A stretch of 62,396 nucleotides of DNA, the filler included, from Reclinomonas americana ATCC 50394 (taxonomy: Eukaryota): NCBI GenBank assembly GCA_048213135.1. It is 4 parts of 2 records of this genome, joined end to end, with 100 filler letters (N's around TTAATTAATTAA, not from the genome) between each part and the next. Parts side by side here need not be neighbours in the genome. Positions count along the whole stretch, not along the records: positions 21,058 to 51,891 come from PS015082.1; 3 more parts are not named here. One strand, 5' to 3'. Under the pieces are notes generated by a model that was given only the letters and a program-made list of their open reading frames with translations, was not told the DNA's origin and searched no databases. Within the stretch, counting starts at the first letter, position 1; every line of letters starts with the position of its first letter. Positions 1-62,396 of this stretch are shown piece after piece. A program made the position numbers and the translations under genes.

Positions 1-41
1 TGCTTCCCCAATTCGGTACTCACATGCGCGTGTGCGTGCAG

Positions 42-1480
42 CTGGCCAACAAGGCTGGCGACCTGAAGAAGCCGCTGAAGGTGCAGTTCGTGGGTGAAGA
101 GGGTATCGACGAGGGCGGCGTGCAGAAGGAGTTCTTCCTGCTGATTGTGCGCGAAATCTTCAATCCGTCGTTTGGTGCGTTCGTCTCGTTTCACACACAA
201 ATTTGGGGGTAAGCTGACTTGTGTCTTACCACGCCAGGCATGTTCACGCTCAACCCTGACACCCGAACCTACTGGTTCAATCCGGACTCGCCGGACGACG
301 CTGAGTTTGAGCTCATCGGACAGATCATTGGCCTGGCCATCTACAATCACATCATTCTCGACATTCAGTTCCCGCTGGTGGTATACAAGAAGCTGTTGAA
401 CAAGGACGTCTTCTTTGAGGACCTGAAGGAGACGGATCCAGTTGCGTGCCATCGTATGTGGTGCGTGGCGTGCGAATCGCCCCGCCACTCAACGCGACTT
501 GGGTTGTAGGTTCTCGGTCGCAGCCTGCAGGCGATTCTCGACTACCCCGGCGATGTGGCGGAGGACATGGGTCTCATTTGGGTGGTGGATCGGGAGGCAT
601 TCGGCGAGCACATTGAGGTGGAACTGTGCGAGAACGGCAAGAACACGCCAGTCACCAACGCGAACCGTGATGGTGTGTGTGGCGGAGTCTCTGTCGTTCG
701 ATGGGTGAATGCTGAGAGTGCTGTCGACACAGAGTACGTCAAGGCCTACACCAAGTACCGCCTGCAGGACTCGGTGGACAAGCAGTTCCACTCGTTTGTT
801 CGTGGCTTCCAGATGGTGGTGGCGGGACCGGTGTTGCAGGTGTGTGTGAGTGCATAGTGCGTAGTTGTCGGTTGTCGTGGTGACTGAGGGATTCGGGGCA
901 GATGTTCCGTCCGGAGGAGCTGGAGTTGTTGGTGTGCGGCAAGAGAGAGCTCAACTTTGAGGATCTGGAGAAGGCGGCGCGGTACGACGACGGCTACAAC
1001 AGGGATCACTACATTATTCGGTGTGTATGTGCATTGTGGCAGCACGATGCTTGCCCGCGGCACGGATGCTGACCTTTGTTGTGCACCGCACAGCTGGATG
1101 TGGGAGATTGTGCACGAGTTCGACGAAGCCGACAAGCAGCGATTCTTGCAGTTTGCCACCGGCAGCGATCGTGCACCGATCGAGGGTCTGGCGCAGTTGC
1201 AAATCATCTTTGCGCGACAGGGACCGGATTCGGAAAGGTGCTGATCTCAGTGTGATGTTTCGTGCTAGCACCACTCGCTGACCCCTGCTACGCTCTGGTG
1301 CAGTTTGCCGACGTCACACACGTGCTTCAACCACGTGCTGATACCAGGTGTGTGTGTGTGTGGCGCCTGTTGAGAGGGCGTGTCAGCTGATGTACGATTG
1401 CAGAGTACTCGTCAAAGGAGAAGCTGCGCGCCAAGCTTTCGCTGGCCATTCAGAACTCGCAAGGCTTTGGTTTGATGTGA
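42..1480 (+). CDS. HECT E3 ubiquitin ligase, 3' part (UBE3A/HERC-like), 8 exons visible; 5' end outside window
   Basis: Spliced translation gives [64 protein letters not shown] and the catalytic motif LPTSHTCFN, ending QGFGLM* (TGA 1478-1480). Introns are GT-AG. Confidence 0.95.
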
Positions 1481-1534
1481 CGATGCACGCGGTGCAATGG
1501 CTGCCGAAGCACGTTGTTTGCAGTAAAGTTTCAC

Positions 1535-2886
1535 ATGGTATCGAATTCGGCCACGCATTGGCATGGCAACAACAATACCGGTGGGTCGTCGTCGTCAACA
1601 CGGCGGCCATGTGTGTCGAGGTTCCTGCGGGTGCCACTGGACCTGGACACTTGGTCAAGGGATCGGGACGTTGTGTGCGAGAAGGAGCCGTTGTTCGCCG
1701 AATATTTCGCTCCAACTCACCAACCGCACCACAACAACGCCAACGATCGCAGCACCATGAGCGACGGACACCACTACGTGCGCAAGGCACAACTCGTGCG
1801 CTACCTCCTCGGTGAGTGCACGCGCGGCAGCGTGTGACTGAAATGTTCCGACGCACGCATACGTCATGAGATGCGCTCACACACGCTCGCACACGCACAG
1901 GGCCTCCCGCGCCAGACTTGGACGACATCTCGCTGCTGACCTCGGACGATCAGCGAACGAGCGAGGCGCTGCGATGGGTGGACTACTTTTGCAGCATTGT
2001 GGACGCCAAGGCCGATCACATCAGCGATCGCATCGACAATCAGTCGCAGTTCTTTGACAACAACAGCGTCATTGCGGCCTTGCTGCTGCCCATTTACTAC
2101 GCGTGGATTGAGGTGGGTGTGATCAACCATCTGCCTCACGTTCGCGTGTGTCACCACCGGTACTGATCATGACGACGATCATCGCAGTCGCCCAACAACA
2201 TCAGCACCGACGCACCCGACGGCTACCAGTGGCTGCTCGCCATCTGCCTGCCACTGTGGGCAGTGTACATTTTCGTGCTCTCTGTGCAGAAGGGATCCAT
2301 GTTGAAGTTCACCAAGGGCTCGGTGCGCTTGCGTCCGCTCACGCGTGAGGCGCTGCGCTGTGATCTGATCGTCGTCGTGCAGATTCTCAACAAGTACTAC
2401 CACGAACTCGAGCTGGCCATGCAATCGACAGCTTCGGAGCAGACGGCGGTGACAGAGAGGAAGGCTCACCTCGAGTCGTGGCTGCGAGCCACGGCCACCG
2501 CCATCGAAGACCGCATCTTCTCCAGCAGCATCGCCATGTCACCGACCGGACGTTATTTCTCCGCCTTTGGCATGTTCATGCTGCTGCTGATCCTTCTGTT
2601 CCAGGTCTGTGTGTCATGATGCCGTCAAAGTGCGCTGCGGGTGTGCTTGGTGCTGATCCTGACTTGCCTGCAGTGTGCCATTCGCGTGGACTGGGTCCAC
2701 GGACACCAGTTCCTGATCGCGGTGGCTGTTTCCGCCACCATCGCATTCGTTCTCTGGGTGCTGGTCGATGGTGGCTCTCAGCTTTGGATCGAGCGCAAGT
2801 CGATCGCCAGAATGGCGTCCATGATGGTCAACTGGGGGCGGGAGCGCAAGCGGGGACAACCGCAAGGCACCGCAATCACGCTGTGA
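1535..2886 (+). CDS. Unknown multi-pass membrane protein, 4 exons
   Basis: Exons ~1535-1811, 1901-2112, 2188-2604 and 2673-2886 join in frame through GT-AG introns. Hydrophobic segments: VIAALLLPIYYAW, WLLAICLPLWAVYIFVLSV, FSAFGMFMLLLILLFQ, FLIAVAVSATIAFVLWVLV. The start codon is uncertain. Confidence 0.65.
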
Positions 2887-3032
2887 GAGGTAGTGAGGAG
2901 GAGGTGCGCAGTGTACAGTCAATCTGCTGAAGGGTCTCTGACCATCGTTGTGATTCATCGAGCTTTCCTTCCTGCAACACTTCCACGTAACCTGTGTGTC
3001 GCCTGCGATCGAGACATCAGAAGCAGCCGACT

Positions 3033-4245
3033 ATGATCTTTCCTGAACCGAGTTCACTACTTTCGTCTGCCATACAACACAACGAATCCTCTTCTCCGGC
3101 ACACATTATCTCCGCGCCGGCAGAGCCACATACGTGTGGAACCCGTATCCTTCGCCCGCATCCACACCCTCCATTCCGGATCCGTTTCTGTCGGAGAAAC
3201 GCAGTTGCAGTGCGGCGGTACGATCACCTGTCGAGACCACTTCGTTTTCTTTCTCGGTCGGCGTGCCATTGCAGTCTCGTTCTCTGTCCCCGCCTCTCGA
3301 GCCCGATTTTGACGTGCTTGCTCCTGTCTCCAAGTGAGAGACGACGCTGCGCGCGGTCAGAGAGAGCAGCAGAATACATCTCAAGTTTTCCATCATCCTT
3401 CGAGACCAACAATTTTGACGGGAACACCGATCGCGAGGATGACGTGCCTGTTGTTGTACATGTCGCTGGGAGTGATGGCGCTGCTGCCGGGGTGGCCGCT
3501 GCTGATTTTGGAGAGCTTTGTTGCGTGCACGATCGAGAGGAGTTGCGGTTGCGGTCGTGGTGGTTTCCTCATTCGTGCCACATCCGCTGCGTTCATGAAT
3601 TCAGGTATACACTCTGTACCATCTGGCCGCCGCCAGTGCCACCATATGCACGTCGCGCAGCTCGCACCATCTACGCGAGTCTCTCGCCTCCTTTGCCGTC
3701 TTCCTCTCAACTCCCATCATCTGCCTGTATATGACGATTTTCGTTGGATTTGGTTCGTGCTTCGCTGTCAAACCCGCTACTCCGCTCCCCCCCCCTTGCC
3801 CACCTTCTTCGTTTGGTTTTTTGCAGGAAGCTACGAAAGACCATTCTCGCTGCGCCCGATGTGGACCATCATGGGTCGTGTTGACTGCCGCAGGTACAGT
3901 TTGCCGCACCGCACCGCACTTGTTTTTGCCAGTCAGCTCATGAGACTGTGCAGGTTCTTCATGTTCCGCCACGCGGTGTGTTGCTTCCGCCGCTTGCCCA
4001 TGTTCGCAGGCCGTCGCCAATTGGAGGTACGGCAGTTCCCCTGCATGCAAGTGCTGCCAAGTCAAGTTGTCTATCGCTCACCACATATTACACAGGACGC
4101 ACTCTGGTGCACCGCCATCACGCAGAACAGCGTGCCATTCGAGCAGGGTCTCGACGACGACATCGAGAACGGTGCAGGCACCTCGCCCGCCACAGCACAG
4201 GTGACACCCGAGATGCAGCTCACCGACTGCCAGCTGGCAGCTTGA
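3033..4245 (+). CDS. Unknown protein, probably membrane-associated; 5' structure uncertain
   Basis: Long + frame with hydrophobic LLLYMSLGVMALLPGWPLLILESFV and plausible GT-AG introns (~3605-3826, ~3893-3953, ~4027-4095), ending ...DCQLAA* at 4245. Confidence 0.4.
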
Positions 4246-4296
4246 AGCGACAACAACAACAACAATAACAACACAAGCCAGCGCTGTACAGTACAA

Positions 4297-4966
4297 TCAC
4301 TTGCTCTGCTGCTCGTCGCCACCCGCACCGCAGCCGTCCTTCTGCAACTCTATCGAGGCACTGTTGATGCAGTACCGCAGACCCGTGGTGTTGCGAGGAC
4401 CATCGCGGAACACGTGCCCAAGATGCCCGTCGCACTGCGAACAGTGCACCTCCACGCGCACCATGCCATAGCTCTGGTCACGCGTCTCACCCACTGCCGA
4501 CTCCGTCACCGGTTGATCAAACGACGGCTGTGCTTGCCACATGAGACAGAGCGCGCGAGAAAGAGAGGGAAGGGAAGGAAGATGACGAACCCAGCCTGTG
4601 CCCGACTCGAACTTGTTCTTGGCATCGAAGAGCGGCTGCCCGCATCCGGCACACGCAAACACACCTGATCCCTTGTACGCAGCGTACTTGCCAGTGAAGG
4701 CGCGCTCAGTTCCGTGCTTCCGAAGCACCTGTGTGGCAGTGACATCAACAACACACACTCTCTCACACTCACACACACACACAAGTGCGCACATCGAACT
4801 GTTGTACGGACAAACGCGATCGCCACTCGCTGTCAGGCAGCGACTTCCAGTCCACAGTGGAGGAGGACGAGGAAGAGGAGGAGGCTGCAGATCGGAGAGT
4901 GAGACAAGTGGCGACGGGAATCCGCGAGGGAGCAACCAGTCGCAGAGAGAGTAGGAAGCCAAACAT
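4297..4966 (-). CDS. msrB: Peptide methionine-R-sulfoxide reductase MsrB with N-terminal organellar-type presequence, 3 exons
   Basis: EWRSRLS, VLRKHGTERAFTG, two Zn-binding CxxC motifs (CAGC, CSQC), KFESGTGW|PSF, GHLGHVF and catalytic RYCINS. The N-terminus is Arg/Ser/Leu-rich and lacks acidic residues. Confidence 0.96.
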
Positions 4967-5328
4967 GAGGGAGGTCACAAGCACGCACACAGAGACGGAG
5001 AGACAGAGAGAGACACACACACACACACTCGCGGAGTCATGCGAGGACAGATGAACCTCCGGTGGCCGAGGCAGTCGATTGTTGTTGTTGCTGAGAATGT
5101 GACGAGCCCATCAGATCGCTCATATGCAACACAGTGTCGGTGTGTATGTTTGTGTGTGTTTGCTCAGTGAACGCGTTTGAAGTCAATCACGCTGCCGGGT
5201 TTTTATCATGCTGTCACTCCGATGCGTCCGGAATCGGAGTCGGTGCACGCAAAACGGGACCGCTTGGCTTGTAAAGAGAGTTACAAAAAGAGAAACGACA
5301 CGGTTGAGAAACGGCAGATCCGGGGTGG

Positions 5329-8300
5329 TTAGCCCGTGTTTTGCATGCCTGTGCAAGCGATTCAGCATGGGGACGTGTGGGAATTCATGCTGCGCAACGT
5401 ACCGGCCGACACGCCCTGAATGGTGAGCAGCAGAGCGTCCTGGACGGCCTGCGGCACCTCGGCGGCGGTGCGGTACGCCTTCAGGCAGCGGATCTGGAGA
5501 ATGTTGATCGGGTCGGTGAAGGGCTCACGAACGCGAATGGCGCGCAGCACGACGGGTTCGTGCTCCAGCAGGCAGTGGTCGCCAGACACCTGTGGTGTGA
5601 CAAGGGNNNNNNNNNNNNNNNNNNNNNNNNNNNNNNNNNNNNNNNNNNNNNNNNNNNNNNNNNNNNNNNNNNNNNNNNNNNNNNNNNNNNNNNNNNNNNN
5701 NNNNNNNNNNNNNNNNNNNNNNNNNNNNNNNNNNNNNNNNNNNNNNNNNNNNNNNNNNNNNNNNNNNNNNNNNNNNNNNNNNNNNNNNNNNNNNNNNNNN
5801 NNNNNNNNNNNNNNNNNNNNNNNNNNNNNNNNNNNNNNNNNNNNNNNNNNNNNNNNNNNNNNNNNNNNNNNNNNNNNNNNNNNNNNNNNNNNNNNNNNNN
5901 NNNNNNNNNNNNNNNNNNNNNNNNNNNNNNNNNNNNNNNNNNNNNNNNNNNNNNNNNNNNNNNNNNNNNNNNNNNNNNNNNNNNNNNNNNNNNNNNNNNN
6001 NNNNNNNNNNNNNNNNNNNNNNNNNNNNNNNNNNNNNNNNNNNNNNNNNNNNNNNNNNNNNNNNNNNNNNNNNNNNNNNNNNNNNNNNNNNNNNNNNNNN
6101 NNNNNNNNNNTTTGCTGGAAGAGTTGTGCAGTGCAAAAACCAGATGACCATGAGCATGCACGTACCACGCAGCGACTGCACACCGCCCGTCAGCTGTCGG
6201 CGAGCCGGACGGGAACCTGCATGCACAACCGTATGCGCACAGTGAGTGGCGAGCACAACGTGCGAGTGGAGAACAAACGAAACCAATGTTGAGAGCGCCG
6301 AGCTCAAGCAACGGAGTGGCTGCCAGCAAGTAGTCGGCAAACTGCGGGTGTCCGTACACCACCTTGCGGTACTGATCGTACGAGAGGCGGGTCAAGTCGC
6401 GCATCACCTCGCTGAAAGCAGATAGCGGGTGAGAGCACATCGCGAATTTAATCAGGCAAGAAGCTCGACGCACCGGAACTCGTCGGTGGGACCGGCAGCA
6501 GGCTTCAGCGTGGCAAGCAATGTGGCCGTGGTGTACGACTCGAGTGTGCTGCGTTCACCGAGTGAGTGAGGAGACTGCCCACAGTAATCAGATTATGAAA
6601 TACACACCGGAAGGCAATGGACGTGTTAGCAAAGCTGCGAAACACAGAGCATGAGTCACACAAGACTGCGAGAGAATGTGCGCCAACCACCCCACCTGTG
6701 CTGAATAATCTCACCCTGCACAGTGACGCGCAGACGGCCGAGAATGGAGCCCGGAGGCTGCGACTGAATGGCCACGTGCTGCGGACCTGCCACCACACCA
6801 CACCACCGTCATTTGCGTGCGCGCGGACCACGCAGACATGGTCAACACAACGCACCTCCACCACGACCGACTGTACCGCCACGACCGTGGAACAGCGTGA
6901 GCTCGACATTCATCTCCTTGCAGAGCGCGACGAGTTCCTCTTGCGCCGTGTACAGGTACCACGACGAGGCGAGACGACCGGCCTCCTTGCCACTGTCGGA
7001 GTAGCCAATCATCACTTCCTGTGGCGAGCAGAATGAGGGCGAGCGATGGTGAAAAAAGGACGGGTACCCACAGATATGCGTGTCGTACCTGCTTGCGACC
7101 GGTGTGGTTAATGTACCACTCGACCGACAGCAGCGAATGCAGCGTGCGACGGGCGTTAACCAGCGCCTCCACGGTTTCAAACAGTGGCACCACCTGTGTG
7201 CCAGCATGTCAGCACAGATAATACGCGCGCATAGTGCCCGGGAGCAACGCAACTCGCATGGTTCCCTCGGGCACGCCAGCCTCGCGAGCAAACAGCTCGA
7301 CCAACAGCACATCAGACGGGTAGCACGCCATCGAGATGACGTAGGCACCGAGTGCATCGCGTCCCATGCGCGCAGCCACGCGGAATGTGTCGAGCACCTC
7401 GCGATCCTCCTGCGCCAGCGGCATGTCCCACGGGATGAGCGGGCGTCGGCCCACCAACTCCTTCAGCAGGAATGCCTGTCGCTCCTCCTCACTCCAGGTG
7501 GCATATGAACCGAGACCAATGTACTTGGTCACGGCATCCATCGCACGTGTGTGGCGTGACGACTCTTGGCGCAAGTCCAAGTGCATCAGTGCCATGCCTA
7601 TTATTTTGCTCCAACGGTGAGCTGAACGAGGAGACAGAAACACTCGTACGAGTGCTCACTCACCAAAGCAGCGGATGCGGCGCATCAGATCCAACAGCTT
7701 GCCGTTGGCAATGATGGCGTCGCCCGTGGCACACAGCGATCGGTGGCACACGGCAAGAGGCTCGAGCAAGTCCTGGGCCTCCCAGAAAATGTTGGACGTG
7801 TCGATGGGCACCGAGAAGATCGTCGGCTCCAGCGACTCCGTGAGCCACGTCTGCTCAATGTAGGCGCGTGTCGTCGACAACTTCTCGCGCACCCAGCCAA
7901 GCACTTGACGGTACGGCTCGGACGGGGGAATGTAGGTTGAGAAGTCGAGCAGGCGCTTGGTCTGTTCGGCAGAGGCCTGCAGAGCCGAAGCATTCATCTG
8001 CAAACCGTGACGAATGCCGCGGCTGGAGGACGAGGAGGGGCCGGAAGGATCTCCGCGATGGTGCGGATGCGCAGAGGCGTGCAGAAATGAGCCAGCGATC
8101 GTGGCGATTTTCGCCTGCGCGTGTGCCTCAGATAAGTAGAACACACGACACGAATGCCCTGCTGGGAAAAGGACACACCTCAGCCAGACCCGCAGTGGGA
8201 GTTGGCGGCTGACCACCACGCAGCTGCGCGACGTACTGACGCAACTCGTCCGTGGCCTCGGTCATGGACAGCTCGAACACGAGCTCGTCGACCACCTACA

Positions 8301-11092
8301 AACAGCTGAGATGAACAAAAGCGTGTACAAGTCGAAGTTGTCGCACGTGACGAACCGCAAAGTAGGCATCGATGGCACGCAGACTGCAAGCACAGAAAAG
8401 ATCACTCAAACAATAATGGCGTCAGCAAATGAACAAGGGAGTGCACAAACCGAGAGATCCAGCAAATGTCGGCCGTCACGCGAGCTGAACAAAACGCAAT
8501 TGTGAGGGGAAGGCAGAATTGGCAATGGAGCAAGAGAGACGCCCACGAACAAGTAACAAAGGGGTTTCCGTCGCGGTCACCGCCCATCCACGTAGAGATG
8601 GTGAGCAGCTGACGATCGAACGGCAGCGGCGGCATGCTGCATCAGATCGTCAGATTTTCAGGAAACAATGTGCCAGTGCCGGTGAGTACGCAACCCAATG
8701 TCGGCGAGAGCGGCATCCACGGCATTGAGGAAGGACGGAATCGCCTGCCGTGAGACAGCAAGAGTCAAGGGCTCACGATGCAACGCGAGAGGCATCATCG
8801 CGGTCTGGCACAAGCAAGCAAAGGATATAGACAGTGGACTCGACAACCGAGAGGCCGCCGCGCGCCTCGTCTTCGGGTGACGGCGGTNNNNNNNNNNNNN
8901 NNNNNNNNNNNNNNNNNNNNNNNNNNNNNNNNNNNNNNNNNNNNNNNNNNNNNNNNNNNNNNNNNNNNNNNNNNNNNNNNNNNNNNNNNNNNNNNNNNNN
9001 NNNNNNNNNNNNNNNNNNNNNNNNNNNNNNNNNNNNNNNNNNNNNNNNNNNNNNNNNNNNNNNNNNNNNNNNNNNNNNNNNNNNNNNNNNNNNNNNNNNN
9101 NNNNNNNNNNNNNNNNNNNNNNNNNNNNNNNNNNNNNNNNNNNNNNNNNNNNNNNNNNNNNNNNNNNNNNNNNNTTGCGACGGATCTGATCCGAGCGCCA
9201 CATGGCGGTGACGGCACGGCGAATGCTGTCGTCGGCACGGCGGCGCTCCATGGGCGTGGAATCGCTGCGTTCACGCGCCCCCAGCGAGCGGGCAATCTCA
9301 TCCAACTGCGCCAGCGCCGTGCGACGCGCCGCCTGCGTCGGGTGCGCCGTCAACACCAGATCCACGTGCTGCTTGTTCAGGCTCTCATAGATCTGCTCCG
9401 GCGTGAATCCCTCCGCCATGAGCTCCGTGAACGCATCCTTGCACGACTGCTTGTATCCAATCGATCCCGTTTCTCCGCGATCATAGGCGCGACGACGACG
9501 AACACGATGGTGCTANNNNNNNNNNNNNNNNNNNNNNNNNNNNNNNNNNNNNNNNNNNNNNNNNNNNNNNNNNNNNNNNNNNNNNNNNNNNNNNNNNNNN
9601 NNNNNNNNNNNNNNNNNNNNNNNNNNNNNNNNNNNNNNNNNNNNNNNNNNNNNNNNNNNNNNNNNNNNNNNNNNNNNNNNNNNNNNNNNNNNNNNNNNNN
9701 NNNNNNNNNNNNNNNNNNNNNNNNNNNNNNNNNNNNNNNNNNNNNNNNNNNNNNNNNNNNNNNNNNNNNNNNNNNNNNNNNNNNNNNNNNNNNNNNNNNN
9801 NNNNNNNNNNNNNNNNNNNNNNNNNNNNNNNNNNNNNNNNNNNNNNNNNNNNNNNNNNNNNNNNNNNNNNNNNNNNNNNNNNNNNNNNNNNNNNNNNNNN
9901 NNNNNNNNNNNNNNNNNNNNNNNNNNNNNNNNNNNNNNNNNNNNNNNNNNNNNNNNNNNNNNNNNNNNNNNNNNNNNNNNNNNNNNNNNNNNNNNNNNNN
10001 NNNNNNNNNNNNNNNNNNNNNNNNNNNNNNNNNNNNNNNNNNNNNNNNNNNNNNNNNNNNNNNNNNNNNNNNNNNNNNNNNNNNNNNNNNNNNNNNNNNN
10101 NNNNNNNNNNNNNNNNNNNNNNNNNNNNNNNNNNNNNNNNNNNNNNNNNNNNNNNNNNNNNNNNNNNNNNNNNNNNNNNNNNNNNNNNNNNNNNNNNNNN
10201 NNNNNNNNNNNNNNNNNNNNNNNNNNNNNNNNNNNNNNNNNNNNNNNNNNNNNNNNNNNNNNNNNNNNNNNNNNNNNNNNNNNNNNNNNNNNNNNNNNNN
10301 NNNNNNNNNNNNNNNNNNNNNNNNNNNNNNNNNNNNNNNNNNNNNNNNNNNNNNNNNNNNNNNNNNNNNNNNNNNNNNNNNNNNNNNNNNNNNNNNNNNN
10401 NNNNNNNNNNNNNNNNNNNNNNNNNNNNNNNNNNNNNNNNNNNNNNNNNNNNNNNNNNNNNNNNNNNNNNNNNNNNNNNNNNNNNNTTGACATGCACACA
10501 CATAGTCACGCCTCATGTGGAGGAGAGGCACAGGAGGGGAGCGCGCAAACGTGCACACCTGCTCAGCGACATTGGCCAAGTGCAGCGCCTGCGTGAGCGC
10601 CTGCGCCACAAAGTGTGCATCCGACTCGGAGAGTCCATCGAGGAGCGTACACAGTTGCGTAAAGTCCTCCGGCTTGCGCGACTGCTGCCACTGTGAGGAC
10701 TGATCGAGCACGCGATTGAACAAGTCGCACTTGTCGGAACCCTATCCTCACTCTCGAGTCAGACAAGACACACTGCAAAGCGAGAGAGAGTGAGGGGGAG
10801 AGAAACACGTGCCTGGTGTGCCACAATCACATCGTAGAGGATCTGATTGAGCAGCTCAATATCCTGTGCACAAGAGAGAGAGAGAGAGTGAGAGATGGGT
10901 GCTGCAATGAGACACACAAACAATGCACGCACTTCAGTGAGAGGATTGACAAAGTCCGGGGTGGAGTCTGTATGCGGGATGGCCGCAGTCACACCGTGCC
11001 TGTTACAGAGACAGAGAGACACAGAGAGTGTGTGTGTGAGAGAGAAGAAGGTGAGAGAAAAGAGACACACTCCTCTCACTCAACAATGCCAT
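5329..11092 (-). CDS. ppc: Phosphoenolpyruvate carboxylase, multi-exon, interrupted by three N gaps
   Basis: [90 protein letters not shown]. The last intron yields C-terminal GVSAGMQNTG* (TAA 5331-5329). Start inferred as ATGGCATT|gttgag. Confidence 0.96.
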
Positions 11093-11127
11093 GGCGGAAA
11101 AAATGAGACTGCGATTTCGTTTTGTAT

Positions 11128-13822
11128 TCAAATGTCCTCGTATGAGCGCATTTGTCGCGAGGAGCGAGCTGACGGTTCTGACGACGATGCAGAGTCGTCA
11201 TTACTTGGCGCAGAAGGAGTGGGCGAGTACCCGGTGGATTCAGCTGGTGCGACGGCTGCGGCTGCAGGTGCTGATTCGGGGACAGCCGGGGAGTAGTCGA
11301 CCGAGTAGGCGTCGCCTGACGAGGCGCCGACACTGTAGCCGCCGCCGTAGGGCGAGTCGCTGGCTGAGTAGGCGCTGTCGCTGCTGGGAGCGTACGGTGC
11401 TGGTGCGGCATCTGTGACACAGACGGAGTGAGTTTACAGATCGCTTCCAACGTAGACAACAACAAGGCACGGAACCACTGGAGGGCACAAAGGCGGGAGC
11501 GGTGTAGCCGCCGGAGGATGCCGGTGCGGGCGAGGCTGACGAAGAGGAACCGCCAAAGGAGAACGATGGTAGCGCGGTGAATGCCGGTCTTACATCCCGC
11601 GAGGCATCGCGACCAACGGCGGCGGCGCCACTGCCACCCGCGGAGAACGACGGAAGTGCGCTGCTCGAGTACGCTGCGAGGTGCAGGAGGTGAGCAGCCG
11701 ATTGGCCAGGGAGGCGGCAAGGTGCAAAATGTGTGCGTCTTACCGGGTGGCGACGTTGGTGACGATGCCGAATATTGCGGCGAAATGTCACTGCTGTCGG
11801 CCGGCGGTGGCGATGATGAGCCTGCGGGAACAAAGCGCCCGAGTCGCATCTGCATGCAACCAGAGAAAGAAAGGGGAGAAGAACATGCGAGGTTGGAATT
11901 CGTCATGCAGGGTGGCGAGCGCGCCGTATGTGAAGACGCAACACTCGGCGTGGCGGCCGGCTCGTATCCGCCAGTCGAGTACGACGACGAGCTGGACGCG
12001 CCGGGCACGTAGCCCATGTGTGGCGACGGTGCTGCACTGTAGCCCGACACGAACTCGTCGGGAGCATTGTAGTTGCCGAAGCTGCGCGTGCATACGCAAC
12101 GAGGTCAGCGGTGGCGGCGACGTGGGAGGAGAAATACGCAAAGAGATCAACGCACCCAAAACCTGGTCTGTTCGACTGGTATCCGAGACCACCACGGCCA
12201 CCACGGAAGCCGCCACCTGCACCACGGAAACCACCGGCACCGCCACGATAGCTGCCCCGGAAACCACCGCGCCCACGACCTCGGTACGCGTTGCCGGCAA
12301 AGCGCCGCTCGTCAGGCAGCGACCAACGCAAAATCACATCGCCGCCATTGATTTGCATTTTTCGGTCGGGATAGTGACCGAGCGCCGTGCGCGCCGCCTC
12401 GGTTGACTCGAACATGACGCTGCACTTGCTGCGAGGCGGCCAACAACAGAAGCACTGCTCAGCGACACGCGTGGAGAGGAGGAGAGCGAGAGAGACAGCA
12501 CGCACGTCTTGGTCCACCAGCGGATACCGTCGATTCGCCCAAAATGCTTGAAGGCCTCATTGATGTCGCCATTGGCGAGATCCGTCGCCGAGCACTCGCA
12601 CACCACCACATTCGACTCCTGCCAATCGCACGAGTCACATAACAACGAACGGCAACAGCAGCAGGAGCACAGGGAATCCATGCACACCTCCTGTTCCTCT
12701 TCCTCGCTGCCACGACACGCAGACAGACAGAGACAAGTCAGTTGACATGAACGCACACAAGCAGAGACCGCAACCATGCATACCCATCCTGCACACAAAC
12801 ACACACACGAGCGCACAACCGAGGTCAGCATCGCGTAACTGGCCTTGCTCTGCTCTTCTCTCTCTCTTTCTCTTTCTCTCTCACCGCTTTCCGCCTCTTG
12901 GTCGCCGGCTCATCTCCGTCCCCATCCTTGCGCTCCTCCAGCTTCTTGACGAGACGCGACGACAGCTTGAATCCGCGGTTCTTCTCACTGAGCGCGGCCG
13001 CAGCACCTGCAGGCGTCGCCGACGCGGATCCAGAGCCACCTGCCGCACCCAAGTCGCCCGGCAAGGGAGACATGGTCTCGTCGGCAGACATCTGCGGGCG
13101 AGGTGAGAGAGGGGCAAGGAGAGAGGCAAGAGAGAGAGAGAGAAGAAGAAGAGGAAGAAGAGGGAAGAAGAAGAACAAGAACAAGAAGAACAAGAAGAAG
13201 AACAAGAAGAAGATGAATGAGAAGAAAGAGAGGCGGGGAGGAGGAACAAAGAAGAAGTAGAAGAAGAAGAAGAAGAAGAAGAAGAAGAAGAAGAAGAAGA
13301 AGAAGAAGAAGAAGAAGAAGAGGAGAGAGCAGAAGAAGAAGAAAGGAGAGAGAGACAGGGACTCGTGGCCAGACAGCTGCGTGTGAGGTGAGGTGATGAG
13401 CACAGAGAGAGATGAAAGAGAGAGAGAATGAGAGTTGTCTTGCAATGCATGCAGACTGCATGCTCCCTCAACATGCACGTGTGTGCGTTCCCTCTCTCTT
13501 CCTCCCTCTTCTCTCTCTCTTCGCTCACTCACCTCTGTCAATGGTCTCTTGAGTCCTTTTCTCTGCTGCTGTTGCAACTCTGCATGCTTCTTCTTCTCAT
13601 CGTCGGCGGCCGCTTGTGACGCCGCTGCCTTGGTCTCCTGCAACGCACGTGTCAGTGTGTGCAACAAGCACAGAGAGAGAGAGAAACAGAGAGATGCATG
13701 AGTGCGAGTGCAACTTGGTACTTGTTGAATGCGTCGTACTTGGCCTTGAGTGCGGCCTCTTTGACGTCCAGGCGAAGCACGAGTGTGGGTCCACCACTTG
13801 CGCCTCTCTTTCGCGTACTCAT
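11128..13822 (-). CDS. NELFE: NELF-E-like RNA-binding protein (N-terminal helix, RRM, RGG box, S/P/Y-rich tail)
   Basis: LDVKEAALKAKYDAF, KGLKRPLTE and SEKNRGFKLSSRLVKKL resemble the animal NELF-E N-terminal motifs as I recall them. RRM: DINEAFKHFGRI...CSVMFESTEAARTAL...INGGDVILRW. C-terminus RQMRSYEDI*. Confidence 0.72.
13141..13345. repeat. (GAA)n-rich microsatellite inside an intron of the NELF-E-like gene
   Basis: Perfect GAA run at ~13260-13321 with degenerate GAA/AACAAG flanks. Confidence 0.95.
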
Positions 13823-13942
13823 GATTAGATTGGAAAGAGAGAGGACGAGGAGGACAGCGTGCGTGCTTTTGTTGCCGCCCTTCGTTTGTTTGTTTGTTGT
13901 TTGTACACTACAGTAGTTCTGTGTCTCGTACTCCACACTCCA

Positions 13943-16900
13943 TTATCGCAGAAGGGCGTCCAGATCGGTTCGCTTGTAAAGCTGCATGCAGCAGAAGACA
14001 AGTAAGTTCGTGTTGCGTTCTTCCCAACAGCGTGCGTCGACGCAACATGACACTCCTCGATCATGGCCGCGCCCATTCCTGACACACAAAACTCGTCGAG
14101 AGACAGCTGATCGGTGGCAGCGTTCGCTCGCTGTTCCCGGAACACGGACTCGATTTCCGCCTGCATTCATCGAGCGAGATAAGTCGTCGTCCTTCTCTTA
14201 ATACGACTTTATGCGCACGTACCAGTGATGGGGAGACGTTGGCACGAGCGTGCTGCGGTGCGACACCCATGTGGAGCACCGAGAACCACTCGCTGGCGGA
14301 CAGGGCACGACTTGACGTGGACCCGGCTGGTACCACGGCCAGTGCCTTGCGGAAACCGACAGCCGTTTGCGTGTCCGCGCACAGCGTCAATAGCAGCTCG
14401 CGCCACCGCACCATCGGTGGCTGGCCCACGGCAAACGACTCTGACAAAAGGGGAGGGACAGTTAGCGCTGCGCAGCTCGTACCCCAGTCGCCCATGACGT
14501 CACTAACCGAAGAGCAGGTGCTTGATGTTGCGCGACGTCTGCAGCTGCTTCTCGCTGCCGGCACCGGCACTGTCGAACCAAAACTGCACGCTCATGAGCT
14601 GCGATTTGGACACCTGTCACAAGCACGGCTGTCCGTCAGCAACGAGATGCACCAAAAAAACACACACACACACACATCGGGCCGAATGCAAACCTGATCG
14701 CCGCCGTCGGTCAGCGTCAACAGCTGTTCCTTCATGTTGGCCAGGTCGGCGAGTGTGGGCATCGACGGACAGATCAGCGACACCAGCAGGCTTCGGATTT
14801 GCATCAGGCCATTGTGCTGCTTGTCGAACGCCACACCGATTCGCTGCAGGTGTTCCTTGCTGAGATTTCGCCACTCGGCAGGCAAGTCGTCCCCATTGGT
14901 GTGCACGAGGTTGAGAATCGTGCGCACAAATGTGGCAATCGGAATCTCGGTCTCGGTGACAGCCGCCGTGCGGAACGCGCCGACCAGCACCGCCAGTTGC
15001 TGCTGCGTGAAGACACCCACCACTGCACACGACGAGCAGTGAGTGGAAAGCGCACCGCCGATTCTTGAGCGCACGTTAGTTCACGCAACGTTTCTCTGGC
15101 TTGGGTGGCAGTGGCGCGAGACGGGCCGATGGCGGACGCACCAAGTTGTGCCGATCGACTGTCGCCTGGTCATCATCAAGCACCAAATGATGACGAAGAG
15201 GCTGGCCGCGCTCAATTGTGCGCTGCAGCGTGACAACGACACTCATCACTGCGGCATTCTCACGCTCAAAGCGCTCCCCAGTGGCCTCCTCTAGTCGCTT
15301 GAAGTACGCAGCCGAGCGATTGTCCATGTCCTGCACAGGGCATTAACAGTGAGCATGACTGATCGGTGAACGGAGGAGGAACGCCACGACGGTACCTTGA
15401 GGGTGACTTCAGCGTGTCTCTTGATCTCCGCCAGACGCGCCGCTGTGCCGTTGTCTTCCTGCTGAATAGCGCGGCGCAACAACGACAGTGGTGCGCCCTC
15501 AATGGCCTCGGTGAGCTCTGTTGTTGTTGTGTGCGCAAAGATCATGAGAGAAAGAGAGAACGGTACAAGCAAAGACGATAGCGCTCACCAGCATAGGCGC
15601 CAAGCAGCACGGTGGCATTTTCAAATGCCGTCGCCACCGCATCCTGTCATCCGCACCAACGTGAGCCACAAGCGTCAATCGATGAAACCCATGTGCAGGC
15701 ACGTAACTGGCTCCTCGACTGCACCCTTGCCCTTGCCCTTGTCAGCAGGCGCCTTCTTGCCGGCGCCAGCCTTCGGTGCACCGGCCTTGGGTGCCTTTTT
15801 GCCGCCCTTGGCACCAGCTGCGAAAATCACAGTGAGGCTCGCATCCATTACACTAGTGCACAGGACAGGTCACACACAAACAAACCATCAGCTTGCTTGG
15901 TTCGAATCACCACTTCGCCGCCAGTTCGAATATTGTAGAACGATTGTGGATCCACTTGGCGCTCGTACAACACCTGCAAGTCGCAATAAGCCCGACAGCA
16001 GCACGAACCAGCGAAACAGTGACACAACGCACCGCATGTGAGCGCGCGGCACTAAAGTCCTCAATCAGCTCGCGCGCAGCCACATATCGGTCGCACTCCA
16101 ACTGCATCAGCGTCACGTAGAGCTGCTCCACCGCAGCGCGCTGCTTCTTCACGCCACCCGCGTCCAATAGCTTCTGCCGCTCGGTTTGAGCCGTGACTCG
16201 TCGCTGATCGCACAGCTTCCACAGACGATCGCGCAGCTCGTCGGTGCGCTTGTGCAGCTCTTCCTTCACAGCCACGTCTCGTCTGTTGCGAGAGGCGATG
16301 TGATGAGCACGCTGCCTATCGGTAACAACGCCACAAGAATAGAGGACGCACCGCATGTCATCGTGCACGGCATTGAACGACTCGACAAACTCGTCCAGTT
16401 GTCGCTGCTTTTGTGCGTCTGGTCGGCGGAGGAACTCCTCGAAGGTTCGCTTCAGCTGCGACAAGTAGCCCGTAAAAGCGTGTCTCTCCAGTCGAAGTCC
16501 GTGGAACACTTGTCGCAGGCCGCTGGTGTACAGGTTTTCGGTCTTGAGCCAGACTGCAGTGACTGTTAGACGGTGGTCTTCTGCACTCCAAAGCAAAAAA
16601 ACAGCGGAAACGCAACAGTTTTGCAACAACGACGCAAAGTCGTGATCGAGGTCCGACGGAGCAATGTACTCAGCTGCCGCCTTTTGCAGCATCTCAAAGA
16701 CTTGCTGACGCTTGGCATCCGCTATCGAGGCAAGAAGGGAAGAGTGAGTGCGAAAAACAATGACGCCGACTGCAGATGAAGGAAACGCACGTGCTCCACC
16801 GGCAGCAGACGGCACTCCGTCAATGACCACCCCCGGCGCCGCCCGTGCAATTCCCAGCGGAGTTTCGCCAAAACTGGTCACTTGCGTGATGAGTAACAAT

Positions 16901-18829
16901 CATTCACACGGGGAGAACGGAGGGAGGACAGAACGCACCGATCGGCAAGGTTCGGATCCAGGACCTGCGACACAAGGAACTCGACCATTTCGGGCGAACC
17001 GATCGCAGCAGCCTCGTGCAATGCCGAACGACCGTCTGTGCGCACACAGGAAAGATGAGATGAACAGCCCAAATGGTGAGTAGTCTCACAAATTATTATA
17101 TCACCGACCTCGATCGGTCTTGGCCAGGTCGGCACCAGTGGCCACGGCCTTCAATGCCGCCAAATCGCCAGTCTTCGCCACACGGCACAATTTCTCGCCC
17201 TGCACGAGAGAGTGACAGTTGAGTGCGACGGGAATACGAAGGAAAGATTTTCCAGTTTTGAGCGGGACGCACCAGTGACTCTTCGCTCGGCGGGATGCCG
17301 TGCGACGAGAGCTCGTTGATGACGCCGCGGTGGTCGTGACGGGTTGCCTCCGACATGGCGTCGGCACCGAAGCGATCCGGCGCATTCAGACGCACGCCCG
17401 GTACAGTGGCCAAGTATGCCACCACCGAGGTATGTCCCTCCATGGCTGTGGATCGAATAACATGTCAGCGCGTGTGTAATTGAACACAGAGATTCGTGTC
17501 ACCAACGACAAACCAGCGTGATGAAGCGCAGTACGACCCCAGTCGTCGGCCACTGTCGCATCGGCGCCATGCTGAATGCACCGTTGCACCGTGTCCACAT
17601 CGCCACGGCGGGCAGCCTCACGCAAAAGCAGCGAGAGCTGCATCGAGTGGATTAGTGGGAGAAGCAGGGAAAATTCTCTCTCGGCCAACGCCCACACACC
17701 TGGAAGCGAGGCAGAATCGACTCGGCGCGCTGACCCTTCAGTGACGCCGCATCTCGCGCTGCTTCCAAAACTGCACGCTGCACGTCGCGAATCGACTCGT
17801 TTCCATCTACCGCATACAGCACGTGTGTCTGCTCGAACCACGATCGCACTTCCGGCTCCCGCGCGTCGTACTCGTCCAGCTGCGGCACAACCTTGGCCGC
17901 TGTCGCCTCCTCGCTGGGATTCTCCGGCACCAGTCGAGCAGCAATCTCCTGTGATNNNNNNNNNNNNNNNNNNNNNNNNNNNNNNNNNNNNNNNNNNNNN
18001 NNNNNNNNNNNNNNNNNNNNNNNNNNNNNNNNNNNNNNNNNNNNNNNNNNNNNNNNNNNNNNNNNNNNNNNNNNNNNNNNNNNNNNNNNNNNNNNNNNNN
18101 NNNNNNNNNNNNNNNNNNNNNNNNNNNNNNNNNNNNNNNNNNNNNNNNNNNNNNNNNNNNNNNNNNNNNNNNNNNNNNNNNNNNNNNNNNNNNNNNNNNN
18201 NNNNNNNNNNNNNNNNNNNNNNNNNNNNNNNNNNNNNNNNNNNNNNNNNNNNNNNNNNNNNNNNNNNNNNNNNNNNNNNNNNNNNNNNNNNNNNNNNNNN
18301 NNNNNNNNNNNNNNNNNNNNNNNNNNNNNNNNNNNNNNNNNNNNNNNNNNNNNNNNNNNNNNNNNNNNNNNNNNNNNNNNNNNNNNNNNNNNNNNNNNNN
18401 NNNNNNNNNNNNNNNNNNNNNNNNNNNNNNNNNNNNNNNNNNNNNNNNNNNNNNNNNNNNNNNNNNNNNNNNNNNNNNNNNNNNNNNNNNNNNNNNNNNN
18501 NNNNNNNNNNNNNNNNNNNNNNNNNNNNNNNNNNNNNNNNNNNNNNNNNNNNNNNNNNNNNNNNNNNNNNNNNNNNNNNNNNNNNNNNNNNNNNNNNNNN
18601 NNNNNNNNNNNNNNNNNNNNNNNNNNNNNNNNNNNNNNNNNNNNNNNNNNNNNNNNNNNNNNNNNNNNNNNNNNNNNNNNNNNNNNNNNNNNNNNNNNNN
18701 NNNNNNNNNNNNNNNNNNNNNNNNNNNNNNNNNNNNNNNNNNNNNNNNNNNNNNNNNNNNNNNNNNNNNNNNNNNNNNNNNNNNNNNNNNNNNNNNNNNN
18801 NNNNNNNNNNNNNTACCGTACCGTACGTA

Positions 18830-18919
<90 letters not shown>

Positions 18920-20957
18920 TGAGTCTGCGATGCGGCGCACTGCACATCCCGGCGACGCGAAGACGCACAGGGGGTGGCGGATTGAAATCCAAGTGATAGC
19001 GTGCTCCCGGTTGCTGCGGGTCAACGCGCCAGCCCAGCGAGCGCTTGAAGATGTTATCGCGTGAAATGTCCAGCAGAATGGCGGCGTCAAAGGCAGAGCG
19101 AGGCGGTTCATCTGCGCGGGAGCATGAGCAACTGTCGTGACACTGTTGTGCTCGTGCACCGGGGAGGGACGCACCGCGAGGATCTGGTGGCATGACAGTG
19201 GGTGGAGACACGGTGGACACGTGTGGCGGTGGTTGATTTTCGTCATATCTGAGCGGCGAGGTGACAGATGAGCCACTACCACACACACACGGACTCGTGC
19301 CAGAAAAGAACAACACACCCCGTCAGCGCCCTCTCCAGCAGCTTGATGGCCTCGATGGAGGCGGGGAAATCGACAAGGATCCAGCCGGCCGACTGCTCCG
19401 GCAGCGAATACTCGACATAGTGTTCCACCAGACGAACGCACATTTCTGTGCTGACTTCACGTCCGCGCCCCAGATCGCGGCGCACAGCTTCGCCAATCTT
19501 GCGCAACTGAGCGGCAGCACTCAGCTCACCGTCCTCCAACTCCTGGGCACTGCGCAGACGATAGGACGTGAGCATCGAGTCTCCCCGGGAACAACGTTGC
19601 GCTCGCGCAAACCTCGGTGGCTTGGATGCGGCGTCAACAGCAGCCGTAATGAGCTCGGTCAACTGAATGGTAGTCAGGTGGAAGCGCGATGCCATGGCCT
19701 GTGCCACAGTCTTCTTGCCACTGCCTGGCGGTCCAACGAGAATGAAGCGCAGCTGGCGGTTGGCCACCGACGCTCCCTGTCGGTGCAGCAGACCACTGCT
19801 CCACGCGTCAAGCTTCACGCGGCCGGCAGCATCCTCAATCACAGTCAGAATGTCGCCCAAGCACTGCACGCTGGGATCGAGCGGTTCGCCGGATGCGGCA
19901 CTGCCAGGCCGCGAGCCACTCGGAGAGCCTGCACGTTCCTCTGCCGCGACTCCTTGCATGCTGATGATGGGAAAGAGCGAGTGAGAGACAGAAGGAATAG
20001 AGGAAGAAAGTGCGCAGAGACGCAACAGAATGGCAGGGTCCCACTCGGCGCGCCGATGCAAGTAGTCCAGCATGTCGGCATCGTCGAGCAGCTTGTGCAC
20101 TGCCGACTCTTGCGGAGACGCCGGTGCGGCACTGGATGGGTTGTCGGCGGCGGCACTGCCCGATGGGCTGGTTGCCGAGCCGGCCTCCGGGACCTCCTGT
20201 GAGGATAAGGAATAGAGAGGAAGTGAGAGAGGGAAAGAGGCAGCAGGGAGGACAAGAGAGACAGGAAAAGAGGAGAACAGGAGAATGAGAGAGATGATAA
20301 AACGAAAGTGAAAGAGAAAACATAATGTGTGAGAAGTGCCAGGAACGGAGAGGGCATAGAAAGAGAGCTGGGGAGAGGAGTAACGAGTGCGACTCTCCCT
20401 CACAAACAATAGTTCCTTTCCCCCACACACCATGGCCTCTTCCAGTGGAAGGCTCTTGACAAAGAGACGCATCAAGTCGTCCCAGTCGTGAGGCGGCAGC
20501 GGTTCACCACCCGTGGCCTCGCGGTGCGCGCACACCACCGAGGTCAGGGAGATAAGATCATCCACAATGGCACTGCAGTCGGCGACGCGCTGCTGTCGCT
20601 TCCGCGACTTGCGCTCAGCAGTCAGCTGCTCGTACGCCTGTCGTTCCGCTTGTGTCTGTGGGTGATGCGCAGTGTCATGATCCCGTTGGCAGTCGAACTG
20701 CATTGAAAGAAAATGGCAAACCTTGCGCCAGTATTCCTCCTTCTCGCGCTCAGCAGACTGCTTGGCGCGCACCTCGGCCTGTGCGCGCTCCAATTCGCGT
20801 CGCTGCTGATACGCTCGCTCACGATCGATGCGGTTCTCCCGCACCTGTGCCTCGAGGTCCTTGACACGCTGCAGTTCAGCTGCCATGCGCTTCTCCTCCT
20901 CCGATTGCTTGAGGATCTTGGCAATCAACGCGTCCTCCAGCTTCTTCTCCTCAATTT
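13943..20957 (-). CDS. SPEF2: SPEF2/CPC1-like flagellar central-pair protein (adenylate-kinase-like domain, ankyrin insertion, C-terminal EF-hand-like region); N-terminus cut off by gap/linker
   Basis: KQSEEEKRMAAELQRVK...VRENRIDRERAY, P-loop LVGPPGSGKKT, GWILVDFP, lid RVDP..GARYHLDFNPPP, FEEFLRRPD.KQ..LDEFVESFN, KEELHKRTDELRDRLW, LMQLECDRY. Ends LYKRTDLDALLR* at 13943. Confidence 0.85.
16860..17640 (-). other. Ankyrin repeat block (about 5 repeats) within the SPEF2-like gene
   Basis: LREAARRGDVDTVQRCIQHGAD, WGRTALHHAAMEGHTSVVAYL, GEKLCRVAKTGDL, DGRSALHEAAAIGSPEMVEFL, FGETPLGIA. Confidence 0.85.
18833..18912. repeat. (CA)n microsatellite, intronic
   Basis: About 40 AC units directly beside an assembly gap. 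Confidence 0.97.
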
Positions 20958-21001
20958 NNNNNNNNNNNNNNNNNNNNNNNNNNNNNNNNNNNNNNNNNNN
21001 N

Positions 21002-21013
21002 TTAATTAATTAA
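21002..21013. other. Artificial six-frame-stop scaffold linker TTAATTAATTAA
   Basis: The 12-mer is flanked by ~44 N on each side; an identical arrangement recurs twice more in the window. Confidence 0.95.
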
Positions 21014-21057
21014 NNNNNNNNNNNNNNNNNNNNNNNNNNNNNNNNNNNNNNNNNNNN

Positions 21058-21755
21058 TCGCACTTGCCACGGTCGCTTGATCTCCGACTCTCGAACTGGA
21101 GAAACAAAACACAGAGAGAGAGAGAGAGAGAGAACAAGGAGAAGAAGAAGAAGAAGAAGAAGAACACGAAGAAGAAGAAGAAGAAGAGGAATAGGACGAG
21201 GAAGAAGAACAAGAACAAGAAGAAGAACGAGAAGAACAAGAAGAAGAAGAGAGGAAGAGGAAGAGGAAGAAGAACAAGAAGAAGAAGTAGAGGAAGAAGA
21301 AGAAGAAGAAGAAGAAGCAGAGCAAGAACAAGAAGAAGAACGAGAAGAAGAACAACAAGAAGAAGAAGAACACGAAGAACAACAAGAAGAAGAAGAAAGA
21401 AGAAGAAGAGAACACGAAGAAGAAGAAGAGGAAGAAGAAGAAAGAAGAAGAGGGGAAGAAGAAGCAGAGCAAGAACAACAACACGAAGAACAAGAAGAAG
21501 AAGAAGAAGAAGAACAAGAAGAGGAAGAAGAAGAAGAAGAACAAGAAGAGGAGGAAGAAGAAGAAGAGAGTCAGAGAATGCAGAGACGAATGAATAGAGA
21601 GAGAGAGAGAGAGAGCAGAGTGCACGCAACCACTGTGACCGAGGTAATAGCTGCGATCAAAGTACGCATCGCCGTGCCCAGCAAGCGCCTTCCAGTCAAA
21701 GTCAGCTCCAAATCTGCACCAAAAAACACACAGAAGAGAGAGAGAGAAAATGAGT

Positions 21756-21791
<36 letters not shown>

Positions 21792-21862
21792 AGAAGAAGA
21801 ATAAGAAGAAGAAGACGAAGAGGGAGAAAGAGGAGTGAGACTCACCGCCCGCGGATTGACAT
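21058..21862 (-). CDS. MMTAG2/MMtag-domain-like protein, 5' fragment (3 short exons)
   Basis: Splices to MSIRGR|FGADFDWKALAGHGDAYFDRSYYLGHS|VRESEIKRPWQ, resembling the MMtag pattern RGG..FxW....R..YLG[HN]S....RWQ. Truncated at the linker. Confidence 0.55.
21113..21615. repeat. ~500 nt degenerate (GAA)n/(GA)n purine tract, intronic
   Basis: Almost pure purine on +, built from GAA, GAACAA and GAG units. It lies between donor gttgcg (21630) and the acceptor at ~21096 on the minus strand. Confidence 0.95.
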
Positions 21863-22118
21863 TGCGTGGACAGATGGAGACAGTTACGTCACTCGGCAAT
21901 TGTCCGCACCTGCAAACAACGACGCACAGAAAGCCTTCTCCTTCACCGCCTTTCTTCCGCTCTTCCCTCCATTCCCGCCTGCTGCGCCACTCGCTCTCAC
22001 CTTTTTCTTTCATTGTCGTGTGACAATCGCCGGTTACGTCACCGCGGCATTGTCCGGCCGTTGTATCCATTTTTTGTGTCACACAGTGTGCGCGTTCACA
22101 CACCACACACAGACACAA

Positions 22119-22376
22119 ATGGCGGCCGCCGGTGGAGGTGACCTCATGGAGGCGGAGAAGCGGATGAAGCTGATGGGTGAGTGTGTGTGTCTCTCTCTGT
22201 CTCTGTCTCTTTCCTCTTCTTGTCTCACTCAACGACTGTGTGTGTGTTTGACAGAGTCTGATCGCAAGGCTTTCTGGGACGCTGCGCAGCACACTATGCA
22301 GCAGAACCGTGAGATTCTGGAGGGCACAAAGCGCGAGAACAAGGAGCTGCGCGATGCCATTGCGCAAATCACAAGA
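22119..22376 (+). CDS. Outer dynein arm docking complex coiled-coil protein (ODAD3/CCDC151-like), 5' fragment
   Basis: MAAAGGGDLMEAEKRMKLM|ESDRKAFWDAAQHTMQQNREILEGTKRENKELRDAI resembles the CCDC151/ODA-DC N-terminal EGDRKAF motif. Runs into the gap at 22441. Confidence 0.65.
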
Positions 22377-22606
22377 GTTGGGTGTTGTGTGCTTGTGTGA
22401 CACAAAAGAGAGTCTTTGCTCGCTCACTCGCACTCTGTGTNNNNNNNNNNNNNNNNNNNNNNNNNNNNNNNNNNNNNNNNNNNNNNNNNNNNNNNNNNNN
22501 NNNNNNNNNNNNNNNNNNNNNNNNNNNNNNNNNNNNNNNNNNNNNNNNNNNNNNGGTGGCGGTGGAGAAAGTAAAACAAAAATACCATGGTCCTTTTGTA
22601 CATGCG

Positions 22607-25600
22607 TTATCTTACAGCATTCTGGCGAAGCATCAGTTCCTGCGCACTGGAGAGACCACGAATGCCGTCGACACAAGCACCACGCAGATGCAGCAGGTGC
22701 GTTCCGGCGCACCACTCCACGGGCACATTACAAGGATCGACGGACTCGTCCATGAGACTGGTCAAGTTCCACAGAAGGGCGGTACCATCGTCGCCACCGC
22801 TCTGCAACACACAAACAATGGTGAGCTGCATCCTTTTTGTACGTAAACGACGGAGAGTCAAGTCAGTACCAGCAAATTGTCGCCCGCAAAGCGCACGCTG
22901 CGAACTGCAGCTGTGTGCCCGGCCAGCGTCGCCACCGTGCGCCCCGTATCCAACGCCACCAGCACCACGTCGAGGCCATCGCCAGCCACCGCAGCAATCT
23001 TCGAGTCCGGCGACAGGGCCACCGAGTGAACCGTGCGAAGGCTGGTCTCGATCGTCAGCCAGCTTTCAAACGTCAACAGCGACCACTGCGTGAGGTGAGC
23101 GCGGTGAGACATACAAAATGGAAACTACATGCACACAACCGCAAACTCTCACCAAGCGCAGTGTGCCATCATTGGAGGCTGAGACGAGGCGCTCTCCTTG
23201 ACCCACAAAAGCCAAGCTGCGGAAGAAAAACACAAGTCTTTGTTTTCTTCTCAACACTCCTGATCTCGCAGCACGCACACACACCTGCTAATGGTACCGC
23301 GATGCCCAGAGAGAATGCGCAAACAGTCGGTCTCACTCCACAGCCGGATTGTGGTGTCGCGAGAACCCGAAACTACGCTGACGCCGTCCGGGGAGCACGC
23401 CACAGAGGTGACAGCATCGACGTGGCCAATGTGAGTGCGCAGTACGAGGCCAGTCGAGAAGAGCCAGCGTTGAACACCAAAATCCAGTGACCCAGTAATC
23501 AACAACGACCCGTCGGCAGAGAAATCTCCGCACGTCACCTCCGACGTGAGACCCGACAGAGTGCGCAGCAGAACAAACTGCTCCGCACTCCACACATGGA
23601 TCACCATGTCGCTTCCGAACGACAAGAGCAGTTGACTGTCGCGAGAAAAGAGAAGATTCTGCATGCACGTCGCCATTTGTGAGTGAGATCACAGCGGCAA
23701 GTGGTGCGCGGAGACGGAGGCGGCAGCTTACCAGCACCGGCGCTCGGTGTGCACTCAGACAGGCCAGCAGTCGCCCATTAGTCACGTTCCACACTCGAAC
23801 ATTGGCATCCTCACAAGAGGTGGCCAGTGTGCGACCATCGGGTGAAACCGCCACCGCCTGCACGCTGCCATGGTGCTCTTGACCGGCGGTGGGGGAACGG
23901 AAACTGTGGAGAAAGGAGCAGATGAGCACAGAAGGCGCAATCGAAACCACCTGGCGCAAGCCGCAAGGAAGCACCTGTCGTGTGGGCTCCACTGCGCACA
24001 CGTTGTGAGTCGACACGAGAAAGCAACCAGAAAAGATGACTGCATCACTCACCAAGCGCACTGCGCTGTCGCGACTGGCATAGATAACGGACTCTCCATC
24101 GTGCGTGAACACAGCCGCCGTTGGCCAGTCTGTGGGGCCGTGCTCAAGCGTGGCGAGAAGAACGCCAGTGATCGTGTCCCACAATCGCATGCCAAGGTCC
24201 ACGCACCCGGTGGCCAGCATGTGACCAACAGGTGAGAAGGCCAGGCACTGTTGGACCAGGGAGTGAGGCTCGCGTAAAATGTGGCGCTGTGGGCATGCCA
24301 CCAGCAACGCCGCGCAGCGTACCTTGACCATGCCTGGGTGAGACATTTCCAACACCGGCTTGTGGTCGGCATTCAAATCGGGTGCGGCATCAGCCGGCGG
24401 AGTCTTCCACAGCAACACACGTCGATCCAGTGACGCAGAGGCGAGTAGCTGGCCGTCGGGAGAAAAGGCAACATCGCTGCAAAAACGCCGCCAGTCAGAC
24501 ACCGAAATGACACTTGCAACGCCTGCTGCGTCTACCTGACTTCTTCGTGATGCCCGTGCAGGATGGCGAGTCGAGTACTCTGAGTGGCACTCCACACATA
24601 CACTGTGTTTCCGTCGCCTCCCGCGCCTATGAGTGCACCGTCGCCAGACGACGCGATGCAGGTCAAATGTTCCGGGAGCGTGTCAATGACCTTGCCGTCG
24701 CCCGAGGTGCGAAAGGGCCACGAGCGCACCGTGCCGTCATCGCCACAGCTCACAATCAGCGACCCACCAGCGAGGGCCAGACTCCTGCACAAAAGCAGAT
24801 GCGGAGTGTGTGAGAATGACCCACGATGAGCGAGTTGCGAAACAGTTCGTTCTCACCTGACCCACTTGGTGTGCCCGTTCAGCACGCGCAGACACACTCC
24901 TTTTTCCACATGCCACAGGCGGAGAGTGCAATCGTCACTGCCGGATACCACCATGGCAGAACTCGGCAGCCAGGCAACACATTCGATCATGCCCGTGTGA
25001 CCGGCGAGCACTCGCTCGCACTCAAACACCTCCGTGTCCCCTGCACACACGGTACCCGTCACTCACATCATTCACGACACAAAACACGCGCCACGCTGCA
25101 ATTCGACTACGCACATATCCGCAGCATCGAGTCCTTGCAGCCGGTGGCCAGGTGCAAACCACTGGCAGAGAGTGCCACACACATGACCCAGCCCGGATGG
25201 TGCATGTGTGGATGCATCCGAAGCACAGCGTCCGACAAGTCGGCATTCCGCAGATTGGCTCGCCGCAGCCACGCTTTCTCCAGCACTGCGTGTTGAAGGT
25301 GTGCACCCTCCAAATTCGTGCCATCGAGCCACGCCTGTGCAGTTGTCAGCAAAACGAGAGCAATCACGCACGCACACGGAGACAACAGACGCACTCGCGA
25401 AAAATCAACGTATGGGAGTCGCACGTGGGCCATGTTCTGGTTGGCAAACGAAAAGCTGGCCCAGTTGAGCACTGCACGGAGATAGAGAATGAGAGGCAAG
25501 AAAGAAATGCCGTTGAATCCATGGGAAAACAAGCACCCGTTGCAGCATTGCTGGCAGCGATGGCCATCTCCGGTCGCGTCGCAGAGCTCTGTACAATCTC

Positions 25601-28096
25601 AAACAAGCGAGCGGCCACTTGCGCATTGCGTTGGGCACTCTCGCCGATAAAGGACACCAATTGTCGCTGACGTGTGCGCGACGACAACCAGGTCAACTTT
25701 GCTTTTCAGGGACAGAGCAGAGACACACAACGCACCTCCGAAGTCAAGATGCGATGATTGAATGCGTGCGCTTCGAGTCTATCTCCGCCAGCCACACATG
25801 TTTCCACCGTCTCCACTGCGGCAAAGTACGCAAACAATGCTCTGTGTGCAAACTGAATTCCACCCTGCTCCGTCCACGACATGCAGCCCTGATTATGGCG
25901 CATTCAGTCGATCAGCTAGCTGCACACCAACAACAACGAGAACACGCTGCACAACTGACCGCGCGAACAAGCAGATCCAGTTGCGTCGGATGGCACAGAC
26001 TGTTGATGTACTGCCACCCGACAGGGCAGCACTCCTCCGACACCTGTGCAGCGGGGGTGGCGAGCAGCCAAAAGGCAATAGTCTTGCCAAACGGGAGAAG
26101 TGACTGTGCAAGACTCGGCTCTCGAGTAAAGGCCTGCAGACACAGGTGATGTCAATGAGCAGCCGGTAGTGGGCGTCACAACAACAACAACACCTGCGCA
26201 AATGGCGGCTGTCGAATGACATTGGTGAACCACCATCGAACAAACGCGCCGATCAGCTCGTATGACTTCAGCGGTGCACGATGCGTGGCAGTTGAAAACG
26301 CTGCGTCAACATCGCCGTCCGCGAACGAAACCGGCAAACAGGCTAGTGCAAGGTTCAGATACAACGGCTGCGCAAGCAACACACAACAGCTTGTTCAGTG
26401 TGCGTGTGTCACGCAAGCGACAAGGGGCGACCGATGACAGCACCTCACGACACAGGGTCAGCAGGCCTGGTACACCCTCCAGCTGACTTCTGTACACTTG
26501 CCAGTCGCGCGACTGCGTATGTGGTGTCTTGACGAACCTGGGGGCCCGGAATTCGTCATGAGGTGAACGACGATGACGACGACAACACACCAACCATGAG
26601 ATCGACAGTGCAGCGCAACTCTTGCAGAAACGCATTCAGTTGCGAATCGTTGAGCGGTTTCAGGAAGCACTGCGACAGGCCGGGTATGAGGGGACTACCC
26701 AGCGTCGGAAACGCGGATATTGGAGAGAAGAGGGTGGTGAATAGGTTGCCGTGCTTGAACGAGCGAATAAAGCCGCTGTCGCACAGCACAACAAGCTTTG
26801 CCTGCCACGCCTGCACGAATGCAAGGTGCGTGTGAGCGAGAATGGTCGCAACCGCGACGGGCGGAGCTCGATAGCGTATCGAACCGACAGGCGGTTGTGA
26901 GTGTAGAGATTGGGAGGATTCGGTGCCAGGCTCTCGTAGGCGTCACACAAGAAGACGATTTCGTGGTGCACCTTGAGCGCAGCTCGCTGGATGTTATCAT
27001 CGACGACGGCGACACATGAGCAATCGCAAGGAGAGTATGTGTGGAGAATCAACACAAACCTCGTCAAACGTGAAGCCCTCGTGCGCCAGCAGACGATCCC
27101 AGAACTCGCCACTGACGACATCGTCGAGCAGGCACAGATCCAGAGGCACACGCACCGGAATGGGCGCCGAGTTGCCCCACTCCCAGTTCTGCCAGTGTGC
27201 ATGCGAGCACACGCGAGTGAGCCACACACACGTGCATCGCCCACACGCACAACATCGCGGTCCAACCTCCCACATAAACGCCTCCAGATTGTGAGCCAGT
27301 ATCGTCTTGCCGCTCCCGCTCGGCCCGACTACCAGCAGTACGCGATCGCTGTCTTGTTTCACAAACTCCACGAGCAGATCCCACGCTGGTACGTTTGTGG
27401 TGTCGTGCAGATGCCGACCCGCCATCACCTCGGCGCTCACTGGCACAGCCAAGCAGCTGCGATACGCCAACTCCAGTTCATCGCGGATGCTGGACGCGTG
27501 GTGAACGATCACGAGATGAGGAGACGCACAGGGCGACGAGCACTGCCAAAGGCGATCACCACGCAACCGCATGAGACAGCGCATTCGCAGTTGCTCGATC
27601 TTGTCACGCAAGACGGCCAGCGGTGTGGCATTCTGCAGCCGCGTTTGTTCATCACACAACAGATCGCGCACTCACAAGAACGCTCTGGTGTGAACAGCAC
27701 TAACCGGTGGCGTCGCTGTGTGTGAGAGGTTCATCATGCGGCTGGGCGTGCGTACGGGAGTGAACTGCTGCGGTGGCGATCGCGCCGCAACGACCAACGA
27801 GGATGGCGTCGGTGGCGAAGCCATCGGTGAATGTGGCAGCAGCGCCGGAGAAGTCACCGGCGCAAACTGCTCACAGAGAGAGTGCGCACATGTGTGTGAG
27901 TGTGGGGAGAGCGCTACTACTCGTGGCGACGCGATCTCACACCTGTGGTGGAATCGGTGTGTACACGGTTGGTGGATCATCGTACACTGCGCGCGACGCA
28001 GTGAGGACTGTATGCCAAGCACAAGTGCAGCGCGCTATCAGGTGTGTGCAAACCAGCGCGTGGACGCGAGGCGGCTACTGGCGCCGCACAACCCAT
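22607..28096 (-). CDS. NLR-like STAND protein: MGC/Pro-rich N-terminus, NACHT-like NTPase, pentapeptide repeats, about 14 WD40 repeats
   Basis: Walker A VLLVVGPSGSGKT (~27300-27340), Walker B IVFLCDAYES, FAHRALFAYFAA, AASNAAT, pentapeptide AHLQHAVLEKAWLRRANLRNADLSDA, 14 countable GH...W repeats (25210-22770), tail GIRGLSSAQELMLRQ. Confidence 0.88.
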
Positions 28097-28268
28097 CGAC
28101 GACGATACTGGCAGGACACATGAAAACGAAGGACATGGACTTTGTTGATGAAAACAAGTGTACATTCTTCATTGTCTGGCGGGTCTTACGGCGAGTTTAC
28201 CGGCGACGTTGAGCTGCGGAACGAGGGTAAGTTAGGCTCAACGTAGCTCGAATAAATGATTGCATCAC

Positions 28269-31200
28269 TTACCCCTCAGCCAGCAACGAAGCACGACTGC
28301 GAGGAGAAGAGGCTGGTAAGATAGCTGCGCCGCCAGCATAGAGACAATGGTGGTGGCTGACGCAACTTGGTGGGTGACAGAGTTCTCAAATCGATCAACC
28401 CAGATCGTCGAGCAACAGGGCTCTGCAATCATCACATGTAAGTCGTCAAAGGAACATGCACGACAACGACAACAATACTGATAACGCACCGCAACCTCAG
28501 CGTCGTGCACATCGACCGTGGTCTGCCGGAAAGAAAACAACCAACGTGAGAACACAAGAACCGCAATAGAAATGAGCACCCCCGATCGATCGACAAACCA
28601 AGGCGCCAGCGCCATAGGCAGAGAGCGCCGGAGGCGCTCCCTTGGCTCCCGACGGCTGCAGGAGGAACCAACGCAGGCCGGCATACAAGGCAAAGGCCAC
28701 GACGCCGCATCCCACAACAATCAGCAAAATGCAGTACCACTCGCAGGCGCACTTGTCCGACACGGCAGGCTTCACAACCACCACTGCAGGCACAAGCACG
28801 CACACGCACGCACGCAGAGCGAGAGACGCAGTGAGCATCTCTCCTACATGCTCGCCGCCGCCCAGCACAGCTTCACGCGCACCTGGTTCAAAGCTGCGAA
28901 CAATGGCGTACGTGCCATCGGCACATCCAACAGCAGTCAAATCGCCATTGGCACGATTGTACGTCTGCAATCCGCCGCATGCGGTCTCGGAGACCGACAG
29001 CTGTCCAGTGACCGGGTCGTACTTGAAGAGATGTGGATCGACGTCACCAACCTGCAAGACATACGACAAAAGAAGGTGAGAAACAATAGAAGCCGTCCGT
29101 CAGGCTTCACCACAGGCCAGACACGCAACCGTGGACGGAATGTTGATGGTTACGCCGCCAGAGGTCAGCCACTGGTTGTCTGTTCGCAGCGTGTCTCGCT
29201 GCGGCATCGTGCAAGCATTGTCTGTCGTGACCACGAAACCGTCGACAAAGGCCGACAGCTGCAGATATTCACGCAGACACGTGAGAAGAGCAAGTTCTCG
29301 GCAATGTGCGCACACTGACAAGACGTAACCGTGCGGATCGAAAGTGGAATCGCCTGATTGGAGGCGTCGACTGTCACCACCGTACTCGACGTCATGCAGA
29401 AGGTGGTCGGGCTGAAGTTCCACGTCACCGCGAATCCGGAGCGCGTGGTGACCGTCAGTGTCGGCGTCTGTGCGTCCGCATCTCCGGCGCCGGTGATGTC
29501 CGACGGATTCTCCACCTTCATGCGCATCACACCTGCGTATACCGCCCCCGCGCATGGTGTGAGTGCACATCCTCCTCCAATTTGACAGTCATGCGACACA
29601 ATTTTTGCTCACCGATATGATCGGCCAGCAGCGAACGCGTGAGCGGCACAGCTGTGCCCGTAGCCGTCAAGCCACTGCCATCGGCAACAGCGGTCACCGT
29701 GCACGAAATCGGCGCACTTGGGTCCGAAAACTGGTTCAGAACATCGCTCTCCGTCACGGTGTACGTCGTCAGCGGTGCCTGCACACCGACAGTCCACATC
29801 TCCGTGCTTGGAGTGCTGTAGTGACACACTCACGAGTCAACGAAACAAGCAACAACCAGCCAGAGTAGGAGACAGCGCCAACAAACCCAGTGCACGTGAT
29901 CACGGAGCGGGTCAGCGGCACGCCATTATTGCGCTGAATCCAGAAGAATTGGATGGTGCCGCCATTGTCAAGCACCGCAAAATTGACAGGGCGCGCAGGG
30001 ATGGTTGCGGGCGCTGTGGTACGAACAGCGACCGTCGCCCGTGAGCACAGACCACAAGTGCCAAGCAAGGAAACCGTCGAACGCAACGAGGTGTGGCCGC
30101 TGCAACGTCAGATGCCGGACCGAATCCGTCATACCTGTTGTTGGTCGCAAACACTCGAGCTTCGTACGTGAGGCCTGCACCCGAGTGGAGCAGTGAGTAA
30201 GTGTGTGCCACAGGTGATAATGGAGGCGAGAATTCTCGCGTTACGCACCTGGCGTGAGGCTGCCAGTGGTCACCGTCAGATCCGTGATCGAACCCGTCTC
30301 CGGAACTCGACGAGACCACGTGGTCGACCCTTGCAGTCGGTACTGCAGGTAGTACGCGTACGACGGCTGGAGAGAACCGGGAATCACCGGCGGCTGCCAC
30401 GTCCATCGAATCGAGCCAACATCGTCCACTGTGAATCCCGAGCCGACCAGCGACTGCGGTTCACCAGGAGCTGCAAACGATCACGATTCTTCGAGTCAGC
30501 GACAACAACACTCAACAGCAACAAAAAAGCACACGCCACGCACGAGCAGCAAGTGTGCGGATGGTAGAGGGGTCCGACAACCTCGAGCCGCTGTTGACGG
30601 TGCCCGAGTAGGCCGTCACTCGAATGTCCGAGTACTGCACACATGCATTACTATCATTGAGCACAATGCCACCCTTGTCCTTTCGCATTTTCCCCTCATA
30701 CACGCAACAGTGGTGTCCGGCGGCAACGTCAAGAACTTGTACAGAAGCTTGTCACGCTTGTCAAAGTCCTGCCACGGAATTCCCACTGTGGTTGGCGGGA
30801 ACGAATATGTCTGACCATCGTTACCGCGCATATCGATCTGGTAGCCCGACACCAAGTTGTCGACGTCGTCGGGGCACGGCTGCCACACCACCTCGAAACC
30901 AAACGGTGTTGCGTTCTGCACAGTCACGCTGGCCGGGCCGCTCGTGGCGAACGCTGCAATGCATTGCTGCATGAGTACTCTGCGAGCCAGCAACCATGCT
31001 CACCGACACCACGCCACGCAACTGTTGATTGCCAGCGTGCCATTCGGCACCGGCAAATATGCATCATCCGCAAACTGTCGCACACACAGTTTCAACACCG
31101 CCTTGACCCTGTACACAAATAACCACGCAGAAAATGAGCCGCAGCACGGCATAGCACATTCACAATGCCGTACTCAACGTCGACAGGACAGTGAACTGGA

Positions 31201-31929
31201 GCGTGCTCGTTCCAGTCAACGTGACAGGCGAGATGGTGGTGGTGGCGGCCTGGTTCGCCGAGCAGTCTTGGGTGGAACCGACGGCCTTCACCACCGAACC
31301 GGCGTTGAGACCGTTGCCGGTGATGCTCACATTGGACGTGACATTCGTCTGAATGCCAGTGGGCGACGACGAAATCAGCGCACCTGCAAGCATATCACAC
31401 GGGATTGAGTGAGAGAGAAGCATCCTACTGCATGCATGCAGAGTGGACGCCAACGCACCGCGGAAGCGAACGAGATCGTTCACAGCCTGTGCCGATGCCA
31501 CTGTGCCGTTGTACGACACGCACACCTTGAATGAGCCACTGGCCGTGGAGCTCAGTGTCAGCGGCACTTGCGACGCGGTGCGCCCAGCCGACGGTGCAGT
31601 CATGGTGATGGCTGCGGCGTTGGCGCCGCACATGGCAGCCGACTGCGAGATCGAAAACGCATCGTCGGATGTGAGCGCGTAGCCAGCCAGGACCAGCGAT
31701 CCAGTCGTGCCGACAGTAAAGTACACTGGTGTGGCCGGCGACGCGATGCTAGTCACAGAACCTGCCGCACATTATAGCACGCAATCGTCAAGAGAGCGCA
31801 CTTTACATGAATAGAACTGCCGCTACCAACACACCGATGACCAAAATGGGCGTGTCGGCGCCGGCTTGCACATACTTGGTGCGATTCGCAAACAAAATGC
31901 AAGCACGGAACCGACCACCAACCTGCGAG

Positions 31930-31975
<46 letters not shown>

Positions 31976-34900
31976 GAACAAACGTGCTTCAGCTCATTGC
32001 NNNNNNNNNNNNNNNNNNNNNNNNNNNNNNNNNNNNNNNNNNNNNNNNNNNNNNNNNNNNNNNNNNNNNNNNNNNNNNNNNNNNNNNNNNNNNNNNNNNN
32101 NNNNNNNNNNNNNNNNNNNNNNNNNNNNNNNNNNNNNNNNNNNNNNNNNNNNNNNNNNNNNNNNNNNNNNNNNNNNNNNNNNNNNNNNNNNNNNNNNNNN
32201 NNNNNNNNNNNNNNNNNNNNNNNNNNNNNNNNNNNNNNNNNNNNNNNNNNNNNNNNNNNNNNNNNNNNNNNNNNNNNNNNNNNNNNNNNNNNNNNNNNNN
32301 NNNNNNNNNNNNNNNNNNNNNNNNNNNNNNNNNNNNNNNNNNNNNNNNNNNNNNNNNNNNNNNNNNNNNNNNNNNNNNNNNNNNNNNNNNNNNNNNNNNN
32401 NNNNNNNNNNNNNNNNNNNNNNNNNNNNNNNNNNNNNNNNNNNNNNNNNNNNNNNNNNNNNNNNNNNNNNNNNNNNNNNNNNNNNNNNNNNNNNNNNNNN
32501 NNNNNNNNNNNNNNNNNNNNNNNNNNNNNNNNNNNNNNNNNNNNNNNNNNNNNNNNNNNNNNNNNNNNNNNNNNNNNNNNNNNNNNNNNNNNNNNNNNNN
32601 NNNNNNNNNNNNNNNNNNNNNNNNNNNNNNNNNNNNNNNNNNNNNNNNNNNNNNNNNNNNNNNNNNNNNNNNNNNNNNNNNNNNNNNNNNNNNNNNNNNN
32701 NNNNNNNNNNNNNNNNNNNNNNNNNNNNNNNNNNNNNNNNNNNNNNNNNNNNNNNNNNNNNNNNNNNNNNNNNNNNNNNNNNNNNNNNNNNNNNNNNNNN
32801 NNNNNNNNNNNNNNNNNNNNNNNNNNNNNNNNNNNNNNNNNNNNNNNNNNNNNNNNNNNGAGAGAGAGAGAGAGAGAGAGAGAAAGGAGTACGAAGCAAT
32901 GAGTTTCGCTGGTATACTCTCTGCTACTTTCAACCATATCCGTCGTACGCAACGAAGGGCGGCAGTGATGGTGGCCCCAGAGTCGGCCCACACATTCGTG
33001 TTTGCCTTGACGCACAACTGCAACAAAAAACGCACGATGAGTGGATAGTGACAAGGGTCGAAACTACGAGTTGGGAGACCCACCTTCAAGGTGATGCTTT
33101 GAGAGATCGACACGGACAAGGCAGCCGCCATTGCCGAGTTGGAGGTGATGGTGGCCGAATTCACCGACGCGTCATTGGTTGGCGTACCAGTGCACACACC
33201 CGCGGTCAGCGCAATGTCAGCCAGGCGATCGAGGTTCTCGCCCGTGAGATTGACGGTGGTCGGCACCGAATCGTTACTTGGACTGGCCACAATGGTGCTC
33301 GGTGTCACGTTGGCCACACCGATAGTAGCTGCGATGCGGAACACATCGATGCGTCAGTGAAACAGCACTCGAGATTGACAGCACATTGTTTGACGAGGTA
33401 CCTGCTTGCACAGTGATGTTCTTGCTAAAGTCCCACCACTGCACGCCCAGTTGCTCCAAGCACAACTGCACAACACCAATGAGTGAGATGAAGGATCCAG
33501 CAAGACACGGAAAGCCGCTTAACACCGACAATACCTTGTAAGTGCCGGCTTGAGACACAGACACGGACAGAGCGGCCGTTGTCGATGCCTTGGAGGTGAT
33601 GGTCAGTGTGGTCACAGCTGCGTCAGTGGCCGACGTGCCACACACGCCGTTGCTGGCCACAAGCTTCACCGCACTCATCGTGTCCAGTGCAGTTCCCGTC
33701 AGATTGACGGCAGTCGTCGAGCCCGCAGTCAGCGAGTTCGGCGCCACAGTGGTCAGCGTCACTGGTCGGAGAGAACGACAATAATAAGTGCCAAATGCAA
33801 CTGCCACGACAGACCGGTCGGTAAAACGCAACTCAGCGCCGCAGTGACAGTAAAGCCCGAATCGAGCCAGATGACGCTATTTTGTTGCACACACACCTGC
33901 GCGCGCGCACACAAAAGTTAGCACAGCGAGCGCAAAGCGGGCGATGTAGGATCGATAGCGTACCTTGAGCGTACCGGCCGCCGTCACAATCGTAGTGAAC
34001 GACGCGCTGGTGGCTGTCTTCATTGCCGCCACTGTCACGTTTCCGACGGAGGCGTCGTTTGTCGGTGTTCCCGAGCAGCTGCCATTGTTGGCAACCAGCC
34101 GCACTCCGCTGAGCTGATCCAGCGCTGTGCCGGTCAGATTCACCGTGTTGGCGAACGCCATGCTGGCGACCAGCGACGTTGGCGTCACGGCCGTGACCGT
34201 CACTGTTCGCGGTCAACGAACGATGAGTTGACAAGAAAGATGGAGAAAGCGCATTTTGAAGGAACTCAACTGATGGTGGATGCAATGGCGAATCCTGAGT
34301 CGTACCAAACGAGACTCGCTTGTTGTACGCACAACTGCAATTTGCGAACTTCAGCAACAGCACAGAGACCCGTGATGGCGTGAGGGGGCTTAGTAAACAC
34401 ACCTTCAGGGTCACGGTCTGCGTGATGGACACGGACAAAACCGCCGCTGCTGCCGTCGGCACTCCGTTGATCGACAAAGTGCCCACAGCGGCATGGTTGG
34501 TAGGAGTGCCTGCACAGGTGCCATTGTTCGCCACCAGTCGTACGGCCGTCAACTGGTCCAGAATGGTGCCCGTAAGGTTCACCGTGGTCGTCACGTTGCC
34601 GACAACCGCCGTCGGATTGACATTCGTCACGGTCACTGCGCAGCAATAACGGTTGGGTGAGTTGCTCCGAAACAACCGCGCAAAGACATACACACAGGCA
34701 TGAGAAATGTTACGCAACTGGTTGCCGCGGTAATCGTAAACGTCGAATCGATCCACACCGCACTGCCTTGTTGTACACACAACTACACGAAGAATTTTGT
34801 GTTGGGTCAGGAAGACGAAGCGGCGTACACGGAGCCAACAGAGATACGGGCGATAGATGAACCTTCAGGGTGATGTCCTGCGAAATGGACACAGACAACA

Positions 34901-37900
34901 CAGCTGCAGTGGATGCCGGCGTGCCAGTGATGGTCAGCGCCGCCACCGACGCGTGATTGGTCGGCGATCCAGTGCATGTGCCATTGTTGGCCACAAGCCG
35001 CACATTGGTGAGCTGATCGAGCGTAGTGCCAGTCAGATTGACGGCGTTCGCCACCGTCATGCCGGTCACCACAGTCGATGGTGCCACGTTGGTGACGGTC
35101 ACTGCGCGCAACAGTACCAACGGTGTGAGGTGCACCGCAACAAATCACGGTCATCATGAAGCGCACGCAACAAATCAGCGACGCAATCGTCGATCCCGAA
35201 TCAATCCACAGCAGACTGGCCTGCTGTACACAGAGCTGCACGACGCGCGAGAATACGTGAGTGAGCTGTCGACTCCAATTTAGCAACGCCCCAATAGAGC
35301 CGTGCAGTACCTTGAGAGTCACGGTTTGCGTAATCAGCACCGACAAAGCGGCCGCGCCGGCTGTCGGCGTGCCAGTGATCGTCGCCGTCGTCACAGACGC
35401 GTGGTTGGTTGGCGTGCCTGCACAGCTACCATTGTTGGCCACCAACCGCACTGCCGTCAATTGATCCAGAATCGTGCCGGTAAGGTTGACGGCCGTGGTG
35501 TTGTTGCCGACCACAGACGACGGTGTCACGTTGGTCACCGTCACTACGCGAACAAAAAGAACACAGGCGTGAGCAACACACACTAGTCGTCTGGTGCTAT
35601 TTTTCTCGTTCCGTCCCGGACGCAACTGGTAGCCGCGGTAATAGTGCGACCGGAGTCAATCCACACCGCACTTCCTTGTTGCACACACAGCTGCATTGTA
35701 GTGCACCGCAGTGAGCACGATGCACCGTATTACGAAGACAGAGAAGACAAGTTACGGACCTTCAGGGTGATGTTCTGGAGAATCGACATTGTCAGCACTG
35801 CAGCACCGGCTGTCGGTGTTCCATTGATTGCCAGCGCGGCCACAGAAGCGTCGTTCGTCGGCGTAGCCGCGCAGCTCCCATTGGAAGCCACAAGCCTCAC
35901 GGCGGTCAACTGATCCAACACTGTGCCGGTCAGATTCACTGTATTCGTGATCACCATGCCCGGAACCACCGTCGACGGAGACGCATTCGTCACGGTCACT
36001 GTCGATCACAACACAGGTCAGAAATGGCGATCACTACGCGCCGTAGAACAACAGGCGACTACGCAACGAATGGCAGCGCTAATCGTCAGCCCAGAATCAA
36101 GCCACAATGAGCTGCTCTGCTCAAAGCACAACTGTACGCACGCACAAGAGTCAGTAACCGATTGTAGACGGTCGGACTTGTCTTGCCGTACCTTCAACGT
36201 CACGCTCTGTGTAATCTTCACGGAGAGCGCGGCCATTGTTCCCGTCGGCGTTCCCACGATCGTCAGTGTTGCCACAGATGCGTCATTTGTCGGCGAGCCC
36301 GTACACATGCCGCCAGTGGCCACCAGTTTGACACCAGTAAGCTGATCCAGCGACGTGCCAGTCAGATTGACCGTCGTGGTATTGTTGCCGATCAGTGCCG
36401 ACGGATTTGCATTGGTCACGGTGACTGTGCAGTGTGCAGCAAAACCTCGTGAGCGCAAAGCAGACGCGGAATGGCACGCTCACACAATACCCAAGTACTC
36501 AACGAGCAGCAGCGCTGATAGTCGACCCGGAGTCAATCCACACAGTGCTGGCCTGCTGCACACACAGCTGTACAGAGGAGACGCAGCGTCAGCAATCGGG
36601 CACAAAAGTCATTCACTGTCTTCGCAGCTCACCTTCAGCGTAATGCTTTGTGAGATGGTCACGGACAGCGCAGCCGAGGTCGCCGCCGGTGTGCCAGTGA
36701 TCGACAGATTTGCCACAGCAGCGTGGTTGGTCGGCGTGCCAGCACACGAGCCATTGTTGGCAACCAATCGCACAGCCGTCAACTGATCCAGCGTCGTTCC
36801 TGTCAGATTCACAGCCGTTGCGCTGTTGGCCGTAATCGAAGCCGGCGCCACATTCGTCACCGTCACTGCGCGGCAAGGCAATGACATGAGTGACAAGCGC
36901 AGCGCTGTTGCAAGACACTAGGTGCAACGCACGAATTGCTGCGGTAATCGAGAACGTAGAATCGATCCACACTGCACTGCCTTGTTGCACGCACAGCTGC
37001 ACAGAGGAGACACCACATCAGAACTGACGCAAGTGCACAATCAAATATGTCTCTGGAACTCACCTTCAGCGTGATGCTCTGTGACAGTGTCACCGACAGT
37101 GCCGCCGAGGTCGATGCTGGTGTGCCAGTGATCGACGCGTTCGTCACAGCAGCGTGGTTGGTCGGCGAGCCAGCACATGTGCCGTTGCTCGCCACCAATC
37201 GCACAGCCGTCAGCTGGTCCAGCGTCGTGCCGGTCAGATTCACAGCCGTCGCATTGTTGCCAATGATCGATGTCGGGGTCACATTCGTCACAGTCACTGT
37301 GTTGCACGGAGCACACACAACGGCCGTCAGTACGCACACCAGCCACTTGCTTCAGCACCATCAAACAATCAGCCACGCAACTGATTGTGGATGTGATCGA
37401 GAATGTCGAGTCGATCCACACCGCGCTACCTTGTTGCACGCACAACTGCGCACAGAAGACATCACGTTAGAATTGACGCACATGAACAATACAAGTACCA
37501 TTCCGAACTCACCTTCAGTGTGATGCTCTGTGACAGAGTCACCGACAGTGCCGCCGAGGTCGATGCCGGTGTGCCGGTGATCGACGCATTCGTCACAGCA
37601 GCGTGATTAGTCGGCGAGCCAGCACACGTGCCATTGCTTGCCACCAGTCGCACAGCTGTCAGCTGGTCCAGCGTCGTACCGGTCAGATTCACGGCAGTCG
37701 CATTGTTGCCGATAATCGATGTCGGGGTCACATTCGTCACGGTCACTGTGTTGCACAAATCACACAGAAGCTGTCAGTACACACACCCAACTTGCTTCTG
37801 CACCATCAAACAATCAGCCACGCAACTGATTGTGGATGTGATCGAGAATGTCGAGTCGATCCACACCGCGCTACCTTGTTGCACGCACAACTGCACAGAG

Positions 37901-40900
37901 GAGACACGGTGTCAGTATGAATGCAAATGAGCATCCAGTGCCTTAAGAACACACCTTCAGTGTGATGCTCTGTGACAGCGTCACGGACAGCGCAGCAGAT
38001 GTCGACGCCGGTGTGCCAGTGATCGACGCATTCGTCACAGCAGCGTGGTTGGTCGGCGAGCCAGCACACGTGCCATTGCTTGCCACCAGNNNNNNNNNNN
38101 NNNNNNNNNNNNNNNNNNNNNNNNNNNNNNNNNNNNNNNNNNNNNNNNNNNNNNNNNNNNNNNNNNNNNNNNNNNNNNNCGGACAGTGCAGCAGAGGTCG
38201 ATGCCGGTGTGCCAGTGATCGACAGATTTGCCACAGCAGCATCGTTGGTGGGCGTGCCGGCGCACGTGCCGTTGCTCGCCACCAATCGCACAGCCGTCAG
38301 CTGGTCCAGCGTCGTGCCGGTCAGATTCACGGCAGTCGCATTGTTGCCGATAATCGATGTCGGAGTGACATTCGTCACAGTCACTGTGTTGCACGAGCAC
38401 ACAGCAGCTGTCAGTACACGCAACAGCCACTTGTTTCTGCACCACCAAACAATCAATCGCGTAACTGATTGTGGATGTGATCGAGAATGTCGAGTCGATC
38501 CACACTGCACTGCCTTGTTGCACGCACAACTGCGCACAGAAGACATCACGTCAGCGTTGACGCACATGAACAATACAAGTACCATTCCGAACTCACCTTA
38601 AGTGTGATGCTCTGTGACAGAGTCACGGACAGTGCCGCCGAGGTCGATGCCGGTGTGCCAGTGATCGACAGATTTGCCACAGCAGCATCGTTGGTGGGCG
38701 TGCCGGCGCACGTGCCGTTGCTCGCCACCAACCGCACAGCTGTCAACTGGTCCAGCGTCGTGCCAGTCAAGTTCACGGCCGTCGCATTGTTGCCAATAAT
38801 CGATGTCGGGGTCACATTCGTCACAGTCACTGTGTCGCACAAATCACACAGAAGCTGTCAGTACACACACCCAACTTGCTTCTGCACCATCAAACAATCA
38901 GCCACGCAACTAATCGTGGATGTGATCGAGAACGTCGAGTCGATCCACACCGCGCTACCTTGTTGCACGCACAACTGCGCACAGAAGACATCACGTTAGA
39001 ATTGACGCACATGAACAATACAAGTACCATTCCGAACTCACCTTCAGTGTGATGCTCTGTGACAGAGTCACCGACAGTGCCGCCGAGGTCGATGCCGGTG
39101 TGCCGGTGATCGACGCATTCGTCACAGCAGCATGATTAGTCGGCGAGCCAGCGCATGTGCCGTTGCTTGCCACCAATCGCACAGCTGTCAGCTGGTCCAG
39201 CGTCGTGCCGGTCAGATTCACAGCCGTCGCATTGTTACCGATAATCGATGTCGGGGTCACATTTGTCACAGTCACTGTGTTGCACGAGCACACAGCAGCT
39301 GTCAGCACACGCAACAGCCACTTGTTTCTGCACCACCAAACAATCAGCCACGCAACTGATTGTGGATGTGATCGAGAATGTCGAGTCGATCCACACCGCG
39401 CTACCTTGTTGCACGCACAACTGCACAGAAGAGACACGAAGTCAAAATTGACGCAAATGAACAAGCAAGTGCCTCAAGAACTCACCTTCAGCGTGATGCT
39501 CTGTGACAGTGTTACCGACAGTGCCGCCGAGGTCGACGCCGGTGTACCAGTAATCGACGCGTTAGTTACAGCAGCGTGGTTGGTCGGCGAGCCAGCACAT
39601 GTGCCGTTGCTTGCCACCAATCGCACAGCCGTCAGCTGATCCAGCGTCGTGCCGGTCAAGTTCACGGCAGTCGCATTGTTGCCGATAATCGATGTCGGGG
39701 TCACATTTGTCACAGTCACTGTGTTGAACAAGAAAATGGCTGTCAGTACACCGACCACTTGCTTCTGCCATCAAACAATCAGCCACGCAACTGATTGTGG
39801 ATGTGATCGAGAACGTCGAATCAATCCACACTGCGCTACCTTGTTGCACGCACAACTGCACATAGGGGACACGACGTCAGAATTGACGCAAATGAACAAT
39901 ACGAGTACCATTCCAAACTTACCTTCAGTGTGATGCTCTGTGACAGCGTCACGGACAGTGCCGCCGAGGTCGATGCCGGTGTGCCAGTGATCGACAGATT
40001 TGCCACAGCAGCATCGTTGGTGGGCGTGCCGGCGCATGTGCCGTTGCTCGCCACCAACCGCACAGCTGTCAACTGGTCCAGCGTCGTGCCAGTCAGATTC
40101 ACAGCCGTCGCATTGTTGCCAATGATCGATGTCGGAGTGACATTTGTCACAGTCACTGTGTCGCACAAATCACACAGAAGCTGTCAGTACACACACCAGC
40201 CACTTGCTTCTGCGCTATCAATCGATTAGTCACGCAACTAATCGCCGACGTGATCGAGAATGTCGAGTCGATCCACACCGCGCTTCCTTGTTGCACGCAC
40301 AACTGCACAGAGGAGACACGACGTCAGAATTGACGTAAATGAACAAGCAGGTGCCTCAAGAACTCACCTTCAGCGTGATGCTTTGCGAGATAGTCACCGA
40401 CAGTGCCGCCGAGGTCGATGCCGGTGTGCCAGTAATTGACAGATTTGCTACAGCAGCATGGTTCGTCGGCGAGCCAGCACACGTGCCATTGCTTGCCACC
40501 AGTCGCACAGCTGTCAGCTGGTCCAGCGCTGTACCGGTCAGATTCACAGCCGTCGCATTGTTGCCAATGATCGACGTCGGCGTCACATTCGTCACGGTCA
40601 CTGTGTACGGTGAGTGCACATATTGAGTGAAAAGCCCAACACAATTGACAGCAGGGGGATACTCAACTAATGACGGACGCGACGGTGAATCCAGAGTCCA
40701 GCCACGTGCTGTTGTTCTGCTGGACACACAACTGCAAAACGAAACGGAACTCTAAACTCAGCCATCTCGGGCGACCACATGAGCACGCCAAGCTGCACAA
40801 CACTAAGTGAACCTTCAGCGTAATGTTCTGCGAGATCGTGGCAGACAGCGTGGCGGTGGTCGAAGCAGTGCCTGTGACAGTCAACGCCGTCACCGATGCG

Positions 40901-43900
40901 TCGTTGGTGGGCGTACCGGTGGTGCAGCTGCCGTTGGTGGCAATAAGCACCGCGCTCGTGAGCTGGTTGAGTGTCGTGCCTGTCAAATTCAGCGTGGTCG
41001 CATTGTTGCCAATCACAGACGTCGGCGTGACGTTGGTGACGGTGAGACCCACAGTTGCTGTGGCAGCAGAGGGTACGGTCGTGAGTGGCAAGCAAGCAAA
41101 CGAGTGCGTGCACAGATGCAGCAGCACCTGAGCCGGTAATCGTGTACGTCTTCGTGAAGCACTTGCTGCTGTTGTCGACACCACGCACAATGACCGTGTA
41201 CGTCCCGACCGCCAAATTGGCAGCAGTCAAGCGCAGCTCATTCGTATTGGCGACCGTAAACGACGACTGGTCAGCACCACCGACGACACTCCACGTGACA
41301 GGCGCTGATGCTTGCGCCGGTGCAGTCAGTGTGCCAACGAGCTGGTTAGCAGTCGATGGCGCACTGAAAGTCGACGACGAAATTCCAGCATCCCAAGCCG
41401 GTGCTTCATCTATCAGTGTACGCACGAACACGAATGAGACTGGAAGGCGGCACACGGCTCAGGATGGCAGCAGGGAATCAACTCACTGGCATACAATGTA
41501 TACGGTCCGTTGACGGCCGCAAACGTGCCCTTTGGCGTAATGTTGCCAGCCTTGCCAAACACACTGGTGAGTCCTTGTGTGTTGGTGAACAGCGACTTGA
41601 TGTAGATTCTGTCCATACATTGTCATGACGATAGTAGGTCAGCACGAGGATTCAAACGATCAGTACACGGCAAAAGCACACTCACGTTCCTGCCGCAATG
41701 TCAGCCGCAGACGCTGTAAACGTCGACTGGCTTGCGTTCAGATTCGATGTGTCGGTCTTGTCGCCAAGCGAAGTGCTCTCGTCGTTGGACCGGTAGATGC
41801 GAATGCTGCACAGCAGTCCTCGCATGAGTTCATGGCACTGTGTGTGCGTACGTGTAGAAGCATGACATACCCGCGTGTCGCAATGCCACTCTTGCCGTCA
41901 AGAGACACGCCGCCGTCGTGAAGCGGGTGATTCAGCACCACCGAGATGTCAGAGCATTGGTTGCCGACCACGGCACTCGCAATGTTCGAGAACCCAAACG
42001 GCGGCACTGCACCAAATGTCATCAGCGTGAACCACACAGGCGCCCACTACTTTGCGGGCAACAAACACGCACCAGCAATATTTGCAGTTGCCGTGATGGC
42101 CAGTGAGAACTTGACGCCGGGGGTCGACGGCAGAATGCGCGCCTACAATGACAACAGGTGAGCCTCCCGAGTCAAGATATCCAACTAAGAGGCAGGATAA
42201 CGCAACGTAGATGTAGGCGCGGTAAGTGCCCGCAGCTGCGTTGGTAACAGTCACACGCTCCTCCAGGTTACGCGTGTCGGTGTTGGACATGATAGCAGCC
42301 GAGCCGCTCACGGTATTGCTCGTCGGGAAGCCAGTCAGTGAGTTGCCGATCTGCACCAGTGTCTCGACGCCGTTGTCGACACGCACCAGCACCAAGTTCA
42401 AATCACTGCATCACACAAACGAAATCAATCAGCCTGCCTTGGGGAATCACAACGCGCGGAGCGCAGGAGACAAATGACGCAACTTGAGGATTGCAATTGC
42501 ACCAGACACATTGCCGAACTCAGTCCACGCCAGCGTCATGCGAAGCTGCTCATATATCACGAAACGACAGTCAGCAGTGAGCGGCAATTTTTTCGTCATC
42601 ACGGTGAGACACGCAACATTCGCAGTGCCGGTGAGGATGAAATTGTAAACGCAGCCGTTGGTGAATGAGAACGGAGTCGCCCATTGCACTGTGTCGACCG
42701 CGGTAATCGTCGAGCCTTCGGCTTCAAGCGCGTACGAACGCGGCGACACAGAGTTCGGGGACATAATGTTGTTCAGCTTCACAAGACCGTACCCTGCGGT
42801 CACCGTCGATTGCGGATGCGTTAGGCGACGGGAACAAAAGTGCAAATGGAAAGGTGACACGACCACTGACCGAACAGGTACGACTTTTGCAACTCGGTGA
42901 GAGTCGAAATCTGGTACTGGAAGAATGTCGGTGGGTTGTTGGCCGAGTTACTGGCATCGCCACCGTAGTAGCCGGTGTCAGGCAGACGATCGGCAGAGTT
43001 GATAAGCAGAGCGCGCATCAGTGACGCCGGGGGCTTGGTGAATGGCACCGCGTTTGTGCCATTGGCGTTGGGCGCCATCGGATAGCTCGTTGTCAGGTAC
43101 TCGCGGAGGAGAGCTGTGTTTGGGACCATAATTAAGAAGGCATTGTGCACGGCCAGCTTCGCATTGTAAGACGCACCAGCAACACCGGCAACAGCAGCAG
43201 TGGGCGGGAACTCCGAGGCAATAGAAAAGCGCTGTGACACGTTGCATGCAGCGTCGTTATCCAGACCGACATGCTTGCACACGTTGGTGCTGGTAACTGC
43301 GCATTCGCTGGCGGTAAGAACCGAGCTACAACATACAAATGGTCAAGTGTGCACCACAAGCGACGCACTTGTACGACTTCCAGATCCACACGCATTGGTG
43401 TCCGGCGCAAGCGACTGGTCATACGCAAACGCAGAGCGGACGGCCTGTCCTGGAGCCACCACTTGGATTCCGTAACGTCCGTCAATCGGCGTGCCCGAAG
43501 TATATCCACCGGCAGGGCCTGTGCCACGAAACAACAACGTGAGAAGAAGCACAACACAGTAATGCTGTGCGCACAGTTGCGCCAGACCTGGCACGGAATA
43601 GTACGCCATGTCATCCTGTGTACAAAAAAACCGTCAACTTTGTCAAAAACCCACAAACCGAATTGTAGTCAGGCACACACGAGCACATCGACTCAACGGG
43701 TGTCCACACGACGCCAGTCGTGTAGTTTTGCTTGTAGTCCGAGCGACTGGCGCCCACCGTAAGCGAGTTCTTCAGCAGACCAATGCCACGCACGGTGCTG
43801 ACAAATGTCGCAAAGCTGGCACCGTTCCACGGAATGTTTCCCGGATTGACAATGCCGAGCATGTTCTAATACAAGCAGTGTGCAGCTTCGGATGAGCGAC

Positions 43901-46808
43901 GAAAGTAAGCGAGAATGAGCAATGAGTGACAGCAGTCACACCGTGGCATCAGGGTAGTTTTGCGCGGCGGTGGTACCCGAGCATCCACTGAGACAGCCTG
44001 CGTTGTTGGTCAGATCACACGCCACTATTGAAGCGACGTGAAGAGTGCGACTGCCTACCAGCGTAGAAGTGATCGTACACACGCTCGGTGGCACTGTACG
44101 CGTTCGATGTTGTTGATTCACTGCGCACGCGCACAAATAGCAAGTTAGCGGTGAGTATGAAATGGTGGTAGGAGACCAGGATGAGACAGAGAAAATGGGG
44201 ACTCACCCATGCAGCACGATGTACGCTCTGCAAAATCACGCATAGAATTAGAAGAAGAAAATTTAATAGAAGCGAGGGAGTGAGAAGACAAACGCAACTG
44301 ATTCTGTAACAGATGACGTAGAACGACATGAACACGTTAGCGAACCCCGAAAAGACACACACAAAGCACGGACGTACGAACCGACATCAAATGACCCATC
44401 ACATAGTTGAGCGTGGCACTGGTGTACCGGGGAGTAGTCGCCGTTCCGGTCAAAAAAGTAGTAGTGCAACCGGTGGTGGGAGTGACGTTGCAACCAGTGT
44501 CATGAATGATCAGCTTGGCGTCGGTAGCGATGCCGTTGAATCCAGTGATGAAATTGTTCGCGTCATTTGCGTTGGCATTACCGGAGATGGTACCAGCCTA
44601 CAACACAAATACAAGATCAGCTCAGAGGCGAGTTCAAGTCCTCCTGCTGCGGCAAAGCAAACCATGTGGGTTCCGTTGGATGGGGATGGTGCATCGAACT
44701 TGTCTGTGTACACGCAAAAAAACAGGCGCGGACAGTGCGAGAGTTAGTGATGCAGCGTACACAGACACTGTGCACAACCCTCTCACTCACCGACAAGGTT
44801 GACGTACACCAGAATCTGTCATGGCAAGCATACGACAAGCAAAAGTCAGTCAACATCACTCAACCACGGCAGAGCGCAGTGCAGCATGGCAAACCTTGCG
44901 GTGATTGGTGTTGACAGTGGTGTCGCTGAAAATGTTGGAGCCCGTAAACGTGCTTCCGGGCACACTGAACGTGACTGCACTGTTCGGATCGTGGAAGAAG
45001 CAGTTGAAGTAATCGACGCCGGACACGTTCATGCCTGCAGCAAACGGAGTCAGCAAAACAGTTATCGTGTGATACACGCCCAGCAGATGCGCACCGATAC
45101 GCTGGTTCTTGCCCGACAACACGCCGACAAACGGTGCCGTTCCCACGGTACCAGACTGCACAATGCCGATGACCGACGAGTTGCGCGTGGAGATGTTGGA
45201 GCGTGTGTGCGAATCGGTGACGGTGGTCGACACACTGGTGGAATCGGCGGCAACTGGCGCAGCCGAAAGCTGCTGCTGCTGCTGTTGCGGCATAAAGTTG
45301 GCTGGAGAAATATCTTCCGGCACGCCAATCGGCGACTCGATCTGGGGGCCGGAAGTGAAGAATGAGAACAGGTGCGGGACCGCAACAGAAACGTGTGCGG
45401 CAACCGAGACGCAACGTAAGCAAACATGACGTTCGGCAGCGACAATACTGCGCTCACGGCGCGCGGCATGTCGTAAAAGTCGCCAAAGTTGAGCGCCAGC
45501 ACGCCATGTGCACCGGCCGTCACGTCGGCCAGTCGCGCTGTGGGAATGGGATTCAGCACAGTGCATTGCACTGAAAAACTTCATGCATACCACACACACT
45601 CACCCCGAATGCCGTGCTCGTTAAAGGTGACCATCAGGCGCTCGGCAAACTGCTCTGGCGAGATACCGTTCGGGTGACGCGCCACCTCAATGTGCACAGT
45701 CGCCCACCGGTCTCCGAGCGTCTCGTCGTCCTTCATGAAGCGCGACGCACGCGATCGCAAATGCCACGCATCATCCCACTTCTCACCACGATGCAGCAGC
45801 ATGGCACGCACATGCGCCTCCACGTCCTTGGTCGACTCGTCCACCTTTAGCGCAGCAGTCCAGTCACCAACCCAGGCAATGTCATTGCCCATGCGCTCAC
45901 GCAGTCGCTCCACCGCCGCGTCATCACAAATCACGCGGAATGCGCGCTGCACACACAGAGAGATAGAGAGAGAGAGAGATTGTCGAGTCAAACCACATGC
46001 GCTCCGCACGGGCACACATTGCATTCACTCACTCACCTCATGAAGATAGTCGATGGAGATGTCATGAATCGTGCTCCCCTTGGGCGCCGACTGCACGGAG
46101 CGCAAAGTGAGCGTGAGTGATTGGGAGGGAGAGAGTATGTGTGGGTGGGAGAGAGAGTGTGAGAGAGGCGTCCATCCGCACGTGTTTGCGCCATTTTTCC
46201 GGCACGAAGCATGTGGCGCAGCATGCGCATGTCGAGTGGTAAAGGGAGGAAAAGACAGCGCGAGTGCGAGAGAATAACCACACAGATAATACCACAAACA
46301 AGCACGTGAAAAAGCACACTCTCTCACGCACCGCGTCATGACAACAAACAAACACACACAGACATGAATCTTGCATTCACGCAACTTCCAGGATAATGTC
46401 AACCATGCGCAACGTGGTGGCCGGCTCCACACGCACATGATTACGCAGCGCAATGATGCGCACACGGAGGCCCGCAGTGGCGGCAGAGACGTGCAAGTCG
46501 CGCACCATGCCATCTGCAGCATCTCCGCCCTCTCCACGCACACGCGCGCCCTCCGCCTGCACAGTCGTCACGCGCGTCGAGTGCCACTGCAACTCCGGGT
46601 GCAACTCCGGCGGGCGGTCGAGCGGGCCACTGGTTTGCAGAGAGAGGAGACCCGCCACCACATGCGCAGTGTCCGCGGGATACGACCAGCCTCCGCGCTG
46701 CACCATGTGTGTCGTCTCTTCAGCATGCTGTGGCAACACCGCCACACACAGTGGCGCGATGACAAGCAGCAGCGCCACTGCGATGGCCACCAAGTAGGCG
46801 TGACGCAT
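28269..46808 (-). CDS. Giant type-I membrane glycoprotein: signal peptide, inactive KP-43-like S8 subtilase with C-terminal beta domain, FN3-like and cadherin-like domains, about 20 TIG-like repeats, FN3 domains, TM helix, short tail
   Basis: Signal MRHAYLVAIAVALLLVIAPLCVA. S8 motifs NGTHMAGTISG, KNSLTVGAS, DGRYGIQVVAPG, PASLMRALLINSA, GYGLVKL, LRMTLAWT, RNLEERV. Cadherin-like NEAP...VGTL...YTVIVRGVD. TM YCILLIVVGCGVVAFALYAGL (~28680-28745). The exons I checked between the subtilase and the repeats join in frame; there are two N gaps inside. Confidence 0.82.
32947..41055 (-). repeat. Tandem array of about 18-19 two-exon units (~440-450 nt period) encoding ~100 aa TIG/IPT-like domains
   Basis: Recurring large exon (TVTNVTPTSIIGNNATAVNLTGTTLDQLTAVRLVASNGTCAG.PTN.A.V...ITLK) plus small exon (LCVQQGSAVWIDSTFSITSTI). 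Central units also share near-identical intron sequence. Confidence 0.95.
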
Positions 46809-47073
46809 ACTCTCTCTTCGCTCGGAGCAATGCGTCGTGGTTTGATGTTAGATTCACCCGACTTCGCGATAAAATTTCCTTTCGGGTGTGAGGCGACGGC
46901 CAATATTTCTCGCGGAGTACACTTCTCTCGACTGCGCATGCTTATGCGCACTTGTGCACTGGTGAGACACGAGAAGGCGCTGCTTGTTTCTTCGTGTTGT
47001 CTGCTGACCGCTTTTGGGCAGTGGTCTACCGTACTTGACGAACTTGGGCAACATTTGCATTGCACGTGGTTTT

Positions 47074-48419
47074 TCACTCATGATCAACAGCGGTCTCTGC
47101 GACGTCGCCGTCCACCAGGAGTACGCGAAGAGGGCGGTCATGGTCCACGCCATGGACTGTCCGGTGGAGCACCACTGCCGGGGATGATGGAGAGTTGGCG
47201 TATTGCTGCAGGTCGCAAGCTGCCATGCTGTCTATCAGCAAGGTGAGCGGAACCTCCCCGCTCACCTCGACGGCTTCTGTGAGCGCGAGTTCCACGCGCT
47301 CAAGCATGATGCGCGTGCTCTCCGGCAGCATGTGACCCGGGCACTGTTCTGCCTCGGCGCCGTCTTCGTCTGCCGCCACCAAGCGGACAGTGAGTGCGGC
47401 CACGTAGTGTCCGACCACGTCGAGCACAAACACGTGCGGCAGCGGCAGCGGGCCTTGTCGCGCGTCGGGCTCGGCGTACGTGTACAGTGGGCGCGCCTCG
47501 TGCAACGAGAGCAGGAAGGCCGGTTTGCACACGTTCCGTTCTCCCTCCAGTACACACAGACCGCCAACCGGTCGCTTCCGGTTCCGAATGGTGTCGGCGT
47601 CGAGGCGACTCAACTCGAGGAACCCCAAGCGAAAGTCCACTTGCATCAGCGCCACGTCACTCACATCCTCTGCTTCCTCCTTCAGCACAGGTGGTGGTGG
47701 CACACACGACTCCTCCAAGTATGTGCGCCGATCAATCGCCGAGTCGCCACACCACTCCAAATAGAACTCTCGACTCGCCTCCTCTCGCCTCTTGGAGCTC
47801 ACATCCACAAAGCGCTGCCGATACAAGGTCACACCCGCCGAATCCGCATCACCACTACGCAGCCACGCCGCCAACTCAAACACCGCCACCATACTCCTCA
47901 CAAACATGTCGTCGACCGCATGCCCACAATGAGCAGCATAGTCGCGTCGCCACGCCAATGTGCGCCGCATGCATCGTGCCACCGTCGGCAACACACACTC
48001 GGGACACACAGCGCGACGCAGTGCACGCATCAGGCGCGGCACGGAGAGACGAGTGCGCGTGGCCACCGCGTGATGCACAAACGCCGCCAGGTGAATGGCC
48101 GCAGCAGCAGAGGTCCACCCACACAACTCCACACCGCGATCGCCCAACAGTGACTCGCTCAACTCAGCAGCCGCATCGCAGTGCTGGTCGAATCCCTTCA
48201 CCGCGACAATCATTGGACAGGAGCGAGGCGTCGTCCTGTGAACGTTACTTCTTGTTGTCAATTAGTGTGAGCGATGCCAGTGGGCCCGCACCTGCACCGC
48301 GTGTTCCTCCAACACGCGGTGCCTGTGGCGCCCTCATCAACCACCTCGCCAACCGCCGAGGCCATTGCCTCTCTCGGGGTCGACGCACTCATGTCGATGA
48401 CCTCGCCGGCCGCCAACAT
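47074..48419 (-). CDS. Unknown protein, possibly a divergent CRAL-TRIO/Sec14-like lipid-binding protein
   Basis: 395-codon open frame plus a likely upstream exon. RCMRRTLAWRRDY and MLERVELAL....GEVPLTLLIDSM weakly recall CRAL-TRIO motifs. Confidence 0.4.
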
Positions 48420-48565
48420 TGCCGCCTCTGCAATCGGTGTGAAGCCAGTGCCGTACCTGCTTACACACGCGCAGTGGTGAGTTGACGCGCACTGTGGATG
48501 GAGTGCGGAGTGCTGAGAGTGTGACTCTGTGTGCAGGATTGCGTTTGTGCGCGACTTGGCCGCGC

Positions 48566-51382
48566 ATGGACTCGTTGGATCGCGGTCAGTTGTCTCTGTT
48601 GTATGCCGAGCTACATAGGCCTCGTCTTATGCTGGTGTATTGTGTGTGGAATAGCGATGAGACGTGTCTGCGTCGGTTGCCGACGCAGAGCAGTGTGGAG
48701 TTTGCGGGCGACACTGGTGGAGGTAGTGCCAGTGTGTCGATCAAGCTGCCGGTGACGTTTGAGCAGGTGTTGCAGCTCATGACGCGACTGTGCATTGAGA
48801 TCTTGCGAGGGAACGTGACGGCGGTCGATGATGAGAGCGCGCTGGTGAGCGATGACGACGATGACGATGATGGTGGGCTGAGTACGGGCACTGCCGATGC
48901 GTTGCCAGTGGCGCACAAGTCGGCCGGTCGAGGCCTGTCTCTCGACTTGCCTCTGGTGGCGCAGGAGACCGACGACACGGCAGGTACGACAGGCGATCGT
49001 GGCAGGCCTTGAGTGTGCACGCACTGATTCCCTTGCATGCCGCAGATCCACGAATGTTGAACATGCTGGCGCAGTACAAGTCGCTCGACTCGCTGTTGCA
49101 CGAGTCGACCATTGAGGCGCACAAGATCTTGGCCTCGTATCGCCGCTTCCGCGACTTGGACAAGCCTTTTCTTGACGACGAACTGGACGCCGTGCTCATG
49201 TGCCTGCGCGAAGCCGAAGAGTTTCTCGGCGAGTGCGAGAGCGAGCTACAGGAGGGCATCGACATTGTCGATCGCAGTCTAGGCGACGAGAGCAAGCTGT
49301 CTCTGTTCTGGGAGCACATTGATGCGCGGCTGGTGGCGGGCTACGAGCGTGAGCCGTGGGATTTCAACGCCTTTCATCGCGACTACGAGGGTGCGATGCA
49401 AAAGGCGCTGGAGAGGCTCAGTGTGGATGTGCGTTTTGTTTGTTGCTGTTGTTGACTCTGTTTGTAACAGTGCTGACATTGGGGGTGCAGGTCAAGGAGG
49501 TGACTTACCGGAAAGATGTCACCAAGGCGCTCAAGGCGCTCGGACCCGGACTGCATCGTTTCCAAGCCGTGTACAGGGCCAACACGCAGCAAGGTGTGGG
49601 CGCGCACATTGGCGCAAATGTGGGAGATTTTCGCAACTCAGATCTTGTTGATGCGCAGAGCTGCGTCTGCGAGCCATTTGCATCCCGATTGGCGCCGACG
49701 GGACCAACACCGTCAAGGACATTGATCGGAATGTGATGCAGCTGGATGCCTGGATTCAGCTCGTGTTGTCGCCGCTTGTGCCGTCGTACCGAGGATCATG
49801 TGCGAACTTTCCGCCCCTCTATCACACCTTCTTTGTCGAGGAGACCAAGGTGCGATTGTTCTCTGTTCGTCTGGCGACTGGACGTATAATAATCGTGCGC
49901 GCGATCGCAGGGGCTGACCCTGTACGAGTTTGTGTCGCGCTGTGGCCACATGAGAGAGGACCGCCTCTTCCGGTACTGGTGTGGCAAGATATTGCACGCC
50001 ATGTGGGTGCGTGTACGCTTGTGTTTAGCACGGTGCGCGTGCCTGTGAAACTGATGTTCGTGGCCGCAGGATTTGTATCGCATGACGTCGTACACGGTGG
50101 TGGAGGAGGTGTTTCCTGAATGTTGCGTGCTGCACGATTTTTCTGCCCTCTGTTCCCCNNNNNNNNNNNNNNNNNNNNNNNNNNNNNNNNNNNNNNNNNN
50201 NNNNNNNNNNNNNNNNNNNNNNNNNNNNNNNNNNNNNNNNNNNNNNNNNNNNNNNNNNNNNNNNNNNNNNNNNNNNNNNNNNNNNNNNNNNNNNNNNNNN
50301 NNNNNNNNNNNNNNNNNNNNNNNNNNNNNNNNNNNNNNNNNNNNNNNNNNNNNNNNNNNNNNNNNNNNNNNNNNNNNNNNNNNNNNNNNNNNNNNNNNNN
50401 NNNNNNNNNNNNNNNNNNNNNNNNNNNNNNNNNNNNNNNNNNNNNNNNNNNNNNNNNNNNNNNNNNNNNNNNNNNNNNNNNNNNNNNNNNNNNNNNNNNN
50501 NNNNNNNNNNNNNNNNNNNNNNNNNNNNNNNNNNNNNNNNNNNNNNNNNNNNNNNNNNNNNNNNNNNNNNNNNNNNNNNNNNNNNNNNNNNNNNNNNNNN
50601 NNNNNNNNNNNNNNNNNNNNNNNNNNNNNNNNNNNNNNNNNNNNNNNNNNNNNNNNNNNNNNNNNNNNNNNNNNNNNNNTCAGGTTATTGATGTTGCGTT
50701 TTTTCCTCATCGAGCAATCCGTTGTCGCGCAACAACCATGTAATACCCGCGTGTGCAGCCACACGACCCCGACTTGCAGAGTATTCTGCGGGAGAAGCGC
50801 ATTTTCTTGCTGCGAAACTTTGCCCACCTCGCACTGTTCATGTTGGGAGCATCGCCGCGCGATGTGATCGACTCGGACGGGCAGGCGAGCAGCTCCGGTG
50901 TCGAGACGCTTCTCTCGTCGGCAGCCACGACGGCTCCTGCATCGGCGTTGCCGACACACCGCGCCCACGAGGGCATCTCCGAAGCCGAGGTGGCGTCGGC
51001 TCAAGTCAGTCGCGCAGGTGCAACTCTGACCGCTGCCGCGACGGCGGCGGCGGCGGCGACCACGGCCAGTGGCAGCGTCAAGATCTCGCCGACATTGTCG
51101 CACGTACTGCGCGCATGTCTGACTGCTGGCGCGGGAGAATCGCAGCCACCAGTGCACCGGGCCACTCGCATGCGCGGGCCGACACCAGTGGCCATGAGCA
51201 CGCTGGCCACGTCGCTCACCGCCGATGTCAACTTTCCACACCTCATGTCGCACGCGTACTTTTTGACGGCCGACCAGACTGCGCCACCGACTGGCTCACG
51301 CACACTCTTTGCCGACACGTTTGGCGGCCTGTGGAACTCGTACATTGAGAAGGGCAACGGTGGCTCTGTGGACGACTACTGA
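48566..51382 (+). CDS. Unknown protein with helical N-terminal part and a divergent kinase-like C-terminal half (gap inside)
   Basis: In-frame spliced exons. FFVEETK|GLTLYEFVSRCGHMRED and ISPTLSHVLRACL...PHLMSHAYF resemble kinase subdomains V and XI. The catalytic-loop region falls in or next to the 50159-50679 gap. Confidence 0.5.
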
Positions 51383-51631
51383 GCAGAATGTTGTATCGTC
51401 GAGGAGCAGAGGTGGCCAAGGACGACGGCCATTCGCAGTGCGCCTCCCGAGGACTGGTGCGGAGACTGGAAACACAACAACAACAACAGTCCGCATCACA
51501 ACAACAAGCGTCCTCAAGAGACAAAAAGAGGCGTGTATTTTTTCTTGTTTAGTTTGGTCCAAGCTACGAGGCGAGCAAGCCGAGTGCGGTGATCACTGGA
51601 GTGAAGATGCACTGCTGCGCACCAGGGTTGT

Positions 51632-52894
51632 TTACTTCTTCTGCTCCTGACCCTGCGTTAAATCGGCGATGGCTGTAAGCACTCAAGCGAGAACACAGTG
51701 CACACGTAACACGCCACACAATCACCCACCTTGTTCTTCTTGCCACCCTGCTTGGGCTGAGGTGCTGGCGACGCGGCCGGGGACTGCGGCGGCTTCTGCT
51801 GCTGCTGCTGCGGCTTGCCTTGCTTGCCCTGCTTGCCACCCTTCTCACCCTGAGGGGCGGGCGAGGCAGCCGGAGACTGCGGCGGCTTCTGNNNNNNNNN
51901 NNNNNNNNNNNNNNNNNNNNNNNNNNNNNNNNNNNTTAATTAATTAANNNNNNNNNNNNNNNNNNNNNNNNNNNNNNNNNNNNNNNNNNNNAGCCGGAGC
52001 CTGCTGCTGCTGCTGCGGCTTGCCTTGCTTGCCCTGCTTGCCACCCTTCTCGCCATTGGCCGCCGGAGCCGCCTGCTTGGCCTCCTGCTTCACCGCCTTC
52101 TGCGGCGGCTCGCCCTCCTGCGGCTTGCCCGACGCTGCCCTCTTCTTGCCAGCCGCAGGCTTCTCCTCCTCGCTGCTGCTGCTGTCGTCGTCATCGTCCA
52201 GATCCATCTCATCATCGTCAGAGAACTCATCCTCCTCCTCGCCCTCCTCACCGAAACCACTACACTACAAGTCAGCTCACGGACAATCAATCATGCATCC
52301 TTGCAATGAAAAACGCAACAGCTCCTCGACTGAGGCCTCGTAGTAGCCAGTCAGGTGCACAGTGCCGTTGCCACTGACGCTGAAGCTGACCTCGCTGCCC
52401 TCGCTAAAGACGACATTCAGAGGCACGTTCTCGCACAGGCCCGTCTTGAAGTTGGCCAGCACAAACTTGTCCTCGTTGATCGACACGTACAGCGTCGAGC
52501 GCTCGTTGGCCGGCGACTTGGGATCAAGCGCCGCCTGCATACGCAAAAAAGAAGAGAGAGAAAAAAAAGTTGGTCTTTGGAAAGAAAATGCAAACGTGGT
52601 GCACATGCACATGTGCACGAGACAACCACTTTTTTTCTGTTTTTTCTTTTCTCTCTCTCTCTCTCTCGCACATGCAGTCTCTCGCTTCAGCACATGCACG
52701 TACCTGAGTAACGCGGAGACTTGCGCCTGTGCATGCGCAAAGAAACATGATAAAAGTCAGTCGTTGTTTTTCTCTCTCTCTCCGCATTGCACTCGCTCGT
52801 TGTGTAAAAGCAACGCACCCTGCGGCACCTCCGACGCGAACGACTTCTTGGGGGCGATCTCCAGCCCGAAGAACTGCACTGGTTCCATATGCAT
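51632..52894 (-). CDS. Nucleoplasmin-like (NPL) domain histone chaperone, HD2/FKBP-NPL type, no PPIase domain visible
   Basis: QFFGLEIAP, LRVTQAAL, KFVLANF, LNVVFSEGSEVSFSVSGNGTVHLTGYY, then an acidic tract and a K/Q-rich tail ending GQEQKK*. Confidence 0.85.
51936..51947. other. Artificial scaffold linker TTAATTAATTAA
   Basis: N-flanked 12-mer in the middle of the NPL gene. Confidence 0.95.
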
Positions 52895-53192
52895 GGTGGA
52901 CACTGAAAAACTGTGAATGTGAGAGAGAGAGAGAGAGAGAGAGGAGGAGAGAGGAAGGAAGAGAGAGGAAGACAGTGAGAATGCACGATGGTATGCAAGA
53001 GGGTGCAGACGCTTGGTGCTGGCACGCAACAACAAGAAAAAACTGTGGTGGGACGCATGACAACATGCAACTTTCATGTACATTTCTTTTCCCCTTTCTC
53101 CTTCTTTTTCTGCAAAACAAACATACAAGGCAACACATGCAAACTGCAACAACAACAAAGAAATACAAACAAACACATGTACACAAAGCGGA

Positions 53193-56100
53193 TCACATCG
53201 ACTGCAAGTGAAGTCGCAAGGTGGTCAGTATGTGATCGCGAAGTGCCGTGGCCGAGTCACTGGTGGTGCTGATGGTGAGCTGGCGAACTGCTACGTGACT
53301 GGAGGGCCCGTTCTTGGCCGATGTATTGACGCCGCGGATGCGAATGGCCGGCACCGAGTGGTGCGCGCCGGGCGAGTCCAGTGACAGTGCTGGTGCGCCG
53401 GTGACGTACTCGAGCAGCAATCGCAGTTCGTCGTCGCTCAGCATGCACATGAGTACGTGCTGCACCATGGCCGGGTCCGGCACGTTGTCGTAGGTCAGCG
53501 CGGCCACCAGTGACGCGCGATCAATAGTCTCCTCCGGCGACAGCAGCATCATCCACTCTCGCGGTCCCATCGCGACCGCCACCGAGCGACGCACCGAAGC
53601 GTCCAGTGTGTTGAGGCAGCGCAGCGTGAGACCCTCGCGAATGAAGTCAAAGGCCGCCAAGCGTCCGTGACCGCCCAGCTTGGACACGATAATGGCGCAC
53701 ACCAGGCGTGCTCGGCCCACTAATGTCGTGTCGGCCACGTCTGCGAGGCAGCCATCAGTCAGTTCCCTTTTCTTTTTCTCGTGGACACATGCCACGAACT
53801 CGACTCACCTGGCATGCCACACGCGCCGTACAAGCTGCCGTCAATGGCCTCCACCAGCGCCTCCGGCACCGGTGTGTTGGACGAAGCCAAAAGGGCGCGC
53901 ATGGTACGCGCCTCGTCGGTGCTCACCAGCTGCCACGTTGCCAGCAGCCGCTCGGCGCGATCGACCACCTGTGCATCGGGAACGCGGTTGTCTTCGCAGG
54001 CACGGCGCAGCCAGGAGTGCGCTGCAGTAGTCGCAACACTCTCGGTCGACAAGCAAACGGAGAGCGGGTACAGAACACGAGACGCAACGCGCAAGCATAT
54101 CCCACAGGATCGGCAGTCGCAGGAACGATGGAACACACTTGTCGCACTCGACACAGAGTGCCAGCAAGTGGCCGAGCGTGACGAGAATCCTGCACCACGC
54201 ATGCACAGTGAGCACACAGTGACTCAAGGCACGAACAGAAGCGTGCGTACCGTTGACACGAGACGAGTTCCGGGCATCCGAGGCCATTGATGGCGCGCGG
54301 CAACACCACAGTGTCACTGAACACCTCAAAGGCGACGGTTCCCCAGCACACTGCACGACAGAACTACGCGCGGACGCGACTGCACGTCAGTCTCGGCGAC
54401 GTGCACGAACAACTAACTGCTGCGACAACGAACCGGGCCAATCACGTCCACCAGACGACCGGGCTTGCTGACCGCGCCAGCGACACCGTTGTTCTCGAGA
54501 AACTCGACACGCATGAATCGGTTCCACTTGTCCGGTGGGCAGCTGCTGTCGGCCCCGCCAGCCAGCAAGTCGGTGACCAGGTGTGTGCGTCGTACCAGCA
54601 GCACGGCCTAACGGGTACGGAAAACCAAAAAAATCAATGAGAAAGCGAGCACGGCCGAGCAGCGAGGTGCGACGACTCACCGGCTCCTTGTCGGCGCACA
54701 AATGCCGCTGTCGCCTCTGTGCATTGATAATGTTGTGTCGAATGTCCCTGCATGCACACACACACACTCTCCTTAAGCAACATGATCCAAAGAAAGTACG
54801 AGGTGACTCGTGCACACACCACACAAGCTCTGCTGGTGGCCGACTGGTGGCGCCGCGGAACAGACTGGAGGCCTGAACTCGACACGGCGCAAAGTATGGG
54901 TGGCACAGCGCTTCGACTGCCGACGGACGTTCCGTTGCATCGTCGTTCATCTGCACAACATTGTCAGCAACAAAGAGAGAGATACAGTAGTAAAGAAAAA
55001 AACACGACTCACCAGCGACTGGGTCAGGCAGTTAAAGGGCTCCGTGAGCGACGCAAAGCCGTAGCGCGGAATCGTGGTGGCGTCGACGCCGGTCAGTGAG
55101 CGATACAGGATGCAACCAAAGGCCTTCATGTCATCGGCTGGGTGCGCGTGTACCAAGTGAGTAACACAGCAAGCAACCAGACGAGAGGAAAAGGCCGACG
55201 TACCACCGCCCCTGACATCAAACGCCCTCATCCGAGCGAGCTCAACCATGAGCACCGGCACGTCGCTGTGCTCTTGCACAACAATCGAATCGCACGAGAG
55301 CGCTCCGTGGCACACCTCGGCTTGATGCAAGGCACGCAAGCCCTGCAGAGGTGTGCCAAGCGAGTGAGCGGCTTTGTGGTAGCAAGAATGGACGAGCACA
55401 CAATGCACCTGCAGGATCATGAACAGCACGTTGCGGACGTCACGCTCCCGTCGATCGCGCATGGCAAGCCATTCGCTCAACAGCTTTCCCTTCGGCTTCG
55501 ACATCTGCGCGAACAGCAGACCCTTGGCCTCGTCCTCACAGAAAATCGCCTCGACGCGTTGCACGTAAGGACTGTGCACCTGCAAACAAGAAGACGACCA
55601 TCAGTGCCCTCAGCCGTCAATTCCCAGCACATGCGGCTGGCCACACGCACCGCAGTCAGCGAGCCAATCAGTTGCCACAGTTGGAGGCTGTATTCGCCAG
55701 CGGATGCGTTGTCGCCAACCGCCATGCGCTGGAGAATGTGGTGCGTCCGATTGTGCTTGTGTCTGCACGTGGAGCAAGAAGGAGAGAGGGGAAATGAGTG
55801 AGATGGCAGCAGTGCGGTGAGAGGGAGGTGGGCGCGCGACACACGTGGCCGGGAAGAGAGCGCGATTCACAGAACCGCTGCACGCGTCAAAGTCGCGCAG
55901 ACGTCGACCATCGCGGAAATACGACAGGAGACGGCGAGGGACCAGCTGACGTGCCTGCGAGACTGTCAAATCAGCAAAGGCAGCACCTTCCCCCCCTTGC
56001 GCGGTGCGTGAGCGTACCTTGGCGTCCCACGAGAAGCGCAGTTGCATTTCCGGCAACGCCTGGCCATGTTGCTCGAGCAACTCGTGGACCACGCATTCCA

Positions 56101-57233
56101 GCTGTCGCACCTCGTCCTCGGCCGCCTGCAGCGCCTGCTCAGCCGCCATGGTGGTCGCACGGAGCGAACGTAGGTCGTCGAGAGACGAAGATGTTGCGTG
56201 CGCGGCTTTCGCGAAATGGCCCTGTCAGGAGGAGGTCAGCAGCAGAGGCACAAGAAACAATAATACACAAGTGTGGGAGGAGCACACCTCGCTCTCCTGC
56301 ACGGTGAAGCGCTGCATGGCAGCACGACGTCGTTTCAACTGCAACTCGTTGGTCAACTGTGTCGCCCGTTCGTGCAAGCTAACAGCGGTGCTGAACTGGT
56401 CGGCCAGGCAGGCATACTCGTCAAGCAGCATGGCCGTGTTCATCGACCGTCCCTGTTTACCACCACAGAAGCGAATCAGCAACTGAAAATCTCAACGAAA
56501 ACACCGAAGCGAGTGCACGCAACAAATGTCAGCGACGCAGTCGACGAGATCGACGAGTGCATGGATCCATTCTCAAAGTCGCGGTCTTGAGCCGGGAAGG
56601 GAGAGAGCGGCACAGAGGGTGTGTATCGCTTCGGCGGCGTGCGAATGGACACGAGATCTGCGAGCACGCAATCCAGTCATCACCTGTTGACAACTTTTCA
56701 AATAGACAAAGAGACGTACCCGCATTTAAGGGCGACGGTGACTGCAAGTATGGGAGGATGCGGGCGTGCTCGGCAACGTCCTGCAGACGAGCCAAAGCCT
56801 TGCGGAAGCAAACATTACGCTCGGCCACCATTGCGCCCAGTCGATCGCTCCAGCTGCACGACGCACGAGTCAGTAATCCTCCAAACGCACCAAGCAGGAC
56901 GTGATTTAATTCACCACACACTCGTGTCGACGAGTTCGTGCACCTCGCGCGCCCTGGCGTTGGCAAACTCCACATCAGCCTCGGCCTGCTGTCGCAACAC
57001 CTCAAAGATGGGGTCCAGCTCCACACTGGCCGACAACTCAATTGGCTCCGTGAGCTGCGTCGAGTCAGTGACTCCATGGCAACGAGATGCACACAAATAA
57101 GAGAATCGCCACAAACCTCGCCAAACGAGGCCACCGGCTCTGTTGGCAGCGGCAGGCCGTTGTCAAGCAGGTCTTGCGACGACGCAAAAATATCGGGGGA
57201 AGGGTTCTGCGGCACATGCCGGTGATGGTGCCC
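53193..57233 (-). CDS. Coiled-coil + pseudokinase + catalytically dead HECT fusion protein; 5' end cut at linker
   Basis: Kinase-like VHSPYVQRVEAIF, ILQGLRALHQAEVCHGALSCDSIVV, DDMKAFGCILY, ERPSAVEALCHPYF. HECT-like LVRRTHLVTDLL...RVEFLENNG, TLGHLLALCV, LRLLLEYVTG, GPSSHVAVRQLTI. Confidence 0.75.
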
Positions 57234-57277
57234 NNNNNNNNNNNNNNNNNNNNNNNNNNNNNNNNNNNNNNNNNNNN

Positions 57278-57289
57278 TTAATTAATTAA
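57278..57289. other. Artificial scaffold linker TTAATTAATTAA
   Basis: N-flanked 12-mer. Confidence 0.95.
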
Positions 57290-57391
57290 NNNNNNNNNNN
57301 NNNNNNNNNNNNNNNNNNNNNNNNNNNNNNNNNTATAGTGTGGAACAGAGAAAAAATGTACAAGCGTAGCACCATCCTACTGCTACTACGT

Positions 57392-60010
57392 TCAGTACTT
57401 GAATATCTGCACCGCCCACGCGGGCAAGAGCACAAACAGGCCACTGTCACGCATGGTGTGTGCGTCTCGCATGTACACGGCGTGCGTGAGGAGCTCGGTG
57501 ACTGCGATCTCGCCGTCGCCCGGTGCGTCGGCGAGGCGCACCGAGCCGTTGCCCTCGGCATCGGTGTAGTTGACAACGACGACGCGCCGCTCGTCGCGCA
57601 GCGTCCAGTGGAACACCAGCAGACGCCACGACAGACCTGCAGTGCGGTGTTGAGTGGCGCATGAGAAATCTCCTTTCTGTCGAGCATCACGCAACTCGAG
57701 TTGGAGGCCTGCAGTATGCTCCACTGGCCGTCACGGAACACCTCGTGATTCATGACGTGCAGGAGGGACTCGTAAAACGCCGCTGTCGGCTTGTGCGGCT
57801 CTTCGTGGTGGGCCCTCCTGCATTGCACCGTACATGAGGGGAAAGGGTCAAGGTGCTGCGAGAGGCAGGCTGCACTGCACCTCATATGCACACTCGGACG
57901 CCGCAAACGACCCTCCCACTGATGAGGCAGGGCGTAGCGAGTTAGCGGGTGGAGAAAGACGTAGTTAAAGGGATGGGTGCAACGCAACTTGGCCAGCGTA
58001 GTGGAAACGCAATCTGGCAACAAAATGAAATGAGCGTGAAGCGAAGCACGACTGCGGGAAAGCACTGCCCACTCACCCAGGAACAGCGTAGCTGACGACA
58101 GCAGCAGCATTGGCGCGCTCGTGAGAGTGAAAGTGGCGCGCAGCACGCGACTCATCGTGGTTCTCCACGACTGCCACACACGCACGTCTGAGTCAGTGGC
58201 ACGAGAACAGACGGCCGTTCCACGAGAAGCTCTCACGCAACAGTGGGCGGAGCGCGACAAGAATGGACGCGGACACAGCTCCAAATGCTCCATGATGCGA
58301 CGAATGTCGCCGCCAGAGAGACGGTCGTATAGTTCCTGTTCACACAAGGTTGAAACGTTGCACGACCACCGCCACCAACATCACCCACTCGCACCTTGTC
58401 GTACGTAAAGTCGAATCCCAGCTCCTGCAGCTGTGCGTCCTTGCCCCAGTAGACCTCGGCCTGCGGCAGACACTCATCAACATGGGGGAAAGGCACTGGC
58501 GTCGTCGGGCGAAAAAGACACACACCATGAACTTGAAGTGCGGATGAGCACGCTTGACTTCAGCCACTGCCGTGCCCCACCACTCCTCCGCCGGTCGCTT
58601 GTCTACGAGCGAGCACAAAGGAGAAAGGGGGTGAGGGAGATGCAACAGGGAGAGAAGGGAGAGAAGAGGAGGGGGGCGCGCGCACATCCCCAGCTGTGCA
58701 GATTGTCGCCCCACGTCTGCGATTCGTGTCAGACACACGACGTGCACAGAGGAGCAACACACACACACGCGCGCGAAGCACCTGCTGAATCACATCGTTG
58801 AGGAGGAGCATGGCCATGTCGCAACGCACTCCCTGCATCGCCAACAAGTCAGCTTTCGTGCAAAGCAGACACATTACGCGCTGCCACGCACATCGCATAG
58901 GGTGGCCACACGAAGCAGGTTGTGCAGCTGCTCCCGTCGCGCGTCTTCGTTCCAGTAGTTCCACTGCGCCGTATCACTGTCGCAAGAATTTGGCACCAAG
59001 CAAGCACAGAGAGCGCACTCGCGACACAACGCACGTCCATGATCCCGAGTACGGGTCCTTGCCATACGCAACACCGTTTGGCAAGTACTGCTCCGGATCG
59101 AACCTGAGAGAGCAACAAACATGAGAAAGAGTGACGCTCGACCGCATGCGCATCAGCACTGCACCACGCACGGTTCCTCCAAGTGAGCGGGCGCACGCAC
59201 AAAGTCTGCACGCCGCAGCAAAAAGAGTTACAGATCGCTTCCTCGCACGCTCACGAGAGCACGCAACACTCGGGATGCGAATCGACCAGTGGGCAATCAA
59301 TGGCGGCGTGATTCGGCACAAAGTCGAGCCACAGATGCTGCACTCCAGCAACTCAGCAGCAGCAGCAGCAGCAGTCAAGACACACACTGACACCAACCAT
59401 GCCCAGTGCATTGATGCGCCGTTTCAGCGACAACAGATCCTCCTCACTCCCAAACACCGCGTGCAGATGGTACTCGGTGATTGCAAACGGCGATCCGACA
59501 ATGTCAGGCATGCGATAGTCGGGAAGCAGCTCGCCATAGCCTTCAAAGCAAGACGCCGGAAACAAACACAAACGAAATTGAATGACAGACAACAATGAGA
59601 GTGGAATTGTTCATGTGTGCATATGTGTCACCGACCTTTGCGCAAGCTGGGGTCGGTGGAGCGATGCAAGCCCAGCACACCCGTCTGCCACACGCCCATC
59701 AACCAGATCACATCCACACCGCGATCGCCTGCAAAACGCGCACGAGTGAGTGACTGAAAGAAAGGAAGTGAGAGAGAGAGAGAGAGAGAGAGTCAGTGAT
59801 ACGCAACGCAATGCCTGCAGCTCTTCGTCGGGAAAGTCGGCCAGTGTGTGCCCATCGCCACCGAGTTGCTGATACAAGTACGGTCGAGCATTGATCTGTG
59901 CACACACAGAGGGTATGAGTGTGTGAGTGAGAGTGTGTGTCAGAGAGAAGGAGAGATACCTCAAACAGCGTGGGGTTGGCAGGCAGCGGTGCAAGCGCAG
60001 AGGAGGCCAT
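57392..60010 (-). CDS. GH13 alpha-amylase-family glycosidase, cytosolic, multi-exon
   Basis: FE|INAR, IWLMGVWQ, GSPFAITEY, LDFVPNH, GVRCDMAML (nucleophile), AEVYW (acid/base), ENHDESRA. No signal peptide. Ends AVQIFKY*. Confidence 0.92.
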
Positions 60011-60243
60011 CTTGCACGATCTTGCACGTTGCGTCCTGTGCACTCAACGTCGAGCATGCAGTGTTGTCTCTTGCGACAAGCAGCAGTGATGCAGGGGTAG
60101 TGTGTAATAGCAAGCACTCGTGCACTCTTTTCGCAGCTGCATGCACTGGGCGTATGATGCGGCATGCAAACTTCGCAAGCACAGTGTTCGGGGTCGATGT
60201 CGACCACAGTCAATTCATTTTTTCCGTCACTCTTTTGTGCGCA

Positions 60244-62396
60244 ATGGCCACGTTGCCGTTCAAAGTCGACTATGCCGCCAGCAGCCGCGCAGGCTGCAAG
60301 GTATCCCCCTCACGTGCCTGCATCTCTTGTGCGCACACACTCTTCTCATTGTGTGGTGTGTTGTGTAGACGTGTGGTGACAAGATTGAAAAGGACGAGTT
60401 GCGCGTGGGTCGCATGGTGCAAGCAGCCAACTTTGATGGCATGTACCCGCAGTGGCACCACTACCGCTGCTTCTTCCGTCGCAAGAACCCATTTGGACTC
60501 GGCGATGTGGCCAACATTGATGGTGCATGTCAAGTGATTACATCATTGCGTTGTACTTGTGACTGAGAGAACAGCGACAACGAATAGGTTTTGCGTCATT
60601 GCGCTGGGATGATCAGCAAAAGATCCGTCAGCAACTGGGAATTGATACCACTGGTGCGCCTGTTGCTGCAGCTGCGGCTGCGGCTGCGGGAGATGATGGC
60701 GATGGAGAGAAGAAGAAGAAGGGCAAGGCCGGTAAGCGTGGGGCGAAGCGAGCGGCTGATGCGGAGGCCGAGGAGGCACCGACAGTGAAGAAGGGAGCGG
60801 CGGCGGCGGAGACCAAGATGACGACGTACGAGAAGAAGCTGGTGGCGCAGAATGAGGGGCTGTGGGCGCTCAAGGACAGTCTGAAGCAGCACACCGATAA
60901 CTCGATGCTGCGCGCGCTGTTGGAGGAGAACGATTTGCCGACGCATGGTATGTGTGCGCAAGCTGGTATCCATTTGTGTGGTTTTTCCACCGAATGCTGG
61001 TTGTCTGGCGTGCAGGTGGCCAGCAGCGTCTGATTGATCGCTGTGCCGATGCCATGTATTTTGGTGTGCCGCCGCCGTGTCCAATGGACTGCGACAAGAG
61101 CGGCCGCATGGTGCATCGCTTCTTGTCTCTTCCCTTCTTCCTCCTCTCCTCCCGCTCATGTGTGTGGTGCAGAAATTCGAGGCCGATGGCGAGTACAAGT
61201 GCACGAGCAACCTGAATGGGTGGACCAAGTGCACGTACTCCATCTCTGCCGACGAGATCAAGGTCAACGCCTTCCAGGTGCCGAGCCAGTACCGTGAGCT
61301 GGACTTTTTCGACAAGTGGAAGTTCAAGAAGCACGCTCGTGTCGTCGACCCTACGGCGGCTGCCTCGCTCAAGCGCAAGCAGGCGGCGAGCGGAGCCGTC
61401 ATGAAGGTGACGATTGTGGTTTGTGCTTTTTCGATGCATCGCTGCCTGCTCACATTGCTCCTCGAACAGGTGGATCCGGCGACGGAGATGGAGGTCGACG
61501 GCAAGCCGTTTGCCAACAAGACAATCGCTCTTGCCGGCCGTCTCAGTACGAATCAGTCGGCAATCATCGAGCGCATCTCGGCGCTAGGTGGCACCGTGTC
61601 GGCATCCATCAGCACCAGCGTCAATTTTGTCATCGCCACGGCCAAGGAGTACGCTGCGCGCAGCGGCAAGATCAAGGACGCCATCCGCTGCAACCTGCCC
61701 ATCGTGAACGAGTCGTACCTCGATGAGTGCGAGAAGGAGGGCAAGCGTCTGCCTGTCGCCACCTACCTGCTGAACGAGTTCAAGGAGGAGGACGGGTCAG
61801 CCGTGCCGGGCATTGTTGCGTGAGACGCATATTCATCAACGAACAACCCACTCCCCGCTCACTCTGTGCGCGTGTGCCGTGCAGATGACCACCGCCGGTC
61901 GCAAACTCGGTGACGACCTGGGTTCGTCGAGTGGCACACGCAAGCTGAAGGTCAAGGGACTCAGTGCCGTCGACCCCGACTCGGGACTGGTACGCTGACT
62001 GGCTGTCGCGCCTGTGCCGGGTGTTGGCGATGAGTGTGACTCACCGTTTGTGTTTTTGCCAGGATGACAAGGCTCACATCCTGAACGACAGCGGCACCAT
62101 CTACAACGCGACGATGACCATGACCGACCTGGCCACGAACCAGAACAAGTACTACATTCTGCAAGTGATTGAGCTCGACAATGGTCGTGGCTGGGTGCGT
62201 GGTGGCATGTGATTCATCTCTGTGTCTCTCTCCTTCCCTCCGTGTGCTGAGTTTGTCGCTGGTGACAGTTTGTGTGGCGCAAGTGGGGCCGTGTCGGCAC
62301 CGATCGCGGCGACTCCAAACTGGAGGAGTTTGGCAGCAAGGCCGACGCCATCGATGTTTTCCTGGCCCAGTACCAGGAGAAGTCCGGCAATCGGTT
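60244..62396 (+). CDS. PARP1: PARP1-like poly(ADP-ribose) polymerase, 5' part (zf-PARP, PADR1, BRCT, WGR); continues beyond window
   Basis: VDYAASSRAGCK|TC...WHHYRCF, LRWDDQQKI, LIDRCADAMYFG...CP, YKC..NLNGWTKC, BRCT ALGGTV...PIVNESYLDEC, NKYYILQV, RKWGRVG. Confidence 0.93.

Follow-up and report, generated by a model that had tools for sequence, protein, structure and literature searches.

The question raised by this locus is whether a region on the minus strand of the window (the whole 62,396-nucleotide stretch of DNA analysed) encodes one giant surface protein with a protease-like fold at its far end, and whether that fold could still act as a protease. The preliminary description had presented the region as one 18.5-kb minus-strand gene. 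Its coordinates (28269..46808) are right, and an ATG and an in-frame TGA are present, but the gene is multi-exon and contains two runs of N, with no ORF spanning the region (45 ORFs of at least 150 aa, both strands counted). Exons were called with a custom splice parser and then curated by hand, which gave an intron-rich model running from the ATG at 46808 to the TGA at 28267-28265, with 77 GT-AG exons that encode at least 3,811 aa. The model consists of a 5′ block of 61 GT-AG exons between the ATG and 32954, which encode 3,052 aa without a stop, and a 3′ block of 16 GT-AG exons (759 aa, in frame from 31889 to the stop). The two runs of N are as follows.

32001..32859, no strand: run of N, 859 nt, between the repeat array and the 3′ part; the continuity of the gene is unreadable across it
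38090..38179, no strand: run of N, 90 nt, within one repeat unit

On balance, we lean towards a single gene whose product would be a type I membrane glycoprotein that carries an inactive subtilase-like head on a stalk and has a putative role in binding or recognition. The architecture first reported appears to be largely real. From the N-terminus, a signal peptide and a propeptide-like region would precede a subtilase domain of KP-43 type, highly divergent and complete with its jelly-roll; the stalk would comprise a PKD-like domain, 21 or more Ig-like repeats of 99 aa, and FN3-like modules, and would be anchored by a single transmembrane helix followed by a short tail. The most likely role would be that of a non-catalytic binding or recognition head placed far from the membrane, as in an adhesin or receptor. 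Loss of activity, a surface location and a binding function are predictions of this reading, and the ligand-binding or decoy head first proposed is putative.

The head consists of two predicted parts.

42768..45113, minus strand: divergent KP-43-type subtilase (S8) catalytic-like domain, residues ~391-846, ~13 exons, placed by remote profiles
42067..42545, minus strand: C-terminal beta-jelly-roll of KP-43 type, 3 exons (LRMTLAWTEF ... NDLNLV ... GTYRAYIY ... KFSLAI)

Remote profile comparisons of the spliced model, the only means by which the head shows itself as subtilase-like, indicate homology to KP-43 subtilases. First, local HMMER against KP-43 family profiles gave the spliced head 26.6 and 30.8 bits, spread over colinear pieces, and the maxima for shuffled heads were 4.9/5.2 and 5.3/4.5 bits (4 x 1,000 shuffles). 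The head model was partly curated by hand with sight of the KP-43 alignment; before any curation, the parser output scored 26.6-30.8 bits. Second, local hhalign of the head against KP-43 gave a Prob of 97.6-98.6% (E 1e-13 to 7e-16) for 16/16 splice variants; a separate hhalign of single exons reached just 7-8%. Third, when 1,801 ORFs of the window were compared with the KP-43 profile, independently of any splice model, four of the five top matches lay in the head region and were colinear. Identity between the head and KP-43 is ~30%, in profile alignment only. The reference alignment (A1) represents the KP-43 family (PDB 1wmd, 2.9e-258; 5fax, 2e-251). The jelly-roll was the top single HMMER piece (22.8 / 20.6 bits, profile columns 467-568 / 480-579), a score somewhat inflated by the fetching of the KP-43 family with a motif, VNDLDLV, that the window itself suggested. 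It directly follows the catalytic-like domain, the arrangement of the KP-43 subfamily, although here too the fetching motif adds to the score; bacterial relatives carry PF04151 at this position. As a lead only, the top three matches in the ESM atlas (score 0.82-0.83) all carried PF00082, and all ten best family-bearing matches were Peptidase_S8. For the proposed S8 fold, the KP-43 profile matches the spliced head, but the general family models do not match what was scanned: Pfam Peptidase_S8 (PF00082) matched 0/125 ORF pieces and 0/29 exons, each scanned singly, and the head scored -3.1 bits against a generic profile made from 80 S8 proteins of bacteria.

Whether this head could cleave peptide bonds depends on the following sites.

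44675..44677, minus strand: codon AAC, Asn461, at the catalytic His position (GHGTHVAG box vs SNGTHMAG)
45024..45026, minus strand: codon GTG, Val400, first Asp-site candidate (greedy-mode full-length hhalign, confidence 5)
44922..44924, minus strand: codon GAC, Asp434, rival Asp-site candidate (truncated-head alignment)
43145..43225, minus strand: degenerate serine-box region; candidates Ser720 and Ser723 (both in RFSIASEFPP) and His746 (LAVHNAFL)

In place of the His of the HGTH box, Asn461 was found in 4/4 alignments (hhalign confidence 7-9), and neither an HG[TS]H box nor a canonical G[TS]S box, including G[TS]S[MFLAI][AS], occurs in any frame of 46808-42000. Given the Asn at the catalytic His position and the degenerate serine box, peptide-bond cleavage is most likely absent, and the head is, on its residues, probably catalytically dead, as had been proposed. 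The other two members of the triad are less clear. At the Asp site, VAVADTG aligns to IGMNVSG at Val400 in greedy mode only, and the rival alignment retains Asp434 in the context DT.V..NH, 27 residues before the His position. The catalytic Ser column falls on Ser720 with low confidence (1-3; hhalign, spliced head); exon-only hhalign aligns the helix after the Ser, with the Ser column on His746 by extrapolation. Because Asp (Asp434) and Ser (Ser720/Ser723) are possibly kept, the claim of inactivity depends largely on a single codon, and the assembly is a draft with gaps. The serine-box region would also change if a candidate in-frame intron of 63 nt, 43176-43114, were removed.

These uncertainties leave some room for an active membrane-anchored subtilase, such as a sheddase or surface-processing protease on a stalk, in which Asp434 and Ser720/Ser723 are in place and Asn461 is miscalled or compensated. 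The oxyanion-hole Asn is kept (Asn588, AAGNEG vs VNPGNI, confidence 5), and AAC (Asn) and CAC (His) differ by a single nucleotide in the draft assembly. We consider it unlikely: no column of the whole alignment is better supported than the one in which Asn stands for His, and the G-T-S box, which to our knowledge is conserved almost without exception in active S8 enzymes, is present in no frame. The divergence is also extreme, as a search of 1.84 billion representatives returned one spurious repeat protein as its only match.

Compared to known subtilases, the probably inactive head is closest to KP-43/SubHal of the Bacillaceae (PDB 1wmd, 5fax), with the same colinear order of propeptide, catalytic domain and C-terminal jelly-roll. 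Boxes in common include GTH.AG, TVGAS, DGR...APG, the post-Ser helix and G.G.V in the catalytic-like domain, and L.W.., NDL.LV, GTY and FSLA in the jelly-roll. Unlike KP-43, the protein described here has large insertions, Asn where KP-43 has the catalytic His, and a Ser box that is degenerate, and its gene is a eukaryotic multi-exon gene in which the head is fused to a stalk of ~2,800 aa and a transmembrane helix. KP-43/SubHal are described as oxidatively stable subtilases (MEROPS S08.123), and Dictyostelium TagA/TagC as subtilase domains fused to an ABC transporter that form their own "amoebae pyrolysin" subgroup apart from the KP-43 (OSP) clade (PMC9549277). TagA/TagC resemble the present protein in placing a protist subtilase domain within a membrane protein; their partner is an ABC transporter, in contrast to the Ig-like stalk found here. 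A precedent for a subtilase fold used in binding comes from CspC and CspA of Clostridioides difficile, which are reported to be S8 pseudoproteases whose triads are incomplete and which serve in sensing or regulation instead of catalysis (PMC6636752, PMC7200643). The likeness is at the family level, and CspC and CspA differ in being soluble bacterial spore proteins without a stalk or transmembrane helix. By extension, one might imagine a lineage-specific eukaryotic receptor class, on which we would place little weight, in which a subtilase pseudoenzyme, its propeptide perhaps unreleased, forms the ligand-sensing head of a glycosylated rod. Such a rod would be made of at least 21 rapidly homogenising Ig-like repeats and would hold the head tens of nanometres off the membrane or flagellar surface for cell-cell, mating or prey recognition; the class would be to eukaryotes what the CspC-type "protease fold as sensor" is to bacteria.

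Between the head and the membrane, the stalk of the favoured model contains the following segments.

41487..42006, minus strand: linker, ~125 aa, 3 exons, in frame by GT-AG splicing
41128..41403, minus strand: single-exon Ig-like domain, PKD-like (Pfam)
32954..41057, minus strand: array of 19 visible 99-aa repeats (exon A + exon B HMM matches)
31023..31889, minus strand: two divergent repeats past the 859-nt gap, one in a single exon, 31761-31459
29330..30953, minus strand: 3-4 FN3-like segments with W..W/P patterns, one by a Pfam match and the rest by eye

The linker exons gave zero family matches in the Pfam exon scan. The domain that follows had been labelled cadherin-like, a label that is not borne out here: no exon matched a cadherin family in Pfam at E up to 10, and the exon leans towards PKD, with K319L-like_PKD at E 7.7e-5 (23.1 bits, under the cut-off of 27) and also Big_13 at E 0.028.

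The array is built from a two-exon unit: exon A has 233 nt (range 227-245 among the outer copies) and exon B 64 nt, the introns measure 60-90 nt, and the tandem period is 445-449 nt (TRF). From 41043 to 32955, 19 exon-A and 17 exon-B HMM matches alternate strictly, the splice sites are conserved in all units, and the canonical model keeps its frame without a stop. A comparison of 14 units (91 pairs) demonstrated, at the codon level, that coding selection acts on the repeats: differences amount to 0.44 at codon position 3 vs 0.166 at positions 1+2, and identity to 0.74/0.70 in exons vs 0.63/0.63 in introns. Each repeat carries two Cys and about four N-glycosylation sequons. The flanks of the 90-nt run of N match exon-A profile columns 1-68 and 32-77; the run lies inside a repeat unit, so that copy number is uncertain there, and collapse of repeats in the assembly probably lies behind it. 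The two divergent repeats share 17-27% identity and 4 invariant columns with the array copies, and the KLCV motif recurs in them.

The count of about 20 repeats given in the preliminary description thus agrees with the HMM matches, but their naming as TIG-like stays putative. TIG was matched by one of the six repeat exons scanned, at E 0.12 and 12.8 bits (cut-off 20.9), where the full domain spans two exons, and the same exon gave Qn_am_d_aIII at 22.2 bits (cut-off 22). As leads only, the ESM atlas lists two eukaryotic clusters that carry TIG: one ranks third (score 0.85), with TIG on 41% of its members, and the other sixteenth (score 0.83), with TIG on every member. The repeat profile had no match in the PDB, and the two AlphaFold models, with pLDDT 51.5 and 47.1, are too poor to use. 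FN3-like patterns were seen by eye but stay below the Pfam threshold: fn3 (PF00041) matched exon 30709-30951 only, at E 0.043 and 14.5 bits vs a cut-off of 25, in an exon-level test that is weak because introns split the domains.

Plexin/MET, fibrocystin and Dictyostelium TgrB1/C1 are type I membrane proteins with TIG/IPT repeats and short tails that function in recognition or adhesion. The present protein resembles them in its many Ig-like repeats, predicted type I topology and short tail, its TIG membership being putative, and we know of no TIG/IPT-repeat surface protein with a subtilase head. C5a peptidase and lactocepin carry an S8 head on surface-tethered FN3/Ig-like domains. The same holds for SpyCEP (PMC7113628), with its S8 head on a series of such domains. 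These Gram-positive cell-envelope proteinases share the design of the present protein but differ in being active, sortase wall-anchored and bacterial, with far fewer stalk domains. The statement that the architecture matched no described protein is fair at the sequence level, because no relative turned up in the searches run, but its design principle is not new, as anchored subtilase heads on Ig/FN3 stalks and S8 pseudoproteases as sensors are both known.

Domain shuffling is common among giant protist surface proteins. If real and expressed, this one would be a rare instance among eukaryotes of a subtilase fold put to non-catalytic use at the cell surface, as well as a clean case of concerted evolution in a giant repeat stalk whose two-exon unit is fixed. 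It would also be a protist entry among the few S8 pseudoenzymes, and a tractable target for studies of localisation, binding partners and repeat-number variation. With its function inferred from sequence, the protein does not open a long-standing question.

The single-gene model has a competitor in two or more genes or a mis-assembly, namely a secreted subtilase-like protein and a separate repeat/TM protein, or a false join at the 859-nt gap. The two runs of N (32001-32859 and 38090-38179) fit such an arrangement, as do the linkers with stops in six frames elsewhere in the window, which mark stitched contigs. Against it, the introns between the exons from the head to the first repeat are only 60-93 nt long, have consensus sites and keep the frame, and a scan of the head/stalk junction (42200-40500) found no signal-peptide-like Met start. 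The part after the 859-nt gap also lacks a credible start, resumes the repeat family of the array and supplies the only TM helix. We regard separate genes or a false join as quite improbable and infer one gene and one transcript across head, stalk and TM helix. A decaying or unexpressed lineage-specific relic, as might be suspected of an orphan by sequence in all databases searched, is highly implausible given 77 exons without a stop or frame break and the clear third-position excess among the repeats.

The two ends of the single-gene product are predicted as follows.

46728..46808, minus strand: ATG start at 46806-46808; signal peptide predicted over residues 1-27 (hydropathy)
45416..46727, minus strand: propeptide-like N-terminal region, about 290 aa, a tentative label
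28674..28739, minus strand: transmembrane helix WYCILLIVVGCGVVAFALYAGL (KD19 2.59)
28265..28673, minus strand: cytoplasmic tail, ~57 aa in 4 exon pieces with hand-curated GT-AG junctions, ending at TGA 28267-28265

The ATG at 46808 is the first after an upstream stop and, in a scan of 46900-46700, the sole Met start that looks like a signal peptide. In all, propeptide-like sequence of about 360 aa lies between the signal peptide and the subtilase domain. The propeptide-like region (exons 46808-46386, 46090-46037, 45946-45604 and 45537-45416) had been called a prodomain; KP-43 propeptide columns 2-97 map to residues ~100-200 (greedy hhalign), but with low to moderate confidence and with zero Pfam matches in the exon-by-exon scan, and its identity as a propeptide is tentative. 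The signal peptide, TM helix and short tail were borne out. Only two 19-mers of the model are strongly hydrophobic, the predicted signal peptide (KD19 3.10 at residues 7-25, the hydropathy peak of the whole model) and the single C-terminal TM helix (2.59), with the next at 1.55; this combination is that of a type I membrane protein. Of the 98 NxS/T sequons in the model, 79 lie from residue 1191 on, in the PKD-like domain and repeat array. At the other end, use of an alternative GTAAGT donor just ahead of the stop would alter the short tail slightly.

The minus-strand candidate gene at 28269 to 46808 was modelled as a series of short exons. The coordinates and outline proposed for it in the preliminary description held. 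No long open reading frame is present in 28269-46808 among the 45 ORFs of at least 150 aa listed on both strands. On the minus strand, brief coding stretches are parted by segments of 60 to 100 nt that start with GT and end with AG. The window has a GC content of ~57%, numerous short introns and several N runs. The gene structure was inferred from sequence alone using our own splice parser, which combines codon log-odds with donor and acceptor weight matrices by dynamic programming and was retrained on its own output. The parser model starts at ATG 46808, continues with a hydrophobic signal peptide and meets no stop as far as the N run at 32859; past this gap it resumes and reaches a transmembrane (TM) helix and then a stop. 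For the repeat part, the model was rebuilt on profile hits together with conserved splice sites. Each repeat unit of the stalk pairs an exon A of 233 nt (227-245 nt for outer copies) with an exon B of 64 nt, and encodes 99 aa. The curated 5' model comprises 61 exons and 3,052 aa with 0 stops, and the hand-curated 3' end comprises 16 exons and 759 aa, with the following terminal features:

3' part, (-) strand: TM helix WYCILLIVVGCGVVAFALYAGL, from hydropathy of the hand-curated model
28267-28265, (-) strand: stop TGA after a tail of ~57 aa, from the hand-curated 3' model

Only two strongly hydrophobic segments, the signal peptide and the TM helix, are found in the 3,811 aa. Of the 98 NxS/T sequons, 79 are located from residue 1191 on, in the PKD-like domain and the repeat array.

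Several junctions in the head can be drawn in more than one way. A candidate 5-nt micro-exon at 44299-44303 has an acceptor and a donor that match the consensus perfectly, and a candidate 21-nt exon lies at 44207-44227. The two jointly preserve the frame and improve the match to KP-43 subtilases, judged by eye, before the NSWG box; profile scores do not discriminate between models with and without them. Candidate introns at 45035-45094 (60 nt) and 43114-43176 (63 nt) are stop-free multiples of three, so that the frame stays open whether they are spliced or retained. Splicing both out gives a better alignment to the KP-43 family.

Comparison of the repeats provided evidence that the modelled exons are coding. 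Among 14 complete units (91 pairs), identity is 0.74 in exon A and 0.70 in exon B, and 0.63 and 0.63 in the two introns. Over the same 91 pairs, differences in exon A amount to 0.44 at codon position 3 versus 0.166 at positions 1 and 2, an excess of 2.7 times, which is the signature of protein-level selection in the frame used. Donor and acceptor sites are kept in all repeat units, and none of the eight plus-strand ORFs in the gene region has a Pfam family.

Four observations favour one gene that would encode head, stalk and TM helix over separate genes. First, between the start of the head and the end of the first repeat, only introns of 60-93 nt separate the exons, and the frame is held. Second, 42200-40500 contains no Met codon that begins a signal-peptide-like stretch. 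Third, two divergent copies of the same repeat family, with invariant columns and the KLCV motif in common, are found past the 859-nt gap (32001-32859). Fourth, the sole TM helix lies downstream of that gap. A (TG/CA)n microsatellite at ~31940-31993, directly after the gap, is presumably intronic. Repeat copy number is uncertain at 38090-38179, because a 90-nt N run interrupts one repeat there and the sequences on either side of it match overlapping stretches of the profile (columns 1-68 and 32-77).

Searches with single pieces of the head did not reveal its family. Peptidase_S8 was absent from the Pfam results for 125 ORF pieces and, at E up to 10, for 29 exons, all searched as single, unspliced pieces. 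For the 152-aa exon carrying the degenerate serine box (the Ser-region exon), no match was found in the PDB by sequence, none of 966 candidate relatives (proteins of up to 2,000 aa) was confirmed, and no metagenome locus was confirmed among 90 pattern matches. A phmmer search with this exon against 1.84 billion representatives returned one match, a 530-aa internally repeated protein without S8, which was judged spurious. In the ESM atlas, Peptidase_S8 clusters were the only ones named for the exon; their score of 0.83 makes this no more than a lead. A generic S8 profile, built from 80 bacterial proteins fetched via a His-box DNA motif, scored -3.1 bits on the spliced head and gave no signal on ORFs.

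An NDLNLV motif that follows a G.G.V box in the window prompted a search for KP-43-like proteins. A degenerate DNA pattern encoding VNDLDLV matched 14 of 401 Bacilli genomes, and five of the 15 loci fetched were subtilases. The alignment of these five matches PDB 1wmd (2.9e-258) and SubHal 5fax (2e-251) and thus represents the KP-43 family; it was enlarged with the best 120 of 7,905 relatives to a 125-sequence profile. On the head as parsed, before any curation, the 5-sequence profile scored 26.6 bits and the 125-sequence profile 30.8 bits in four colinear pieces; the maxima over 1,000 full and 1,000 window-shuffles were 4.9 and 5.2 for the former and 5.3 and 4.5 for the latter. Local hhalign of the head with the KP-43 profile gave 98.1% (E 1e-13, 435 columns), and 97.6-98.6% for every one of the 16 ways to combine four doubtful junctions. 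Independently of any gene model, four of the five best ORF matches among 1,801 window ORFs fall in the head and are colinear, each at only E 1.8-3.5. With hhalign, two single exons fell on the expected columns at a probability of only 7-8%. These scores are to be read with the family having been picked via a window motif and some junctions having been curated with the alignment in view. The predicted head is closest to the KP-43/SubHal lineage.

The head is probably inactive as a protease, since it combines one robust substitution (His to Asn) with a degenerate serine box; in this respect the earlier proposal of a dead subtilase head is likely to be right. In every alignment, the family's GHGTHVAG corresponds to SNGTHMAG in the head at confidence 7-9, and the codon at the catalytic His position is AAC (44675-44677). 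The oxyanion Asn is retained. The Asp column falls on Val400 in GMNVSGVD in the full-length alignment (greedy mode only), with a His 11 residues further along, in a layout similar to that of KP-43, and on Asp434 in FSDTTVNTNH in the truncated alignment. Asp434 fits better than Val400 with the general subtilase box and the usual Asp-His spacing. The Ser column falls on Ser720 at confidence 1-3 in the spliced-head hhalign, and extrapolation from the exon-only alignment, which covers the helix that follows, would place it on His746. The possible in-frame 63-nt intron (43176-43114) alters the serine-box region and raises the score slightly. Neither HG[TS]H nor G[TS]S[MFLAI][AS] occurs in any frame of 46808-42000.

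The domain names first given to the stalk fared less well. For the TIG label, Pfam TIG (E 0.12) and Qn_am_d_aIII (22.2 bits) were both obtained for the same one of six repeat exons scanned. No relatives of the repeat profile were found among 7,998 candidates (proteins of up to 2,000 aa), its PDB match was at chance level (E 7.7), and no metagenome locus was confirmed among 184 pattern matches. A search of five genomes for bacterial TIG domains yielded 0 and then 2 matches, too few for a local profile. The ESM atlas returned eukaryotic hypothetical clusters, some with TIG, at 0.83-0.86. AlphaFold pLDDT was 51.5 for exon A (16 rows) and 47.1 for the single-exon post-gap domain (14 rows), both unusable; a whole repeat spans two exons. 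Because relatives were lacking, TIG scores sub-threshold and structure models unusable, the repeats are labelled Ig-like, possibly TIG. The exon described as cadherin-like leans PKD-like in Pfam, and for FN3 there is a weak Pfam suggestion. Central array copies (36628-40606) are near-identical, with 95-100% protein identity in exon A, whereas outer copies show 52-74%, as expected of an array that expanded recently or evolves in concert.

In Gram-positive cell-envelope proteinases, a surface-tethered FN3/Ig stalk bears a subtilase head. One of them, SpyCEP, is described in this form in PMC7113628, and C. difficile CspC/CspA are S8 pseudoproteases that work as sensors, according to PMC6636752 and PMC7200643. 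Compared to these systems, the present gene would bring both ideas together in a eukaryotic protein whose stalk is much longer and whose anchor is a TM helix. In Dictyostelium, TagA/TagC have subtilase domains within ABC-type membrane proteins and form a subgroup separate from KP-43, as stated in PMC9549277. Word searches of the open-access literature found no description of a TIG stalk that carries a subtilase head, which is weak evidence of absence. The architecture originally observed largely stands, and its interpretation as a receptor is plausible.

Spacers at 20958-21057, 51892-51991 and 57234-57333, each of 44 N, TTAATTAATTAA and 44 N, resemble six-frame-stop linkers for stitching contigs into scaffolds; if so, its N runs would mark assembly joins and the window as a whole would be a concatenated draft. 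Immediately upstream of the gene, a 395-aa open frame without a Pfam family (47077-48261, minus strand) may represent either non-coding sequence rich in GC or the next gene. Pfam matches of ORF pieces elsewhere are:

4300-4974, (-) strand: SelR
6714-8261, (-) strand: PEP carboxylase
14595-15080, (-) strand: SPEF2 C-terminal domain
23254-24682, (-) strand: WD40
25110-25598, (-) strand: pentapeptide repeats
52280-52756, (-) strand: nucleoplasmin-like domain
60563-61820, (+) strand: PADR1 and BRCT (PARP-like)

These families point to a flagellate eukaryote that possesses PEP carboxylase.
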